A DNA stretch of 64,000 nucleotides, from the NCBI GenBank assembly GCA_964552775.1, contig CAZKIH010000016.1:11430-75429 (forward strand). Reading direction: 5' to 3'. The translations under genes and the position numbers were made by a program. This document shows positions 1 through 64,000 of the stretch, in pieces; within the stretch, counting starts at the first letter, position 1, and each line of letters opens with the position of its first letter. The notes beneath the pieces are model-generated. The model worked only from the letters and a program-made list of their open reading frames with translations. It did no database searches and was not told the DNA's origin. The stretch is from an uncultured Ignavibacteria bacterium (GTDB taxonomy: Bacteria; Zixibacteria; MSB-5A5; CAIYYT01).

Positions 1-48
1 CAACTCGTACGCCATGGCATGAATTTTCTGGTCAAGCGAGTCGGGCAT
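1..48 (-). CDS. 5' end (16 codons) of an unidentified gene leaving the window
   Basis: Minus-strand ATG at 48..46 with GGAGAA 5 nt upstream. It reads MPDSLDQKIHAMAYEL and then runs off the window. Too short to assign a function. Confidence 0.3.
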   Translation of the reverse strand, partial: MPDSLDQKIHAMAYEL

Positions 49-197
49 GTTCGTTCTCCAAGATAGCGTTAGGTGCCGCTGACTGCCATGAAGAATTTGA
101 AATTACTCAATAATAACGAAACTTATACGTCTCTATATTGTTGAACTTTGGGGTCGATAAACTCTATTGTAATCTGTTGGAACATCGTGGAGGATAA

Positions 198-842
198 TTG
201 AGAAACCTTATCTCATTTTGCGCAATTATTGTAGCCTGCGCCTGGCTTTTCGGTTGCGACGATGGCCCGGTCGAGCCCGCCGACAAAGTGAAAATGGTGA
301 ATGCTCAGGCCTATTTCCCAATGAATAATAACGACACCTGGTTCTACAACAATAGCAGCATCACACGCAGAATCGATGGCGATACGACAGTCAATGGATA
401 CTTATGTAAGCGTCTCCTAAAGGGTCCCGATACCGATCAAGCTTGGAGCCTTACTGCTCAGCGATTCGCCCAACATCTCTTCGAAGGCTATCTCTGGTTC
501 GATCCACCACTCACCATTCCACTCGATATGGTCAAAGGCACGCCGGTTCAGTTCTCGGCGCTGGGCCGAATCAGCGATGCTTTTCAGTCTGACGCCGATT
601 CGATACGCTCTGCCGGCTCGTTGGCGTTTGACGGGTACGTCACACGCACAGTCAACCAGGTTGATTTGGACAGTTGCTTCAAGCTGGACTATGCTTACAT
701 AGATAAAATCTATCTCAAGAACGGCACAGTAATCGAGGATACCTCCAGCTATTCCGAAATCTGGGCGCGGGGAATCGGGCTGATTGACGATGGCGACTTG
801 AAACTCGACAGGGCAATCATCAACGGCGTTGAAGTCCCCTGA
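198..842 (+). CDS. hypothetical lipoprotein
   Basis: TTG start directly after GGAGGA (189-194). N-terminus MRNLISFCAIIVACAWLFGC has a signal peptide plus lipobox (LFGC). No family motif recognised. Confidence 0.6.
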   Translation: MRNLISFCAIIVACAWLFGCDDGPVEPADKVKMVNAQAYFPMNNNDTWFYNNSSITRRIDGDTTVNGYLCKRLLKGPDTDQAWSLTAQRFAQHLFEGYLWFDPPLTIPLDMVKGTPVQFSALGRISDAFQSDADSIRSAGSLAFDGYVTRTVNQVDLDSCFKLDYAYIDKIYLKNGTVIEDTSSYSEIWARGIGLIDDGDLKLDRAIINGVEVP

Positions 843-1000
843 TAGCACTAAGATAGCCGAACTGCCGCCCGGCGATATTTTTTGTTGAAGGCAACAACTG
901 AATACGGCTATCATGTTTCAGAATGGCGCAGATTCTGCCGATATATGATTGGATAGTGCACATATCTGTTAGCCGACCTTAAACATGTAAAATTATTGGA

Positions 1001-1777
1001 TTGAACATGATCAAGAAGATGTACTTACTAATCTGGACCTGCCTTATTCTGGGCTGCGGTCTGACATTGTCTTCGTGCGGTGACACAAGCACAGACGGCA
1101 ATACTCGTGACAACTGGGAAATCAACGTGCTCCTGGCGCGCAACGGCGAGACGGGATTTGTAAACGTCTATGCTGAAATCTTCAAGAACGATGTGGCATT
1201 TATCTCTGCCATCTTGAAGGTCGATGAGCAAAGCGTGCAATCTCTTGGAAACGGCAGATATTCCGGGAATATTGATCCATCACTCCTTGAGGACACTTCC
1301 GAAATATCGATCACAACACCCATCGACGCCTTTCAATTCAAACAACTGGTCGTTGTTCCTGATACGTTCAGTTTTGACTTCGAGCAGCTTCCGAGCAACC
1401 AAGTATTCAGTTCTACTTCCGTTGTTAACGTGCGCTGGAATGCTTCGGATTTCGAAGGGATGCAGGGGGCGTACTTTATCGTCACCGAGCCGACTTCCTC
1501 ATCGAACACGGCCGTTGGCTCGTTTGATCTGTTCTCCGGGAACCAGGGATCAATTCCTCCCGATGCCTTTCGCGACTCCCAGGGTAATTTCAAAACCGGC
1601 ACCTACAACGCCTGGGTCGTCTCGCGAATTGGACAACCGATTGCTTCGCCCAACATTCCCTTTACTATCAAGGAAGGCGTATTCTCCCAGAATATCTCGC
1701 GCGTGGGAGTTACCGGGCAATACGGTGCGATCTACATTTCACCGCGAAGAATTTTGACGGCTGTCGCCGGCTCATAG
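1001..1777 (+). CDS. hypothetical lipoprotein
   Basis: Signal peptide with lipobox-like LTLSSCG. Alternative ATG start at 1007. No recognisable family. Confidence 0.6.
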   Translation: MNMIKKMYLLIWTCLILGCGLTLSSCGDTSTDGNTRDNWEINVLLARNGETGFVNVYAEIFKNDVAFISAILKVDEQSVQSLGNGRYSGNIDPSLLEDTSEISITTPIDAFQFKQLVVVPDTFSFDFEQLPSNQVFSSTSVVNVRWNASDFEGMQGAYFIVTEPTSSSNTAVGSFDLFSGNQGSIPPDAFRDSQGNFKTGTYNAWVVSRIGQPIASPNIPFTIKEGVFSQNISRVGVTGQYGAIYISPRRILTAVAGS

Positions 1778-1779
1778 GA

Positions 1780-2697
1780 ATGGGCAAGAAACTTTACGAG
1801 AAACTAAAGACACTGACGACCGAATCGCGCAACCTTTCCTCACGCAATCTCGATCGTCTGAATACCCGCCAGATTATCGAACTGATTAATCGCGAAGACC
1901 GTACCGTTGCCGAAGCGGTCTCGCGCATTATCCCGGAAATCTCCCAGACAGTAGAATTCGTTACCGCTTCATTCCAGTCAGGCGGGCGGCTGATCTACGC
2001 TGGCGCAGGAACCTCCGGCCGGCTGGGCGTCCTCGACGCCGCCGAATGCCCGCCGACTTTTGGAACTCCACCGAGAATGGTCAGGGGCGTCATTGCGGGA
2101 GGGCGGCAAACCTTGGTCAGGTCGCGCGAGGGCGTCGAGGACGACGAACGTGCAGCAGTCAAGGACATCGCTAAACTCAAGCCAACCAAGTTCGATACAA
2201 TCGTCGGCATCGCCGCCTCCGGTCGCACGCCATACCCTTTGGCAATCCTGAAATACTCGAAAAAACACAAAGCCAGGACAGTTTTACTTGTCTGCAATGA
2301 AATCCCGCGCAAACCAGCCTTCGTTGATGTCGTACTCGCCCCTGTCGTCGGACCTGAAATACTAACCGGATCGACACGCATGAAAGCCGGCACCGCAACT
2401 AAGCTAATTCTCAATATGATCTCGACAGCAGCCATGGTGCAGATCGGCAAGTGCTATGGAAATCTCATGGTGGACCTGCGTGCGACATCACAGAAATTAG
2501 CTGAGAGATCGAAGCTGATCTTGGTTGAGACATTGCGCATCAAGTATGCCGAGGCGGGCGCGCTGCTCATAAAATCACACGGTGAAGTCAAGACCGCTAT
2601 CGCGATGCACCTTCTGTCCCTCGACTACGCCGCCGCTAAGAGACGACTCAATCAGGCCGGCGGCAAACTGTCGAGCTTACTTGACCCCCATCAATAG
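1780..2697 (+). CDS. murQ: N-acetylmuramic acid 6-phosphate etherase (SIS domain)
   Basis: 305 aa. Contains YAGAGTSGRLGVLDAAECPPTFG and LTGSTRMKAGTATK, both typical of MurQ etherases. Confidence 0.85.
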   Translation: MGKKLYEKLKTLTTESRNLSSRNLDRLNTRQIIELINREDRTVAEAVSRIIPEISQTVEFVTASFQSGGRLIYAGAGTSGRLGVLDAAECPPTFGTPPRMVRGVIAGGRQTLVRSREGVEDDERAAVKDIAKLKPTKFDTIVGIAASGRTPYPLAILKYSKKHKARTVLLVCNEIPRKPAFVDVVLAPVVGPEILTGSTRMKAGTATKLILNMISTAAMVQIGKCYGNLMVDLRATSQKLAERSKLILVETLRIKYAEAGALLIKSHGEVKTAIAMHLLSLDYAAAKRRLNQAGGKLSSLLDPHQ

Positions 2698-2859
2698 CCG
2701 GTAGTCTGCCCGCTAATTCCGATCTTCCTGATTCAATCTGGAACGCCGATTGAAGAGAATGAACTTGCCTTGAACAGCGTCTTCTCCTTTCTCTAAGCGG
2801 CTAAAGAGTGCCCTCTTATTTGACGAACAATGTTGTAAACATAGAGTTGCAAAGAGGAC

Positions 2860-4608
2860 ATGCCGTTGGAAAATCTGCACCTGTCGAGCAATCTTTCATA
2901 TGGTGCCGAGGAAATCGCCGAGTTGCGAGACCTGATGCTCAGTCTGAGTAAGGGCATGCGCGCATCTCGCCAATACCCAGCCGAACATCCAATTCCGCAG
3001 CAGTTCAAAAAATCCTTCCGGACTCATCTTGCCAGATATTTCGACCAGTCCGATCGGTTATCGCTTCGCGTCAATATTGACTCGTTTGAGGCGGGCGACG
3101 AAGTGGTCTACCGTGGTCCAATCAACAATGACAACCTGGCTCATCTTCTGCACCGTGACGGTATCCGACTGATCGAGATTCGACCTTCCGTCTCCCAATC
3201 CGAAATCGATGCTCTTTTTGATGCACTGGTAGCAAGTTCTGGTCAGGATGATCAGCGCCAAGACATTGTGAACTTCTTCTGGAAGGCCGGATTCGAGAAC
3301 ATCACTTACGAGGTGGTTGATTCCTTTGAAATCGGTGAAGCAAGCGATATGTATTCCGAATTTCTGGAGGCGGAACAGCCCAACAGGTCGGCTGGAGGCA
3401 ACCTTGCCCTTACTCCTGGCACCAACATTGCTTGGTCCGCAGGCTCCAGCACTCCGAAACTGCAGGCGGAGGAAAACCACCGATTTATGGTCCGAGCTTT
3501 TGGCGATCCGAATGACCTGACTGCTCACGAACAACAGTCGTTATCAGCCATGATCAGCGAGGATCGAAGCAGAGATATCAAACGTGAGGTCGTTGATCTG
3601 CTCTTGCAGCTCTGCGCAGAGAACACGGGGCCGCAGGATATGCGGCTGACGCTCGAATCGCTGCAATCCACCTTCGATCGGATTATCGACGACGGTGACT
3701 TCGGTACCTTGAAAGACATCCTCTTGAGCGTACGCCGCCTGTTGGGAATCGGCTCGTTCGATTCGCCACTTGTGAATAAACGCCTCAAAGAATTCGAAGC
3801 ACGCTGCGGAGATATCGTCCGCATCAAGCTGATCACTAACAGCCTTAACAAGAACACCGAAATCGATCTTCACGCCGTCGAAGCCTATCTCATTGAATTA
3901 GGATGGGAATCGCTGAGCAATCTCCTCGGAATGCTTGGCGAACTCTCTCACTATCCGGCGCGGAAAATGGTTTGTGACTTGCTGGTCAAGAAGGGTTTTG
4001 AGAAAATCGATATCCTCGGCGGTGCCGTCTATGATAGCCGCTGGTTCGTCGCTCGAAACGTAGTGTGGGTATTGGGCGAAATGAAGACGTTGCAGTCAAT
4101 TCCCTACCTCACCAAAGCAGCCAAGCATGTCGAGCCGAGGGTCAAGACAGAAGTCATCAAAGCACTCGGCAAGCTTGGTGGTGATCGAGCCGCCGGTGTC
4201 CTGTTGATCATGCTGAAAGATGAGTCCGAAAAGATTCGCTCACAAGCCGCGCGCGAACTTGGCAAAAACGCTACAAGCGCTGCTTCAATGGGACTGGCTG
4301 AAATCGTGCGCGAAAAAGACTTCCCGGATGCACCACCCGCCGAAATGCGGCTGATCCTCGAGGCACTTGTGGTTTGTGGCGGCGACGCCGCCTGGAGCAC
4401 CTGCGAGGAGATTCTTGCCAAGTCAACGCTGTTCAACAAAGCCCGTCTCCATCGCTTTCAGGAAGCTATCGTCGGAGCTCTGGCGTCGTCGACCTCTCCA
4501 GAAGCGATCGGGCTGGTTACGCGACTCTGCAGCGATAGTCGCAATCATATTGCGGTAGTGGCACGAAGGGTGTTGTCCCTGCTCAAAAATCGTCGAGAGG
4601 AGAAGTGA
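2860..4608 (+). CDS. HEAT-repeat protein, function unknown
   Basis: 582 aa. The C-terminal half carries HEAT/PBS-lyase-like repeats (ARNVVWVLGEM, VKTEVIKALGKLGG, IRSQAARELGK). The stop overlaps the next start (GTGATG at 4605). Confidence 0.6.
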   Translation: MPLENLHLSSNLSYGAEEIAELRDLMLSLSKGMRASRQYPAEHPIPQQFKKSFRTHLARYFDQSDRLSLRVNIDSFEAGDEVVYRGPINNDNLAHLLHRDGIRLIEIRPSVSQSEIDALFDALVASSGQDDQRQDIVNFFWKAGFENITYEVVDSFEIGEASDMYSEFLEAEQPNRSAGGNLALTPGTNIAWSAGSSTPKLQAEENHRFMVRAFGDPNDLTAHEQQSLSAMISEDRSRDIKREVVDLLLQLCAENTGPQDMRLTLESLQSTFDRIIDDGDFGTLKDILLSVRRLLGIGSFDSPLVNKRLKEFEARCGDIVRIKLITNSLNKNTEIDLHAVEAYLIELGWESLSNLLGMLGELSHYPARKMVCDLLVKKGFEKIDILGGAVYDSRWFVARNVVWVLGEMKTLQSIPYLTKAAKHVEPRVKTEVIKALGKLGGDRAAGVLLIMLKDESEKIRSQAARELGKNATSAASMGLAEIVREKDFPDAPPAEMRLILEALVVCGGDAAWSTCEEILAKSTLFNKARLHRFQEAIVGALASSTSPEAIGLVTRLCSDSRNHIAVVARRVLSLLKNRREEK

Positions 4609-6077
4609 TGTCCGGCGCCGACAATTCAGTCACGCGTAGTCTGCTGACTCCAGCCCAGGAGTTCACCTATACGCAGGATGGCGCTGCGCTGACCAATCAG
4701 CTTTGTATCTTCCTGAAAACAGCCAAACTTTACGACCGCGACAATAATAACTTTATCACCCAATTGAGATTGCTAAGCGAGTTGTTGGCCCGGCTATTCC
4801 AGGAATACGGTGATCTTACCCTTCAAGTCCAATCGGGATACCTCTTTTTCTGCAGTGTGCGTCTCAAGACGGAGTACGACCATGAGTCAAATTCCGGCTT
4901 CCTGCTCCATCTCTATCAGAGACTCCACATCTCGGGCTTGATGATCGATGTCGGTGCAAGCGATGACAAACTGGTAACCATGGCCCGCCTGCTAAATGAG
5001 GCCGATGCCCGCGGTTCAGACGACTATGATGACATGCGCCGCCGTTTTGCTGAGGCCGGTCTCGACTATATCGAGGTTCTCCCACCTATCTTCGAGACGG
5101 CCGAAAACATGGATGAGACTCGACAACAGCGCCACTTCGCCAAACGCACGTTTTTTTCGGCAATTAGCAATCTTAAGTCTGTCGTAGCGGGAATCGGCGC
5201 CAATCGCAGCATCGATCTGACTCGCACCACCCGCATCGTCTACTCTCTGGTCGACCAGGTTGTCGCTGATGATCGCTACCTGCTTGAACTCACCGCTCTT
5301 CGCACCCATGATGAGTATACTTTCCTCCATTCCACAAACGTCTGCGTATACTCAATTTGCCTGGGCGCCGGATTGCATCTCAACAAGGCGGAATTAGCGA
5401 CGCTGGGTTTTTCGGCGCTGTTTCACGACATCGGAAAAACCAAACTACCTCTTCAAATACTAAATAAGCCAACGGAGTTCGATGACTCCGAATGGGAACT
5501 GATGCGAAAACACCCAACCTATGGTGTGCTGGCAATCGCCAAGACTATGCCCTTTGATGAAAATAGCTGCCGGGCGATGTTGGTCGCTTTTGAACACCAC
5601 TTCAATCTTGACGGCACCGGCTATCCAACGGTACGCTTCCGCCGAGCCGTGAATCTGTACAGCCGGATCGTGGCCATTTGCGATGTGTTTGACGCCCTCA
5701 CTTCGGGTAGAATCTACCGTCGGGTCCCAATGTCTCCCGAGCATGTTCTGCGGAATATGCTGGAACAATCAGGACAGAAATTTGACCCGATCCTGCTCAA
5801 GATGTTTATCAAGACCGTCTCTGTTTATCCGCCGGGATCCTTGCTGTTGCTCGACAATCAGAGCCTCGGCCTTGTGATCGCTCGCAATTCGCATGATCTC
5901 TTTCGCCCGAAAGTCAAGATCATTGGCGATCTCCAGCAATTGTACGAAATCGCCGAAGAGGTGGACCTCAGCGAACATGACGAGGTCGGCAATTATCGAC
6001 GACATATCATTCGCGCCGTCGAACCCGCGGAAATTCCAGTGAATCTCTCGCACTACGTGCTCCAATCCTTTGCGTAA
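4605..6077 (+). CDS. HD-GYP domain protein (probable c-di-GMP phosphodiesterase)
   Basis: Contains LFHDIGK and HHFNLDGTGYP in the C-terminal half. About 280 aa of N-terminal region are unassigned. There is a 4-nt overlap with the upstream HEAT gene. Confidence 0.85.
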   Translation: MMSGADNSVTRSLLTPAQEFTYTQDGAALTNQLCIFLKTAKLYDRDNNNFITQLRLLSELLARLFQEYGDLTLQVQSGYLFFCSVRLKTEYDHESNSGFLLHLYQRLHISGLMIDVGASDDKLVTMARLLNEADARGSDDYDDMRRRFAEAGLDYIEVLPPIFETAENMDETRQQRHFAKRTFFSAISNLKSVVAGIGANRSIDLTRTTRIVYSLVDQVVADDRYLLELTALRTHDEYTFLHSTNVCVYSICLGAGLHLNKAELATLGFSALFHDIGKTKLPLQILNKPTEFDDSEWELMRKHPTYGVLAIAKTMPFDENSCRAMLVAFEHHFNLDGTGYPTVRFRRAVNLYSRIVAICDVFDALTSGRIYRRVPMSPEHVLRNMLEQSGQKFDPILLKMFIKTVSVYPPGSLLLLDNQSLGLVIARNSHDLFRPKVKIIGDLQQLYEIAEEVDLSEHDEVGNYRRHIIRAVEPAEIPVNLSHYVLQSFA

Positions 6078-6381
6078 AGATTGGGACTGCAATTTCGAAA
6101 TAGGTGACTCCTCCTCGGCATTTCAGTCTCCGCATGAAGATTAACAGACTACCTGCTCCATAGTCTCGATGATTGCAGGCCGGGAAGCACCGTAGTCTGA
6201 ATATAGGAAGCCCGTTTTAGACCCGGACTGATCTAATCCCACTTCCGAAGTTACCTTGACTTTGTCGCAAGAAATGCGGAAAATTGACTATGTTGATGTA
6301 CGATCCTGGGAAAAGCACATCTCTGTCTCGGGAAGACTTTCTCTCAGGCACTTGGTGGCCCCCGCTGCGGGTTGAGGAACT

Positions 6382-7425
6382 ATGGCGCGAAAATGTCGCA
6401 TATTTGCATTGTTCTTGTTCTCATTCGTCTTGCTGACCACAATCTCCATCTACAGCATTCCTCGTCTGTCGCTGGAACACGCCACACCGTGCGTGACCTG
6501 TCACGTCAGTCCCAATGGCGGTGGTATGCGCAACGAATTTGGGAACTTTGCCGTTTCGTACAACGAATTGTGCCTCCAAAGCACCAAAGAGCTGGTGGCG
6601 CCCTACCGGCTCAAGCCTCGGATCTCAGACAATCTCACCTACGGAATCGACTATCGTATGCTCTATCTGGAACAGGGCCGATTCTTCCGTATGCAAACCG
6701 ACCTCTACCTCAGCGCCGAACTCTTAAAAAATGTCAGTTACAATCTGACCTTTGGACAGACCTACGTGAAAGACAGCTACCTGATGCTCAAGTTCAAAGA
6801 TGAACATTACTGGGTTAAGCTTGGGAGATTCTTCCCGGCCTTCGGGTTGCGCGATCCCGACCACAACGCCTTTGTGCGCACGGTTCCGTTCCTCGGGCCC
6901 GAACTCAATGTCGATGGCCTATCCATCGGTGGTAATTTCTTCAATGGCTCGAATATCACGTTCGAGTTCTATGAACCGGATGGCCAGCGCGTAGCGGCTC
7001 TCCACTCCTTCAGAGCCGGTGCTCTTGGTCCAGTAGGATTTCTGACCGGACTTTCCTGGCGCGAATCGGAATCGATCGCCGGCAGTTACCGTGGCTTTCC
7101 CATTGCCAAATCTCTCTTCGGTGGCGTGTCGTACGACCGCTTCACTCTAATGGGCGAATTCGGAGCGGTCGGCAAGGCCAACGAGCAAAGAACAGTTTAC
7201 GCGCAGTTGTCTTCAAGGATCATCTACGGTCTCTATTTCCTCAGTGAGTACAATTTTCATGACCCGGATTGGAGCGTCAAGAGCGGCGCCAACGAATTCT
7301 GGCGGTTCACTCTCGAATTCTTCCCGATTCCGTTTGTCGAGTTGCGGCCGGCTATTACCTACATCGGTGAGGGTCCGCGCAAAGACCAAGTGGACTTCTT
7401 CGTTCAACTGCATGTCTGTTATTAG
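6382..7425 (+). CDS. putative outer-membrane beta-barrel protein with N-terminal CXXCH (Cyc2-like fused cytochrome-porin candidate)
   Basis: Signal peptide, then CVTCH at residues 37-41 (nt 6490-6504). The remainder shows alternating amphipathic beta-strand-like sequence and ends in an aromatic residue (HVCY). Confidence 0.6.
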   Translation: MARKCRIFALFLFSFVLLTTISIYSIPRLSLEHATPCVTCHVSPNGGGMRNEFGNFAVSYNELCLQSTKELVAPYRLKPRISDNLTYGIDYRMLYLEQGRFFRMQTDLYLSAELLKNVSYNLTFGQTYVKDSYLMLKFKDEHYWVKLGRFFPAFGLRDPDHNAFVRTVPFLGPELNVDGLSIGGNFFNGSNITFEFYEPDGQRVAALHSFRAGALGPVGFLTGLSWRESESIAGSYRGFPIAKSLFGGVSYDRFTLMGEFGAVGKANEQRTVYAQLSSRIIYGLYFLSEYNFHDPDWSVKSGANEFWRFTLEFFPIPFVELRPAITYIGEGPRKDQVDFFVQLHVCY

Positions 7426-7899
7426 GTGACGAAAATGTACAATAGCTATGACAGAGTGCCAAATTCAAAGCGAGCGCTTGCCGCAAGAGCTGTTGTTCTA
7501 TCCCTGCTCGCCCTGACTCTCTCCGCCTGCAGCGACCATGGCTCGATCGTCAAGAACGATAACTCTGGCCCGCCGCCACCCGATCCGACAGTCTTCTTTG
7601 CAAACGATGTACAGCCAATCCTGATCCGAACCTGCGCCTTTAACAGTTGTCACGGGGATGTCAATCCGCAGCATGATTTGAAAGTAACAAGTTATGCTTC
7701 AATTACGAACGTCAGCCCAATCCACGGCCGTATCGTGATCCCTGGCGACGCCAACTCAAGCGCTCTGTACATCTCCATCAGCCCGCGCTACCGCGAGTTG
7801 GGACTGGACTTTCGGATGCCGCGCTTTTCCGACACTTTGACCACGGCCGAGCAGGACACTATCCATACCTGGATCGACGAAGGCGCACTGAACAACTAA
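7426..7899 (+). CDS. lipoprotein with PSCyt1-like (planctomycete cytochrome c-like) domain, CX4CH motif
   Basis: Lipobox LTLSAC. FANDVQPILIRTCAFNSCHGD ... IPGDANSSAL ... MP ... WIDEGA matches the PSCyt1 pattern as I remember it. The cysteine spacing is C-AFNS-CH. The start abuts the stop of the preceding gene. Confidence 0.65.
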   Translation: MTKMYNSYDRVPNSKRALAARAVVLSLLALTLSACSDHGSIVKNDNSGPPPPDPTVFFANDVQPILIRTCAFNSCHGDVNPQHDLKVTSYASITNVSPIHGRIVIPGDANSSALYISISPRYRELGLDFRMPRFSDTLTTAEQDTIHTWIDEGALNN

Positions 7900-7918
7900 G
7901 TTGGCCGCGGAGGACAAC

Positions 7919-8545
7919 ATGATTCGCAAAATGCACATCTCCCTTCTTCTTGCAATGGTCACACTCTCAGGTGTCTGCACATCAATACGTGCAGAGAAAT
8001 TCTACGTTGCTGCGCGGCCTGAAACCGACAGCGTTAACTTCGCTTCCGAGGCAAAACTTGAGTTCGTTGAGGGCGAGACAAATTCCATCATCGGCATGAT
8101 TGAATTCGATCCAGCCAACACGCGGTTACAATGCGGCGGCCGCTTGCGCGTCGATGCCAGAACGCTGAAGACCGGCATCGAAATGCGCGACGAGCACATG
8201 CGCGAGCGACACTTGCATACCGAGCAATTTCCGTTTATCGAATTTGTCCCAAAATCCATCGAAGGTTTGCCTGTAGAGCTTGTCGCCGATTCTGCTCTGA
8301 AATTTCGGATCTCGGGAGAATTCACTGTCCACGGAACGACAAAGACAATATCGGCCCCAGCCACGGTCGTGTATCTGCCGGATAACGCCGGAGCCAAAGC
8401 AGTAATTGTGGCTGCCACGTTCGATATCAAACTTGACGATTATGGCATCCCGCGGCCCAAAGTGCTTCTTCTGAAGCTCGCGGAAACGATCAGGGTTAGT
8501 GTTCGCTTCGTGGCCTCGACTGCTAATCCGGCGGTGACCTTTTGA
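7919..8545 (+). CDS. YceI-like periplasmic (polyisoprenoid/quinone-binding family) protein
   Basis: ATG at 7919 follows GGAGGA (7910-7915). Signal peptide MIRKMHISLLLAMVTLSGVCTSIRA. The body (EFVEGETNSIIGMIEFD ... GEFTVHGTTK) resembles YceI-family proteins. The ORF track starts 18 nt earlier at a TTG. Confidence 0.6.
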   Translation: MIRKMHISLLLAMVTLSGVCTSIRAEKFYVAARPETDSVNFASEAKLEFVEGETNSIIGMIEFDPANTRLQCGGRLRVDARTLKTGIEMRDEHMRERHLHTEQFPFIEFVPKSIEGLPVELVADSALKFRISGEFTVHGTTKTISAPATVVYLPDNAGAKAVIVAATFDIKLDDYGIPRPKVLLLKLAETIRVSVRFVASTANPAVTF

Positions 8546-8627
8546 TCTCCGGTGCTAAATCTTTGGAATCAAGCCACTTCTCGTAACCCCCTAAATTGAC
8601 CAATCTCTCCGAGTTGTGCAGTTTCAT

Positions 8628-8656
8628 TTGATTGTCTCGGGCAAATTCACTATAAT
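8628..8656 (+). promoter_or_regulatory. sigma70-type promoter for the ferritin-like gene
   Basis: TTGATT (8628-8633), a 17-nt spacer, then TATAAT (8651-8656), about 40 nt upstream of the ATG at 8696. Confidence 0.55.
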
Positions 8657-8695
8657 TGTCGCAAGCAGGCTATGACGCCGCAATAAGGAGTTGCT

Positions 8696-9193
8696 ATGAA
8701 CGTCTTTGAATTTGCGATGAAAATGGAAAAAGATGGGCAGAATTTCTACGAGAGTGAAGCTGCCAAAACCAATAACCCGGCACTAAAAAAGATCTGGCAG
8801 CAATTGGCTGGCGATGAAATCAAACATTACGAGATTTTCAAGCGCTTTCGTGACGGTGAAGTTCACGAGGCTAAAGCCATGTCGGAATTAGGGACCCAGA
8901 TATTGAATACCGCCAAGACAGTGTTCGAACAGCTTCCCAGAACCGGCACCGATTTTCACTTCGGAGACGATGTCATCGCCGCCTGGAACAAAGCCCAGGG
9001 TCTTGAAGAGGCTACCGAAAAATTCTATCGCGAGAAATCAACGGAAGAGAAACTGCCGGAAGTGAAACGCGCCTTCAGTCTTCTTGCTGACGAAGAGCAC
9101 AAGCATGTCGTATTAATAGAGCATGTGCTCGAATTCCTGCACCAGCCGAAAAGCTGGCTCGATGACGCCGAGTGGAGCAATATCACTCACTAA
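8696..9193 (+). CDS. ferritin-like diiron protein (rubrerythrin family, no rubredoxin domain)
   Basis: 165 aa. MNVFEFAMKMEKDGQNFYE ... EIKHYEIF ... EEATEKFY ... ADEEHKHV give two E...ExxH pairs. SD AAGGAG lies upstream. Confidence 0.75.
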   Translation: MNVFEFAMKMEKDGQNFYESEAAKTNNPALKKIWQQLAGDEIKHYEIFKRFRDGEVHEAKAMSELGTQILNTAKTVFEQLPRTGTDFHFGDDVIAAWNKAQGLEEATEKFYREKSTEEKLPEVKRAFSLLADEEHKHVVLIEHVLEFLHQPKSWLDDAEWSNITH

Positions 9194-9227
9194 CCGGCAG
9201 TGCGACCCGTGCGGCAATCAGATTTCT

Positions 9228-9255
9228 GCAGAGGCACAGACCCCTGTGCCTCTGC
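9228..9255 (+). terminator. stem-loop downstream of the ferritin-like gene
   Basis: 11-bp perfect stem GCAGAGGCACA/TGTGCCTCTGC with a 6-nt loop. It is followed by CTTGT only, a weak U-tract. Confidence 0.4.
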
Positions 9256-9308
9256 CTTGTCACACTGAATTCACGATTATTCCACAATACAGTCACGGAG
9301 GGAAATAG

Positions 9309-10943
9309 ATGGGCAACTACCGCATGGCTCAACCGATAAATGAGCCGATTCTCGGATATGGTCCCGGCTCGCCGGAGCGGTCAAAACTTCAGACCGCAAT
9401 CGCGGAACTCAAGTCGAAACAAATTGACATTCCGCTCATCATCGACGGCAAGGAAGTGCGGGTCGGCGAGAAGATCAAGCTCACAGCCCCGCACGACCAT
9501 TCGCTTGTACTGGGATATACTTATAAAGGCACGAAAAAGGAAACGCAGGACGCCATTGAGGTGGCTCTGGCCGCCCAGGCAGCATGGTCAGAAGTACCCA
9601 TGCAGCATCGAATCGCCATCTTCCTTAAGGCTGCGGACCTCCTGGCAGGTCCGTATCGCTATATCGTCAATGCTGCGACTATGCTGGCCCATTCGAAAAA
9701 CCCCTTCCAGGCCGAAATCGATGCCGTCTGCGAATTGGTCGATTTCTTTCGCTTCAACGCCTATTTCATGCAGCAAATCGCCGATCTGCAACCGATCAAT
9801 CCCGATCCGACAATCTGGAATCGCATCGACTATCGCCCGCTGGAAGGATTCATCTTCGCCGTCTCACCGTTTAACTTCGTTTCAATCAATGGCAATCTCC
9901 CCTCCGCTCCGGCACTGTGGGGCAACGTGGCCGTCTGGAAACCGGCCTCCAGCGTCATGTACACTTCGCACTTCTTAATGAAAATCTTCATGGAAGCCGG
10001 TCTGCCGGCTGGCGTGATTAATATGGTCACCGGCAAGGCCTCTGAAATATCCGATGTCGTGCTAAATCACGAGTACCTCGCCGGCATTCACTTCACCGGC
10101 TCAACCCCCGTATTTCAGAATATGTGGAAGACCGTCGGCGAGAATATCGCCAAGAATAAGTACAAGGGCTATCCGCGTCTGGTCGGCGAAACCGGCGGCA
10201 AAGACTTCGTTTTCGTTCACAAATCGGCCGTTCCCGAACAGGTCGCAACTGCTTTGACGCGCGGTGCCTTTGAATATCAGGGACAGAAGTGCTCGGCGGC
10301 CTCGCGCGCGTACGTCCCGAAATCACTCTGGCCGCAAATCAAGAAGACCATGCTTAAGCAGCTCAGTGAAATCAAGCTCGGTGACCCGACCGATTTCTCC
10401 AATTTTATGAATGCTGTAATCGACCGCGGCGCCTATGATACCATCAAGAAGTATGTCGACTATGCGAAAAAGGCGACTGATGCCGAAATCATCGCCGGTG
10501 GCAACTGCGATGACTCTAAGGGCTATTTCATCGACGCCACTCTGATCGAAACTACCAATCCGAAATTCAAGACGATGGAAGAAGAGATCTTTGGGCCCGT
10601 CATGACCGTCTATGTCTACAAGGACTCTGATTACGAAAAGACACTCAAGCTCTGCGACGAGACTTCGCCGTACGCACTCACCGGGGCTGTGTTCGCTACC
10701 GATCGCGACGCCGTGCTGATGGCTGAGCGCGTCCTTCGACAAGCAGCGGGCAATTTCTACATCAACGACAAGCCCACCGGCGCGGTCGTCGGACAACAGC
10801 CCTTTGGCGGCGCAAGGGCCTCCGGCACCAATGACAAGGCCGGCGCACTGCACAACATGATTCGCTGGACTTCACCCCGGACGATCAAAGAGAATTTCAT
10901 CCCGCCGACGGACTACAGATACCCCTTCTTGCGAGAGAAATAG
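9309..10943 (+). CDS. pruA: L-glutamate gamma-semialdehyde (1-pyrroline-5-carboxylate) dehydrogenase
   Basis: 544 aa aldehyde dehydrogenase. The N-terminus (NEPILGYGPGSPER..L...I.ELKS) is typical of P5C dehydrogenases. Catalytic region ETGGKDF ... EYQGQKCSAASR. Confidence 0.85.
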   Translation: MGNYRMAQPINEPILGYGPGSPERSKLQTAIAELKSKQIDIPLIIDGKEVRVGEKIKLTAPHDHSLVLGYTYKGTKKETQDAIEVALAAQAAWSEVPMQHRIAIFLKAADLLAGPYRYIVNAATMLAHSKNPFQAEIDAVCELVDFFRFNAYFMQQIADLQPINPDPTIWNRIDYRPLEGFIFAVSPFNFVSINGNLPSAPALWGNVAVWKPASSVMYTSHFLMKIFMEAGLPAGVINMVTGKASEISDVVLNHEYLAGIHFTGSTPVFQNMWKTVGENIAKNKYKGYPRLVGETGGKDFVFVHKSAVPEQVATALTRGAFEYQGQKCSAASRAYVPKSLWPQIKKTMLKQLSEIKLGDPTDFSNFMNAVIDRGAYDTIKKYVDYAKKATDAEIIAGGNCDDSKGYFIDATLIETTNPKFKTMEEEIFGPVMTVYVYKDSDYEKTLKLCDETSPYALTGAVFATDRDAVLMAERVLRQAAGNFYINDKPTGAVVGQQPFGGARASGTNDKAGALHNMIRWTSPRTIKENFIPPTDYRYPFLREK

Positions 10944-10959
10944 CTTGCACGATTCGCAG

Positions 10960-11032
10960 GTCGGGTTCGCAGCGAAGCGCCGAACCCGACTCTCCTTTCC
11001 AGCAGGCGGCAGGAACCCCTTCCTGCCGCCTG
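10960..11032. repeat. two adjacent REP-like perfect palindromes (possible terminator)
   Basis: GTCGGGTTCG (10960-69) pairs with CGAACCCGAC (10981-90). A 13-bp stem spans 11003-11032 (CAGGCGGCAGGAA/TTCCTGCCGCCTG). The first element has the CAGGTCG...CGAC flank seen in other elements of this window. Confidence 0.5.
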
Positions 11033-11163
11033 ACTACAAAATTGCCCCATATCGCGAGGCCTCACTCATCCGGAACTCCTCTCCCACTGCCGTGTTAAAC
11101 CTCTTGTAGATCGAGCAAACATTGAGATCATTAGTCCACTTATATCACATGTAGGAGCCAACC

Positions 11164-11910
11164 ATGTCAGAGGAGATTCAGGAACCCGCATCTTTCGGCC
11201 TCTCACGCCGCGAATTCGTCCAAACTGCAGCCGTTGTCGGCGCCGCCGCCGTGCTGGTCCCAGGCATGCTTGGCGAGCAATTGGCTCAGGCACAAGCGAC
11301 CGATCCCTTTGCGCTGCCACCCCTCCCTTACGCTTATGATGCCCTTGAACCACACATCGATAAGCTCACGATGGAGATTCACCACGACAAGCATCACGCC
11401 GCTTATGTCAACAATTTCAACAAGATTCTCGAAGAGCATCCCGAGCTCAAAAAACAGACACCCGAGCAGATTGTTCGCAAGATCGGCACCTTGCCGGAAG
11501 CCCTTCACACGGCGATCCGCAATCAAGGCGGCGGCCATGTCAATCACACCTTGTTCTGGAACATCATGGGACCCAAAGCCGGCGGCGACCCGGGTGGCGA
11601 AGTCGCCGCTGCAATCATCTCAAATTTTGGCGATGTAGCCAAATTTCGCGAAGAGTTCAACAGGGCAGCCGGCAGCAGATTCGGCTCTGGCTGGGCGTGG
11701 CTTGTGGTTGTCGACAATAAGCTAAAGGTGACCTCAACCGGAAATCAAGACAGCCCGCTTTCCTTTGGGCGCACTCCGATTCTCGGCATCGACGTCTGGG
11801 AACACGCCTACTACTTGAAGTACCAGAACCGCCGCACTGACTACATCGGTGCCTGGTGGAACGTTGTCAATTGGGATGCTGTGAATAAACTGTATCTGGC
11901 CGCAAAGTAA
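11164..11910 (+). CDS. Fe/Mn-family superoxide dismutase with twin-arginine signal peptide
   Basis: Contains [19 protein letters not shown], and [13 protein letters not shown]. The N-terminal extension carries [21 protein letters not shown] and an AQA cleavage-like site. Confidence 0.9.
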
Positions 11911-12205
11911 TTCTCTCTTTCTCCCTTCAGCGAGAATTAGCGAAGAATCGCAGTTGCGATTTCAACTTTTTCTTTGACGTTCTCGATACCTCCGCGTCTT
12001 CAGGAATAGAGCAGCCGCTCTAAGATTTTTCAGACAACCGAGCAAAACAACAGAATGGGAAGTGTCCTTGGCACCCGGTGCCTCTTGGGACCAGTCTGTT
12101 CTATGAATGGGACATCTGTACTTTTTCACCGCCAGTCGGGAATAACAGCCATAACCGGCTGTATTGAAGGCAAAGGTAAACTCAAACCTCAATCGAGGAG
12201 GAATT

Positions 12206-14224
12206 ATGAAACGCCTTCTGTTAATCGGAACTGTGCTGGTGATGTATGTTCTGGTGGTGCTAACCGCGCAAATCTTCTCCACCAATACCGGCAAGATTCA
12301 GGGCAAAATCATCAACGCCAAATCCAAGTCCCCAATTTCCTTTGCGGTGGTGCAAATCAAGGGTACTACAATGGGCGCACAGGCTGACCAAAACGGCGAG
12401 TATATCATCATCAATGTACCACCCGGAGCGCACGAACTTTGCGTCTCCCTTACTGGTTGGAAGTCCCTTTGTATCACTAATCTGGCAGTGGTCGCCAATG
12501 CGACAACAACCCAGGACTTTGCCATGGAGGAAGATACGATCAAGTCCGAGGCTCAGATCGTCACGGCAGAAAGAGATCTGCTCCGCCAGTGCGAAACTGC
12601 CAATCTTCGACAGATCACCAAGGAAAACATCAAGAACATGCCAACGTCCACGGTTACAGACCTCCTTAAGGCCCAAGTCGGTGTCGTCGAACGACACGGC
12701 AAGATTGACATTCGGGGCGGACGCTCGAACGATGTTGTATATTGTCCTCCTCCCAGCATAACTGTTGGAGGATGTTATTCACCGGCACACGGAGGCAACA
12801 CTCCCCCCAACGGCGAAGCTGTCGATGCCATGTTTTTCAAGCACTACGGCGTGAACCCGTTCATCTCGACTGATGATGACCACCTGTCGACCTTTTCGAT
12901 CGATTGCGACAATGCCTCTTACACTATGACCCGCGCCTATCTCAATGATGGCAATCTGCCTCCCGACGAAGCCGTGCGTGTCGAGGAATTTGTTAACAAC
13001 TTCAAGTACAATTACGACTATCCGCAAAATCAGGCCTTCACCGTTGACCTCGAGGGTGGCCCCTCACGATTTGGTGCAGGCTATCAACTTCTCAAGATAG
13101 GCATCGTCGGCAAGAAGATCCGCCCCGAAAATCGCAGAGATGCTAATCTCGTCTTTGTCGTCGATGTCTCCGGCTCGATGGATCGCGAAAACCGCCTTGG
13201 TCTGGTTCGACGCAGCTTGCGCATGCTGGTCGATGAACTCACCCCTCGCGACCAGGTCGGAATCGTCGTCTATGGCTCCAACGCCTGGGTCGTACTCGAA
13301 CCGACGTCGATTCGCGACAAGAGCCAGATTATTGCCGCTATTGAACGGCTTGTTCCCCAAGGCGCCACAAACGCCGAAGAGGGCATCCGCCTTGGGTACG
13401 AAATGGCCAACCGTTGCTTCGAAAAGAACTGCATAAATCGTATCATTCTCTGCTCCGATGGTGTCGCTAATGTTGGTCAAACCTCTGCGGAAGAATTCTT
13501 GAAATTCATCAAAGGTTATGCTGACAAGGGCATCACGCTTTCGGCAATCGGATTCGGAATGGGTAACTACAACGATATCCTGATGGAGAAGCTCGGCGAT
13601 AAAGGCAACGGGCACTATGCTTACGTCGATTCCTGGGAAGAATCAAAGCGCGTCTTCATGGAGAACCTCACCGGCATGTTGCAGGTGATCGCCCGCGACG
13701 TCAAGATCCAGGTCGACTTCGACCCCAACACCGTCGACCGCTATCGCCTGCTTGGCTATGAAAACCGCGACGTCGCCGACGAAAAATTCCGAGATGACAA
13801 GGAAGACGGTGGCGAAATTGGCTCCGGCCATTCTGTCACGGCTTTGTACGAAATCAAATTGAAGGACGGCGCACGCGGTAACTTGGGCACAATCTATGTT
13901 CGCTACAAAGATCCAGATTCGTATGCGGTCAGCGAAGTCGCCGAGCGCATCGGCTTAAACGTCTTCAAATCATCTTTTGAAGCCGCCTCCTCCGAATTCC
14001 GCCTGGCCGCAGCCGGCGCTGAATTTGCCGAGATTATGCGCGCCAGCTACTGGGCAAAGGGCAGCAAGCTCACCGATGTGCTCTCTGTCGTTCGTGGTGT
14101 TGATCAAGAAGAAAGAAACGATCAGGTAATCGAACTGATGAACCTGATCGCAAAAGCTGACAAACTCAAATCAGACAAAGAAAAGAACCTGACGCCGGAG
14201 CCGTTTGGCATGAGCGAAGAGTAG
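12206..14224 (+). CDS. von Willebrand factor type A protein (YfbK-like) with N-terminal CarboxypepD_reg-like and plug-like segments
   Basis: ATG at 12206 follows GAGGAGG. vWA MIDAS motif VFVVDVSGSM ... GATN ... LCSDGVAN. N-terminus GKIQGKIINAKSKSPISFAVVQIKG...NGEYIIINVPPG. The ORF track starts 42 nt upstream. Confidence 0.8.
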   Translation: MKRLLLIGTVLVMYVLVVLTAQIFSTNTGKIQGKIINAKSKSPISFAVVQIKGTTMGAQADQNGEYIIINVPPGAHELCVSLTGWKSLCITNLAVVANATTTQDFAMEEDTIKSEAQIVTAERDLLRQCETANLRQITKENIKNMPTSTVTDLLKAQVGVVERHGKIDIRGGRSNDVVYCPPPSITVGGCYSPAHGGNTPPNGEAVDAMFFKHYGVNPFISTDDDHLSTFSIDCDNASYTMTRAYLNDGNLPPDEAVRVEEFVNNFKYNYDYPQNQAFTVDLEGGPSRFGAGYQLLKIGIVGKKIRPENRRDANLVFVVDVSGSMDRENRLGLVRRSLRMLVDELTPRDQVGIVVYGSNAWVVLEPTSIRDKSQIIAAIERLVPQGATNAEEGIRLGYEMANRCFEKNCINRIILCSDGVANVGQTSAEEFLKFIKGYADKGITLSAIGFGMGNYNDILMEKLGDKGNGHYAYVDSWEESKRVFMENLTGMLQVIARDVKIQVDFDPNTVDRYRLLGYENRDVADEKFRDDKEDGGEIGSGHSVTALYEIKLKDGARGNLGTIYVRYKDPDSYAVSEVAERIGLNVFKSSFEAASSEFRLAAAGAEFAEIMRASYWAKGSKLTDVLSVVRGVDQEERNDQVIELMNLIAKADKLKSDKEKNLTPEPFGMSEE

Positions 14225-14266
14225 TTGTCAATTTCTAATCGGCGGTGAAACAAAGGGGCAAATTGT

Positions 14267-14291
14267 GAGGGCAGGCGGTGAGCCTGCCCTC
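14267..14291 (+). terminator. stem-loop after the vWA gene
   Basis: GAGGGCAGGC-GGTGA-GCCTGCCCTC, a 10-bp perfect stem with no clear U-tract. Confidence 0.35.
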
Positions 14292-14362
14292 GCGCTGTTG
14301 TACCGACCCCGACACACCATTGATATTGCCTCAAGTAATTGTGAATCGTTTATTGTCTGACA

Positions 14363-16618
14363 ATGAGCGAGTTCCCCAAACGCAGAGACGACCTGCAAGT
14401 ACAAGTGGAAAAGGTCGAAGGTATCGACCACTACACTGTCAAGTCACCCGAAACCGGAAAATTCATCCGCCTGCGTGAGCCTGAATTCTATCTGATCAAC
14501 TTACTCGATGGCACTAACTCGCCCCAAGCTGCGGCCGAGGACTTTGTCCGCACCTTCAACACAACCATCACCGTGGCGGCAATTGAACAGTTCGCCCAGC
14601 AGTTGGGAGAACTCGGCTTTCTGGAAGGCGTCGCCGCCAGCCAGAAGGACACGGGCAAATCAGTTCTCTTCATTAAGCTCAGAGCCTTCAATCCGGACAG
14701 ATTTCTCAGCCGTTGGTATCCCCGATTGCGCTGGCTCTTCTCGCCTCCTGCTGTGTTGATCATGTCAGTCTTCACGATTTTCGGGATGGGCATATTCTTT
14801 GCAAATATCAGCAAGTTTCCGTTCAGCCTGATGACGATCTTCTCGGCTGGCGATGTTATCTCGATCATTGCCGGCATCTTCATCATCACCACCGTCCACG
14901 AGTACGCCCACGCCTTCGCCTGCAAGCGCTACGGCGGCTCAGTCCATGAGATGGGGTTTCTGCTGATCTATTTCCAGCCGGCATTTTACTGCAACCTCTC
15001 CGACGCCTACCTATTCCCCAAAAAACAACAGCGCATCGTCGTGATGTTTGCCGGCATCTTCTTCCAGCTCCTGCTCTGGGCGTTATTTTCGGTCTTGTGG
15101 CGGATGACCATCGAAGGCCATCTACTGAACAGGATTTTCTATTGGACATCGGCCGTCTGCTTCGCAACTCTCGTTTTCAACCTCAACCCGGCGATAAAAC
15201 TCGATGGTTACTATTTGCTCGCCGATTACCTCCAGATCCCCAACCTGCGACAAAAGGCGTTTCGTTACGTCTGGAACCGCACCAAGGTCATGCTCTTCGG
15301 CTGTCGGGATGACTCTCTGGTACAGCCTTCGCAGCGCGAGCGCCGGATCTACCGCCGGTACGGCGTTTTCGCCATTCTCTATTCGCTGCTCTTGATAATA
15401 TTCCTCGTCTATCGGGGCGGGCAGTTCTTTGTCGAGCATTGGGCGGGGTTTGGATTTCTGTTGTTCCTTACTCTGGCATTACTTATTTTCAAACGCCTGC
15501 TTAAAACGACTGGGAGCCGCATCATGGAAGTGTGGCGTGAAAGGAAATCGGACTGGATGAAGCCAAAGCGCGTCATTTTCTATGGCGTAGCGCTGATTGT
15601 TATCCTCGTGCTGGCCATTCTAATCAAGGTCGAGCAAACCTCCGGCGGCGAAGCTCGTCTGATTGCCACTGAGTCCTTCGTTATCTCGCGAGTCGGACCA
15701 AGTTCACTCGAGAGCGCCTACTTCAAGGGGGGCGTCATCGAGAAAAACGTCTCCAAGCTCTTCCAGCTTTCCCAATCCGACAATGCCGTCACTCAAATCC
15801 AGCCGCGCGTCTCGGTCGGCGACACCGTGCACAAGGGTGACACCTTGCTCGTTATTAACTCAACCCTCAACCGTGGGCTGCTCGCCGAAGCGGCATCAGA
15901 ACTCAAGAAGGCCGAAGCTGATCGCAGACTTCTCCTGTCTGACCCGAAAGTCGAAGAGGTTGCCAAGAAGCGCTCAGAAATCAAGGAAGCCGAAGCCAAG
16001 TATGAAGCTTCGCGCAAGGAATTCAATCGCATCAAGGAACTGCGCAAGCAGGAACTAATCTCCGAGGACGAGTACGAACGGGCCTCCGCTGCCTTCAACG
16101 TCGCAACCTCCGTGTGGAATTCGCGCAAGAGCGAGCTGAAGCTCCTGCGCTCAGCCCCGAAAGCCGAAGAAGTCGAACGCATCGACGCAGAGATTGAGAA
16201 ACTTCGTTCACGCGTCGAGTACCTCGATGAACAACTTACTGCTTCCGTCATTCTCGGCCCATTCGACGGGATGATGGTCGGAACGTCGGACAATAAAGAC
16301 ATTCTCCACCTGGCTCGTACCGATACACTGGTCGTCGAAGTCAAACTTGACGAGGCTGATCTCGACATCCTCTCTCCCGGCTGTGACATGGAATTGCGTG
16401 TCCATGCCTTTCCATCGATCAAGAATCGAGGCAAGGTGATCAAGCTCAAGCTGTCTCCCGGTCTGATGGCCGTTGCTGCGGTGCCAAACGTCAATAGCAC
16501 CTTGCTTCCTGAAATGACTGGCTATGCTAAGGTTAACTGTGGCAAAGTTTCACTTGCGGGTTTGTCTCTGCGAAAGGTCACGAGATTCTTCAAGCTGGAG
16601 TTTTGGTCCTGGTTTTAG
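14363..16618 (+). CDS. fusion protein: N-terminal PqqD/RRE-like domain, M50 (site-2 protease) membrane metalloprotease, HlyD-type membrane-fusion domain
   Basis: HEYAH (in TTVHEYAHAFACKRYGG) and NLNPAIKLDGYY are S2P signatures. Multiple TM helices are present. The C-terminus has a lipoyl-like VSVGDTVHKGDTLLVI, long coiled coils and a beta-barrel segment typical of HlyD/MFP proteins. Confidence 0.8.
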   Translation: MSEFPKRRDDLQVQVEKVEGIDHYTVKSPETGKFIRLREPEFYLINLLDGTNSPQAAAEDFVRTFNTTITVAAIEQFAQQLGELGFLEGVAASQKDTGKSVLFIKLRAFNPDRFLSRWYPRLRWLFSPPAVLIMSVFTIFGMGIFFANISKFPFSLMTIFSAGDVISIIAGIFIITTVHEYAHAFACKRYGGSVHEMGFLLIYFQPAFYCNLSDAYLFPKKQQRIVVMFAGIFFQLLLWALFSVLWRMTIEGHLLNRIFYWTSAVCFATLVFNLNPAIKLDGYYLLADYLQIPNLRQKAFRYVWNRTKVMLFGCRDDSLVQPSQRERRIYRRYGVFAILYSLLLIIFLVYRGGQFFVEHWAGFGFLLFLTLALLIFKRLLKTTGSRIMEVWRERKSDWMKPKRVIFYGVALIVILVLAILIKVEQTSGGEARLIATESFVISRVGPSSLESAYFKGGVIEKNVSKLFQLSQSDNAVTQIQPRVSVGDTVHKGDTLLVINSTLNRGLLAEAASELKKAEADRRLLLSDPKVEEVAKKRSEIKEAEAKYEASRKEFNRIKELRKQELISEDEYERASAAFNVATSVWNSRKSELKLLRSAPKAEEVERIDAEIEKLRSRVEYLDEQLTASVILGPFDGMMVGTSDNKDILHLARTDTLVVEVKLDEADLDILSPGCDMELRVHAFPSIKNRGKVIKLKLSPGLMAVAAVPNVNSTLLPEMTGYAKVNCGKVSLAGLSLRKVTRFFKLEFWSWF

Positions 16619-16743
16619 TCAGCTCTTGTCAGTAAACACAATATCTTGTAGTCCTGTGCTTGTACCACCCACAAGATGTAGACTGCGAGTTTGTCCAAAT
16701 GCAAACTTGCATCCCCAAGTCGCCCATTTACTCCAAAATTAGT

Positions 16744-16772
16744 TTGACATATGTGGACATCAGACGTATACT
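16744..16772 (+). promoter_or_regulatory. sigma70-type promoter upstream of the 23-codon ORF
   Basis: TTGACA (16744-49), a 17-nt spacer, then TATACT (16767-72). It lies in an AT-rich intergenic region, with the palindrome ATGCAA-AC-TTGCAT (16699-16712) about 30 bp upstream. Confidence 0.5.
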
Positions 16773-16945
16773 TTACCAGATAATCTATATCTGCGATGAG
16801 ACAAAAGTTGAAATTCTACATGGATGTAGATTTTGGGTTGCTTCAGATAATTAGGCTAACATTGTTGGCTTGATTTATAAAATTCACCGGCGAAGGTCGG
16901 TGTCGTGGTAACCGGTTACCTTAACTTCATAGGAGGAGGTGACGC

Positions 16946-17017
16946 AGTGTATAATCTCATCATCGAAGTGCTCGAGGAGAAAGTCGCCCCAGCGAGCTAC
17001 AGCCAGGGTGGTCAATA
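16946..17017 (+). CDS. candidate small ORF (23 aa: MYNLIIEVLEEKVAPASYSQGGQ)
   Basis: GTG start 7 nt after AGGAGG (16933-38, within AGGAGGAGGTGA). TAA stop at 17015-17. An intrinsic terminator follows 25 nt later. The perfect 14-bp palindrome GGTAACCGGTTACC (16907-20) lies just upstream. Not in the ORF track because it is too short. Confidence 0.4.
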
Positions 17018-17042
17018 ACTCGACCGCATAACCGGTTTGCAT

Positions 17043-17075
17043 GGAGGACCGCCGCAACGCGGTCCTTCTGCTTTT
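17043..17075 (+). terminator. rho-independent terminator (hairpin shared with the convergent kinase gene)
   Basis: GGAGGACCGC-CGCAAC-GCGGTCCTTC followed by TGCTTTT. The U-tract exists only on the plus strand. The stop codon of the minus-strand kinase (17074-76) lies inside the T-run. Confidence 0.7.
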
Positions 17076-20000
17076 ACGCGACCAACGACGACATCTCCTC
17101 GAGCCGCTTTCCTATCATGCCCTTCCGCTTGTCTGTCAGGTACAACTTGCGCAGGCGCTTGTCCCCTATCTCTCCAGCCAGTTGCTTCACCGTGTTGAAA
17201 GACTCAATATACGACTTGAGTGCTTGCTCGAATTGATTCTGCTTGCGGTGGCAGTCACCAAGGATCATCAGGCAATACCACAGGGCTTCCGGTAATCGAA
17301 GCGACTTCGCCGCCAGGACCGCATCATTCACGAGGTGAAGTGCCTTGCCCGTGTTCCCTCGCTGCAATTCCAGTAGCCCGCGGAGTAGATACAATCGGGA
17401 ACGAAACGACACGATGCCGTCAAACTCCGGGTAATCGATAGCCTCTGCCAACTTCCGCTCGACATCGGCCATCGCGCCGGTTGAAAAAGCAAATTCGGCG
17501 TGCTCCAGAATCAATTCGAGCTTTTCGCGTTTGACTGGAAGTTGACCCAGAAATTGCGCAGCCTCTGAAAGACTAACCAGGATTTCCTCAGACGGTCGGG
17601 AAACTGCGCGCTCTATCCTGGCTCTTCGAATCAGGAAAATCGCATGACTCTTGGTTTCACCCATTTTCTGCGCATGTTCAATTGCCGTTTGCACCGAATC
17701 ATAGGCGCTGGCAAAATCATGCAGTGTGAAGAAGTACTCACTGGCCACTGCGGCGATCTTCATCGAGAGCCAGCGATCCGTGACCTTCTCCTCGCGCGCC
17801 TTGGCCGCTGCAATCAATGCGCCAGCCTTGCCATAGCGACCGTCGATGATTGACAGATTTGCAAGTGAAGCGATGAATCCACCGCGCACCGAGTGCGCTT
17901 CAGGTGGCGAGTTCTTTAGTCCCTCAATGACCCACTCGCGCGCCTTGGCATAGTTGCCACGGCGAAATTCAACGTCGTGAAAGTTGTCATAGTTGTGGAG
18001 CAGTTCGGTCTTGGCGCCGATTGACTTGTTGATTTCAAATGCCTGTTTGAGATACTCAGATGCTGTTACCAATTCATCCTGCTCAAAATAGGCCACTGAT
18101 AGGTTGTTGTAGGTGCGTGCCAGTTCAGGCAGATCATTCAACTGTTTCTTGATCTCGATGGACTCCTTGAACAACGATATGCCGGAGGCGAATTCCTGTT
18201 GCATGCATTGCAGAGTGCCCAAATTGCTCAAGCTCGAGGCAACGTCGCGCAACGCCCCCAGGGCTCGCTGAATCCGGAGCGCCTTCTCATAGTTGGCGGC
18301 GGCCTTATCGATATCTCCGCTAATCCAGTAGATATTGCCGATGTTGTTGTAACAGTGCGACAACTCCAGTTCATTCCCTTGCTCGCCATAGTACTTTACT
18401 GCACGATCAAGGGCGCGATTGCCCCGGCTGTAATCGCGTTTGCCTTTGTAGACATCGCCGGAGCGTCGGTATGCGGTTGCGACCGCTTCCTTGTCCCCTA
18501 TTCGCAATCCGTACCGAACGATCGCGGAATAGGCGGACAGCGCGCCGTCAAGATGGCCAAGCATAATCAGAAGATCAGCACGCTTGACCAGCAGTTGTAC
18601 GTATTGGTGAAGATTGGCCTGGCTGCCGACAAACCGGCAGGCCTGCTCCAAAATCAACGCCGCCTCTTGAAGCTTCTGCTCACCCTTGAGAATCTCGGCC
18701 AACTTCAGAGAAGCCGCTATTGCGCTGGACACTTCACCGGACCGACTATAATGATGTACGAGCAGGCGCCCACGCATCTCATCGGTCAGATCATCCGTTT
18801 CTTCAATCACTCTTATCCAGCCGAGATGACACAATTGAGCTGCCTGCGGGCTAAGAGACCGGTATAGACAACTGCGGTAATAGCCGCGCGCCATCGCACC
18901 TGAATCTGGACTGAGAAGCCTAGTCTTGATTAGCTCGTCATAGACATCTCGTTGAATGCGGCCCAACGCCAACAATTCTCGCACTGGATAGCCCCCGTTG
19001 TCACAGGACAAGAAATCGGCAATTTCCCGAAGATGCCCCGGTATCTCCGGGAGCATTCTCGTGGCCAGATCATAATATTCCTGGGCCGGCTCAAACGTGA
19101 GTGCTTCAAACGCCGGTAACCGCAGACGACCGCTGCGCACGTCAAATCGCTCCTCTTGCTCCAGCTGGTGTAACAAGCAGGCGACAAGAGCCAGATTTCC
19201 TGATGACAACTCGAAGATCAAATTCGCAGTTGATATCTCGATTTCTTTGGTGGCAATCTTTCTGAGTATGGCATCGAACGCGAAGCGATCGAGTTCGTGG
19301 TAAGTAACTGATCTATCGGTATCGTCATCGGCCGCCAATGATATCACTGAGCGCCCAGTGTCACTCGCCGGCCCGTAACGCAGGAAATCACCATCGACAC
19401 TGACCTCATAGCCTGCAAGCTTGAGAAAGTCGGAAATCGATTCGTCCAACTTAACAGCCGGATGTTGATGGCAATGGGCGATTAAGAGATCGGTTGGAAG
19501 ATTCTTCAGTTCCTGGCGGCAAAAGCTGGCGTTGTAACTGTAAAGATAGTGGTGAAAATAGTCGGCGAAATTGTGTGCGCCGAAATCCGACGCATTGATG
19601 AGATCGTCCATCAGCAGTTGCTCTGCAACGTCCTTGACCGAGTGAGGCCGTTCCGCCGGATTGGGATCGATGCACTGCCTCACCAACCGGGCAAATCGCG
19701 GCGACGTTGCCTGCGCCAGTTGATCTATCGGCAACAAGTCAGGTTGCTGTTTGCGTGAAATCACCTGCAGTGGATCAACTGCCGTGAACGGCAGTGATCC
19801 GGTCGCCAATCGATACAGGATAATCCCAAGCGAATAGATGTCGGAATCGGCCGTTGCGCCTCGATTGTCAATCACTTCCGGTGCCATGTATTCCAGCGTG
19901 CCGCCGCGTTCCCTGGTGTCCGCTTCCTTGGCCGCGGCCAATCCCAAGTCCGAGAGTTGGGGTCCGGCAGTTCTACTGACGAGAATATTCTCACCCTTGA

Positions 20001-20385
20001 GATCGCGATGAATCAATCCCAGCACATGAAGGTATTCCAGGGCCGAGAGAATCTGGCCGAGATTGCGGAACCTCTGTTCCAACGGCAGAGGATCGGCAAC
20101 CTCGTAAATGTTGCCGCCGTCGCAGAGCTGCATGGTGATTACCGGGCGTTGGTCATCGAGATAGAAGAAATCGTAGGCTTTGAGAATGGCATTGTGCTGG
20201 AAACTGCGCAGGAGCGTGTACTCCGACAGGAACAGTTGACGGATGTCGTCGTTGGTGTTGATGGCGACTTTGACTGCAACCTTGCCCCACTCGGCATGAT
20301 GGGCGGAATAGACGATTCCGCATCCGCCGGCTCCGATACGTTGCGCCCCGTCCAGAAGAGACGATGCAGGAAACCTGGACTCCAT
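17074..20385 (-). CDS. Hanks-type Ser/Thr protein kinase with long TPR-repeat C-terminal region
   Basis: Contains GAGGCGIVY, VAVK, HRDLKGENILV, SDLGLA, and GTLEYMAPE. There are more than 600 aa of TPR-like repeats (AYRRSGDVYKGKRDY, CYNNIGNIYW, TYNNLSVAYF). I found no Walker A motif in the linker. Confidence 0.85.
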   Translation of the reverse strand: MESRFPASSLLDGAQRIGAGGCGIVYSAHHAEWGKVAVKVAINTNDDIRQLFLSEYTLLRSFQHNAILKAYDFFYLDDQRPVITMQLCDGGNIYEVADPLPLEQRFRNLGQILSALEYLHVLGLIHRDLKGENILVSRTAGPQLSDLGLAAAKEADTRERGGTLEYMAPEVIDNRGATADSDIYSLGIILYRLATGSLPFTAVDPLQVISRKQQPDLLPIDQLAQATSPRFARLVRQCIDPNPAERPHSVKDVAEQLLMDDLINASDFGAHNFADYFHHYLYSYNASFCRQELKNLPTDLLIAHCHQHPAVKLDESISDFLKLAGYEVSVDGDFLRYGPASDTGRSVISLAADDDTDRSVTYHELDRFAFDAILRKIATKEIEISTANLIFELSSGNLALVACLLHQLEQEERFDVRSGRLRLPAFEALTFEPAQEYYDLATRMLPEIPGHLREIADFLSCDNGGYPVRELLALGRIQRDVYDELIKTRLLSPDSGAMARGYYRSCLYRSLSPQAAQLCHLGWIRVIEETDDLTDEMRGRLLVHHYSRSGEVSSAIAASLKLAEILKGEQKLQEAALILEQACRFVGSQANLHQYVQLLVKRADLLIMLGHLDGALSAYSAIVRYGLRIGDKEAVATAYRRSGDVYKGKRDYSRGNRALDRAVKYYGEQGNELELSHCYNNIGNIYWISGDIDKAAANYEKALRIQRALGALRDVASSLSNLGTLQCMQQEFASGISLFKESIEIKKQLNDLPELARTYNNLSVAYFEQDELVTASEYLKQAFEINKSIGAKTELLHNYDNFHDVEFRRGNYAKAREWVIEGLKNSPPEAHSVRGGFIASLANLSIIDGRYGKAGALIAAAKAREEKVTDRWLSMKIAAVASEYFFTLHDFASAYDSVQTAIEHAQKMGETKSHAIFLIRRARIERAVSRPSEEILVSLSEAAQFLGQLPVKREKLELILEHAEFAFSTGAMADVERKLAEAIDYPEFDGIVSFRSRLYLLRGLLELQRGNTGKALHLVNDAVLAAKSLRLPEALWYCLMILGDCHRKQNQFEQALKSYIESFNTVKQLAGEIGDKRLRKLYLTDKRKGMIGKRLEEMSSLVA

Positions 20386-20394
20386 ACCGGCTGA

Positions 20395-22134
20395 CTATCG
20401 CTTTATCGGCAACGTGATCTTGAACTCGGTATATTCACCAGTCTTGCTTTGAACGCCTATTGTTCCTCCGTGATTCTCGATTATGCGCTTGCAGTTGGAC
20501 AAACCCAATCCATGCCCGTGCGGTTTCGTCGAGAAATGCGGTTCAAAGATCTTCTCCATGTTCTCGGTCGGAATGCCGGAACCCGAGTCACGGACCGTCG
20601 CCACCACAGTGTCGCCCTCCTTGCGCGTGGTTAGAAGAATCTCGGTCTTTCCCGAGCTCCCTTCCAGAGCATCTGCAGCATTGTAGAGCAGGTTCAAGAA
20701 TACCTGTTGTATCTGGCCGACATCGATTTCGATATCCGGTATCTCCGGACTCATCCGTACCACGAAGCCCACCTTCTTGAATCTCTGTTGAGACTTAATC
20801 GTGAACAACAGGTCATCAATCAGATGGTTGACATTATAATTGACCAGTTCCTGGTCCAGCTTGGAGAGATCCATCAGGTTATCAGTAAAGCGCTTGATCT
20901 TGCTGATGTTGTCCAGGATCGCATGTACGGATTTGTCTAACTTGTCAAATTCGCCCTTCTTGACCCTGATTTGCAGCAGTTCGGCATTGTTGGAAATGAT
21001 TGCCAGGAAATTGTTCAGCTCGTGTCCGATGGAAGCCGCCATTTCTCCCTTGGCAATCAGCTTCTCAGAAATCGTCACGTAGTTTTCGAGAATTGTCTTC
21101 TCGGTGATATCTTCAATCACAACAATTAATCCTCGACCGTGGTGATCCGCATCCTCCAGCGGCGAGACTTTCGAAGAAACAACCTTCTCTTCTTCGCCGA
21201 ACGTCAGATAACAACGGGGAAGATTCTCCGCGACGCCGGTCGCGAGCACGTTCTTCAAACTCTGCTGCCAACGCTCAATATTGTTATTGTCGAATAGCGA
21301 GGAAAACGGCAAGCCCACTTGACCGGTCTTCTGAAAGATGCGCTCCGCTGACGCATTCATGGTGATAACGCTGAATTCGCCATTGACAACCACCAGACCG
21401 ACCGGGGTGTTGGTCACGATATTCTCGTTGAAACGCTTCAGACGTAAAATGCGTTCGTACAACCGTGAATTGTTGATGGCAATCGCCGCTTGCGTGGCAA
21501 ACAGTTCGAATAGGTAGAGATCACTCTCAAAGAACAATCTTCCTTCGCTGGAACTGTCGAGATAGATTACGCCAATAACTTTGTCTTGAATCTTCAGGGG
21601 AACGCAGACGATCGAGCGCAGGTTCAGACTACGGATCGATTCCTGCTTCGAGAAACGCTCATCATTCTGGGCATCCGAGGTATATTCAGCAACGCCCGAT
21701 GAGGCAACGCGGTTGGCGACCGTGCCTGAGTACTTGAAGTCCTCCTGCATCAGTTCTTCTTTGCAAAGGTTATAGACCGTGCGGAATTGAAGTTTGTTGT
21801 TGTCGTCCAGCAGCATCAGGAATCCGCGCTCGGCATTCAGAAGCTCGATGGCGCGTTTCATGACGTTTTGCAGAATCTGGTCCGTCACCAGCGAGCTGTT
21901 GACAAAGGCAGCAATCTCCAGAAGAGTCTTGTAGTTGTTGATCTCAGCGGAATTCGACTTCGCCGGCTCCAAGTGCGGCCGGGCAGCCAATATTGCTGCA
22001 ATTGAGGTAGCTCCACTTTCCAACAAGTCCTCTGCACTGGATAATGTCTCATCACTATCCAATTCGCCGTTAACCGGTATTATGAACTTGTCGGTGCGTT
22101 CCAATCCTTTGGAATCTCTCGAATTAAACGGCAT
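20395..22134 (-). CDS. sensor histidine kinase (GAF-PAS-HisKA-HATPase)
   Basis: GAF-like segment (ERGFLMLLDDNNKL...VIGVIYLD). H-box SIGHELNNFLAI. N-box LLYNAADAL. G-boxes RDSGSGIP and GHGLGLS. A 9-nt gap separates it from the downstream kinase gene. Confidence 0.9.
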   Translation of the reverse strand: MPFNSRDSKGLERTDKFIIPVNGELDSDETLSSAEDLLESGATSIAAILAARPHLEPAKSNSAEINNYKTLLEIAAFVNSSLVTDQILQNVMKRAIELLNAERGFLMLLDDNNKLQFRTVYNLCKEELMQEDFKYSGTVANRVASSGVAEYTSDAQNDERFSKQESIRSLNLRSIVCVPLKIQDKVIGVIYLDSSSEGRLFFESDLYLFELFATQAAIAINNSRLYERILRLKRFNENIVTNTPVGLVVVNGEFSVITMNASAERIFQKTGQVGLPFSSLFDNNNIERWQQSLKNVLATGVAENLPRCYLTFGEEEKVVSSKVSPLEDADHHGRGLIVVIEDITEKTILENYVTISEKLIAKGEMAASIGHELNNFLAIISNNAELLQIRVKKGEFDKLDKSVHAILDNISKIKRFTDNLMDLSKLDQELVNYNVNHLIDDLLFTIKSQQRFKKVGFVVRMSPEIPDIEIDVGQIQQVFLNLLYNAADALEGSSGKTEILLTTRKEGDTVVATVRDSGSGIPTENMEKIFEPHFSTKPHGHGLGLSNCKRIIENHGGTIGVQSKTGEYTEFKITLPIKR

Positions 22135-22338
22135 AACCTATACCTCGGTTGACGAAAAAGATTAACAGTCCACGTCGTCATGTTAGGTATCGGTTGAATC
22201 AGCAATTAGTTAAGCCTGCGATTGAAGGATTGGGCACTAAAGAAGGTACGCCGACCTGCACCTATATCAGCGGTTGAGCAGGAGACGAGCCCAAGTAGTG
22301 ATTCAAATTAGAACATCCTGCCGGGCCGGCTGGAGTAC

Positions 22339-24051
22339 TTAGAAAGACCGCCCGATCAGCACACTCGGCTGGAGTTCATCGGAATCGCCATTGAATCTGC
22401 GAGTTAATTCGATTCGGATCAGCTCGCCGATAATGACCGCAACACCGACATCACCGTGCCACTGCGAACCCGACAGCGATCGCTCACCGTTGCCGACACC
22501 ACCGATGTCGAACAACGCCGCAAAGTCCAGAATCGTGCGGTCTGGATTAAACACATACTCAACGTTTACTAAAGCCATCTGTGTTCCGGAGTACTCCTTG
22601 ATCTCGTGACCACGCAGAGTTCGGATGCCTCCAAGGTAGTAAAGACGATGCGGGGGCACCTTCCCGGTCAACTCACCGTATATTGCGCGGACATTCAGAT
22701 TAAGCAGGTCATTCAAACGCTGGTAGCGCCGCGCCTCAAGAGTGTAACGATCGTAATTGAAATCCGAGGCAATCGCGTTGGAGGAGTGTTCATACTGAAA
22801 CGCCAGCCACCATCCCTGGGGTGCGGAGCGTTCCGGGTCAACCACTGTCTGAAATCTGTACGAGAGCCCGAGAGCAGCCTCATCGCCACTGTAGAGCTTA
22901 AGGGCGCTGCTGCGCTGTGACTCAGGCAGAGCCGAGAAACTGGAGCGGAAATCTTTGCTACCCCCAACCAGCGACCAGAGTCGTGGGTGCGCCGGAAGTG
23001 AATCAAGCTCCTCGACAAAATACTCGGCCCGCAAGGTGTGCCTGCTGTTGATGTGCTGCTCAAGGAAGAAAGTTGCGCCCTCACCCTGAAAATAGTCACG
23101 GAAGTCTTCGCGGCGTATCAGCGCATAGACCGTATTCTCACCGCTGCCGCAAATCCATTCGTCCTGGGTCTTGGTCTGACGATAAACTGAAGCACCAAAG
23201 GTTAATTGATGATAATCAAAAAGCTTGTGGTCAAACCCCAGACGATACTTCCAGATTTCTGAGGACGCCCCATAACCAACCTGGGCGAAGAAACGAGGCA
23301 CGAAATTATCCTCCGACCGGAAAGCTACTCCCGCACCAAGGGTAAGGCCGTCAGCTCGATTGTAGGACCACTCCTTTGACCACTCAATCGGCTGATGTCC
23401 ATAGTTACGTCGACGACGCCTGAATATGTCCGACCGCTTCCACTCCTCGGTCGATTGGATTGCCCCGTAAATGCGGGCTTTAATGTCACGCCTGATCTTG
23501 CCGCCCACGGCAATCACGTCACGATGGCAGGTTGCCGTGGCGCCAAGACTGATGTCGCCGAAGAGTGCCACTACAAAGCCGTTAACTTCGGCCTCAGACT
23601 CGATATCACCTCCAACCGCGAGGACACTTCCCCGCACAAATTCTTCGGACGATAGTCTGAGCTTCTCGAAAGAGCCGTACTTGTCGGCCACGGTTCTGCC
23701 CCGTCTCGATTGCTGCGAAGATGATGCATCAGTCAAAACTACATCGTAAAATCCTTCGCGCTGTGTGACGCTACGCACACTCATTGCCGCCAGACTGATA
23801 CTACGCCCGCCGATGATCAGGCTGTCTCCTGATATGAGTCGTTTTGAGCCGAGCATAACTGCTCGGTCACCGCGCTGAGTATCGATTAGCCTGAATGAAA
23901 TGCTTGCTGCCGTGGCTCCGGAATCAACGGTGATAGAGCACTCTTTCCGATCAAACGATATCTTGATATCGGGTCGTGACTGTCCAAAAATCGTCGACAC
24001 GACCACAATATTCACAAGAATAATGGTCTTGAGGATGGTAAATGTCTGCAT
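22339..24051 (-). CDS. Omp85/surface-antigen-type outer-membrane beta-barrel with bactofilin-like N-terminal segment
   Basis: Signal peptide present. The C-terminal barrel has YYLGGIRTLRGH and terminal ...LIGRSF. The N-terminal part has GSVLAVGGDIESEAEVNGFVVALFGDISLG...DVIAVGGKI, resembling polymer-forming (bactofilin) repeats. Confidence 0.7.
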   Translation of the reverse strand: MQTFTILKTIILVNIVVVSTIFGQSRPDIKISFDRKECSITVDSGATAASISFRLIDTQRGDRAVMLGSKRLISGDSLIIGGRSISLAAMSVRSVTQREGFYDVVLTDASSSQQSRRGRTVADKYGSFEKLRLSSEEFVRGSVLAVGGDIESEAEVNGFVVALFGDISLGATATCHRDVIAVGGKIRRDIKARIYGAIQSTEEWKRSDIFRRRRRNYGHQPIEWSKEWSYNRADGLTLGAGVAFRSEDNFVPRFFAQVGYGASSEIWKYRLGFDHKLFDYHQLTFGASVYRQTKTQDEWICGSGENTVYALIRREDFRDYFQGEGATFFLEQHINSRHTLRAEYFVEELDSLPAHPRLWSLVGGSKDFRSSFSALPESQRSSALKLYSGDEAALGLSYRFQTVVDPERSAPQGWWLAFQYEHSSNAIASDFNYDRYTLEARRYQRLNDLLNLNVRAIYGELTGKVPPHRLYYLGGIRTLRGHEIKEYSGTQMALVNVEYVFNPDRTILDFAALFDIGGVGNGERSLSGSQWHGDVGVAVIIGELIRIELTRRFNGDSDELQPSVLIGRSF

Positions 24052-24058
24052 GCAGTTC

Positions 24059-24589
24059 CTATCTCAGCAATCCCGGGTATCGGCTCTGCAGATCGCGCAA
24101 TGCCTGCCGATGTGCCTCGAAAGCAATATTTGTCGGTATCTCATCCAGACTGCAAAATCGCAGCTCGGCCGCATCATCACCGGCGACCGGATCCCCGCCA
24201 ATAATCTCACAGAAAAATAAAATCAGTACAGCGTTGACGCGCGGATCGTCCGTCCCGGAATACACCTCAAAGATCGAAGTTGCGCGGATCACCAGTCCGG
24301 TTTCCTCCTGAAGTTCACGTTCAGCACAGTGGCGCGGCGACTCATTCCACTCCATGAAACCGGCAGGAATACACCAATCGCCCCGATATGGGTTATCGGC
24401 GCGCCTTACCAGAAGTATCTTACCATGTTTTACCACAACGGCGCCGGCGGCAGGCGCCGGATTGTGAAAATCGACAAAACCGCAGGCTCTGCAGATCTTG
24501 CGCGAGCGCTGATCATAGGGTTCCAGTGTCAATTCGGCTCGGCACACCGGACAATAGGTGAAGCTCGAAATCGGATCCTTGACTTGCAT
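24059..24589 (-). CDS. NUDIX hydrolase with N-terminal zinc ribbon
   Basis: CPVC...CRAC followed by the NUDIX box GFMEWNESPRHCAERELQEETG. The start codon abuts the stop of the upstream phosphatase gene. Confidence 0.85.
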   Translation of the reverse strand: MQVKDPISSFTYCPVCRAELTLEPYDQRSRKICRACGFVDFHNPAPAAGAVVVKHGKILLVRRADNPYRGDWCIPAGFMEWNESPRHCAERELQEETGLVIRATSIFEVYSGTDDPRVNAVLILFFCEIIGGDPVAGDDAAELRFCSLDEIPTNIAFEAHRQALRDLQSRYPGLLR

Positions 24590-26809
24590 CTAATGAACCT
24601 TCAAAATTACCAGTGTCATGTCGTCTTGCAGCACCGCATGTGCGGCGAAATTGTGCACATCGGCTACGATCTTCTGTTGAATCTCCGGTGCGCTCAAGCT
24701 GCGGTTGTCCTTGATCAGACGCACCGCGCGCGCCTCGCCATATTGTTCATCTCGAGAGTTGACGGCCTCGTTCAGACCATCGGTATACAGAAACAATATG
24801 TCGCTTCCCCCGAGTTGCACCTCGCCCTCGTCGTATGCCACATCGCGGAATGCCCCCAACAACAAACCGCCGCGATCAAGCTCTACATCCCCATCCCGCG
24901 CAATCAGAATCGGATAGTTGTGACCGGCATTGGCGTAGCGCAGCTTTTTGGATCGAGGATCAAAATCAGCCACGAACAATGTCGCAAATTTGTCGGTAAT
25001 TTCTTCTTTCTGCAACAGCTCGTTGACATTTACCAGGATTTGTCCCAGCGGCAGATCGTGCCGGATCTCGGTTCTGATCGCCGCATGAATCTGGCTGATC
25101 AGCAGCGCAGCCGGTACTCCCTTGCCCGAGGCATCTGCAATTACCATCGCGATTGTACCGCGCCGCGTCTTGATGAAATCGAAATAATCCCCTCCAACTT
25201 CCAGCGACGGATCGGAAAACGCCGAGAAATGAAAATCCTCACCCGATGGAAACACCTTGGGCAACAGGTCGATCTGGATTGTTCGCGCAATGTTCATCTC
25301 TTCTTCGAGCCGTTGCTTCTCGATCGATTCGCGATACAGTCGTGAGGTGTTGATCGCCAGCGAAAGCTGGTCCGCAATTGTTGAGATCGTCGTGACGTCC
25401 TCGTAGTTCAGCCGGTAGCCCGATACCTTGTCCGAGACCGCAAGGCAGCCGACCAACTCATCCCCCGAAATTAATGGCGCCACGAATCGCACCTTGCGCA
25501 CAGCCAGTTGCTGAAGAAACGGGGATTGGGGAAAGGCGCCAAGCAACTCATCAATATTATTTACCCCGCTGCGCCGCGTAAGTTCGACCATCAGTGCCGA
25601 ATGCATGTCAATAGTGTCCCAGCCATCGTCCCCGGCCGGCGCAGCGACACATTTGATTGCTCCTTGCTTCTCCGCTCGCTCGAATATGTATACCTTTTCC
25701 AGCAGGAGTTGGCTCGAAAGAACCTCGTGCGCCAGAGCAAACACTTCGTTGAGCTTGAACACCGATGCCACTTTGCGGCTGAAAGTCTGGGAGATGTTGC
25801 GATAGTCCGACTTGTCGCGAATGAAAAATTTGCGAATCAAATCATCAACCTGGCTCATCACCGGCTGAAACAGAATCAGCGCGATAATAATGAAGACAAT
25901 GTCCAGCCCCGGTACATCAAAACCGAACAGGTACTTGACGATTTCCTCGAATTGCCGGATGATCAGCACATAGGCGCCGACAACCATCGCCGAAGACACT
26001 GTGTACACCAGCGATTGGCGAACGATGAGCCGCACATCCATGAAGCGGTAGCGGACAATCGCGAAAATGATCGAACCGCAGCCCACGACCAGTGCAAGAA
26101 TCGTGATAAAATTCTGCCACGCTGAAGTCAGAGTCAGCAAGCCGATTGCCGGCAGGATAAAAGCAATGACATACATCGCCAGCGCGGCAATGATGCCCCA
26201 GATCACGATCTGCACCTGCTTACGCAGCTGCGCCGCCATCACCCGCTTGGTGGCATAGTACAAAATCACCGTCGCGATGATGACATAGCCGAAATTGACT
26301 ATCGAAAACAGCTTGATGTGACTGTCCAGCAGGAACGAAAAGCCGGTGCCAAGCAATATGAACACAGTCTCCAATGGCTCAAAAATCGTCTTACCCACCG
26401 TCCCCATCCGTTTGGGATCAACCAGTCGAATCAGCTTGTCCGGATCGCTCAGGATCGTTGTCAGCGCCAGATGAAACAAGTGAGGCAGGAAAATGAAATA
26501 CTTCAGACGCGGGAAACGATTGTAGAATCTGACTTCCGAGGGAAACACCAGCGCGAAAAACACCAGTTGTGGAAAGAACAATTCCCAGACATAGACAAGA
26601 TTATAAATCGGTCCCCGATTGGCGATGGCATCACCAATGAATATCCCGAATCCGTAAAATAGCGGGCCAAATGCCGCAAAGCCAAACATCAACGCCGTAA
26701 CGCGATTGATGCGCTTGCGCGGATCTTCCCGAAATATGAGCACGGAAATAATAAAGAGCAGGGTCGCGCACGCGAGATACACTACCGCTATGATCAGTTC
26801 GAGATTCAC
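24590..26809 (-). CDS. membrane-bound PP2C/SpoIIE-family phosphatase with GAF domain (RsbU-like)
   Basis: About 9-10 N-terminal TM helices, a central GAF-like region, and C-terminal VGGDYFDF, VIADASGKGVPAAL, YANAGHN and DDMTLVILK. Confidence 0.85.
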   Translation of the reverse strand: MNLELIIAVVYLACATLLFIISVLIFREDPRKRINRVTALMFGFAAFGPLFYGFGIFIGDAIANRGPIYNLVYVWELFFPQLVFFALVFPSEVRFYNRFPRLKYFIFLPHLFHLALTTILSDPDKLIRLVDPKRMGTVGKTIFEPLETVFILLGTGFSFLLDSHIKLFSIVNFGYVIIATVILYYATKRVMAAQLRKQVQIVIWGIIAALAMYVIAFILPAIGLLTLTSAWQNFITILALVVGCGSIIFAIVRYRFMDVRLIVRQSLVYTVSSAMVVGAYVLIIRQFEEIVKYLFGFDVPGLDIVFIIIALILFQPVMSQVDDLIRKFFIRDKSDYRNISQTFSRKVASVFKLNEVFALAHEVLSSQLLLEKVYIFERAEKQGAIKCVAAPAGDDGWDTIDMHSALMVELTRRSGVNNIDELLGAFPQSPFLQQLAVRKVRFVAPLISGDELVGCLAVSDKVSGYRLNYEDVTTISTIADQLSLAINTSRLYRESIEKQRLEEEMNIARTIQIDLLPKVFPSGEDFHFSAFSDPSLEVGGDYFDFIKTRRGTIAMVIADASGKGVPAALLISQIHAAIRTEIRHDLPLGQILVNVNELLQKEEITDKFATLFVADFDPRSKKLRYANAGHNYPILIARDGDVELDRGGLLLGAFRDVAYDEGEVQLGGSDILFLYTDGLNEAVNSRDEQYGEARAVRLIKDNRSLSAPEIQQKIVADVHNFAAHAVLQDDMTLVILKVH

Positions 26810-26829
26810 ATCCCCTTCCGGACCTGGGG

Positions 26830-27258
26830 TCAGGTGAGTTTCTTGACGAGCGTCACCATTGTACCACCGCTATCAGTGGGAGTGATATCCAATCGATCCA
26901 TCAGGCTGCGCACGATAAATATGCCGCGCCCGACTTCGCGTAAAAGGTTCTTGTCGTCGAGAGGATTTTCGACTAACTCGGGGTTGAAATAGTTACCCTG
27001 GTCAGTGACCGTAATCGTAACTTCATTGCCCGAGAAATCCATGTCCAGCGTAACGGTCTTCTCGGGATCTTCCTTGTTGCCGTGAATAATGCCGTTGTTG
27101 GCAATCTCCGTTGCGCAGATGGCGATGTCGGCGATGATCGAGTCGTCAATATTGCGCGCCCGCAGGCGCGACTCCACAAATTCATCGATTTCACCGATCA
27201 GGCTGGGATCGGAGGGTACAACAATCCGGTTGCCGTGAATCTCTGCCTTCTTCAGCAT
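26830..27258 (-). CDS. anti-sigma-factor-type serine kinase (RsbW/SpoIIAB-like HATPase)
   Basis: 142 aa with ATEIANNGIIHGN ... VTDQGNYF ... GRGIFIVRSLMD. Confidence 0.8.
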   Translation of the reverse strand: MLKKAEIHGNRIVVPSDPSLIGEIDEFVESRLRARNIDDSIIADIAICATEIANNGIIHGNKEDPEKTVTLDMDFSGNEVTITVTDQGNYFNPELVENPLDDKNLLREVGRGIFIVRSLMDRLDITPTDSGGTMVTLVKKLT

Positions 27259-27278
27259 GATCGTTTAGCGCGCGGGAC

Positions 27279-27617
27279 TTACTTGGCGGCTTTGACTGCT
27301 TCTTCAGTCGAGTCATACGAGTCAAACACGGTCACCAGCTTGGTGATTGTCAACAACGACTTGATCTTGTCCGTCACGTTGGCGAGCTTCAAATCCCCGC
27401 CGGCTTCCTTGACCGTCTTCAGGCAGGAGATCATAATCCCCAATCCGGTGGAGTTCATCCAATCGACCTCGGCAAGGTCGATGACAACCTTCTTCTTGTT
27501 GGCGTTGACGTAGTCACGAATCGACTCTTTGAGAGCGGTGGCATCAGGCCCGCCCATGATCTTGCCTTTCGGCTCAAGTACAACGACACCATCTTGTTCG
27601 CGGCTGTTCAGCTTCAT
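27279..27617 (-). CDS. STAS-domain anti-anti-sigma factor (RsbV/SpoIIAA-like)
   Basis: 112 aa with DLAEVDWMNSTGLGIMI (conserved phosphorylatable Ser). Confidence 0.85.
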   Translation of the reverse strand: MKLNSREQDGVVVLEPKGKIMGGPDATALKESIRDYVNANKKKVVIDLAEVDWMNSTGLGIMISCLKTVKEAGGDLKLANVTDKIKSLLTITKLVTVFDSYDSTEEAVKAAK

Positions 27618-27743
27618 ACTTTCCTTTCATGTGTAAATATCGGGATTGGGACAACGAACCGCCGTCCCGGGCGCATTTCACTGCCTGTAAGATTAAGATA
27701 TTTGAGGGTTTGTGTCAATCAAATTGGGGGCAGAGAAAAGCCG

Positions 27744-27772
27744 TTGACGGGCTAGGTTCAAGACCGGATATT
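27744..27772 (+). promoter_or_regulatory. possible sigma70-type promoter
   Basis: TTGACG, a 17-nt spacer, then GATATT, about 50 nt upstream of the ATG at 27821. Confidence 0.35.
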
Positions 27773-27820
27773 GAGGTTGCGCGCAGAGCGACTTCGAGGG
27801 GGCGGGTTTGGAAGGTGGCG

Positions 27821-28483
27821 ATGGATAATCAGAAGCAAGTATTCAAGGTACTGACATACACCGCGGTGACGTGGTGCGCTTGTGCGATTCTCGGTTGGCT
27901 TGGCTTGACACGCCTTTTCCAAATGGACAAGCTCTCCGCCGTTTACCTGGTAGCCGGCATTATACTATTCCTGCAGGTTTCGATCTCGATCGGGTTAACG
28001 CAGAACATTCGACAGACGCTGACCGGACAAAGCGCGCCTGAGAGCCTGACCGGTACCACCGAATTTTCTCAGCGAACGAACAAGAGACTCACTTACATCG
28101 CGGGGAGTATCTTGCTGCTCCTGATCCTCTCATACTTTGTGCTCCCGAAACCCTACGGTAGCAGGACGATTGTCGCAATCATGATTGGGATAGCTGTCTT
28201 GCGCGTTCTCTCAAGACCCCTTCTTCAGCTCTATGAAGTTCGGAAAGACTCCCTACAAGTTGACGATGCTGGACTGATCTCGCCGTGGGACTTCCTGCTC
28301 AAGTTCCTCCCCATCTGGGCAATCTCCCTGGGCTGCTCGCTATCTGTGCTTGCGGGGCTCTATGCAGCCACCGTTTTCGACAGTCTTGCCTACCTCGCGC
28401 TCGGAGTCGTGATTGCGGCTCTCTTCTTCTTCTGGGAACTGCGTTCTGCCAGGCGTTTCGTCGCACGCTTTGCAGCCGAGTAG
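27821..28483 (+). CDS. hypothetical integral membrane protein
   Basis: ATG at 27821 after GGAAGGTGG. 220 aa with about 5-6 hydrophobic helices and no family motif. The ORF track extends it 192 nt upstream through non-coding-looking sequence. Confidence 0.5.
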   Translation: MDNQKQVFKVLTYTAVTWCACAILGWLGLTRLFQMDKLSAVYLVAGIILFLQVSISIGLTQNIRQTLTGQSAPESLTGTTEFSQRTNKRLTYIAGSILLLLILSYFVLPKPYGSRTIVAIMIGIAVLRVLSRPLLQLYEVRKDSLQVDDAGLISPWDFLLKFLPIWAISLGCSLSVLAGLYAATVFDSLAYLALGVVIAALFFFWELRSARRFVARFAAE

Positions 28484-28497
28484 GTCGAAATCCCCTT

Positions 28498-29412
28498 ATG
28501 GCACCTGGCTTGATATCTCTAATCTCGTTGCGGGGTTTCGACAATTATCTGTACTCAACCTCCATTTGCAAATTCGCCCTGAACTCATTATCCTTTCTGT
28601 CGACAGGAAACTTGTATTCGCCCGGAGGAGACCTTCTGAAAACGGCCAAATGGACCTTTAACATAAATAGCCAATTCGAGTTCGCAGCATTCTATGACAG
28701 CCTTCTCGATTACTGGCTCTCGCCCTCCGTAAATCGCAACGAAGCCAAGACTGCGCTTCATCATATGGCCCACCAGAATCGTGCCGGTCGACAAGTTCTT
28801 GCCAAGTGCCTCCCCTACTTGATGCGAGAGATCCGCACACTCAGTACCTCGCAAAATATGGCCAAGGTCCGGGCAATGGCCGAACTCTACAACGAGGTCG
28901 AACGCCTGACCAGGAGTCGCAGGGTACCCAAGGTCTACGTCTCGCTTCCCAATCGCGGCGGTTTTCGCTCGACCACGAGCTCACCGTTACGCGAGGTCGG
29001 CGCTCCCAGCAGCCACGACCGCCGCCACGTCATCGCCGATTCGTTTTCCAAGCGCTTCGCTCAATCACTGCTGAACGACCTCATCGATGGTGAAACGCAG
29101 TGCGACTATCTCTGCGAGGTCGGCTGCGACCCCGACAATTTCGGTGGCAGCATCCAGCAAGCTGCCCGCCAGTGGCAACTGAACATGTTCAATCATCTGG
29201 ATAATCTATTCATGGGCCCCGGTCAGGAAAACCGCACTCTCGGCGCGCGCGGCATCAATATCGATCCGGCGCCTTGGCAGTCAGGTATTTACGACATTAT
29301 CCGCCGCGACCTGTCCGACGTTCTCGGCACCCGTCGGCGCCTCAACTCAAACATCGCCCTCGATATCGAACAGCGGGCAATTCAGGCCCTGATGAAAGAA
29401 CGCATGCGGTAA
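28498..29412 (+). CDS. hypothetical protein (no recognisable family)
   Basis: ATG at 28498, 15 nt after the preceding stop. 304 aa, with no signal peptide. The upstream part of track ORF 28285.. overlaps the membrane-protein gene out of frame. Confidence 0.5.
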   Translation: MAPGLISLISLRGFDNYLYSTSICKFALNSLSFLSTGNLYSPGGDLLKTAKWTFNINSQFEFAAFYDSLLDYWLSPSVNRNEAKTALHHMAHQNRAGRQVLAKCLPYLMREIRTLSTSQNMAKVRAMAELYNEVERLTRSRRVPKVYVSLPNRGGFRSTTSSPLREVGAPSSHDRRHVIADSFSKRFAQSLLNDLIDGETQCDYLCEVGCDPDNFGGSIQQAARQWQLNMFNHLDNLFMGPGQENRTLGARGINIDPAPWQSGIYDIIRRDLSDVLGTRRRLNSNIALDIEQRAIQALMKERMR

Positions 29413-29421
29413 GGGCGCTTC

Positions 29422-30339
29422 CTAAATCTCCAAAATCGCAAATCTCGAATTCACATCTTCCACCACACGATTCGGCCCCAAATAGCCCACGGGCCTCGAC
29501 TGATATTGGACGCCATCTATCGTCCGATCCTGCGCAACGTGCGAATGGCCGTAGAAAACATGACTGATAGCCTTCTGTCCCCTAATCGCCTCTTCCATCG
29601 CGTTGCTCCCATGGTACGCATTGAAGTAGTCATGCGGAATCGTGTCGCGATACTCCAACAATGCTCGATTCGGAACGAAATGCGTGACAACGACGATCTC
29701 TCGAATTGTCCTCGATTCCAGTACCGCAAGCTGACTTCGCAGTGCGTTCGCCATTAGCGCGGTTATGTCCTCGTCAGAAAGACACAAATCTGAACGCGTG
29801 AATCCGGCCGTCTTCGCGGAAAAATCCTTAAGCCACCAGACGTACTGCATGTCATTCCAAATGAACTTCTTGCCGTTAGTCGGATGATCCCAGCGGCCCG
29901 CCCGATAATGTTCAAGGCTCGTATTGCCGTCAAACTTCGAATTGCGATACGAATAGTCGAACCAACCCATACAGCCGGCAATTCCAATGCCGCCAAAGAT
30001 CACGGGCTTATCGTGAAGAAACTGGAAACCGCAATCAGCCGCAACCTCTGGGAGTAACTGGCTGTACTTGGCGCCGGAGTCTTTGCCATGGAGCAAATCT
30101 GATTTTGAAGCAATCCAGATGTCGTGATTACCCGCGATAACCAGCTTCTTGCCAGCCACATTAGCGAATTGTCGAAGCGTCCATGCAAAATCCTCCATGG
30201 ATGCTGCGATATCCCCACCGATTATCAGCACATCCGGCGCGGCAACGCAGATCGCCTCGCTGAGACGAACAGCAAACTCCCGGTTCTCGGTTGAATAGTC
30301 TACATGAAGATCGGAAGTGAAAACGATTCTGGTCATCAA
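29422..30339 (-). CDS. metallophosphoesterase (calcineurin-like)
   Basis: Contains FTSDLHVDY, GGDIA, GNHDIW, VTHF, and YGHSH. Confidence 0.8.
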   Translation of the reverse strand: MMTRIVFTSDLHVDYSTENREFAVRLSEAICVAAPDVLIIGGDIAASMEDFAWTLRQFANVAGKKLVIAGNHDIWIASKSDLLHGKDSGAKYSQLLPEVAADCGFQFLHDKPVIFGGIGIAGCMGWFDYSYRNSKFDGNTSLEHYRAGRWDHPTNGKKFIWNDMQYVWWLKDFSAKTAGFTRSDLCLSDEDITALMANALRSQLAVLESRTIREIVVVTHFVPNRALLEYRDTIPHDYFNAYHGSNAMEEAIRGQKAISHVFYGHSHVAQDRTIDGVQYQSRPVGYLGPNRVVEDVNSRFAILEI

Positions 30340-30364
30340 ATTGCGTGCGGTATTTCTCTCGCTT

Positions 30365-31159
30365 CTACGTCTTCCGGCCTTGAAGAATATAGCTTAATGG
30401 GAGATTCTTGCCGGTCTTCTCGATCTGTTCCCAGCACGAGGAAATATCGTGAGGATATTCCTTGAAGTAGCTGATCTGGATGCCATTGGCGAGCAGGCCG
30501 TTGATTATGTCAGAAAGCGTCCAGAAGAACCAATATGAAATCTCCCCGCGGTATTGCTTTCCTCCCCAATAGTCCATTCCGGTGTCATCGGCCAGCGGCT
30601 TATCGTTAAAGTAATGGTTGGTGATTTTGAGCGGGTCGGACCGATTTTCCATATCGAAGACCTCAGCTATTGGATGCTGCTCGTATATCAATACCTCCGT
30701 GCCCGGCGCCATCAAGCGAGACACGACGCCAAAGAAGCGGTTGATGTCAGGCATCCAGCCGAATACACCGATTGAAATGTAGATAAGTTCAAACGAACCG
30801 TTGTAAGAGTCGGGGATATCGTAAATGTCGCTGCGGACAAATTCGCACGCCACACCCGATGACTTGCTGAGTCGCTGAGCCTCGCCGATTGCCGCATCAG
30901 AAATGTCAAATCCAACCACGCTTGCAGCCCCAAGATTCTTCAGCGACAACGACTCGCGCCCGTCGTTGCAGCAGAGTTGAGCAACTCGCTTCCCAGACAA
31001 TCCAATCCCGTGCAACCGGGCCGTGACGAGCCGATCAAGGGTCGAGTAGCCAGACTTCTTGAACGCCTTGAAGAATCTGTCCTGCTTCGCCTCTTGATGC
31101 ATGGGAGTCACTTCATTCCAAGCCCGGCGATTAGACTCGGTGTAAATCTTGTTATCCAT
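30365..31159 (-). CDS. class I SAM-dependent methyltransferase
   Basis: 264 aa. Motif I-like VAQLCCNDGRESL and acidic loop VGFDISDAAI. Confidence 0.75.
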   Translation of the reverse strand: MDNKIYTESNRRAWNEVTPMHQEAKQDRFFKAFKKSGYSTLDRLVTARLHGIGLSGKRVAQLCCNDGRESLSLKNLGAASVVGFDISDAAIGEAQRLSKSSGVACEFVRSDIYDIPDSYNGSFELIYISIGVFGWMPDINRFFGVVSRLMAPGTEVLIYEQHPIAEVFDMENRSDPLKITNHYFNDKPLADDTGMDYWGGKQYRGEISYWFFWTLSDIINGLLANGIQISYFKEYPHDISSCWEQIEKTGKNLPLSYILQGRKT

Positions 31160-31502
31160 TGTTCGTCTCCATCTGATTGATTACTCCCAATAATTGACTC
31201 AACCAATAGGCTCAATACTTTGACCAACACATCATATAAGTCAGTCCTTCAAAGCTGGCAAGGATGAAATCTTCATTCGCGTATCTTATTGCAAATCCAT
31301 GCCTTAGATAAGATAACCCTATACTCCAGAAGCAGTCGGTGTTTGCCCGTTGTAGCATCATTGGACAATCGGCCAGAATACGTAAGCACTTGTACAATAT
31401 TAGCTTAATACTTAACTTGGACTAATAGTGTCGAAATAGTGTACAATGTGCAGTGGATTTGAGATTCCGTTTCTCATTCAACTACAAGAGCTTACAAACT
31501 TT

Positions 31503-31518
31503 TGGCAAGAGAATTGCT
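31503..31518 (+). promoter_or_regulatory. candidate sigma54 (-24/-12) promoter
   Basis: TGGCAAGAGAATTGCT has the GG and GC dinucleotides at the consensus spacing (TGGCAC-N5-TTGCW). It lies 58 nt upstream of the PEP-CTERM gene ATG. Confidence 0.45.
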
Positions 31519-31575
31519 CTATGTTGGTGTGGCAAGTAGTATTTCGATTTGAATGACTAGGAGGTCATTTTCAAA

Positions 31576-32253
31576 ATGAGAAAATTCCTTATTATCGCAG
31601 CAGTTCTGACAGGGATCGTCAGCCAGGCCTTTGCTGCACCCAACCTGTTCGTCAACGGGTCGGTCATCGCCGAATCACCGGTAGCCGGCATCAACCAAGA
31701 CCTGATGCTATCCGCGACCGGACAGATTGAGTTTACACTGCTTTTCGAATCCACGCCCTATGCCAATCGCAATTCCCTCTTCCTGCACAATTGGGGCAGC
31801 ACTTCAATTTACCAGACCATTTTTGATGACAATGATGGCGTTGGAACCTCGCGTAGTTTCAACCTGAATGGCAATTTCAGCATGTCGTTGTTCAGTGACC
31901 AGAATGATGATAACCGCTATCGCTCTAATGATGGCGATCGCTGGCTCTTCTCCGATCGCGAGGACACCTCACCGAACAGCATGCCGGATGATAACTACCA
32001 ATTCTTCCGCGGCTACAACACGCCATTTGGCAACGCTAACTACTTCTTCGAAGACGGCGGCTTGTCGTTCTCCGGTGATTATGACTTCCTGCTCTTCATT
32101 GATGACGCTCGCGGTGGCTACGGCAACTATGACCACAATGATATGGTAGTCGGTGGTCGCCTCGCTGATGCGGAAGTGCCGGAACCGGCAACGATCGTTC
32201 TTCTGGGCATGGGCCTTGTCGGCGCTGGAGTTTTCCGCAGATTCCGCAAGTAG
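31576..32253 (+). CDS. secreted PEP-CTERM sorting-domain protein
   Basis: Signal peptide MRKFLIIAAVLTGIVSQAFA. The middle is Asp/Asn-rich. The C-terminus VPEPATIVLLGMGLVGAGVFRRFRK is PEP-CTERM plus a TM helix and a basic tail. Confidence 0.8.
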   Translation: MRKFLIIAAVLTGIVSQAFAAPNLFVNGSVIAESPVAGINQDLMLSATGQIEFTLLFESTPYANRNSLFLHNWGSTSIYQTIFDDNDGVGTSRSFNLNGNFSMSLFSDQNDDNRYRSNDGDRWLFSDREDTSPNSMPDDNYQFFRGYNTPFGNANYFFEDGGLSFSGDYDFLLFIDDARGGYGNYDHNDMVVGGRLADAEVPEPATIVLLGMGLVGAGVFRRFRK

Positions 32254-32281
32254 CCAATTCCAACAATCGAATAACTCAGAA

Positions 32282-32308
32282 AGGCAGCCACCGGCTGCCT
32301 TTTTTGTT
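32282..32308 (+). terminator. rho-independent terminator
   Basis: AGGCAGCC-ACC-GGCTGCCT followed by TTTTTGTT. Confidence 0.75.
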
Positions 32309-32667
32309 CAAGCTCTCCCAGAAACTGATCAAGTAACCGTAAGATCGCAAATCATGGCCCACCGAGACTAATGCCGTTTACATACAACTTTCTCTCTTTG
32401 AAGAGGTCGGTATGATCTGAAGCGGGCTCCAAGGTGATTCCACCCGCTACCAGAACCAAAACAACCATATAAGCGGATGCCTTTCCACCTGTTTCGTAAG
32501 CCACTAAAGCGAATCTGATTAGACGAAGCGCTCTCGAATGCACAGGTCGCCACTGCCAGCTACATCTTCCTTGGATGTTAAAGATACTACTCAAATAATC
32601 CGATATAGAAATTGAATGGTATTAGTGAAAAAATTCACAATTTCAAAGGAATTGCGCCTTCTAAAAC

Positions 32668-32696
32668 TTGACAACTGACTCTTATTCATCTAATTT
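32668..32696 (+). promoter_or_regulatory. sigma70-type promoter for gdh with a long leader
   Basis: TTGACA (32668-73), a 17-nt spacer, then TAATTT (32691-96). This leaves a 5' leader of about 190 nt before the ATG at 32895. Confidence 0.45.
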
Positions 32697-32894
32697 GCAG
32701 CGATATGAGGGGAGAGGTTCTCCCCTTTAGTTTACAGGAGTGACACAAGAGCCCTGCATGAGAAATCCAGTAGTCTTGACCGCAGTGGCTCCCGCGTGTG
32801 CCGGGATGAATCCCCGCCTGCAGATCCTTTGCAGCCAGCCTCCAATCTTTGAGATACAAATGCTCCGTTTAAATTACGGGAAGGGAGAGGTTTC

Positions 32895-34181
32895 ATGAAG
32901 AGCGATTCGTTTAACCCTTTTGCAATGGCTCAACAACAGTTTGACAAGGCCGCCGAGTTCCTCAATCTCGATGACGGCACCCGTCAACTGCTGCGCATGC
33001 CGCTGCGCGAATATCAGTTTAGTATTCCGGTCCGCATGGATGACGGCAAAACTAAGATATTCCGCGGTTTCCGGGTCCAGCATAATGATGCCAGAGGACC
33101 GAGCAAAGGCGGTATTCGTTTCCATCCGCAAGAAACCATTGACACCGTCCGCGCCCTCGCCATGTGGATGACCTGGAAATGCTCGGTCGTCAACATCCCG
33201 CTCGGCGGTGGCAAGGGCGGCGTGATTTGCGATCCGCATAATCTCAGCCAGCAAGAACAGCAGCAGATTTGCCGCGGTTGGGTCCGCCAGCTTTGGCGCA
33301 ACGTCGGTCCGCTTGCCGACGTTCCGGCTCCGGATGTCATGACCAACGCTCAGCACATGTTGTGGATGTTGGACGAATACGAAGCTATCGTTGGCGAGAA
33401 GAGCCCCGGTCTCATCACCGGTAAGCCCGTTGGCATGGGTGGCTCGCTCGGCCGCACTGAAGCCACCGGCTACGGCGTGATGTACACCGTGCGCGAAGCT
33501 CTGAAAGAAATGAACATCAAACCGGAAAATACCACCGCCGCATTCCAGGGATTTGGAAACGTCTCGCAATACGCCCTCCAGTTGTATCAACGCATGGGCG
33601 GACATGCGATCTGTGTCTCCTGCTGGGATCAAAAAGACCAGACTTCATATACCTACCGCAAAATGAGCGGCCTCAGCTTCGACGAACTCATGAGCATCGT
33701 TGATCGCTTCGGTGGCATCGACAAGGTAAAGGCTAAAGATCTTGGTTACGAGATTCTCCCGGGCGATGCCTGGATCGAACAGGATGTCGACATTCTCGTG
33801 CCCGCAGCCATCGAAAACCAAGTAACCGCCGACACCGTTCAGAAGGTATCGAAGAAGGTACGGATCGTGGCCGAAGGCGCCAATGGCCCGACAACTCCCG
33901 AAGCCGACAAGGTATTCGAAAGTCGCAAAGTCTTCATGATTCCCGACTTCCTGGCCAACGCCGGCGGCGTGACTTGCAGCTATTTCGAGCAGGTTCAGAG
34001 CAACATGAACTATTACTGGGAAAAGGACGAAGTCCTCGGCAAGCTCGATGTCAAGATGACCTCGGCATTCTCAGATGTTTGTGATCTGGCCAAGAAGAAA
34101 AAACTGTACATGCGGGATGCGGCCTATATGATCGCCGTCAGCCGTGTGGCACAGGCCTGTCGCGATCGCGGCTGGGCATAA
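32895..34181 (+). CDS. gdh: glutamate dehydrogenase (about 430-aa Glu/Leu/Phe/Val dehydrogenase family)
   Basis: Contains GPSKGGIRFHP, PLGGGKGGVICDP, and FGNVSQY (Rossmann). Confidence 0.9.
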   Translation: MKSDSFNPFAMAQQQFDKAAEFLNLDDGTRQLLRMPLREYQFSIPVRMDDGKTKIFRGFRVQHNDARGPSKGGIRFHPQETIDTVRALAMWMTWKCSVVNIPLGGGKGGVICDPHNLSQQEQQQICRGWVRQLWRNVGPLADVPAPDVMTNAQHMLWMLDEYEAIVGEKSPGLITGKPVGMGGSLGRTEATGYGVMYTVREALKEMNIKPENTTAAFQGFGNVSQYALQLYQRMGGHAICVSCWDQKDQTSYTYRKMSGLSFDELMSIVDRFGGIDKVKAKDLGYEILPGDAWIEQDVDILVPAAIENQVTADTVQKVSKKVRIVAEGANGPTTPEADKVFESRKVFMIPDFLANAGGVTCSYFEQVQSNMNYYWEKDEVLGKLDVKMTSAFSDVCDLAKKKKLYMRDAAYMIAVSRVAQACRDRGWA

Positions 34182-34200
34182 TTTAGTATTCTGTTTACAA

Positions 34201-34251
34201 ATCGGGTTCCGTGTTGCAGTCCATTCATAACGCGGAACCCGATGTCCTTTT
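34201..34251 (+). terminator. long stem-loop after gdh
   Basis: 11-bp stem ATCGGGTTCCG/CGGAACCCGAT with a 21-nt loop, followed by GTCCTTTT. Confidence 0.45.
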
Positions 34252-34311
34252 GGCAGCCGTTGCACCCTTCTAGAGCTTCCGACAGAGAGATCGGAAGGGA
34301 CCGAGGATAAA

Positions 34312-36045
34312 TTGCAGCCTCATAAACTTACACCATTCGACAGAACTACCTTCGATTCGTCCGGCACAATCTCCCTGATCGGCTCAGGCTCCATCGGCGG
34401 AAAAGCGCAAGGCCTTGCTCTCGTCAAAGATGCCATCATTCCCCGTGTCGATAACAGCCTCTTTCCTGCGCTGTCAGTCAATATGCCCACGATGACTGTG
34501 CTGGCGACTGAGATCTTCGACGCCTTTATGGCCGAAAATCACCTCTACGACATCGTCCACGATGACACTCTGCGTGATGAACAAATCGCGCACCATTTCC
34601 TTGAGGCGAGCTTACCTGCCAACATCGTCGGAGACTTGCGAGCCCTCTCCAACAAGGTTCGTAATCCTCTGGCGATACGTTCTTCAAGCCTCTTCGAGGA
34701 CGCCTTGCGCGAACCATTTGCCGGCGTCTACGGTACCAAGATGATTCCGCATCACCACGAAGATCCAGACCACCGCTTCCGCGCACTCACGGAGGCGATC
34801 AAATTCGTGTATGCTTCAACATTTTTCCGTGATGCCAAGAACTACATCAAGACAACCAAGCAATCGCCTGATCAGGAGAAGATGGCCATCATCATCCAGA
34901 AGGTCGTTGGGTTCGGTCGCAACTTCCGCTTCTACCCGGTGGTCTCTGGCGTCGTGCGCTCCTACAACTTCTATCGCTCTGGCAATGCCAAGCCGGAGGA
35001 TGGCATCGTCAGCCTGGCCCTCGGACTGGGCAAGACGGTCGTCGAGGGCGGCAAAACCTGGACCTATTCTCCAGCATTTCCCCGGGCAAATCCTCCCTAC
35101 AAGTCCATCAAAGCGATGCTGAAAGGCACCCAGGACAAGTTCTGGGCAGTCAACCTCGGGCATGCGCCCTACGACCCGCTCAAAGAAACAGAATATTTAA
35201 TTCAATGTTCACTCGCAGAAGCCGAATTCGACGGTACTCTGCGCTTTGTTGCCTCGACCTATATCGCAGACAACGATCGCGTCGTCACCGGCATCGGCAA
35301 CAGCGGCCCGCGCCTGGTCAATTTTGCTCCTTTGCTCAAACTCGGAGACATTCCGCTTAATGGCATGATCCGCCATGTGCTCAAGCTGGCCGAGGAAGCT
35401 GAAGGCCACGAAGTCGAGATGGAGTTCGCTCTTACAGCCAATACCGAGGGCGACCCTCAGCCGAAGTTCTGGATACTGCAGGTTCGACCGATGTTCGTAT
35501 CGCGCTCGCGTATCGAGATTCGCGAAGAGGAGTTATTTGAGCCTGACAACATCTGTGCCTCCGAGCAGGTGCTCGGGAACGGCGTGATCGAGACCATTCG
35601 CGACGTTGTGTTCCAGAAACCCGTCGCCTTCAGTGAAAAGGAATCCTGGACAATTGCGGCAGAGTTGGAGCTCATCAACCACCGGTTGACCGCCGAAGGG
35701 CACCCCTACCTTTTGATCACCTATGGCCGGCTGGGAACAACCGATCCCCCCGCCGGAATCCCCGTCAGTTGGTGGCAGGTCTCGGGGGCGAAAGTTATAG
35801 TTGAAACCTCGTTGCCCGAGGTCCACATCGAAATGTCGCAAGGCTCACACTTCTTCCATAATGTGATAAGCTCGCAGGTCGGCTATTTTTCAATACCACA
35901 TATGGCTCGAATTCCCATAAATTGGGACTGGCTGCTTCGACAGCATACTGTCAGTGAAACTGAATTCGTGCGTTGCGTCAAACTTAGCACTCCCCTGCGC
36001 ATCAGAATTGATGGCCGCAGAGGCCGAGGACTGATTAAGTCATGA
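34312..36045 (+). CDS. PEP/pyruvate-binding (PPDK_N ATP-grasp) domain protein lacking a swivel-His motif
   Basis: TTG start after GAGGA. Contains GGKAQGLALV, LAIRSSSLFEDA...FAGVY, and VEMEFAL...WILQVRP. The C-terminal module YGRLGTTDP...SQGSHFFHN is shared with the next gene. I saw no TSHAA-type phosphohistidine motif. Confidence 0.75.
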   Translation: MQPHKLTPFDRTTFDSSGTISLIGSGSIGGKAQGLALVKDAIIPRVDNSLFPALSVNMPTMTVLATEIFDAFMAENHLYDIVHDDTLRDEQIAHHFLEASLPANIVGDLRALSNKVRNPLAIRSSSLFEDALREPFAGVYGTKMIPHHHEDPDHRFRALTEAIKFVYASTFFRDAKNYIKTTKQSPDQEKMAIIIQKVVGFGRNFRFYPVVSGVVRSYNFYRSGNAKPEDGIVSLALGLGKTVVEGGKTWTYSPAFPRANPPYKSIKAMLKGTQDKFWAVNLGHAPYDPLKETEYLIQCSLAEAEFDGTLRFVASTYIADNDRVVTGIGNSGPRLVNFAPLLKLGDIPLNGMIRHVLKLAEEAEGHEVEMEFALTANTEGDPQPKFWILQVRPMFVSRSRIEIREEELFEPDNICASEQVLGNGVIETIRDVVFQKPVAFSEKESWTIAAELELINHRLTAEGHPYLLITYGRLGTTDPPAGIPVSWWQVSGAKVIVETSLPEVHIEMSQGSHFFHNVISSQVGYFSIPHMARIPINWDWLLRQHTVSETEFVRCVKLSTPLRIRIDGRRGRGLIKS

Positions 36046-39000
36046 GTGAGCAGAATCCCCCGACCGACAAGTTACTCTGGTTCTTGCGCGAACGTGCCAA
36101 GGAACTGAATTGCCTCTATCGAATCGAAGAATGGCTCAACAAGCCGGGTGTGACACTTGAACAGGTTTGCATGGGAATCATCGAAGCAATTCCCGCCGGT
36201 TGGCAGCATCCCGAGGTCTGCCAGGCACGGATTATCCTCGAGGACGCAACCTATACCGCGTCCGGTCTCAAGGAATCGCCGTGGGTAATGACTGCCGCAC
36301 TCAAAGTCTTTGATCAAGTGCTGGGAACGCTGAGTGTCTATTACACACAGCAAATGCCGATTGAAGACGACGGCCCTTTTCTCAAGGAAGAGCGCAAACT
36401 GGTCACTACCATTGCCGAACGACTGGCAAGTCACATCGCTTTTCAGAAAATGCGATCGGTATACCATCAATATAACACCGCTGCCCAGGAACTCGTCGAA
36501 CATGCCCGCCCCGAATGGCGCGTGGTGCTCGATCTGTTGCGCCGCACCGATCGAAATCTCTACCTCACCATTTCCACCAAAATGCTCAACTATCTCTGTT
36601 GGAGTGGTGTCGAGGAAGCTAAACAACTGGCCTTATACTACGATCCTGAGCTGGCCTCGGACGCAGTCAGCCTTCTTTCCGATTCCAATGTTCCCCACCG
36701 TAAGCGGGCGGCATTGGAAGGGAGCGATTTTATCAGCGACGAGACATTCAAAATCGCCGCCGATAATATGACTCCGGAGGAAATTCTTTCTTTCATTCAG
36801 AGGTGGATTCAACAAGACAAGTTGAGTTTCCTGATCAAGACTCTGGCGAACACCAACACTCCACTGACTGAATTGAACGAGTCGATTCGCCGCTTTCACC
36901 GCATGGCGCCTGAGGGAATCGACATCCCCATCAATACCAAGCGCGGTTTGCTCGTCTCGCTGATTCGACGAATCTTCTCGGAATCCCTCGAGTATATCAA
37001 CATCGCCAAGCACTATGTCGATGTCTACGACATTTTCGAACTCATGCAGAACGTCATCTATCTCCCCAGCTCGCAAGGCAAACTCGGCGGCAAGGCCGCG
37101 GGCATCTTTCTCGCCGGACAAATACTCAAGAAATCTGTAGCCTCGAATCCATTGTTGCAGCATATCAAAACGCCCAAGGCATGGTACATGACTTCCGATA
37201 TCGTCCTCAATTTCATGAGCTATAACAATTTTGATGAGGTTATCGAACAGAAATACAAAGAAGTCGAACAGATCCGACTCGAGTACCCCAACGTAGTACA
37301 GACATTCAAAAGCGCAGTTTTCCCGCCAGAAATCGTCAAGACTCTCTCGGTTGTCCTCGATGACTTCTCGGATCACCCGCTGATTGTCAGAAGTTCGAGT
37401 TTGCTCGAAGATCGCACTGGAGCAGCCTTCTCCGGCAAGTATAAGAGCTTGTTCCTTGCCAATCAGGGCACAAAAGAAGAACGCCTCACTGCCCTGCTCG
37501 ACGCCATTGCCGAGGTATATGCCTCTACTTTCGGCCCTGACCCGATAGAGTATCGCGCCGAGCGTGGATTGCTCGATTTCCATGAAGAAATGGGAATCAT
37601 CATCCAGCAGGTCATCGGTACCAAAGCCGGCAAGTACTTCCTCCCGGCATTTGCGGGGGTGGCATTCAGCCATAACGAATTGCGCTGGTCGCCGCGCATC
37701 CGCCGCGATGATGGGCTCATCCGCATCGTTCCGGGTCTGGGTACGCGCGCAGTTGACCGCACCAGCGACGACTACCCGATTCTCGTGTCTCCCGGACAGC
37801 CGGGGCTCCGTGTAAACGTCACCGCCGACGAGATGGTGCGCTATTCGCCTAAGATGATCGACGTCATCAATCTCGACACGAATACCTTTGAGACATTACA
37901 TATCGATGAGTTGCTGCACGAGTTTGGCGATGAGATTCCGATGATACACCAAATCGTATCAGTCGACAAGGGTGACCATATCCAAAGCCCGCTCGGCCAC
38001 ATCGACTTCGCAAATGAACGACTCGTTGTTACATTCGAGGGCTTATTGAGGAATACTGACTTTGTAGCGCAGGTGCAATCGATTCTCAAGACATTGGAGC
38101 AGAAGCTCGGAACGCCCGTCGATCTTGAATTTGCCCACGACGGTACCGACTTCTACCTCTTGCAGTGCCGTCCGCAAAGCCATTCCGACGACAGCGGTCC
38201 AGCCCCAATTCCCAAGGATGTCCCGCCGGAGAAAGTCATTTTCACGGCCAACCGCTACGTGTCAAACGGACGCGTCCCGGACATTACCCATCTCGTCTAT
38301 GTCGATCCCGAAAAATATGCAGAGATCGAAGATCGACAGCAATTGCTGGCAGTCGGGCGCATTGTCAGCCGCTTGAACCAGATACTTCCCAAGCGACAAT
38401 TCGTTCTTATGGGACCCGGTCGCTGGGGCAGCCGTGGCGATATCAAACTCGGCGTGAGCATCACCTACTCGGATATCAATAACACCGCCATGCTAATTGA
38501 AATTGCCAGGCAAAGTGGACACTACGTCCCCGACTTGTCGTTTGGAACTCACTTTTTCCAGGATTTGGTTGAGGCACAAATTCGCTATCTGCCGCTCTAT
38601 CCCGATGATGGTGCAAACGTATTCAACGAACGATTTCTCAAAGAGTCGCACAGCATCTTGCCGGAAGTGCTCCCGGAGTATGCCTCTCTCGCCGACGTCG
38701 TCAGACTCATCGATGTTCCTCGCAGCGCGTCTGGTCAGGTCGTGCACGTGCTCATGAATTCCGATCTGGACAGTGCCGTTGCCCTGCTCGGTGCACCGCG
38801 AGCCCGAGTACAGGGTCAGCTCGAGGCGCCCAGCTCATTGGGTGCGCCGGGAGAGCACTATTGGCGGTGGCGCTTCAATATTGCCGAGCAGATCGCCGCT
38901 CAGCTCGATCCGGTCCGTTTCGGTGTGAAGGGATTCTACGTCTTCGGCTCCACGAAAAATGCTACCGCCGGACCCAGCAGTGACATTGACCTGCTCGTCC

Positions 39001-39230
39001 ATTTCGCAGGGTCGTCCGTGCAAAGAGTAGAATTGGAAGGGTGGCTGGAAGGTTGGAGCTTCTGCCTCGCTGAAATCAACTATGAACGAACTGGCTACCG
39101 GAATGATCGCATGCTGGATGTCCACATCATCACAGATGAGGACATTGCCAACAACGACAGCTACGCACTTAAGATTGGCGCAGTGACCGATGCCGCGCGT
39201 CCCCTGCCGATGGGAAAATCTTCCAAGTAA
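36042..39230 (+). CDS. multidomain protein: sensor-like N-terminus, PPDK_N ATP-grasp, shared C-module, C-terminal nucleotidyltransferase
   Basis: ATGA overlap with the upstream gene. N-terminus ELNCLYRIEEWL...GPFLKEERKLVTTIAERLA. GGKAAGIFLAG and LIVRSSSLLEDRTGAAFSGKY. GPGRWGSRGD...SFGTHFFQD. The C-terminal FGSTKNATAGPSSDIDLLVHF (nt 38931-39005) matches the pol-beta NTase GS..DxD motif. Confidence 0.75.
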   Translation: MSEQNPPTDKLLWFLRERAKELNCLYRIEEWLNKPGVTLEQVCMGIIEAIPAGWQHPEVCQARIILEDATYTASGLKESPWVMTAALKVFDQVLGTLSVYYTQQMPIEDDGPFLKEERKLVTTIAERLASHIAFQKMRSVYHQYNTAAQELVEHARPEWRVVLDLLRRTDRNLYLTISTKMLNYLCWSGVEEAKQLALYYDPELASDAVSLLSDSNVPHRKRAALEGSDFISDETFKIAADNMTPEEILSFIQRWIQQDKLSFLIKTLANTNTPLTELNESIRRFHRMAPEGIDIPINTKRGLLVSLIRRIFSESLEYINIAKHYVDVYDIFELMQNVIYLPSSQGKLGGKAAGIFLAGQILKKSVASNPLLQHIKTPKAWYMTSDIVLNFMSYNNFDEVIEQKYKEVEQIRLEYPNVVQTFKSAVFPPEIVKTLSVVLDDFSDHPLIVRSSSLLEDRTGAAFSGKYKSLFLANQGTKEERLTALLDAIAEVYASTFGPDPIEYRAERGLLDFHEEMGIIIQQVIGTKAGKYFLPAFAGVAFSHNELRWSPRIRRDDGLIRIVPGLGTRAVDRTSDDYPILVSPGQPGLRVNVTADEMVRYSPKMIDVINLDTNTFETLHIDELLHEFGDEIPMIHQIVSVDKGDHIQSPLGHIDFANERLVVTFEGLLRNTDFVAQVQSILKTLEQKLGTPVDLEFAHDGTDFYLLQCRPQSHSDDSGPAPIPKDVPPEKVIFTANRYVSNGRVPDITHLVYVDPEKYAEIEDRQQLLAVGRIVSRLNQILPKRQFVLMGPGRWGSRGDIKLGVSITYSDINNTAMLIEIARQSGHYVPDLSFGTHFFQDLVEAQIRYLPLYPDDGANVFNERFLKESHSILPEVLPEYASLADVVRLIDVPRSASGQVVHVLMNSDLDSAVALLGAPRARVQGQLEAPSSLGAPGEHYWRWRFNIAEQIAAQLDPVRFGVKGFYVFGSTKNATAGPSSDIDLLVHFAGSSVQRVELEGWLEGWSFCLAEINYERTGYRNDRMLDVHIITDEDIANNDSYALKIGAVTDAARPLPMGKSSK

Positions 39231-39278
39231 CCGCCTGCATCAGGCTGTGTCCTGTTGATAACTCGCCTTCATCTTTCG

Positions 39279-40157
39279 TCAGGCAATCAGCTCTCTTCGC
39301 GCACCTGCTGGATTCTCCAGATCAAAGCTGATAAGCGCCAACTCTGGTCCATCGTGAGCCGCAGAAATCATCTCCGTACGTCCGATTGTGTCCCGCCAGG
39401 CGCCTGTCAATCGTGCAGATTCATGTACGTGCCCGTGCAGGGTCAGGTAAGGCTGCCTTTGTTCGATAAACCGCCGCACCGCTATGCTCCCGATATGGGG
39501 ATCAAGTGTGACCCCGTCCACAACCATGCCGTCAAGCGCGGCTCGATCGAGCTTGGTCTGGTAAGGCGGGGTATGAAAAAGAAAAACCGCATGATCCAGA
39601 TCGCGGCCCTTCGTGAGTACCCGCAAATCCTTTTCAATAGTGCTGTAACGTAATTCATCGGTTGATACTGCTACCGAGTGTGCTCCCTCCTCCGGAGCCA
39701 CGCAGCCGGCATCTACAAATCTTGAAACGTCGTAGCGCTCCCAGTCCTTGAGAATAAAGGGCGTCGGTGGAATGAAAGAGTATCCAAAAATACGATGTTC
39801 ACCCAAATCTGCGCAACTATTGTGAATATAGGTCCACAAGCCGCGCTCGGCGATTTCCTCGACTGTCTTCTCCTCACCGCGGCCGTCATCATTGCCAAGT
39901 ATCACAAAGATCCGGGGATAAGCACTGCCCATCTTGTTGCGCAACGATTTCAATTCCGGCTCCAGAAACCAGCGAAGGAAATCCTCGTTTGCAGCCCCCG
40001 CCGCCAATATTGATCCCAATCCGGATGGCAAGAGGTCCCCACCGAGAAACAGTGCATCTGGCCGGACTTCACTGACTGCCGTGAATAGTCTATGATATTT
40101 CTCCACGTTCCCGTGCAGGTCGGAGACAAACTGGCAAGAAAATGATCTCGTCGCCAT
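39279..40157 (-). CDS. metallophosphoesterase
   Basis: Contains FVSDLHGN, GGDLLP, GNDDG, FHTPP, and HGHVHE. Confidence 0.8.
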   Translation of the reverse strand: MATRSFSCQFVSDLHGNVEKYHRLFTAVSEVRPDALFLGGDLLPSGLGSILAAGAANEDFLRWFLEPELKSLRNKMGSAYPRIFVILGNDDGRGEEKTVEEIAERGLWTYIHNSCADLGEHRIFGYSFIPPTPFILKDWERYDVSRFVDAGCVAPEEGAHSVAVSTDELRYSTIEKDLRVLTKGRDLDHAVFLFHTPPYQTKLDRAALDGMVVDGVTLDPHIGSIAVRRFIEQRQPYLTLHGHVHESARLTGAWRDTIGRTEMISAAHDGPELALISFDLENPAGARRELIA

Positions 40158-40407
40158 GATGATGTTAATATATATCGATTTCTGACGATTGGTCCTGTTC
40201 TACGTTCACCGCCGGTAAGGAAAAACGAAGTCGATTCTCAGGATAATCGAAGCTCATTAGCCTTGACCAGAGCCGGACTGTCCGCTTTCTTGTTTGTGAA
40301 ATCTTTAGCAAGCTTTGTATTACAACTCGGTAGATTTGCATCAATAAAGTAGAGTTTTTACTCTTTCTTTATTGTCCGTACAAAACATTCCAAAGAAGGA
40401 GACTTCG

Positions 40408-41766
40408 ATGTCGAGCAACGTTGCTGCCTTTATGGAGCAGGTCAAAGCCAAGAACGCTGGCGAGAAAGAATTTCACCAGGCGGTGCAAGAGGTTGTGGAA
40501 TCGCTGATGCCGTATCTTGACAAGCATCCGGTTTACCGCGAAGCCAAGATCCTTGAACGCATTGTCGAACCGGAACGTGTCTTGATGTTCCGCGTGCCGT
40601 GGGTCGATGATTCCGGCGAGGTCAGAGTTAATCGCGGATTCCGCATCGAGATGAATTCCGCTATCGGTCCGTATAAGGGCGGTTTGCGTTTCCACCCGAC
40701 CGTCAATCTCGGCATTTTAAAGTTCCTGGCGTTTGAACAGGTATTCAAGAACAGCTTGACGACACTCCCCATGGGTGGCGGCAAGGGTGGTTCTGATTTC
40801 GATCCCAAGGGCAAATCGGATCTCGAAGTCATGCGCTTCTGTCAGGCCTTCATGAGTGAATTGTTCCGTCACATCGGCGGCAACACAGACGTTCCAGCCG
40901 GCGACATCGGTGTCGGCGGGCGCGAAATTGGATTCATGTTCGGACAATACAAGAAACTCCGTAATGAATTCGTTGGCGTGTTGACCGGCAAGGGGCTCAA
41001 CTGGGGCGGCAGCTTGATTCGTCCGGAAGCCACCGGCTACGGCGCCGTCTACTTCGCCGCAGAAATGCTCGGTACTCGAAATGAATCGCTTCAGGGCAAA
41101 ACTTGCCTTGTTTCTGGTTCTGGTAACGTTGCCCAATACACCGTGGAGAAACTGCTCGACCTGGGCGCCAAGCCAATGACCTTCTCCGATTCCGCCGGGT
41201 ACATCTATGACGACGCCGGTATCGACCGTGAGAAACTCTCGTTCGTATTGGATCTCAAGAACAATCGTCGTGGTCGCATCAAGGAATATGCAGACAAATA
41301 CAAAACCGCGGTGTACACACCGCTCCAGGCCGGAATGGATCACAATCCACTCTGGAACCACAAGGCCCAGTGCGCCTTCCCATCCGCTACTCAAAACGAA
41401 ATCAGTGGAAAGGATGCGCAGAATCTCATCAATAACGGCATTTACGTTGTGAGCGAAGGCGCCAATATGCCATCAGCGCCCGAAGCAATTAATATCTTTA
41501 TTGATAACAAGATTCTCTACGGCCCGGGTAAGGCTGCCAATGCCGGCGGCGTGGCGACCTCGGGACTCGAGATGTCACAGAACAGCCTGCGCCTGTCGTG
41601 GACACGCGAAGAGGTCGACAAGAGACTGCATGGCATCATGAAAGCCATCCACTCGACTTGCGTCAACTTCGGCAGAGAAGGCAACTACATCAACTACGTG
41701 AACGGAGCCAACATCGGCGGCTTCGTGAAGGTGGCAGACGCTATGCTCGACCAGGGCGTCGTCTAA
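40408..41766 (+). CDS. gdhA: NADP-specific glutamate dehydrogenase (E. coli GdhA type)
   Basis: ATG at 40408 after AAGGAG. Contains GPYKGGLRFHP, PMGGGKGGSDFDPKGKS, and GSGNVAQY. The ORF track starts 36 nt upstream. Confidence 0.9.
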   Translation: MSSNVAAFMEQVKAKNAGEKEFHQAVQEVVESLMPYLDKHPVYREAKILERIVEPERVLMFRVPWVDDSGEVRVNRGFRIEMNSAIGPYKGGLRFHPTVNLGILKFLAFEQVFKNSLTTLPMGGGKGGSDFDPKGKSDLEVMRFCQAFMSELFRHIGGNTDVPAGDIGVGGREIGFMFGQYKKLRNEFVGVLTGKGLNWGGSLIRPEATGYGAVYFAAEMLGTRNESLQGKTCLVSGSGNVAQYTVEKLLDLGAKPMTFSDSAGYIYDDAGIDREKLSFVLDLKNNRRGRIKEYADKYKTAVYTPLQAGMDHNPLWNHKAQCAFPSATQNEISGKDAQNLINNGIYVVSEGANMPSAPEAINIFIDNKILYGPGKAANAGGVATSGLEMSQNSLRLSWTREEVDKRLHGIMKAIHSTCVNFGREGNYINYVNGANIGGFVKVADAMLDQGVV

Positions 41767-41808
41767 TTTCCGCTCGATACCCACAGGGTATCTCCTTTCC
41801 TTTCGATA

Positions 41809-41843
41809 CGGGCGACTCGCTGGAGAGTCGCCCGTTTTCTGTT
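41809..41843 (+). terminator. rho-independent terminator after gdhA
   Basis: CGGGCGACTC-GCTGGA-GAGTCGCCCG followed by TTTTCTGTT. A second small hairpin GATACCC-ACA-GGGTATC lies at 41776-92. Confidence 0.75.
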
Positions 41844-41912
41844 GCTGCAAACCTCTCTGCAGTCCATATTAGGTCAGGTCACGAGGAACTTCATCTTGAG
41901 GAATCGTTCTCA

Positions 41913-42269
41913 ATGGTTGATTGTTTCAATATCGGCACGCGTGAGTGTCTCAAGCGCCAGCAGAGTTCGATAATCGCGTTCGTCCTAACGATTCTGATGT
42001 ACCTCGCGCTGCGGGTCAACGGTTCGCAGCCAGTCTGGTACCTGTTATTGATACTCCCCGCATGGGTTGCTGTCCTCGGGCTGCTACAAGCCCGGACGAA
42101 GACTTGAGTGGCGCTGGCAGCGCGCGGTCTGCGCAATCTGGACGGTGGCGAAGAAAAGATCACCGATGAAACAGAGATTCGTTTCCTCCGCCGGAAGGCC
42201 GTGAAGATCCACACGGTGTCTTGCTTGACGGCCGCAATCTTCTCCGTTTTGATGTATCTGACCGCCTGA
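41913..42269 (+). CDS. candidate selenoprotein: small three-TM membrane protein with in-frame UGA at 42105-42107
   Basis: ATG at 41913 with GAGGA 11 nt upstream. Product: MVDCFNIGTRECLKRQQSSIIAFVLTILMYLALRVNGSQPVWYLLLILPAWVAVLGLLQARTKT-[UGA]-VALAARGLRNLDGGEEKITDETEIRFLRRKAVKIHTVSCLTAAIFSVLMYLTA. The frame stays open for 53 codons after the UGA and encodes a third hydrophobic helix. A SECIS-like hairpin follows the UGA. Confidence 0.4.
42118..42140 (+). promoter_or_regulatory. SECIS-like stem-loop
   Basis: Lower stem CAG/CUG (42118-20 with 42138-40). Upper stem GCGC/GCGC (42122-25 with 42131-34). Apical loop GGUCU (42126-30). G23 and U24, counted from the U of UGA, fall as in the E. coli fdhF SECIS. 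Confidence 0.4.
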
Positions 42270-42331
42270 GTTGTGTGACGGCATTATGATGAAAACAGAC
42301 AACTTTTTCCCGAAGGGTACACAGCAACGAT

Positions 42332-43117
42332 ATGCGCGACATTCTCGAAATCATGGGATCGCACCGATCGATCCGCAAGTACAGTAACCGGCCCGTCGAA
42401 CCTGCTCTACTCACGAAGATATTGGACGCCGCTCGTCAAGCGCCGTCGTCCTCTAACTTGCAGTCATATTCTATACTGGTCATTCGCGACAGTGAGAAAA
42501 AGAAACTATTGTCACAGTACTGCGGTAATCAAACTTGGGTCGCGCAGTGTCCGGTTTTTCTCGTGATGTGCCCTGATCTTCATCGCCTTAATGAGGTCTG
42601 CCTGCAGCGCGGCTACAAGTTCCAGGATCGCTACCTCGAAATCACCCTCGTGTCAGTCATTGATACATCCTTGGTGGCTCAGAATATTGCAATTGCCGCT
42701 GAAGCCGAAGGAATGGGCATCTGCATGATCGGCGGCATCCGAAACAATCCTGACAAAGTCTGTGACCTGCTCAAACTGCCGAAGCGTGTTTTTCCCCTGA
42801 TGGGAATTTGCCTCGGCTATCCCGATCAGGAGCCAATGATTAAACCACGCCTTCCCCATGATGTGGCGGTTCACTACGAGCAGTACCGGGACGGCGGACT
42901 CGAAAACCAGCTCATCGAATATGACAGATTGATTAAATCAACCGGGCTGTACGACGGCTCCCATCGCAAAGTCGCCGCTCCCGATGGTCGCGACTTGCCT
43001 GACAGCGAATATAGCTGGAGTGAGCACAGTGCGCGCCGCGCGGCATCGAGCAATCCTGTGACTCTCCGTGCGCACATGTACAATTTTCTGAAGGATCAAC
43101 TGATAGGACTTGAGTAG
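42332..43117 (+). CDS. NADPH-dependent nitroreductase-family oxidoreductase (NfsA/Frp-like)
   Basis: Contains HRSIRKYSNRPV, QAPSSSNLQ, and ICMIGGIRN. Confidence 0.8.
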   Translation: MRDILEIMGSHRSIRKYSNRPVEPALLTKILDAARQAPSSSNLQSYSILVIRDSEKKKLLSQYCGNQTWVAQCPVFLVMCPDLHRLNEVCLQRGYKFQDRYLEITLVSVIDTSLVAQNIAIAAEAEGMGICMIGGIRNNPDKVCDLLKLPKRVFPLMGICLGYPDQEPMIKPRLPHDVAVHYEQYRDGGLENQLIEYDRLIKSTGLYDGSHRKVAAPDGRDLPDSEYSWSEHSARRAASSNPVTLRAHMYNFLKDQLIGLE

Positions 43118-43146
43118 GTTCGCGTGGGTTGGCCGTTCAGTAAGGC

Positions 43147-44520
43147 CTAAGAAATCAGCCCGGCGATGCGATGCGACTGCTTCACGCAGTCATTGAGACC
43201 GATGCCATAATATGCATTGCCCGCGAGGTAGACACCGTCAATTGCGCTTAGCTCCCGTTCTATAGCATCGAGCAGCTTGCGATGCCCGACCCGATACTGC
43301 GGAATTCCGTAATTCCAGCGGTAAACCTTGACTATCTCCGGTCCTCCCGATATTCCCATAATTTCCCCGAGGTCTCGCATGGCCAAACCGACCAGCTCAT
43401 CATCCGACAGTCCTATCGACTCGTGATCACCGTCGCCTCCCACCATCGTGCGGAACTGGATCATCCCCTGTGGCGCGCGTTCGGCAAATATCGACGAGGT
43501 CCAGATCGAACCAAGTATTCGACGCCCTTCCTTCTGCGGAACAAGAAAGCCAAAACCGTCCACCGACCTTTTGATCTGATTAGAACGATAGCCGGCACAG
43601 ACTACGGAGATGGGAGCATAAGGAATGCTCGCCAGGGATTGTGACAGTTCCGGCGAGAGGCCGGCTACAAGCTTGGCCGTCTCGTATGATGGTGTCGCGA
43701 TTATGATATTGCGTGACTGTGCGATCGAACCATCAGCGAATCGAATTGAGAAACCGCCTTCTCCCTTTGTGATCGCCTTCGCGGCCTTTCCGACCTCTAT
43801 GTAAGGCGAGTATCGTTCATGAAACCGCTCGATGATCCGGTTGAGGCCGCCTCGGAACGAAGTCAACCAGCCACCCGGCCCCGACGGTCCACCGCCCTTC
43901 TTGCCCTTGGCCCTGGACTCCTTGGCTTTGGAGATCATCGCCTTGAATAACGATCCGTACTCGTCTTCCATCTGGCGCATTATCGGGAAACAAGATTGCA
44001 GCGACATCTTCTGCGCTACGCCTCCGTAAACACCCGATACCATCGGTTGCACCAGATAATCGGCCGCTTCTCTGCCGATACGGCGACAGGCAAAATCATA
44101 GATCGACTCGTCAATTCCGTTTCCGCGCGACTTGGCAAATGGCTCCATGGCGATTCGCAGCTTGCCCCCCCAGCTAATGATGTCTGCCATCAAAAACTTC
44201 GGCGGCGACATCGGTACCAGGCGCAGCCGGCCACCTTTGAGGATAAATCGATTGTTGACGCTCTCGTTCGCTCGCTCAAGTTGATCTTTCAGGCCCAATT
44301 CCACACAGAGTTGGAGTGTCAACGGCTCGCGATCCAGAAATCCATTCGGTCCCCAGTCAAAACTGTAGCCGTCAATCTGGTCTGTGCCGATAGTCCCGCC
44401 CAGGCGCGCTTCTGCCTCGAACAACTTCACCGACAAATGCGGCTTACTTGATCGCAAAAAGTGCAGCGCGGCAAGTCCCGAAATTCCCCCGCCGATTATG
44501 ATCACATCACTCGCTGACAT
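43147..44520 (-). CDS. hemY: protoporphyrinogen oxidase (HemY-type FAD oxidase)
   Basis: DVIIIGGGISGLAA dinucleotide fold and C-terminal YLAGNAYYGIGLNDCV. Start taken at ATG 44520 (MSASD...), a 14-nt overlap with hemH. The track ORF extends to 44580. Confidence 0.8.
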   Translation of the reverse strand: MSASDVIIIGGGISGLAALHFLRSSKPHLSVKLFEAEARLGGTIGTDQIDGYSFDWGPNGFLDREPLTLQLCVELGLKDQLERANESVNNRFILKGGRLRLVPMSPPKFLMADIISWGGKLRIAMEPFAKSRGNGIDESIYDFACRRIGREAADYLVQPMVSGVYGGVAQKMSLQSCFPIMRQMEDEYGSLFKAMISKAKESRAKGKKGGGPSGPGGWLTSFRGGLNRIIERFHERYSPYIEVGKAAKAITKGEGGFSIRFADGSIAQSRNIIIATPSYETAKLVAGLSPELSQSLASIPYAPISVVCAGYRSNQIKRSVDGFGFLVPQKEGRRILGSIWTSSIFAERAPQGMIQFRTMVGGDGDHESIGLSDDELVGLAMRDLGEIMGISGGPEIVKVYRWNYGIPQYRVGHRKLLDAIERELSAIDGVYLAGNAYYGIGLNDCVKQSHRIAGLIS

Positions 44521-45463
44521 CGACTCCTGCTTTCCTTCGAATGATTCCGGCCAGTATACTGCCAAACTCGGCGTCGTCATTGAGCATCGGCATGCGGCGA
44601 ATACGCTCTGATTTTTCGCCGCCGATGATCTCCTTCAATTGTATGTCCAGTTCATAGAGAGTCTCGATGTGGTCGCAGACAAAGCTAATCGGCACGATAA
44701 ACAGCCTGCGTGTCGGGTCCCCGAGCAATCGCCTTACCTCGACAATCGTATCCGGACCAACCCACTTCACCGGACCGGTGCGACTCTGGAACGAGAGGTA
44801 GTATTCTCTCTCACCTGCTGACAATGTAGCCGCCTTCCGAACCTGATCGACATACGGATCTCCCTCATCGACGAATTTCTGCGGCAAGGAATGCGCAGAA
44901 AATAGCAGCGTCTCACCCGGTTGGATGTTCCGCACGATATAAGAGTTCAGCAGTCGTATGTATGTCGGCTCGTCGTGAAAATCACGAATAAATGTCGCTT
45001 CAATTTGTGGATACTTTTTCAGGAATTCCTGCGCAACTGCAAATGATGATCCTGTCGTCGCGGTGGAGAATTGCGGATAAAGCGGCAAAAAACAGATTCG
45101 TTTATATCCGTCTTCAATAGCCGACGTAATGGCGTACTCTATACTCGGCTTGAAATATCGCATTCCAATGTAACAGGTAACATCATCGAAGTCGCGTTGC
45201 AGGTGGTTCCCGATCTGGCGGGCCTGGGCTTGCGTCCATTTCAGCAATGGTGACCCGCCGCCAATCAGGCCGTAGTGATGCGCAACATTCTTCGCGCGAA
45301 GCCGCGAAATCAATCGAGCAAATGGCCTTTGCAGAGCCGCGCCGCCTGGTAATCGGATAATCGCGCGGTCGGAGAAGATGTTATACAAGAACTCTGGAAT
45401 GTCAGCTGTCGTGTCAGGGCCGCCCATGGCCAGCAGAATCACCGCAAGCTTGCTCTTCATCAT
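44507..45463 (-). CDS. hemH: ferrochelatase
   Basis: 318 aa with LLAMGGPDT, FSAHSLP, and DHIETLYELD. Confidence 0.9.
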   Translation of the reverse strand: MMKSKLAVILLAMGGPDTTADIPEFLYNIFSDRAIIRLPGGAALQRPFARLISRLRAKNVAHHYGLIGGGSPLLKWTQAQARQIGNHLQRDFDDVTCYIGMRYFKPSIEYAITSAIEDGYKRICFLPLYPQFSTATTGSSFAVAQEFLKKYPQIEATFIRDFHDEPTYIRLLNSYIVRNIQPGETLLFSAHSLPQKFVDEGDPYVDQVRKAATLSAGEREYYLSFQSRTGPVKWVGPDTIVEVRRLLGDPTRRLFIVPISFVCDHIETLYELDIQLKEIIGGEKSERIRRMPMLNDDAEFGSILAGIIRRKAGVDVSE

Positions 45464-45468
45464 TAGAC

Positions 45469-46872
45469 CTAAATTGTGCGGGAAAAACGAATGCCTTTGG
45501 ATTCGCCGCTGCCATCGAGATAAGCGTCGAAAGTCATGGCGATATTGCGGACGAAGGTGCGGCCAATCGGCGTGATCTGCAGTCCAGACTCATCTGCTGT
45601 CATCAGACGATCCTCAAGGAACACCTCAAGCTCAGGATGTTCTCTGCGAAAATATTCGTCATACTTCACTGCAAATAGCTGCTCCACCGCTTGATAATGC
45701 AGCCGGAAATTGCACATCAACTGGCTGATGACATACTGCCGAATCAAGTCATCCTTGGTGAGATTCATTCCCCGATAGATGGCAAAACGCTTCTCGCGAA
45801 TCGCGTTCTCATAACTGTCGAGTTTCGAATGATTCTGAAAGAACGAATTGTCGACGTAGCCGATTGCCGACATACCGAAACCGATCATCTCCGGTGCAGT
45901 CTGCACTGTGTAACCCATGAAATTGCGGTGCAACCGGCCGTCCTTCTGTGCCAGGGCCAGCTCGTCATCCGGCTGAGCGAAATGATCCATTCCGATCTGA
46001 CGATATCCCGCCTTCGTGAATTCCTCGACGGCCGACGCAAAGAGCTGATATTTCACTTCAGTTCCTGGCAGTTCCTCGGTCTTGATTTTGAATTGATTCG
46101 GGAGGCTGTGCGGAAGATAGGCGAACGAGTACAGCGCCACGCGATCGGGACGAAGCGACAAAGTCTTGCGGAGAGTCTCGTAGAAGCTCTTCGTCGATTG
46201 GCGCGGCAGACCATAAATCAAGTCGACATTGATACCTTTGAAGCTCAGGCTTCTCACCTTGTCAATGATATGCTTGATTCGTTCGTACGATTGGACTCTG
46301 CCGATTGCTTCCTGCACGGAGACATCGAAATCCTGCGTGCCGATGGAAATGCGGTTGAACCCTACCGAGGCGAGAAAGTCCAACTGCTGGTCAGTCGTCA
46401 CTCGCGGATCGACCTCGATTGATTTTTCTGCGTCGGGGATGAATTTGAATTTACTGTCGATGACCTTGAGAATGATCTCCAGCCCTTTGCAGTCGACAAA
46501 TGTCGGCGTGCCGCCGCCCAGGTGCAGCTGGCTTACATTGCGACGCTCGCCCAGATGCTCGGACGTGTTGATTATCTCCAGGGCGAGATCCGCAACATAC
46601 TTATTGACGCGGTCGGTATTGTTCGTGACGACGGTGTTGCAGCCGCAATAGTAGCAGCGCTTCCGACAGAACGGAATATGACAATAGAGCGATAACGGCG
46701 ATTCGGTCTTGGTGGAAGTCGCTTTCAACGCCTTGATATACTGCTCGGCACCGATTTCATTGCTCCAGACCGGAGCGGTCGGATAACTCGTGTAGCGAGG
46801 TCCCGGGCGGTCGTATTTGCGCAACAACTCAATCGGTACGCGCGTAAATGTCTGCTCGGCAGCCATAGTCAA
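45469..46872 (-). CDS. hemN: oxygen-independent coproporphyrinogen III oxidase (radical SAM)
   Basis: 467 aa with YCHIPFCRKRCYYCGC (CxxxCxxC) and GGGTPT. Confidence 0.9.
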   Translation of the reverse strand: MTMAAEQTFTRVPIELLRKYDRPGPRYTSYPTAPVWSNEIGAEQYIKALKATSTKTESPLSLYCHIPFCRKRCYYCGCNTVVTNNTDRVNKYVADLALEIINTSEHLGERRNVSQLHLGGGTPTFVDCKGLEIILKVIDSKFKFIPDAEKSIEVDPRVTTDQQLDFLASVGFNRISIGTQDFDVSVQEAIGRVQSYERIKHIIDKVRSLSFKGINVDLIYGLPRQSTKSFYETLRKTLSLRPDRVALYSFAYLPHSLPNQFKIKTEELPGTEVKYQLFASAVEEFTKAGYRQIGMDHFAQPDDELALAQKDGRLHRNFMGYTVQTAPEMIGFGMSAIGYVDNSFFQNHSKLDSYENAIREKRFAIYRGMNLTKDDLIRQYVISQLMCNFRLHYQAVEQLFAVKYDEYFRREHPELEVFLEDRLMTADESGLQITPIGRTFVRNIAMTFDAYLDGSGESKGIRFSRTI

Positions 46873-47894
46873 TTCCGGAACTTCCTGACTTCAGCAATCA
46901 TCGCTTCCACGGACTCCAGTGGCGTTTCCGGCAGGATGCCGTGCCCAAGATTGAAAATCAGATTATTGTGTCGCTTCAAGCTGTTGAGCATTGTGCGCGT
47001 CCGCTCGACAACCTGGGCCGGAGTGTTAAACAGCACTGTCGGATCGAGATTCCCCTGCAGTGATTTGCCGTTCAGCTTGGCCGCTGCCGCCGCAAGCTCA
47101 ATCCGATAGTCAACACCGATCACTTCGCAATCCAGCCTTGTGAGTATATCCAGATAGGGCGCTACATTATTCACAAAAAGTATACGCGGCACCTCCTTCG
47201 CCTTGAGCGCGGCCAGGATTTTCGCAACCGGTTTAGCCGACCACTCCCGGTAGTCATCGTGCGCGAGAATTCCACCCCAACTGTCAAATATCTGGATCGC
47301 ATCGGCTCCGGCTTCAACCTGCGCGCAAAGGTACTCGCTGATCGTGTCGGTCAGCAAATCAATCAGCTTGTGAGCTGCATCAGGATAGCGCTGGATAAAT
47401 TTCTTTGCCTTGTCAAAGGTCTTCGAACCCTTGCCTTCCGTGAGATAGCAAAAAAGCGTGAATGGCGATCCGGCAAATCCGATCAGCGGCGTGTTGGGCA
47501 ATGACTCCTTGATCTCATCGATCCCTGCAAGCACGAAGTGAAGATCGTGCTCGATGTGGCAGCCGTGAATGCTCTCCACGTCCTCGGGCTTCGCAATCGG
47601 AGAACCGATGATCGGCCCGCCGTCCGGAAAGCTCACCTCAACTCCCATCGGTTCGAGAATTGTCAGTATGTCCGAGAACAGAATTGCTGCGTCCAGGTGG
47701 AACCGCTCGACAGGTTGGCGAACAACCTCGGCGATCAGTCGCGGCGATTTGCAGAGTTCCTGAAATGTCACCGCCCTGCGCACAGTCTGGTATTCGGGAA
47801 GATAGCGCCCTGCCTGCCGCATGATCCAGATCGGAATCGGACCATCGTTGGTACCGTAGCAGGCCTTAATAAATGGGCTATTCTTTATGCCCAT
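46869..47894 (-). CDS. hemE: uroporphyrinogen decarboxylase
   Basis: PIWIMRQAGRYLPEY. Start taken at ATG 47894 (MGIKNSPF...), overlapping the hemL stop by 10 nt. The track ORF extends to 47981. Confidence 0.9.
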   Translation of the reverse strand: MGIKNSPFIKACYGTNDGPIPIWIMRQAGRYLPEYQTVRRAVTFQELCKSPRLIAEVVRQPVERFHLDAAILFSDILTILEPMGVEVSFPDGGPIIGSPIAKPEDVESIHGCHIEHDLHFVLAGIDEIKESLPNTPLIGFAGSPFTLFCYLTEGKGSKTFDKAKKFIQRYPDAAHKLIDLLTDTISEYLCAQVEAGADAIQIFDSWGGILAHDDYREWSAKPVAKILAALKAKEVPRILFVNNVAPYLDILTRLDCEVIGVDYRIELAAAAAKLNGKSLQGNLDPTVLFNTPAQVVERTRTMLNSLKRHNNLIFNLGHGILPETPLESVEAMIAEVRKFRN

Positions 47895-49201
47895 ACATGG
47901 GCCTCGTTCTTTATCGCCGTCGCGAGAATCGTCGCCGCTTCTGACAACAATTCTTCGGTATGCGCAGCCGACAGGAAGCAAACCTCGTAGCCCGACGGGG
48001 GTAAATAGATCCCCTGATCGAGTATCTTTGAGTGCATGCGATTGAAATGCGCGATGCCATCGCTGTTGATGGTATGCGCCGCGCGCGGGAGTTCATTCTG
48101 AAATACAACCCAATACATCGAACCAACTCCTGCCACGTTGACATGATTCTCTCGCAACTGCTCCATCAGCAAACTCACAAAGCGACGATTCTTCGTCTCG
48201 AGCTCTGCATAGATCTTTCCGTCGGCGAGCTTGCGAAGTGTCGTCAAGCCGGCGGTCATCGCCACCGGGTTTCCCGACAGCGTTCCGGCCTGATAGACTG
48301 GTCCCAGCGGCGAGAGCATATTCATGATTTCCGCACGGCCGCCGAATGCACCGACCGGCATGCCGCCACCGATAATCTTTCCATACGTCACCAGATCGGG
48401 ACGAATCCCATAGTAAGCCGCCGCACCGCCCAGACCGATCCGAAATCCGGTAATGACCTCGTCGAATATCAGGACTGCGCCGTGACGCTCGGTCAGGGCA
48501 CGCAAAAGTCGAATATAGTCGTGTCGCTGAATCAATAGTCCGTTATTCGCCGGAATACCTTCGATGATTACCGCCGCCAATTCATCGCCGTGCGCGGCAA
48601 AAAAATCTTGAAGGGCATCCTCATCATCGAGCGGCAAAACAGCCGTCTTACTCGTAATTGAATCCGGCACCCCTGCAGACGAAGGCTGCCCAAATGTTGC
48701 CAGCCCGGAGCCGGCCTTGACCAGCAGATGATCGCAATGCCCGTGGTAACAGCCGTCAAACTTGAGAATCAAATCGCGCTTCGTAAAGCCGCGGGCCACT
48801 CGTATCGCCGACATGACAGCTTCGGTGCCGGATGAGACGAATCGAATCTTCTCAACGACATCGACATGCTTGACAATGAACTGGGCAAGTTCGTATTCGA
48901 GCTCCGTCGAGGCGCCAAAGGTCATTCCCTTGTCAACCTGCGCCTTGACCGCTGCGACTACATCCTTGTCGGCGTGACCGAGAATGAGCGGTCCCCAGGA
49001 ACTGCAAAAGTCGAGATACTTGTTGCCGTCAACATCGTAAAGATATGCACCGGCACCCTTGGCAATGAACCTCGGCGTACCTCCCACTGACTTGAATGCC
49101 CGAACCGGTGAATTGACTCCGCCCGGAATAACTTCCGCAGAGAGCTCCAACAACTTCCGCGACTTCGCGCTATCGAATACGACTTTAGATATGCCAGCCA
49201 T
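47885..49201 (-). CDS. hemL: glutamate-1-semialdehyde 2,1-aminomutase
   Basis: Contains GGVNSPVRAFKSVGG, FDEVITGFR, and YGKIIGGG (PLP lysine). Confidence 0.9.
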   Translation of the reverse strand: MAGISKVVFDSAKSRKLLELSAEVIPGGVNSPVRAFKSVGGTPRFIAKGAGAYLYDVDGNKYLDFCSSWGPLILGHADKDVVAAVKAQVDKGMTFGASTELEYELAQFIVKHVDVVEKIRFVSSGTEAVMSAIRVARGFTKRDLILKFDGCYHGHCDHLLVKAGSGLATFGQPSSAGVPDSITSKTAVLPLDDEDALQDFFAAHGDELAAVIIEGIPANNGLLIQRHDYIRLLRALTERHGAVLIFDEVITGFRIGLGGAAAYYGIRPDLVTYGKIIGGGMPVGAFGGRAEIMNMLSPLGPVYQAGTLSGNPVAMTAGLTTLRKLADGKIYAELETKNRRFVSLLMEQLRENHVNVAGVGSMYWVVFQNELPRAAHTINSDGIAHFNRMHSKILDQGIYLPPSGYEVCFLSAAHTEELLSEAATILATAIKNEAHVWA

Positions 49202-50162
49202 TCTTCAAAATGTCCTTCAGATGATAGGTCAAAATTACCGACGCACCGGCTCTGGTGATCGCTGTCAAGTTTTCAAGTACCATAGTCTTCTCATCCGCCA
49301 GTCCCGCCTGCGCCAATAGCTTGACCGCAGTATATTCCCCCGAGACGTTGTAAGCCGCAACCGGTAGCTCGGTATTCGCCGCGAAATCGGCGATGATGTC
49401 CAGATATGCCAATGCAGGCTTGACCATTACAATATCTGCTCCCTCTGCCTCGTCAAGCTCAAGCTCTCGCAACGCCTCCCGACGATTGCGAAAATCCATC
49501 TGATAGCCTTTGCGGTCGCCCTTTCCGGGAGCCGAATTTGCGGCTTCCCTGAATGGACCGTAGTAAGCGGAGGCATATTTAGCGGAATAAGCGAGGATTA
49601 TCGTATCATAAAGGCCGTCGCCTTCAAGCGCCTTGCGAATGGCAGCAATGCGCCCGTCCATCATGTCGGACGGACCGACACAGTCGCAACCAGCTTTGGC
49701 AAGAGCCACTGCCATCTTGCTCAGAATGGCAGCCGACTTGTCATTGTCAATCTTGCCCTCGAGTGTAACGCCGCAGTGTCCGGTGTCGGTATAAGCGCAG
49801 AGGCAGACATCGGCACTCACAAACAGCGCTTCACCGAATTTGTTCTTCAATTCTTTCGTTGCTCTGATAACCGGATTCTTTTCATCAAAGGCTGAGGTTC
49901 CAAGCACATCCTTGCGTTCAGTGACCCCGAAAAGCATGATCTTGTCAATCCCGAGTCTTATATCATCGTCAATCGTCCTGACCAATGAATCGACGGAATC
50001 GCGATAGATGCCGGGTAATCCCTTTATCTCGTCGTGGACGTTGACTCCATCGGTAACAAAGTAGGGCTGGATCATTCCGCCGATATTCAATCGCGTCTGC
50101 GCCACCAGGTCGCGAATTAGCTGATTTCGTCGGAGACGCCGCGGCCGATTGAGATTTTCCAT
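49185..50162 (-). CDS. hemB: porphobilinogen synthase (ALA dehydratase)
   Basis: N-terminal RPRRLRRNQLIRDLV, then VSADVCLCAYTDTGHCG and VMVKPALAYLD. Confidence 0.9.
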   Translation of the reverse strand: MENLNRPRRLRRNQLIRDLVAQTRLNIGGMIQPYFVTDGVNVHDEIKGLPGIYRDSVDSLVRTIDDDIRLGIDKIMLFGVTERKDVLGTSAFDEKNPVIRATKELKNKFGEALFVSADVCLCAYTDTGHCGVTLEGKIDNDKSAAILSKMAVALAKAGCDCVGPSDMMDGRIAAIRKALEGDGLYDTIILAYSAKYASAYYGPFREAANSAPGKGDRKGYQMDFRNRREALRELELDEAEGADIVMVKPALAYLDIIADFAANTELPVAAYNVSGEYTAVKLLAQAGLADEKTMVLENLTAITRAGASVILTYHLKDILKNGWHI

Positions 50163-50860
50163 TAGATGTACTCCAGCACTGAATTTACGTCCGCCTGTCT
50201 GAGAACCACATAATTCGCCCAGCGGTGTCTATCCATTTCCGCAGCCGTCGTGTGTCCGATGGCCAGCAACCGCGCGTCCGGGTCTCCGAATTGCCTGTGG
50301 TACGCGCGAACCGCCGATGGTGCCGTAAATAAGATCGCATCTTCGCGTTTAATTCTGGAGACTTCGTGCTGGTCCACAACACGCTCGATCGACTCGTAGC
50401 AGACCACCGCGTGATAGTTCATTTTGCGCAGAGCGAACAGCTGCTCCGGGTCATAGTCCGTATCTTTGGCACGAGCATATACGATAGCGTGGCGACAGTC
50501 CGGGTGGTTGTCGACAAATTCGTCGAACAAGACCCTTCCGTAAGCCTCAGAGGGTTGAAATGCCGCCTCGTATCCGCGTGAATTCAGAGCCTCTTTCGTT
50601 TTCCGCCCGACTACTGCGATTTTTACTTGCTTCGGCAGTTTACAGCCAACGTCGTCAAGCCTCTTGAAGAATGCCTCCACGCCATTTGCGCTGGTAAAGA
50701 AAACCCAACCGAGATCATCAAGATCAACTGCTTCAGGCCATGCGAACGCGATATTGTGTATTTCCATCAATGGTAATGCAACAATCTCGATGTTCTTCGC
50801 AGCAGCGCGGGCAAAGAGGTCGTGTAATTGTTCCAACGATCGCGTGATCCCTATACGCAT
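50162..50860 (-). CDS. hemD: uroporphyrinogen-III synthase
   Basis: Sits between hemC and hemB. 232 aa from ATG 50860, overlapping the hemC stop by 10 nt. Weakly conserved family, so the call rests on context plus FTSANGV and LFTAPSAV. The track ORF extends to 50950. Confidence 0.75.
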   Translation of the reverse strand: MRIGITRSLEQLHDLFARAAAKNIEIVALPLMEIHNIAFAWPEAVDLDDLGWVFFTSANGVEAFFKRLDDVGCKLPKQVKIAVVGRKTKEALNSRGYEAAFQPSEAYGRVLFDEFVDNHPDCRHAIVYARAKDTDYDPEQLFALRKMNYHAVVCYESIERVVDQHEVSRIKREDAILFTAPSAVRAYHRQFGDPDARLLAIGHTTAAEMDRHRWANYVVLRQADVNSVLEYI

Positions 50861-51774
50861 ACCGTATCTCCGTGCAGTGTGGCGTACGCCCTGTTCACCA
50901 AAACCTCTATTTGCGCGCCTGAGACATCGGCGGCCTTCAGTCCAATCCACTCATTCTTGTATTCTACTCCGAGAACTGCCTTAAGGTGAAACTGATTTCC
51001 TGTCCGTTCTGACCATACTCCCAGGGGCAGCGAACAGCCGGAACTGAACTTCCTTAACAGCCCGCGCTCAAGCTCCGCCTGGAGCATCTCTTCGCGCGAA
51101 CCGAGTTTCGAAATCACCGACTCGACACGATCATCATCGTCCCTGATTTGTATTCCGAGAATGCCCTGCGCCGGTGCCGGCAGAAACACCTCCGGGTTCA
51201 GCTCGATTACCTCGAGATCTGTCACGTCAAGTCGCAGCCTTTTGACTCCTGCTGAGGCAATCAAGATTGCGTCGTAAAGCCCCTCGCGCAACTTGCGAAC
51301 CCGCGTCGGCACATTGCCGCGCAGGTCCTGCACCTGCAAGGTTGGATTGTGAAAATGTAGCTGGGCTTTTCTTCGTGCGGAACTGGTGCCTACGACCCCG
51401 CCCTCACGGACCGGAATGACACCGGTTCCAGCACGAGAAGATTTGCGAATGAGCAGCATTTCGCTGCGGTCAGCGCGGTACCCGGCCGCACCAAGCTTCA
51501 GACCTGCAGGCTGAGTCGTCATCAGATCCTTGAGCGAATGCACGGCAAGATCGATTTCCCTGCGAAGCAGGGCATCCTCAAGTTCCTTCGTGAAGAATCC
51601 CTTGCCCTCCATCTTGTCGAACGCCACGTTGTCTATCTTGTCTCCGGCTGTCTGAATGATCTTGATTTCTACAACACATCCATGCTTCTCAATCAGGATA
51701 TCACGGATGAAGTTTGCCTGAAATAGCGCGAGGTCCGAGCCACGCGATCCAATGATCAACTTTTGTGAGGTCAT
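50851..51774 (-). CDS. hemC: hydroxymethylbilane synthase (porphobilinogen deaminase)
   Basis: Contains IGSRGSDLALFQA, GKGFFTKELE, HSLKD, and RGNV.TR..KL. Confidence 0.9.
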   Translation of the reverse strand: MTSQKLIIGSRGSDLALFQANFIRDILIEKHGCVVEIKIIQTAGDKIDNVAFDKMEGKGFFTKELEDALLRREIDLAVHSLKDLMTTQPAGLKLGAAGYRADRSEMLLIRKSSRAGTGVIPVREGGVVGTSSARRKAQLHFHNPTLQVQDLRGNVPTRVRKLREGLYDAILIASAGVKRLRLDVTDLEVIELNPEVFLPAPAQGILGIQIRDDDDRVESVISKLGSREEMLQAELERGLLRKFSSGCSLPLGVWSERTGNQFHLKAVLGVEYKNEWIGLKAADVSGAQIEVLVNRAYATLHGDTVCV

Positions 51775-53057
51775 ACAGCTTCTTTGCGAATATTCTTAAT
51801 CTCGAGGGTTTCCAATTCGGAGCCCATTTCGACGAGCTTGTTCGACAATATCTTGACCGGCTGGAATGCCGAGTTAGCCACTAATTTGGTCACCAGACGA
51901 TAGACTGCTTCCTTCTCCTCGTCAGAGAGACTTGTGACCTTCTTGGCAAAAAGATCGTCCAGTGCGTTCTTGGCAAGGCGCATCGATGCTTGATAACTGT
52001 CGTGAAAGATCGGTTTCAGTGATACTTCCATGCGGTCAGACAAATATTGATTCACGGAGTCACGCACGATTTCATTTGCCTTGCTTGTCTCCACGAATTT
52101 CTGCCGCAGATTGCCGTTGCACTTCGAACGCAGGTATGGAATATCGATCAGCTTGACCTTGGGATTGTCATTGAACCCATCACTAAAATCACGCGGAATT
52201 GCCAGGTCGATGCACAACACCGGCCTTCCGCGCACCGGCAGACGCTCGATAAATCCGGCGTCAAAGATCGCCTCCGTCGCGGCAGTGGCTGAGAGAATAG
52301 CATCAACGGGAACGCGAGCTTCGATGAAATTAGCCAAGGATGTGGCGTTCCCATTGAATTGTTGTGCGAGGGTGTTAGCCTTTTCGGCTGTACGATTTAC
52401 AAACAGAAGCTTGCCAAGATTATTGTCTGCGATGTAGTGCGCAAGTTTCAGCGTCATGGTGCCGGTGCCCACCAGCGCGATTACCGAATCGCCCCCTGGA
52501 TTTAAGTATGCCGCTAATTCATCGGCTGCCAACGATGCCATCGAGACGGCGCCCGATCCGATTTCAGTGTCTCGCTTAACCTTCTTCGAAACGAGAAGAG
52601 CTTCTTCAGAAATATCTTTGAGAACAATGCCCGCCAGACCGGCGGTGAGGGCCTCCGTGTAAGCATCCTTGTATTGACCCGCGATTTGGTTCTCGCCGAC
52701 AACCAACGACTCAAGCGAGGCGGTTGTCCTGAACAGGTGAGCAACCGCCTCACGTCCCGTGTAATGATAGAAATCATTCGGGAAGAAACCCAAACCCTTG
52801 GTGTCGCGGAAAAAGAAGTCTATGAGCTTATGCAGAAGCTTGGAGCCGGCATATTTGCCGGTGGAAACGTAAACGAATTCGACACGGTTGCAGGTGGCAA
52901 GGTAGACCAATTCGCTCAGCCCAAGAGCCGTCTTGAGCGAACGCAGAACCTCAAGCCTGGCGGTGCGCTCGACCGTCAGATGCTCAAGCAGCTTCATGTT
53001 TTGCTGCCAGATTGAAGTCCCGATAATTCCAAATTCCATCGTCATTCCTAATCTCAC
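51771..53057 (-). CDS. hemA: glutamyl-tRNA reductase
   Basis: Contains LATCNRVEFVYV and VGTGTM (NADPH fold). The likely true start is ATG 53045 or 53039 (SD-like AGGTGA/AGGA upstream) rather than GTG 53057. Confidence 0.9.
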   Translation of the reverse strand: MRLGMTMEFGIIGTSIWQQNMKLLEHLTVERTARLEVLRSLKTALGLSELVYLATCNRVEFVYVSTGKYAGSKLLHKLIDFFFRDTKGLGFFPNDFYHYTGREAVAHLFRTTASLESLVVGENQIAGQYKDAYTEALTAGLAGIVLKDISEEALLVSKKVKRDTEIGSGAVSMASLAADELAAYLNPGGDSVIALVGTGTMTLKLAHYIADNNLGKLLFVNRTAEKANTLAQQFNGNATSLANFIEARVPVDAILSATAATEAIFDAGFIERLPVRGRPVLCIDLAIPRDFSDGFNDNPKVKLIDIPYLRSKCNGNLRQKFVETSKANEIVRDSVNQYLSDRMEVSLKPIFHDSYQASMRLAKNALDDLFAKKVTSLSDEEKEAVYRLVTKLVANSAFQPVKILSNKLVEMGSELETLEIKNIRKEAV

Positions 53058-53106
53058 CTGAGTCTATCGTCTTTCGTTGCACGGAAATTAAAGAAAACCG
53101 TACTCG

Positions 53107-53135
53107 AATTGTCATTTAATTGTCACAGATTGTGA
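53107..53135. promoter_or_regulatory. three helically phased ATTGTSA boxes between hemA and the epimerase gene
   Basis: AATTGTCA (53107-14), AATTGTCA (53118-25), and GATTGTGA (53128-35). Spacing is 11 and 10 bp. A fourth TATTGTCA lies at 53223-30. Confidence 0.3.
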
Positions 53136-53513
53136 AAAAAGTAACTAATTCGGATAAATTCCATTACCTATACCGCACTAAAACAGTCTCAACTCCTCAA
53201 TCAAGACAGAACCACCGTATTATATTGTCACACAACATATTACGAATAAGCCCCACAATGCCATTTGATGAGAAATTCTGTCTCATTTGGCACGGGATAC
53301 TGAGATGACAGCTCATCACTACCCTTGTCTATATGCACTTTAATTCACAAGCGTTCCACCAGCGGCGTTCCCCCACCAAATCGCCCACTCGGTTCTTGGA
53401 AATCCGGGGCTTTCGATATAAGTTAGGCTCTCTAAATCTCGACGCGAGTAGTCCACAGCCATCCGTCTGGTCGCTCGCGCTAATTTCGATTCTTAAGGAG
53501 ACTTTTCGATTCC

Positions 53514-54560
53514 ATGAACAAGCAGATTCTCATTACCGGCGGAGCGGGATTTCTGGGTATCAATCTCGTACGCTACCTCTTGGCCAGAGACCGGCGCGTG
53601 GTCTCGCTCGATATCGCACCCTATGAATATCCCGACACCCGCGACAAGATCCGCGTCGTCGACGGCGACATCCGCAAACCCGAGGATGTCCGCAATGCGC
53701 TTCAGGATGTCGACATCGTCGTTCATGCCGCGGCTGCGCTACCGTTGTACAAGCCCGCCGACATTTACTCCACTGACATCGACGGCACTCGCATCGTCAT
53801 GGAGGAATCCAAGCGCGCCGGCGTTAAGCGCGTCATTCACATTTCGACGACGGCCGTCTACGGAATTCCCGATCATCACCCTCTGCTCGAGGATGACCGC
53901 AAGCACGGTGTCGGGCCTTATGGCATTGCGAAGGTCAAGGCCGAGGAAATCTGCATGGAGTTCCGCTCGCAGGGCATGTGCGTGCCGATCCTTCGTCCCA
54001 AATCGTTCATCGGCCCGGAGAGATTGGGTGTCTTTGCCATGTTCTATGAATGGGCGCGCGATGGCCATAGTTTCCCGATTCTCGGTAAGGGTAACAATCC
54101 TTACCAATATCTCGACGTGGAAGATCTCTGCGAGGTTATCTGGCTGACGATGACGTTGCCAGAGGATACCGTCAATGACAACTTCAACATCGGAGCGAAG
54201 ATCTTTGGCACACCGCGTTCCGATTTCCAGGCGGTGCTTGATCGTGCCGGCCACGGCCGCAAGATTGTCTCGCTTCCGGAAGCTCCGGCAATTTGGACCT
54301 TGCGTTTCCTCGAACTGCTCCACTTATCGCCTCTTTACAAATGGATTTATGAGACCGCGGGCAAGGAATCGTTCGTTTCGATTGAGCGCGCCGAGAAGAA
54401 GCTTGGTTACAAACCGAAATACTCAAACAAAGATGCCTTGCTTCGCAACTATGAGTGGTACCTGGCGAATGCCGACAAGTTGAGCACCTCCGGAGGCGGT
54501 GTCACTCATCGCGTCCCCTGGAAACAGGGCGCGCTCAAACTCGCTAAGATGTTTTTCTAA
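53514..54560 (+). CDS. NAD-dependent epimerase/dehydratase (SDR family)
   Basis: [15 protein letters not shown] and [10 protein letters not shown] (YxxxK). SD AAGGAG upstream. Confidence 0.85.
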
Positions 54561-54584
54561 TCACGCAGAGGCGAATAGACTTGA

Positions 54585-54617
54585 GCCGTCAGGAACCTCT
54601 TCCTGACGGCATTTTTA
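54585..54617 (+). terminator. rho-independent terminator
   Basis: GCCGTCAGGAA-CCTC-TTCCTGACGGC followed by ATTTTTA. Confidence 0.75.
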
Positions 54618-54642
54618 TGCAATGTGCCCGCCGTTAGTTGCC

Positions 54643-54687
54643 GTAGGTCAAAACCCCCGTGGTTTTGACAATCACGCCGAAGGCGTG
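54643..54687. repeat. REP-like palindromes
   Basis: GTAGGTCAAAACC-CCCGT-GGTTTTGAC-AAT, immediately followed by CACGCC-GAA-GGCGTG. Confidence 0.45.
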
Positions 54688-54864
54688 ATCCTCCTGCAGG
54701 CGCGAATTGATTCGCCTATTCACCTCGTTTCATGACCCGGCAGTCAACACCAAGCGAAGCGCGGGCCTCAACCTGAACTTATTTTATGTAATCGCTTACG
54801 CAACTTTTTTGCGAATCCGCGAGTATACATTCTCTAAGAGATAACACACAAATTGGAGGATTAA

Positions 54865-55770
54865 TTGACGAGTCCTAACCGCGCCCGGCTCATTGCCGGC
54901 ACACTGCTTACGTTGTTCGCATGTGTGCCATCGCTCGCACAAGCTGACACCCCGCCACTGACTGACGGCATCGAAGTCGTCATTTATCAAGAAGGCGTCG
55001 AAAATGCCTATCCGCACTGGTCAAAGGATGGAATGACAATCCTTTACCAGTCCAACCGGACAGGCAAATGGCAGCTCTACGTCATCAACCGCGATGGTAC
55101 CAACGACCGACGCATTACCAATGACGCATTTAACAACTATATGGCTGACTGGTCGCCCGATAATCGCCAAATAGCATTTGTGTCGGATCGTACCGGCAAC
55201 GAGGAGATCTTCGTGATGAACTCCGACGGCAGCGGACAGCGCAATCTTAGTAATAGTCCTGCTCGCGACATTCACCCCTACTGGACGCCGGACGGTCGAA
55301 GCCTGTACTTCAATTCGACTCGCGACAGCCAGGAGCACCTCTCAATTTTTCAGATGACGCCCGCGGGAATTGGAGTCAAGAAGATCTCGACGTCAAGAGA
55401 CGACGAGACCTGTGCGCACCTGTCGCGCGATGGCTCGAAGTTGGTCTATTTGCGTGGCTATATGAGCATGAACGATGAGATCTTCACTCTCGACCTGAAG
55501 ACCGGCAAAGCGGAAAACATCTCTAACACGCCCAGCGCCGAGGGTTGGCCATGTTGGACACCCGACAGTAAAGCAGTGGTATATGCTTCTGCCCAATACG
55601 GAGTCTTCAACCTCTTTCAGAAGGCGCTTACCGGCAGTTCACCCAAACGACTGACCAAAGTAGCTTCGCCTTGGTTCGATGCCCGTCCCGAGGTCAGCCC
55701 CGACGGCAAGGAAATCGTCTTCAACCGCCAGAAGCAGGGATCGATTGGCATCGTGATTAAGAAACTGTGA
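54865..55770 (+). CDS. TolB-like periplasmic beta-propeller (PD40/WD40-like repeats)
   Basis: TTG start 4 nt after GGAGGA. Signal peptide present. Repeats: YPHWSKDGMTILYQSNRTGKWQLYVINRDG, ADWSPDNRQIAFVSDRTGNEEIFVMNSDG, PYWTPDGRSLYF. Confidence 0.8.
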   Translation: MTSPNRARLIAGTLLTLFACVPSLAQADTPPLTDGIEVVIYQEGVENAYPHWSKDGMTILYQSNRTGKWQLYVINRDGTNDRRITNDAFNNYMADWSPDNRQIAFVSDRTGNEEIFVMNSDGSGQRNLSNSPARDIHPYWTPDGRSLYFNSTRDSQEHLSIFQMTPAGIGVKKISTSRDDETCAHLSRDGSKLVYLRGYMSMNDEIFTLDLKTGKAENISNTPSAEGWPCWTPDSKAVVYASAQYGVFNLFQKALTGSSPKRLTKVASPWFDARPEVSPDGKEIVFNRQKQGSIGIVIKKL

Positions 55771-55861
55771 AGTGCCGATCGTCGGACCCCCCTGCCGCCA
55801 TGCTCCGACAGAACAGCTGCCTCTGAACGGAAGATCCCGAGCTGCACAAGCGATGGGATCA

Positions 55862-55937
55862 GTCATTCCGGCGAAAGCCGGAATCCAGCCTCGACTTGTC
55901 GCGAAAGAACTTGGATTCTCGCCTCCGCGGGAATGAC
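55862..55937. repeat. inverted pair of GTCATTCC-hairpin REP elements
   Basis: GTCATTCCGGCGAAAGCCGGAATCCAG (55862-88) and its inverted relative TGGATTCTCGCCTCCGCGGGAATGAC (55912-37). Same family as 60397-60552. Confidence 0.6.
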
Positions 55938-56282
55938 TCCATCAACCCCATGGTAAGCCATGAGCGACCCAGAGAAGCCACCTTGTGCCCGCCAGCCGTC
56001 CACGCCCAGCAGGCTGTTAGACCCGGTAGCCCACCCGAGCGCAGCGCAGGGTGGGACATCCTCAGCAGAAACACACCGAATCGGTGCGCAAGGCGCGCCC
56101 CGTGCGCGGCGGATGTCCACATCCGCCACTGTGAGGAGAGATTCGGGTTTGACGCTGCGCTGCACACCCGACCTAAGAACTGCCATGATAATTGCCTTGA
56201 TATGCTGGCTGAAATGCGTCAGATTGATACATTAGATGCGAACCGCTGGAGCGCATCGCGAGCTATAAGAAAGGACTGAGAC

Positions 56283-57578
56283 ATGCTTCCCCGATCCCTA
56301 GACCCGCGTTTTCGTTGGCGCATAAGCATTGTCACCTTCATCCTTCTAATCGGTATCATGAGCACACATGGCTGCAACTCGGCGGAGGACAAAGCCTGGG
56401 AGCAGCTCATCCTCGCAAGAAATCGGGCGGGAGATGAAATGCGGCTAAATGATGCACTCCGATTGTCCGAGCAGTGTGAGTCCTATTCGGCCGCACGTTT
56501 TGGCGATCCAAGCCGCGAACTCGCAACCGCTAGAAATGCCAAGGGAGTCGTGCTCTCTCGTATGGGTAATTTTGCTGCTGCTGATTCTGTGTTTAGTAAC
56601 TCGATACAGATTCATGTCCAGTTGAATGATACTCTTAGTCGTGAATACTCCACGTCCCTCTTCAATTACGGCAAATTCTTGCGAGAACGTAACCGGCCCC
56701 GAGAATCCGTGCTAATGTTGGAGAGCGTTAGACTCAAACTCAGACAAAATCCGAGGTTAAATCCGGGCATAGCTCGGCTCCTGACCAGAGAGTTGGCAAA
56801 GGCCAAATCACAGAACGGAGAAGATCGCGAGGCAAGAGAACTTTTCTACGAACTCATTGATAAGTACCTTGCCGACCACGACACCTTGAATGCCGATTAT
56901 GTTGGTGCACTTTACGAAGTCGGACAGATTTGGTGGACCCTTCAGCAATATGACTCGGCAATAGCGCTTGAGTTGCGAGCTCGCTCGTTGGCCTCAGTCG
57001 GGACACTAGTATTAGATGAAGATAGTGCCGCTATTTTGAGAATCTTGAGCAAATGTTATTGGGAGCAGGGTGACACGGTAGGCGCTATTGACTTGATGCG
57101 CAAGAGCCTCAGTGCCGCAGTTATTGGTAAACGACAAACTCCCTATGGGATTGCCCTCATTACGAATGGCCTATCGAATCAGTTGATGGAATCAGGAGAC
57201 TTGCAGGAGGCAGATTCGCTTGCTGCGACCGTTATAGCGAGCTGTCCAAGTACCTTTTATCCGACCATGGCAGTATGCATACGGGCGCTGTTGCTGAAAG
57301 CCGAAATCAGTCAGAAGCGCGGAGACTGTCGCGAAGCTCTTCGCATCGGCACAGAGGCGCTATCTAAGTGCGACGCTTGGGCTCCTTCGGATTTTACTGC
57401 AAGAGCAACATGCTTGTATGAGTTGGCGTCGTTTGAATATGAATGTGGATCAGAGCAAGAAGCAAGGGAACATGTCGACGAAGCTGCCAAAATCGCGAGT
57501 GCGGTGAAACATTTTGAAAGCAAGACCATGAAGCACATCCTGGATCTTCAGGCGAGACTTCGTGCTTCGGCAAATTAG
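56283..57578 (+). CDS. TPR-repeat protein (probable lipoprotein)
   Basis: N-terminal hydrophobic segment ending in STHGCN, followed by TPR-like repeats along the protein. Confidence 0.7.
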   Translation: MLPRSLDPRFRWRISIVTFILLIGIMSTHGCNSAEDKAWEQLILARNRAGDEMRLNDALRLSEQCESYSAARFGDPSRELATARNAKGVVLSRMGNFAAADSVFSNSIQIHVQLNDTLSREYSTSLFNYGKFLRERNRPRESVLMLESVRLKLRQNPRLNPGIARLLTRELAKAKSQNGEDREARELFYELIDKYLADHDTLNADYVGALYEVGQIWWTLQQYDSAIALELRARSLASVGTLVLDEDSAAILRILSKCYWEQGDTVGAIDLMRKSLSAAVIGKRQTPYGIALITNGLSNQLMESGDLQEADSLAATVIASCPSTFYPTMAVCIRALLLKAEISQKRGDCREALRIGTEALSKCDAWAPSDFTARATCLYELASFEYECGSEQEAREHVDEAAKIASAVKHFESKTMKHILDLQARLRASAN

Positions 57579-57715
57579 CGCTTCTTTCGCCCTAATTGTC
57601 TCCATCTCCCACTTCCACAATCCCCTTGCTTTCCCCCTAAAATCTCCTAAGATTTGCCCACACGGGGCCAACCTGACTGCGAAATGATGTTCTCTTTCTT
57701 ACGGAGTGATAAACC

Positions 57716-59959
57716 ATGAACGAATCTGTTGTCTGGCAATCGATCAAGGCCGATGTCGAACGCGAAATCTCCGGCTTCCTCAAAGCCCAGTTCGATTCCG
57801 GCACCGTCGATCAGTTGATCTATGAAAAAGCTATCTCCAACGTCGGCGTCTTTGCCAATCTCAACCGCTGGATGGAATCCCCCGATCTCGACCGCATCTC
57901 CCCCAATGCCAAACGCGGCATCCTCAGCGCGCTCTTCGCCAACCGCTGGCCCGATATCAACGAATGTTTCTTCACCGAAGTCGAATTCGGCACTGGCGGC
58001 ATCCGCGGCCGCGCCGTCATTTCCGACTGGGAACTCGAACTCCTGCGCGACGAGGGCATCGCCGCACCGTTCCTGCGCGGACCCAACACCATCAACGATG
58101 TCGTCCTGCTTCAGAAATCCGCCGCCATCGCCAAGTTCGCCAATATGCGCGGCTTCAAATCTCTGGTGATCGGCTTCGACAGCCGTATCCGCGGACGCGA
58201 CTTCGCCAAGATCATCGCCGAGCTGTTCATCGACTTCGGCCTCAAGGTCTATCTCTTCGACGACGTCGTCCCCTACCCCGAGGTCACTTTCGCGATCCCG
58301 ACCATGCACGCCGACATGGGCATTCTGCTCTCTGCCAGCCACAATGACCGCCGCTACAACGGCTACAAGCTCTCCTGCGGCAACGGCTCGCAGTTCTCAG
58401 TCGCCGAACGCCGCATGATTCTCAACGACTACATCGGCAAGACCGGCTTTGATGAAATCCACCGCTCCGACCTGGCCACCGCCAACAACGATCAATTGAC
58501 CTTCCTCGGCGGCGCCAAACGTGTCAAGGACATCAACTACTACAGCTACGTCGGCGAACCGGTCAACATTCACAAACAGCACGAGAAGCAAATTGCCTCA
58601 TTCCTGCTCGACAAAAAATTGCTCAAGAAGCAAGCCAAGCATCTCCATCTCGGCTACTGTGCCTACAACGGCGCCGGTCGCGATGCCGTACCGCGCTTGA
58701 TCAAGTCGTTCGACATCAAGAAGCTCAACTGCATCTCATCAATGCAGCCTGTCGACGGCATGTTCCCTGCCTTTGATGATCTCAAGAGCCCCAAGGGCAA
58801 GAAGGTCTACCAGCAGCCCGACCCTGGCGACAAATTCGCCGCGCTCAAAGCCGTCGCTGAATTCGTGAAAGAATACGGCCGCGACCGCTTCGGCAAACTC
58901 GATGCCATGATCGGCACCGATCCCGATGCCGACCGCGTTGGCGTCGTCGTTCCCGTGCCCAAAAACCAACGCCCGATCTACAATGGCGAGGACAATGTCC
59001 TGCTCGATGCCGACACCGCTTGGGCCATCTTGCTCTGGTATCGCATGGAGAAGATGAAGCATGCCAAGACCGACTTCAGCAAGTTCTCGCTCGTGCAGTC
59101 CCATACCACAACCGATGTCATTACGTTGCTCTGCGAAAAGTACGGAATCGCTTGGGTCAAAACCTGGGTCGGTTTCGCGCAGCTCTCGACCGCCGTCCAG
59201 CGCATCTGGGACGGCGACCCGATCAGCAAAGACATTTACTGGACAATCTACGACTTCAAGGGACTGACCCCGCAGTCGACCTTCAATCTCGCCGCACTGG
59301 AGCAGTCGAACGGCTTCAGCATCCTCGGCGGCAAACCCAAAGATGCCATGTCAATGGGCGCCGATGGCCATGTGCGCGACAAGGACGGCATCTTTGCAGC
59401 CATCCTCTTCCTCGAAGTGCTCGCCTATGCCAAGACACAGAAGAAGTCGATCCTCGAACTGGTGAATGAGAAATTGTACCTCGACCCGGGCATCGGCCTG
59501 ATCCGCACCGGCTACCGGCCGGCTCCGGTCTTTGGCCAGTATGAGGGCATTGAGGGCCGCTCGACCAAAATGAAAGTGATTCACAAAGCCGAGGAAATGA
59601 TGGACCGCATCAAGAACGGCGGCAAGGTCAAATTCGGCGGACTAACGTCATCAAAATTCGAGGTCTACAAAACCGGCAAGTACGACATCCAACACGGCTA
59701 CACCAAGGGCTTTAATCAGGACGACCCGACAACGTTTGGCTTCCCGGACGAGGGCATCCGCTTCTTCTTTGGCGACTACTACAGCCACCTGACGATTCGC
59801 CCCTCCGGAACCTCGCAAAGCTTGCGCTTTCACATTCAACTGCGTGACAAGACCGTCAAGAAGAGCGACCTGCTCAAGAAGCGCATCGCGATGGAGAAGC
59901 GAATCACCGCGATTTTCGAAGACGTCGGCAAACAACTCAATGTCGACTGGGACGAATAG
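57716..59959 (+). CDS. alpha-D-phosphohexomutase family protein (large phosphoglucomutase/phosphomannomutase)
   Basis: Contains LLSASHNDRRYNGYK (active-site Ser loop), GTDPDADRVGVV (Mg site), and IRPSGTSQSLRF (phosphate loop). Confidence 0.85.
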   Translation: MNESVVWQSIKADVEREISGFLKAQFDSGTVDQLIYEKAISNVGVFANLNRWMESPDLDRISPNAKRGILSALFANRWPDINECFFTEVEFGTGGIRGRAVISDWELELLRDEGIAAPFLRGPNTINDVVLLQKSAAIAKFANMRGFKSLVIGFDSRIRGRDFAKIIAELFIDFGLKVYLFDDVVPYPEVTFAIPTMHADMGILLSASHNDRRYNGYKLSCGNGSQFSVAERRMILNDYIGKTGFDEIHRSDLATANNDQLTFLGGAKRVKDINYYSYVGEPVNIHKQHEKQIASFLLDKKLLKKQAKHLHLGYCAYNGAGRDAVPRLIKSFDIKKLNCISSMQPVDGMFPAFDDLKSPKGKKVYQQPDPGDKFAALKAVAEFVKEYGRDRFGKLDAMIGTDPDADRVGVVVPVPKNQRPIYNGEDNVLLDADTAWAILLWYRMEKMKHAKTDFSKFSLVQSHTTTDVITLLCEKYGIAWVKTWVGFAQLSTAVQRIWDGDPISKDIYWTIYDFKGLTPQSTFNLAALEQSNGFSILGGKPKDAMSMGADGHVRDKDGIFAAILFLEVLAYAKTQKKSILELVNEKLYLDPGIGLIRTGYRPAPVFGQYEGIEGRSTKMKVIHKAEEMMDRIKNGGKVKFGGLTSSKFEVYKTGKYDIQHGYTKGFNQDDPTTFGFPDEGIRFFFGDYYSHLTIRPSGTSQSLRFHIQLRDKTVKKSDLLKKRIAMEKRITAIFEDVGKQLNVDWDE

Positions 59960-60011
59960 GGGCGCACTTCGCGCGGTCCGAATGAGTGGATGATTGTCAA
60001 GCTGTCAGCTT

Positions 60012-60073
60012 GTAGGTCGAATCCCTTTATGGCACGCTCGCGAGACGAGAAGCACTCTGAGGTGATTCGACAT
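60012..60073. repeat. REP-like element (GTAGGTCG...CGACAT type)
   Basis: GTAGGTCGAATC (60012-23) pairs with GATTCGACAT (60064-73). Confidence 0.45.
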
Positions 60074-60104
60074 CACTTTCACGTCATCAGTAGCAAAAAC
60101 GATA

Positions 60105-60167
60105 ATGTCGAAACCCCATAGACAGTACTCAATCTGAGAGGCCCTGCCATTAGGGGTTTCGACCTAC
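60105..60167. repeat. REP-like element, inverted orientation
   Basis: ATGTCGAAACCCC (60105-17) pairs with GGGGTTTCGACCTAC (60153-67). Confidence 0.45.
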
Positions 60168-60217
60168 CGCGCTTAGTTGGGCTTGCGGTGGGATGGTACG
60201 AAATAATTTGTCTTCTT

Positions 60218-60241
60218 CCCTCTCCCCGTCAGGGGAGAGGG
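60218..60241. repeat. GC-rich palindrome
   Basis: CCCTCTCCCC-GTCA-GGGGAGAGGG, a 10-bp perfect stem. Confidence 0.45.
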
Positions 60242-60282
60242 AACGAGGGTGAGGGCATGAATTAATTGTCGGAATTATACAG

Positions 60283-60313
60283 TGTGCCCGCCAGTCGTCT
60301 ACGCCTGGCGGGC
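60283..60313. repeat. TGTGCCCGCCAG-box palindrome
   Basis: GCCCGCCAG...CTGGCGGGC hairpin. The box TGTGCCCGCCAG(C/T)CGTC(C/T)ACGCC recurs at 55984-56006 and partially at 54623-54633. Confidence 0.45.
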
Positions 60314-60396
60314 GAGTCATTTCCGCAAAAAGGTATGTTGGAGAAGTCAGATTACAGCGAACAACACTGGCCATCGACGGCCGACTATCGAACTAA

Positions 60397-60552
60397 GTCA
60401 TTCCCGCGAAGGCGGGAATCCAGGTTTGTATCCATTGCGCGAAGTAAACCCATTCGCACCTGAACTGTCCTTCAATCCGCCAATTACAGCATTAGCCCTC
60501 TGCATCCGACCGATTTGAAGTTAAGCTGGATTCCCGCCTTCGCGGGAATGAC
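60397..60552. repeat. 156-bp unit bounded by perfect 27-bp inverted repeats (BIME/MITE-like)
   Basis: GTCATTCCCGCGAAGGCGGGAATCCAG at 60397-60423 and its exact reverse complement at 60526-60552, flanking 102 bp. Confidence 0.6.
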
Positions 60553-60576
60553 TCGACGGAGAAGTGACTGGCCGGA

Positions 60577-61062
60577 TCAACCCTGCTTTGTGGTCTTCTT
60601 CGCACTCTTTGCTTCGTGCTGGTGCCTTGCCTTTTCGTAGTACTTGATGTAGTCCTCGACTGAGACTTTCGCGATGGCTTCGCCAATCAGGTCAAGCGCC
60701 AAGTCATCGGACTTCTTGAAATGAATGCACGATTTCCCCATGTCCAATTTCTTGCCGCTCTCGGCATAGCTCTTTTCGAACCATTTTCTGTACTTCTCGT
60801 CGCCGTATACGCACATCAAGTATACTGACATGTAGTTCTTCTGCGCGGCCAACCCTGCGATCGACAATGGCTGCTTATTGTAGGTATCCGGGTAGCGCGA
60901 CAGAGGGATCACATAGCCAATCAAGCCGTATGATATGCACTCCTCATAACCCTTGGGAAGATTCGCAAGGATGACCTTGCGTACTACTTCGATCTCCTTC
61001 TTTCGATCCGCCGGGAGTTCGGCAAGATATTCTTTCACCGTCTTGGCTTTGCTTTGTACCAT
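60577..61062 (-). CDS. DUF1801 (YdhG-like) domain protein
   Basis: N-terminus KTVKEYLAELPADRKKEIEVVRKVI is typical of the DUF1801 family as I remember it. Lys-rich tail. Confidence 0.65.
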   Translation of the reverse strand: MVQSKAKTVKEYLAELPADRKKEIEVVRKVILANLPKGYEECISYGLIGYVIPLSRYPDTYNKQPLSIAGLAAQKNYMSVYLMCVYGDEKYRKWFEKSYAESGKKLDMGKSCIHFKKSDDLALDLIGEAIAKVSVEDYIKYYEKARHQHEAKSAKKTTKQG

Positions 61063-61159
61063 GCGAGGTTCTTCTCCTTTGCATCAACAAAGATGTTCAT
61101 TCTAATCACACATACGATAACGGACCAATGAAGATTGGAACTTCCTCATCTTCCTTTGG

Positions 61160-61191
61160 TTGACTTTAGGGGCCGGCATGCGTTATGTAAT
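61160..61191 (+). promoter_or_regulatory. possible copA promoter with over-long spacer
   Basis: TTGACT (61160-65), a 20-nt spacer, then TGTAAT (61186-91). Alternatively an 18-nt spacer to TATGTA. I found no clear CueR-type dyad. Confidence 0.3.
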
Positions 61192-61220
61192 GTCGGGAAG
61201 CACTGAGCTCAAGCGGGAAT

Positions 61221-63656
61221 ATGGCTGAAACATCAAGAACCACAGAACTGATCAAAACTGAGATTCCGATCACCGGAATGCACTGCGCAAGCTGCGTAGC
61301 CCGAGTGGAGAATATCCTCAACGCTGTTCCGGGCGTATCCAAAGTCAGTGTCAACCTCGCCACTAACAACGCGACGATATTCCATCAATCCTGCGGCCTT
61401 GACTTCTCTGCAGTTGCCACTGCCCTTGCCAAAGGTGGCTATCCGGCACAATTGATCGCGACAAGGCTCAATATCACGGGAATGCATTGCGCCTCCTGTG
61501 TCGCCAATATCGAAAAGTCCCTGTTGGATATCGAAGGCGTCGCAGAGGCCACCGTCAATCTCACAACCGGTTCAGGTGTTATCAAGCACCTCGCAGTTGA
61601 TAGTCTGCAGGATAAGATCAACCGAGTACTCGACGGGAGCGGCTACACTGCCGCGATTACCGAATCTGGAGCAGAATCAGCCGATCCGGCCGACATCGAG
61701 ATCGCCGAACTCCGTAAGCCGCTTTGGTTGAGTATTGCCGCCGCGATAATCGCCATGGCGCTGATGGCCGACGAGCACTTCCACATCTTCCATCTCGATC
61801 CGGAAATCTCCGGTCATCTTCAATTTGTTCTCGCAACCGCCGTCTATTTCTGGTGCGGCAAGCGTTTCCACAGGGGTCTCTGGCACTCTCTCAAACGCGG
61901 GAGCGCCGACATGAATACCCTCATCTCACTGGGCACTTCGGCAGCCTATTTCTTCAGCGTTGTCGCTCTTTTTAAGCCGTCGCTCTTCCCGACATCTGGT
62001 GGTCATCCCGAATTCTACTTCGATACCGCTATCATGATCATCGCACTGATCTTGCTCGGCCGGTATCTCGAGGCCAGAGCCCGCTTGCGTTCAAGTCAGG
62101 CAATCCACAGACTGCTCGAGGCTCGACCCGACCAGGCAAATGTCGTCCTCAACGGAACTGAGATCATCAAGAAGGCAGAGTCGTTGGCTGTCGGAGATAT
62201 CGTCCGCGTTCGACCCGGAGAACGGATTCCCGCCGACGGTGAAATCGCGACCGGGGACAGCTCCGTTGACGAATCTATGCTCACCGGCGAACCGCTGCCG
62301 GTAGAGAAACATGTCGGCGATCAAGTCACCGGCGGCACGATCAATACCACAGGTAGCTTCGATTTTCGCGTAACTGTCCCGCAGTCCGAGTCGCGCCTCA
62401 CCAGGATTGCAGAATTGGTTCGGGAGGCGCTTTCGTCCAAGCCCGCTATCCAGCGCCTTGTTGACAAAATTGCCTCCGTCTTTGTGCCGATAGTGATTGC
62501 TCTGTCTCTGCTCACCCTGGCTACTTGGCTGATTGCTGGAGTTGAGTTTATCTTTGCACTCAAGTCATTCATCGCCGTCCTCATCGTTGCCTGTCCCTGT
62601 GCGCTCGGCTTGGCAACTCCGGTCGCTATCATGGTCGGCGTCGGGCGCGGCGCAAACCTTGGGATCCTCTTCCGCAGCGGCGACTCTCTCGAGCAGATCG
62701 GCAAGGTCTCCACGATGTTTTTTGACAAAACCGGAACGCTCACTGAAGGCAAATTTCGTGTCTCGAAAGTCCATTGTCATGGATTGGACGAACAAGCATT
62801 TGTACGCCTCGTGGCCGCTGTCGAGTCGCGCTCCGAACACCCCCTCGCAAGAGCTGTAGTTGAATATGCGCAGGCACAGCAGATCGTCATTTCCGAAACT
62901 CACGAGTTTGTTTCCTACGCCGGTGCCGGCGCATCAGGAACCGTCCAAGGCAAGCACGTGCTGTTGGGCACGGAGAAATTCTTCCAATATCGCAAGATCA
63001 GCCTTGACGAAACTGCCGCCTCGGTCGTGACCGAGAAGTCGAACGGTAGAAGCCTCATGTATGCCGCGATCGATGGCAAGATTGCCGGATTCGTAACCTT
63101 CGAAGACACCGTCAGACCCGAAGCACCGGCAGCCATCCAGGACTTGGCGGCACTTGGCGTCACGACGGCAATCGTTACCGGTGACAATCAGACGGCCGCC
63201 GAGGCCGTGGCACGGCGCATAGGCATAATATCTGTGAAGGCCGAGCTGTTGCCGCAACAAAAGCTTGATGCCATCGCCCAGGCAAAGAGCAATGGCACCA
63301 TCGTGGGCATGGTCGGCGACGGTATTAACGATGCTCCGGCGCTCGCGGCCGCCGATGTCGGTATCGCGCTCTCCAGCGGCAGTGCCATTGCTGTCGAATC
63401 CGCAAGTGTGACCTTGACCGGTCGCGATCTGCGTAAGGTCGCGCAGGTGATTCGCCTGGCGCGCGCGACGGTGCGCAACATCAAGCAGAATTTGTTCTGG
63501 GCATTTTTCTACAATCTGCTTACGATTCCCCTCGCAGCCGGAGTATTCTATCCTGCGTTTGGGATTCAACTGTCGCCTGTCGTCGCTGCTGCGGCCATGT
63601 CACTTTCGTCGGTCTTCGTGGTCACCAATGCGTTGCGGCTGCGACGCTTTCGCTGA
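61221..63656 (+). CDS. copA: copper-translocating P1B-type ATPase with two N-terminal HMA domains
   Basis: GMHCASC occurs twice. Also TGEPLP, CPC ([11 protein letters not shown]), DKTGTLT, and GDGINDAP. Confidence 0.95.
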
Positions 63657-63668
63657 TGGAGATTAAGA

Positions 63669-64000
63669 TTGCCTAACCCTCATCCACTGATCGTCCACTT
63701 TCCCATCGCATTGTTTGTCGTCGCGGTCTGCTGTGAACTGCTGTCTTATTTCCTCAAATCGCGCTTGCTCAACTTTGTCGCATTGGTAAACGGAATTGTC
63801 GCCGCATGTGCGGCTTTCGCCGCCGTTGTAACCGGTCTGTTCGCGAAGACCCTTGTAACGTCAGGCCCGGCCGTCTTTGTTCTCGAATCGCACGAGACCA
63901 TGGGCTACCTTGTTCTCGCTACTTCTTTGGCATTCGTCGGCACCAAGATCTATTCCCACCTGAAACAGACTGAGAAGTACCTGACAACGGCAATCGCAAT
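63669..64000 (+). CDS. DUF2231-like membrane protein (5' partial, runs off window)
   Basis: TTG start 13 nt after the copA stop. LPNPHPLIVHFPIALFVVAVCCELL is followed by further hydrophobic helices and an HE..G segment. The frame is open to the window end. Not in the ORF track. Confidence 0.55.
   Translation, partial: MPNPHPLIVHFPIALFVVAVCCELLSYFLKSRLLNFVALVNGIVAACAAFAAVVTGLFAKTLVTSGPAVFVLESHETMGYLVLATSLAFVGTKIYSHLKQTEKYLTTAIA

What the first reader, a model, noticed from the sequence alone, without database searches (positions are those of the whole stretch)
41913..42269. In-frame UGA followed by an fdhF-like SECIS hairpin in a small membrane-protein ORF: candidate unannotated selenoprotein
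The ORF starts at ATG 41913 with GAGGA 11 nt upstream. It encodes two TM helices and hits TGA at 42105. The same frame then stays open for 53 more codons to TGA 42267. These codons encode a charged amphipathic stretch and a third hydrophobic helix. Otherwise 42108-42331 would be an unexplained gap of about 220 bp.

The mRNA after the UGA reads UGA GUG GCG CUG GCA GCG CGC GGU CUG CGC AAU CUG. It folds into a CAG/CUG lower stem, a small internal loop, a GCGC/GCGC upper stem and a GGUCU apical loop. As I recall it, the E. coli fdhF SECIS reads UGA CAC GGC CCA UCG GUU GCA GGU CUG CAC CAA... GGU CUG are codons +7 and +8 in both sequences. That places the SelB-contacting G23/U24 at exactly the same distance from the UGA. 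The residue context would be ...LLQARTKT-U-VALAARG... at the cytoplasmic or periplasmic end of TM2.
Basis: partly seen in the sequence, partly recalled or inferred. Interest (0 to 1): 0.8.

Follow-up and report, generated by a model that had tools for sequence, protein, structure and literature searches.

The report
Unlisted small membrane selenoprotein family
The stop codon inside this small membrane-protein gene almost certainly encodes selenocysteine, and the gene belongs to a widespread, unnamed protein family that is missing from current lists of bacterial selenoproteins.

Summary
ORF 41913-42269 (+) has an in-frame TGA at 42105. Full-length homologues of about 120 aa run straight through this position with a nearly invariant Cys (motif Q-x-[RKQ]-x-x-T-C-[VI]-x-L-A-A-R-G). 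The family has about 1,800 clusters at 50% identity and no Pfam, NCBIfam or PDB relative.

TGA at exactly this codon recurs in a second strain, in a syntenic Zixibacteria orthologue, in an Ignavibacteria MAG and in at least 120 diverse metagenome contigs. In these copies the downstream 52-60 codons stay open. They are under the same purifying selection as the upstream half (pN/pS 0.35 vs 0.37), and 41% lack a start codon after the TGA.

A hairpin 13-27 nt downstream of the UGA (positions 16-20 paired with 26-30, invariant GG in the loop) is specifically reinforced in UGA forms. Synonymous sites are 94-99% fixed, RNAalifold finds the hairpin only in UGA forms, and the ΔG difference has p = 1e-9.

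Sec machinery in this genome could not be tested. The recoding mechanism is canonical; the family is new. The protein's function is unknown; my best guess is a membrane-interface redox or chalcogen-relay protein.

The parts
41808..41835 (+). Terminator-like hairpin (11 bp stem followed by a T-run) after gdhA. It separates the small gene from the upstream transcription unit.
41898..41902 (+). Shine-Dalgarno-like GAGGA, 10 nt before the ATG
   Evidence: read directly from the sequence
41913..42269 (+). Complete gene: a 118-residue product if UGA 42105 is read as Sec (MVDCFNIGTRE...TKT-U-VALAARGLRNLDGGE...MYLTA), ending at TGA 42267-42269
41928..41945 (+). N-terminal family motif N-I-G-x-R-E (residues 6-11). 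N and G are nearly invariant in the family. In the model of a homologue this motif bridges to the beta-hairpin.
41964..42017 (+). Transmembrane helix 1 (about residues 18-35)
42033..42092 (+). Transmembrane helix 2 (about residues 41-60)
42105..42107 (+). In-frame TGA, proposed Sec65. It aligns with the nearly invariant Cys of the family (T-C motif) and with TGA in at least 124 other sequences.
42108..42152 (+). Most conserved peptide motif, V-A-L-A-A-R-G-L-R-N-L-D-G-G-E (residues 66-80): a short helix plus a beta-hairpin. Its codons also form the SECIS-like hairpin.
42120..42134 (+). SECIS-like hairpin in the family-consensus register. Numbering the U of the UGA as 1, positions 16-20 pair with 26-30 (G-C, C-G, G-C, C-G, G-U in the window) and the loop is CGGUC (21-25). 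G22 and G23 are invariant.
42213..42263 (+). Transmembrane helix 3 (about residues 101-117), preceded by a charged amphipathic helix (residues 84-100)
42267..42278 (+). The true stop, TGA 42267, backed up by a second in-frame TGA at 42276. No comparable G+C-rich hairpin follows.
   Evidence: read directly from the sequence

Best explanation
Gene 41913-42269 encodes a 118-residue inner-membrane protein with three helices. UGA 42105 is decoded as selenocysteine (Sec65) by the standard bacterial route. A stem-loop that starts 13 nt downstream of the UGA (positions 16-30) and carries an invariant GG in its loop acts as the SECIS. This SECIS recruits SelB carrying Sec-tRNA(Sec) to the ribosome, so translation continues to the real stop at 42267.

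What is shown:
- UGA pairs with Cys at an almost invariant family position.
- The downstream frame is conserved and under purifying selection.
- The hairpin is strengthened at the nucleotide level specifically in UGA forms.

What is inferred:
- That SelB and tRNA-Sec exist in this organism.
- That selenium, rather than sulfur, is inserted.

Function (inferred, low confidence): by the positive-inside rule, the Arg/Lys-rich N-terminus and the Arg-rich stretch before TM3 face the cytoplasm. That places Sec65 at the cytoplasmic end of TM2. In the model it sits at the N-terminal cap of a short helix, next to the conserved N-I-G motif and a beta-hairpin. This is the usual setting for a reactive nucleophile. 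The protein is therefore most likely a thiol/selenol-based redox or sulfur/selenium-relay protein acting at the membrane surface.
For: 1. Three database homologues are continuous, with Cys aligned to the UGA and 40-44% identity across both halves.

2. An exhaustive profile search finds 1,796 clusters (560 at E <= 1e-10). The top 150 are nearly all full-length proteins of about 120 aa with the T-C motif.

3. The TGA is retained in an independent assembly from another sample. That copy differs by 3 SNPs, and both SNPs downstream of the TGA are synonymous.

4. TGA at the same codon occurs in a Zixibacteria MAG that is syntenic with the window (PPDK-like 66%, phosphoesterase 56%, gdhA 85%, this gene 46% identity) and in an Ignavibacteria MAG.

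From my estimate of about 41 bits of pattern information, roughly one chance match was expected. All hits have the family motifs on both sides and 52-60 open codons downstream.

6. pN/pS is 0.35 downstream and 0.37 upstream (22 independent pairs). 41% of 112 distinct UGA forms have a non-start codon right after the UGA.

7. In 88 non-redundant UGA forms, synonymous sites left free by the search pattern are almost fixed: position 18 is G in 94%, position 27 is G in 99%, position 30 is C in 95%. Other third positions show 30-55%. In Cys forms the values are 76%, 68% and 86% (Fisher p = 1e-6 for position 27).

8. RNAalifold predicts a single hairpin (16-20/26-30) in UGA forms (-7.8 kcal/mol) and none there in Cys forms (-0.3). 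Local ΔG is -9.4 vs -6.2 kcal/mol, p = 1e-9.

9. The tool-based pair count gives 92.0% paired vs 88.8 ± 0.6 in shuffles (0/500), and 14 compensatory cells vs 5.5 (0/500).

10. TGA is an ordinary stop in this genome: it ends 9 of the 42 longest ORFs, and this gene itself ends in TGA.

11. The window's loop places G23 and U24 exactly where fdhF has them.

12. The AlphaFold2 model of the Cys homologue P0002 has pLDDT 97.4 and puts the Cys at the N-cap of a short helix right after TM2.
Against: - No selA, selB, selD or tRNA-Sec was found in the 64 kb window or in 1.29 Mb of flanks of related loci. This is uninformative rather than negative, but the defining machinery remains unshown for this organism.
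- The window's hairpin is not more stable than shuffled sequence.
- A weaker version of the hairpin also forms in many Cys forms, because it is built from the conserved Ala-Ala-Arg-Gly codons.
- The Cys-form DNA control set (37 sequences) is dominated by one family, Pyrinomonadaceae.
- I could not test whether TAA or TAG ever occurs at this codon.
- A few UGA copies look degraded: the Binatia pair has a frameshift, and L134 is fused with its downstream neighbour gene.
- No gene-neighbourhood, domain or structural evidence supports any particular biochemical function.
Confidence: 0.85

Rival explanations
1. Pseudogene: a TGC/TGT-to-TGA nonsense mutation inactivated a Cys-form gene, and the downstream frame is open only because the event is recent.
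For: A single base change converts TGC to TGA. A few UGA copies elsewhere do look degraded: the Binatia pair has a frameshift, and L134 is fused with its neighbour gene.
Against: - The TGA is kept in a second strain, and the only downstream changes there are synonymous.
- It is also kept in a syntenic orthologue that is only 46% identical.
- At least 120 diverse metagenome copies keep 52-60 open downstream codons with pN/pS 0.35, equal to the upstream half.
- Nonsense mutations would not all fall on one codon, and they would not co-occur with a strengthened hairpin.
Confidence: 0.02
2. Split gene: the family was divided into a 64-aa two-helix protein that ends at TGA and a 53-aa protein that starts at GTG 42108. 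The second is translated by termination-reinitiation at the overlapping UGA-GUG.
For: In the window and in 59% of UGA forms (66 of 112), the codon after the TGA is GTG. Gene callers do call a separate downstream ORF there.
Against: - 41% of UGA forms have ATC, GTC, GTA, GTT, ATT or ATA after the TGA, and 35% have no ATG, GTG or TTG within three codons.
- The break always falls on the invariant Cys codon.
- In the sample that did not depend on the codon, only TGA was seen at the break: 4 TGA, 0 TAA or TAG.
- A split gene gives no reason for synonymous-site fixation that forms a hairpin 13-27 nt downstream.
Confidence: 0.04
3. SECIS- and SelB-dependent recoding of UGA, but with cysteine (or another amino acid) inserted rather than selenocysteine. 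This could happen through a non-canonical tRNA-Cys recognised by SelB, or through near-cognate read-through.
For: Such UGA-to-Cys recoding with SelB is described in the literature (Vargas-Rodriguez et al. 2018). I saw this only as a citation in the reference list of PMC13582414 and did not read the paper. Nothing in sequence data alone distinguishes Sec from Cys insertion.
Against: To my knowledge this is a rare system. A UGA/Cys pair with a SECIS-like hairpin is the standard signature of true selenoproteins. Plain near-cognate read-through would not need or select for the hairpin.
Confidence: 0.06
4. Genome-wide reassignment of UGA to a sense codon (Trp or Gly) in this lineage.
For: None, beyond the in-frame UGA itself.
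Against: TGA ends 9 of the 42 longest ORFs in the window, and it ends this gene itself, with a tandem TGA behind it. The aligned residue in homologues is Cys, not Trp or Gly.
Confidence: 0.01

Closest known systems
E. coli fdhF selenocysteine insertion sequence (bacterial SECIS bound by SelB)
   Same: Both have an in-frame UGA followed by a short G+C-rich stem-loop inside the coding sequence. In the window the loop GGUCU places G23 and U24 at exactly the fdhF positions, with GGU CUG as codons +7 and +8 in both genes. The stem starts 13 nt after the UGA. From my own knowledge, the minimal fdhF element is a 17-nt stem-loop that begins after an 11-nt spacer (Liu et al. 1998).
   Different: There is no sequence homology beyond GGUCUGC. 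U24 is U in only 22% of UGA forms, so GG rather than GU is the conserved loop feature. There is no bulged U17; position 17 is an invariant C.
Other prokaryotic integral-membrane selenoproteins in the 2026 inventory (MerT-like mercuric transport protein PF02411, YeeE/YedE PF04143, SaoP permease NF040733, SO_0444 Cu/Zn efflux transporter NF033936)
   Same: Each is a membrane-embedded protein with a single Sec that replaces a conserved Cys, and each was predicted by the same Sec/Cys-pair logic.
   Different: The window protein and 60 family members match none of these models. This protein is much smaller (118 aa, three helices) and shows no transporter architecture.
Pfam PF11127, YgaP-like transmembrane domain (formerly DUF2892)
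   Same: It is the most frequent weak Pfam hit: 10 of 60 members, best E = 0.0012. From my own knowledge of that family, the layout is similar: an N-terminal N-x-G-x-x-[DE]-R motif, two transmembrane helices, and a conserved Cys just after the second helix.
   Different: All hits are far below the gathering threshold, and the window protein has no hit at E <= 1. Profile comparison with real E. coli YgaP gives probability 0.06. Foldseek does not return YgaP. This family also has an extra beta-hairpin, an amphipathic helix and a third transmembrane helix.

Membership tests
Bacterial selenoprotein (UGA recoded as Sec via SECIS and SelB) | The in-frame UGA aligns with a conserved Cys in homologues (Sec/Cys pair) | tested here: met
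   Cys is at the aligned column in 3 database homologues, in 40 genome loci and in nearly all of the top 150 representatives.
Bacterial selenoprotein (UGA recoded as Sec via SECIS and SelB) | UGA-containing homologues exist in other organisms, with the downstream frame open, conserved and under purifying selection | tested here: met
   At least 124 UGA forms were found, including a syntenic orthologue. 52-60 codons are open downstream. pN/pS is 0.35 downstream and 0.37 upstream.
Bacterial selenoprotein (UGA recoded as Sec via SECIS and SelB) | A stem-loop lies shortly downstream of the UGA, with G in the apical loop. The bSECISearch-type consensus, recalled from my own knowledge, is a loop starting 16-37 nt after the UGA and a stem of at least 4 bp. 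| tested here: met
   A 5-6 bp stem at positions 16-21/25-30, with the loop starting 17-18 nt after the UGA and GG invariant. It is reinforced in UGA forms relative to Cys forms.
Bacterial selenoprotein (UGA recoded as Sec via SECIS and SelB) | selA, selB, selC (tRNA-Sec) and selD are present in the same genome | not testable with these tools
   Only 64 kb of the genome is available, and it has no tRNA and no sel genes. The flanks of related loci also have none.
Bacterial selenoprotein (UGA recoded as Sec via SECIS and SelB) | Only UGA, never UAA or UAG, occurs at the recoded position | tested here: inconclusive
   The codon-independent pattern in the genome scan gave 4 TGA and 0 TAA/TAG. A dedicated TAR scan was possible only in viral contigs, which contains no family member at all.
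Bacterial selenoprotein (UGA recoded as Sec via SECIS and SelB) | Selenium is physically incorporated (75Se labelling or mass spectrometry) | not testable with these tools
   This needs an experiment.
Any of the 119 known prokaryotic selenoprotein families or subfamilies (Table 1 of PMC13188914, May 2026) | A match to the family's Pfam, TIGR or NCBIfam model | tested here: not met
   The window protein and 60 family members have no significant hit in Pfam-A or in NCBIfam release 20.0. The table was read in full. The few entries defined only by cd or PTHR identifiers are, by name, Trx-like, BtuF, CopZ-like and Fe-S oxidoreductase families, and I could not scan them directly. The signature peptides are absent from the held supplements of the deep-Sep and GOS papers.
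Pfam PF11127 YgaP-like_TM (DUF2892) | A score above the Pfam gathering threshold | tested here: not met
   The window protein has no hit at E <= 1. 10 of 60 members have only weak hits, best E = 0.0012.
Pfam PF11127 YgaP-like_TM (DUF2892) | Detectable profile or structural similarity to YgaP itself | tested here: not met
   hhalign probability is 0.06 against authentic E. coli YgaP. The PDB profile search and Foldseek do not return YgaP.
fdhF-type SECIS (E. coli) | G23 and U24 in the apical loop at the fdhF distance from the UGA | tested here: met
   This is met in the window. Across the family G23 is invariant, but U24 is U in only 22%.
fdhF-type SECIS (E. coli) | A bulged U17 below the upper stem (feature recalled from my own knowledge) | tested here: not met
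Position 17 is C in all 88 UGA forms.

The most novel reading that the evidence does not exclude
This family's most conserved peptide motif (Ala-Ala-Arg-Gly-x-Arg) is encoded by a G+C palindrome that already folds into a near-SECIS in the Cys forms. In any Sec-decoding host, a single TGC-to-TGA change would then be enough to make a working selenoprotein. That would explain why Cys and Sec have swapped many times (a parsimony minimum of 26 switches on a rough tree, with UGA forms up to 90% identical to Cys forms). It would make this family a natural model for how selenoproteins arise and revert. The protein itself would be the founding member of a new class of very small integral-membrane selenoproteins, with a fold absent from the PDB and a selenol working at the membrane-cytoplasm interface.
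Probability: 0.35. Interest if true: 0.65.

Novelty: new member of a known kind. Interest (0 to 1): 0.55.

Why it matters
Gene callers cut this gene into a 64-aa fragment plus an apparent 220-bp gap. The same must happen in hundreds of soil, sediment and groundwater genomes, so a whole selenoprotein family is invisible in current annotation.

- It adds a family to an inventory of 119. It is one of the few integral-membrane members, the protein is very small, and it has a confidently predicted fold with no solved relative.
- The family is abundant (the scan stopped at 120 UGA forms) and switches often between Cys and Sec. The hairpin is built from the conserved peptide's own codons. Together these make it a convenient system for studying how Sec positions are gained and lost.
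- It extends evidence for Sec use to poorly studied lineages (Zixibacteria, Ignavibacteria-like bacteria, Acidobacteriota).
- It does not change what is known about the recoding mechanism.

Tried and rejected
1. Hairpin stability in the window alone was not significant (z = 0.41), so I dropped it as evidence and used comparative tests instead.

2. Rfam at gathering thresholds on the whole window, and at E <= 10 on 41850-42350, found nothing.

3. ARAGORN on the window and on all loci found no tRNA-Sec.

4. tblastn with E. coli SelA, SelB and SelD against the window and 1.29 Mb of loci found nothing.

5. Other split genes interrupted by TGA in the window: the mechanical list gave no candidate that corresponds to a known selenoprotein family once the window was annotated.

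6. Pfam, NCBIfam and PDB sequence searches, and Foldseek against the PDB, gave no family or fold assignment.

7. The YgaP/DUF2892 kinship is only a weak hint and I rejected it as a membership.

8. Gene-neighbourhood analysis of 164 loci found only clade-specific neighbours and no universal partner: HlyD-like, TraB/GumN, amidohydrolase, CBS, DinB-like, Rieske.

9. A partner Cys for the Sec: a Cys close to the N-I-G motif is present in only 40 of 120 UGA forms, and a Cys at +9 in only 7 of 126, so neither is general.

10. The TAA/TAG test in viral contigs was uninformative, because that collection has no family member in any form.

11. Literature: no paper pairs DUF2892 with selenocysteine. I found no statement on Sec use in Zixibacteria. 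No supplements are held for BSepDB or the 2026 review.

I repeated it with exact sequences.
Full report
**1. The observation**

The sequence is as described. An ATG at 41913 lies 10 nt after GAGGA. It opens a 64-codon frame that meets TGA at 42105. The same frame then stays open for 53 codons, to TGA at 42267, with a further in-frame TGA at 42276.

Hydropathy shows hydrophobic segments at residues 19-33, 44-58 and 102-116, with a charged stretch before the third.

It is found at 100% identity inside fdhF in 5,412 of 5,426 E. coli genomes. GGU CUG therefore occupy codons +7 and +8 after the UGA in both genes.

On its own, though, the hairpin is no more stable than shuffled sequence of the same dinucleotide content (z = 0.41; 135 of 200 shuffles fold at least as well). 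The window has no tRNA gene and no Rfam match.

**2. Homologues read straight through, with Cys at the UGA position**

A search with the 118-residue read-through product found three other proteins. Two are complete (117 and 129 aa). Both run through the position with Cys aligned to the UGA, inside an invariant block T-C-V-x-L-A-x-R-G-L-R-N-x-D-x-G. Both halves are conserved at 38-42% identity.

An exhaustive profile search of 1.84 billion representative proteins found 1,796 clusters at E <= 0.001 and 560 at E <= 1e-10. The best 150 are almost all proteins of about 120 aa with the T-C motif.

In a 60-member alignment the nearly invariant residues are N and G of an N-terminal N-I-G motif, two Arg, T-C-V, one Ala and two Gly. 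Sources name these proteins only "hypothetical protein".

**3. The UGA recurs widely and is old**

- A 506-bp contig from a different sample carries the same gene with three SNPs. The TGA is kept. The two SNPs downstream of it are both synonymous in the read-through frame.
- A scan of one genome per species found 44 loci. Forty have TGC or TGT at the aligned codon. Four have TGA: an Ignavibacteria MAG, a Zixibacteria MAG and two Binatia MAGs.
- The Zixibacteria contig is syntenic with the window: PPDK-like protein 66% identical, metallophosphoesterase 56%, gdhA 85%, then this gene at 46% identity, with TGA in both. The window therefore probably comes from Zixibacteria or a close relative. The UGA has been kept across substantial divergence.
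- A metagenome scan used a DNA pattern anchored on the in-frame TGA. By my estimate the pattern carries about 41 bits, so about one chance match was expected.
- Every hit has the family's N-terminal half upstream of the TGA. Downstream, each has 52-60 open codons that encode the conserved motif, the charged helix and the third hydrophobic helix.
- On a rough neighbour-joining tree of 232 sequences, parsimony needs at least 26 Cys/UGA switches. Errors in a tree of such short proteins inflate this number. Even so, some UGA forms are 87-90% identical to Cys forms.

**4. The downstream half is translated in frame, not started separately**

Among 22 independent pairs of moderately diverged UGA forms, pN/pS is 0.35 for the 50 codons after the UGA and 0.37 for the 55 codons before it.

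Of 112 distinct UGA forms, 66 have GTG after the UGA. The other 46 (41%) have ATC, GTC, GTA, GTT, ATT or ATA. 35% have no ATG, GTG or TTG within three codons.

A pseudogene would not keep the downstream frame under selection. A split gene would need a start codon. TGA is a normal stop in this genome: it ends 9 of the 42 longest ORFs in the window, and it ends this gene itself. That rules out genome-wide reassignment.

**5. The SECIS question, tested by comparison**

Positions are numbered with the U of the UGA as 1. Several positions in the proposed stem are third codon positions and are free to vary. My search pattern left positions 18, 21 and 24-30 unconstrained.

| Position | UGA forms (n = 88) | Cys forms (n = 37) |
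|---|---|---|
| 18 | G in 94% | G in 76% |
| 27 | G in 99% | G in 68% (Fisher p = 1e-6) |
| 30 | C in 95% | C in 86% |

Other third positions in the same UGA-form sequences show 30-55% for the commonest base.

These fixed bases complete a stem: 16-30, 17-29, 18-28, 19-27 and 20-26, paired in 97-100% of UGA forms. A sixth pair, 21-25, shows compensatory changes (37 C-G, 9 A-U, 3 U-G, 2 G-C) and pairs in 59% of sequences, against 41% expected from column composition. At least 5 of the 6 pairs are present in 86 of 88 UGA forms, against 22 of 37 Cys forms.

- RNAalifold, run independently, predicts exactly this hairpin for the UGA forms (-7.8 kcal/mol) and nothing at that site for the Cys forms (-0.3). 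Local folding energy is -9.4 ± 1.9 versus -6.2 ± 2.3 kcal/mol (Mann-Whitney p = 1e-9).
- The pair-counting tool gives 92.0% paired against 88.8 ± 0.6 in shuffles (0 of 500 reach it). It counts 14 compensatory cells against 5.5 ± 1.9 (0 of 500).
Its lower CAG/CUG stem pairs in only 63% of cells.

So a hairpin at the right place is well supported. Its likely form is a 5-6 bp stem with a loop of 3-5 nt that contains an invariant GG, the first two bases of the Gly codon. U24 is not conserved (22% U), and there is no bulged U17.

In the window both registers are possible, and both leave G22, G23 and U24 in the loop.

Caveats:
- The hairpin is built from the codons of the conserved Ala-Ala-Arg-Gly motif, so a weaker version exists in many Cys forms.
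- The Cys-form DNA control is dominated by Pyrinomonadaceae.
- Related sequences can exceed shuffle controls without any structure.

**6. What could not be shown**

No selA, selB, selD or tRNA-Sec is present in the window or in 1.29 Mb of flanking DNA around related loci. These genes are not expected to be linked, and E. coli probes are distant, so this says little.

I found no paper on Sec use in Zixibacteria. Acidobacteriota and several other phyla that carry the family are documented Sec users.

Whether TAA or TAG ever occurs at the aligned codon also could not be tested properly. Sequence data cannot exclude SelB-dependent insertion of Cys at the UGA. That rare mechanism is cited in the reference list of PMC13582414.

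**7. What the protein is**

No Pfam or NCBIfam model reaches significance for the window protein or for 60 family members. The commonest weak hit is PF11127, the YgaP-like transmembrane domain (10 of 60 members, best E = 0.0012).

Profile comparison with authentic E. coli YgaP gives nothing. Neither the PDB sequence search nor Foldseek finds a relative.

AlphaFold2 models the Cys homologue P0002 with very high confidence (pLDDT 97.4, pTM 0.87). The model has helix 7-33, helix 38-60, the Cys at residue 63 capping a short helix 64-68, a beta-hairpin at 71-80 that bridges to the N-terminal N-I-G motif, and a long helix 84-113.

By the positive-inside rule (inference), the Arg/Lys-rich N-terminus and the Arg-rich stretch before the third helix face the cytoplasm. 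That puts the Cys/Sec at the cytoplasmic membrane surface.

No second Cys is generally conserved. Gene neighbourhoods differ between clades.

Substitution of Cys by Sec at a helix N-cap points to a reactive nucleophile. My best guess is a membrane-surface redox or sulfur/selenium-relay protein, held with low confidence.

**8. Surroundings in the window**

Upstream are two PPDK-like genes, a metallophosphoesterase, and gdhA, which ends in a strong terminator-like hairpin at 41808-41835. Downstream is a nitroreductase-family gene on the same strand. Beyond it, on the other strand, lies a nine-gene heme biosynthesis operon. Nothing in the 64 kb is specific to selenium.

**9. Novelty**

The May 2026 inventory of prokaryotic selenoproteins lists 119 families and subfamilies, each with a domain identifier. 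This family matches none of the Pfam, TIGR or NF models among them.

The words "transmembrane" and "membrane protein" do not occur in that review, nor in the deep-Sep paper. The word "membrane" does not occur in the BSepDB paper. The family's signature peptides are absent from the held supplements of the deep-Sep and GOS papers.

I therefore rate it a new member of a known kind: an undescribed selenoprotein family that uses the canonical bacterial recoding mechanism.

**10. Verdict**

| Claim | Verdict |
|---|---|
| Observation | Confirmed |
| Confidence that UGA 42105 is decoded as Sec | About 0.85 |
| Interest | 0.55 |

The interest score is moderate. New selenoprotein families are still found regularly and the mechanism is standard. 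On the other hand, this family is abundant, membrane-embedded, structurally new and completely missed by current annotation.

Noticed in passing
window 43147-53057 (- strand): A complete, tightly packed nine-gene heme biosynthesis operon: glutamyl-tRNA reductase, porphobilinogen deaminase, uroporphyrinogen-III synthase, ALA dehydratase, GSA aminotransferase, uroporphyrinogen decarboxylase, HemN-type radical-SAM oxidase, ferrochelatase and a protoporphyrinogen-oxidase-like flavoprotein.
   Followed up: partly
window 32895-34181 and 40372-41766 (+): Two paralogous glutamate dehydrogenase genes lie 6 kb apart. They flank two tandem PPDK-N-domain (PEP-utilising) proteins, and the second of those carries a C-terminal nucleotidyltransferase domain.
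   Followed up: no
L006 3-6341 compared with window 36042-42269: The gene order PPDK-like, metallophosphoesterase, gdhA, small UGA gene is conserved with a Candidatus Zixiibacteriota MAG (gdhA 85% identical). This suggests the window comes from Zixibacteria or a close relative. The MAG contig is only 6.4 kb, so its binning is not certain.
   Followed up: partly
L046 1384-1640 and L047 1003-1260: The two Binatia MAG copies are 100% identical to each other. About 20 codons after the UGA they carry a frameshift, and the third-helix sequence continues in another frame. This is either an assembly indel or a decaying copy.
   Followed up: partly
L134 (UGA at nt 69 of the reverse strand) and L168: Two metagenome copies have an abnormal N-terminal half. 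In L134 the read-through frame also lacks the third helix and runs on for 354 codons into the TraB/GumN-like neighbour gene. These look like degraded or rearranged copies.
   Followed up: no
L062 (UGA at nt 692 of the reverse strand): In this copy the frame does not stop after the third helix. It continues for at least 75 more codons into a sequence that looked to me like a DedA-type membrane protein, up to the end of the contig. Pfam gives no hit for the fragment.
   Followed up: partly
L077, L140, L141, L143, L149 (metagenome) compared with L022 and L033 (genomes): UGA forms inside the Pyrinomonadaceae-type clade are 87-90% identical to Cys forms. They keep the second Cys nine residues downstream (U-x8-C). 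Several have a weaker hairpin with a C·U mismatch at pair 18-28. These may be very recent Cys-to-UGA conversions.
   Followed up: partly
window 61221-63656 (+): A P-type ATPase with two N-terminal heavy-metal-associated domains. Cation-transporting E1-E2 ATPases are one of the listed selenoprotein families, but this copy has no in-frame TGA.
   Followed up: no
window 8696-9193, 11164-11910 and 42332-43117 (+): Rubrerythrin, Fe/Mn superoxide dismutase and a nitroreductase-family gene are in the window. The nitroreductase lies immediately downstream of the selenoprotein gene on the same strand. This may be a loose oxidative-stress context, but the adjacency is not conserved in other lineages.
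   Followed up: partly
window 17074-26809 (- strand): A signalling cluster: a Ser/Thr protein kinase with TPR repeats (1,103 aa), a GAF-PAS histidine kinase, an Omp85-family protein, a NUDIX hydrolase and a SpoIIE-type phosphatase.
   Followed up: no
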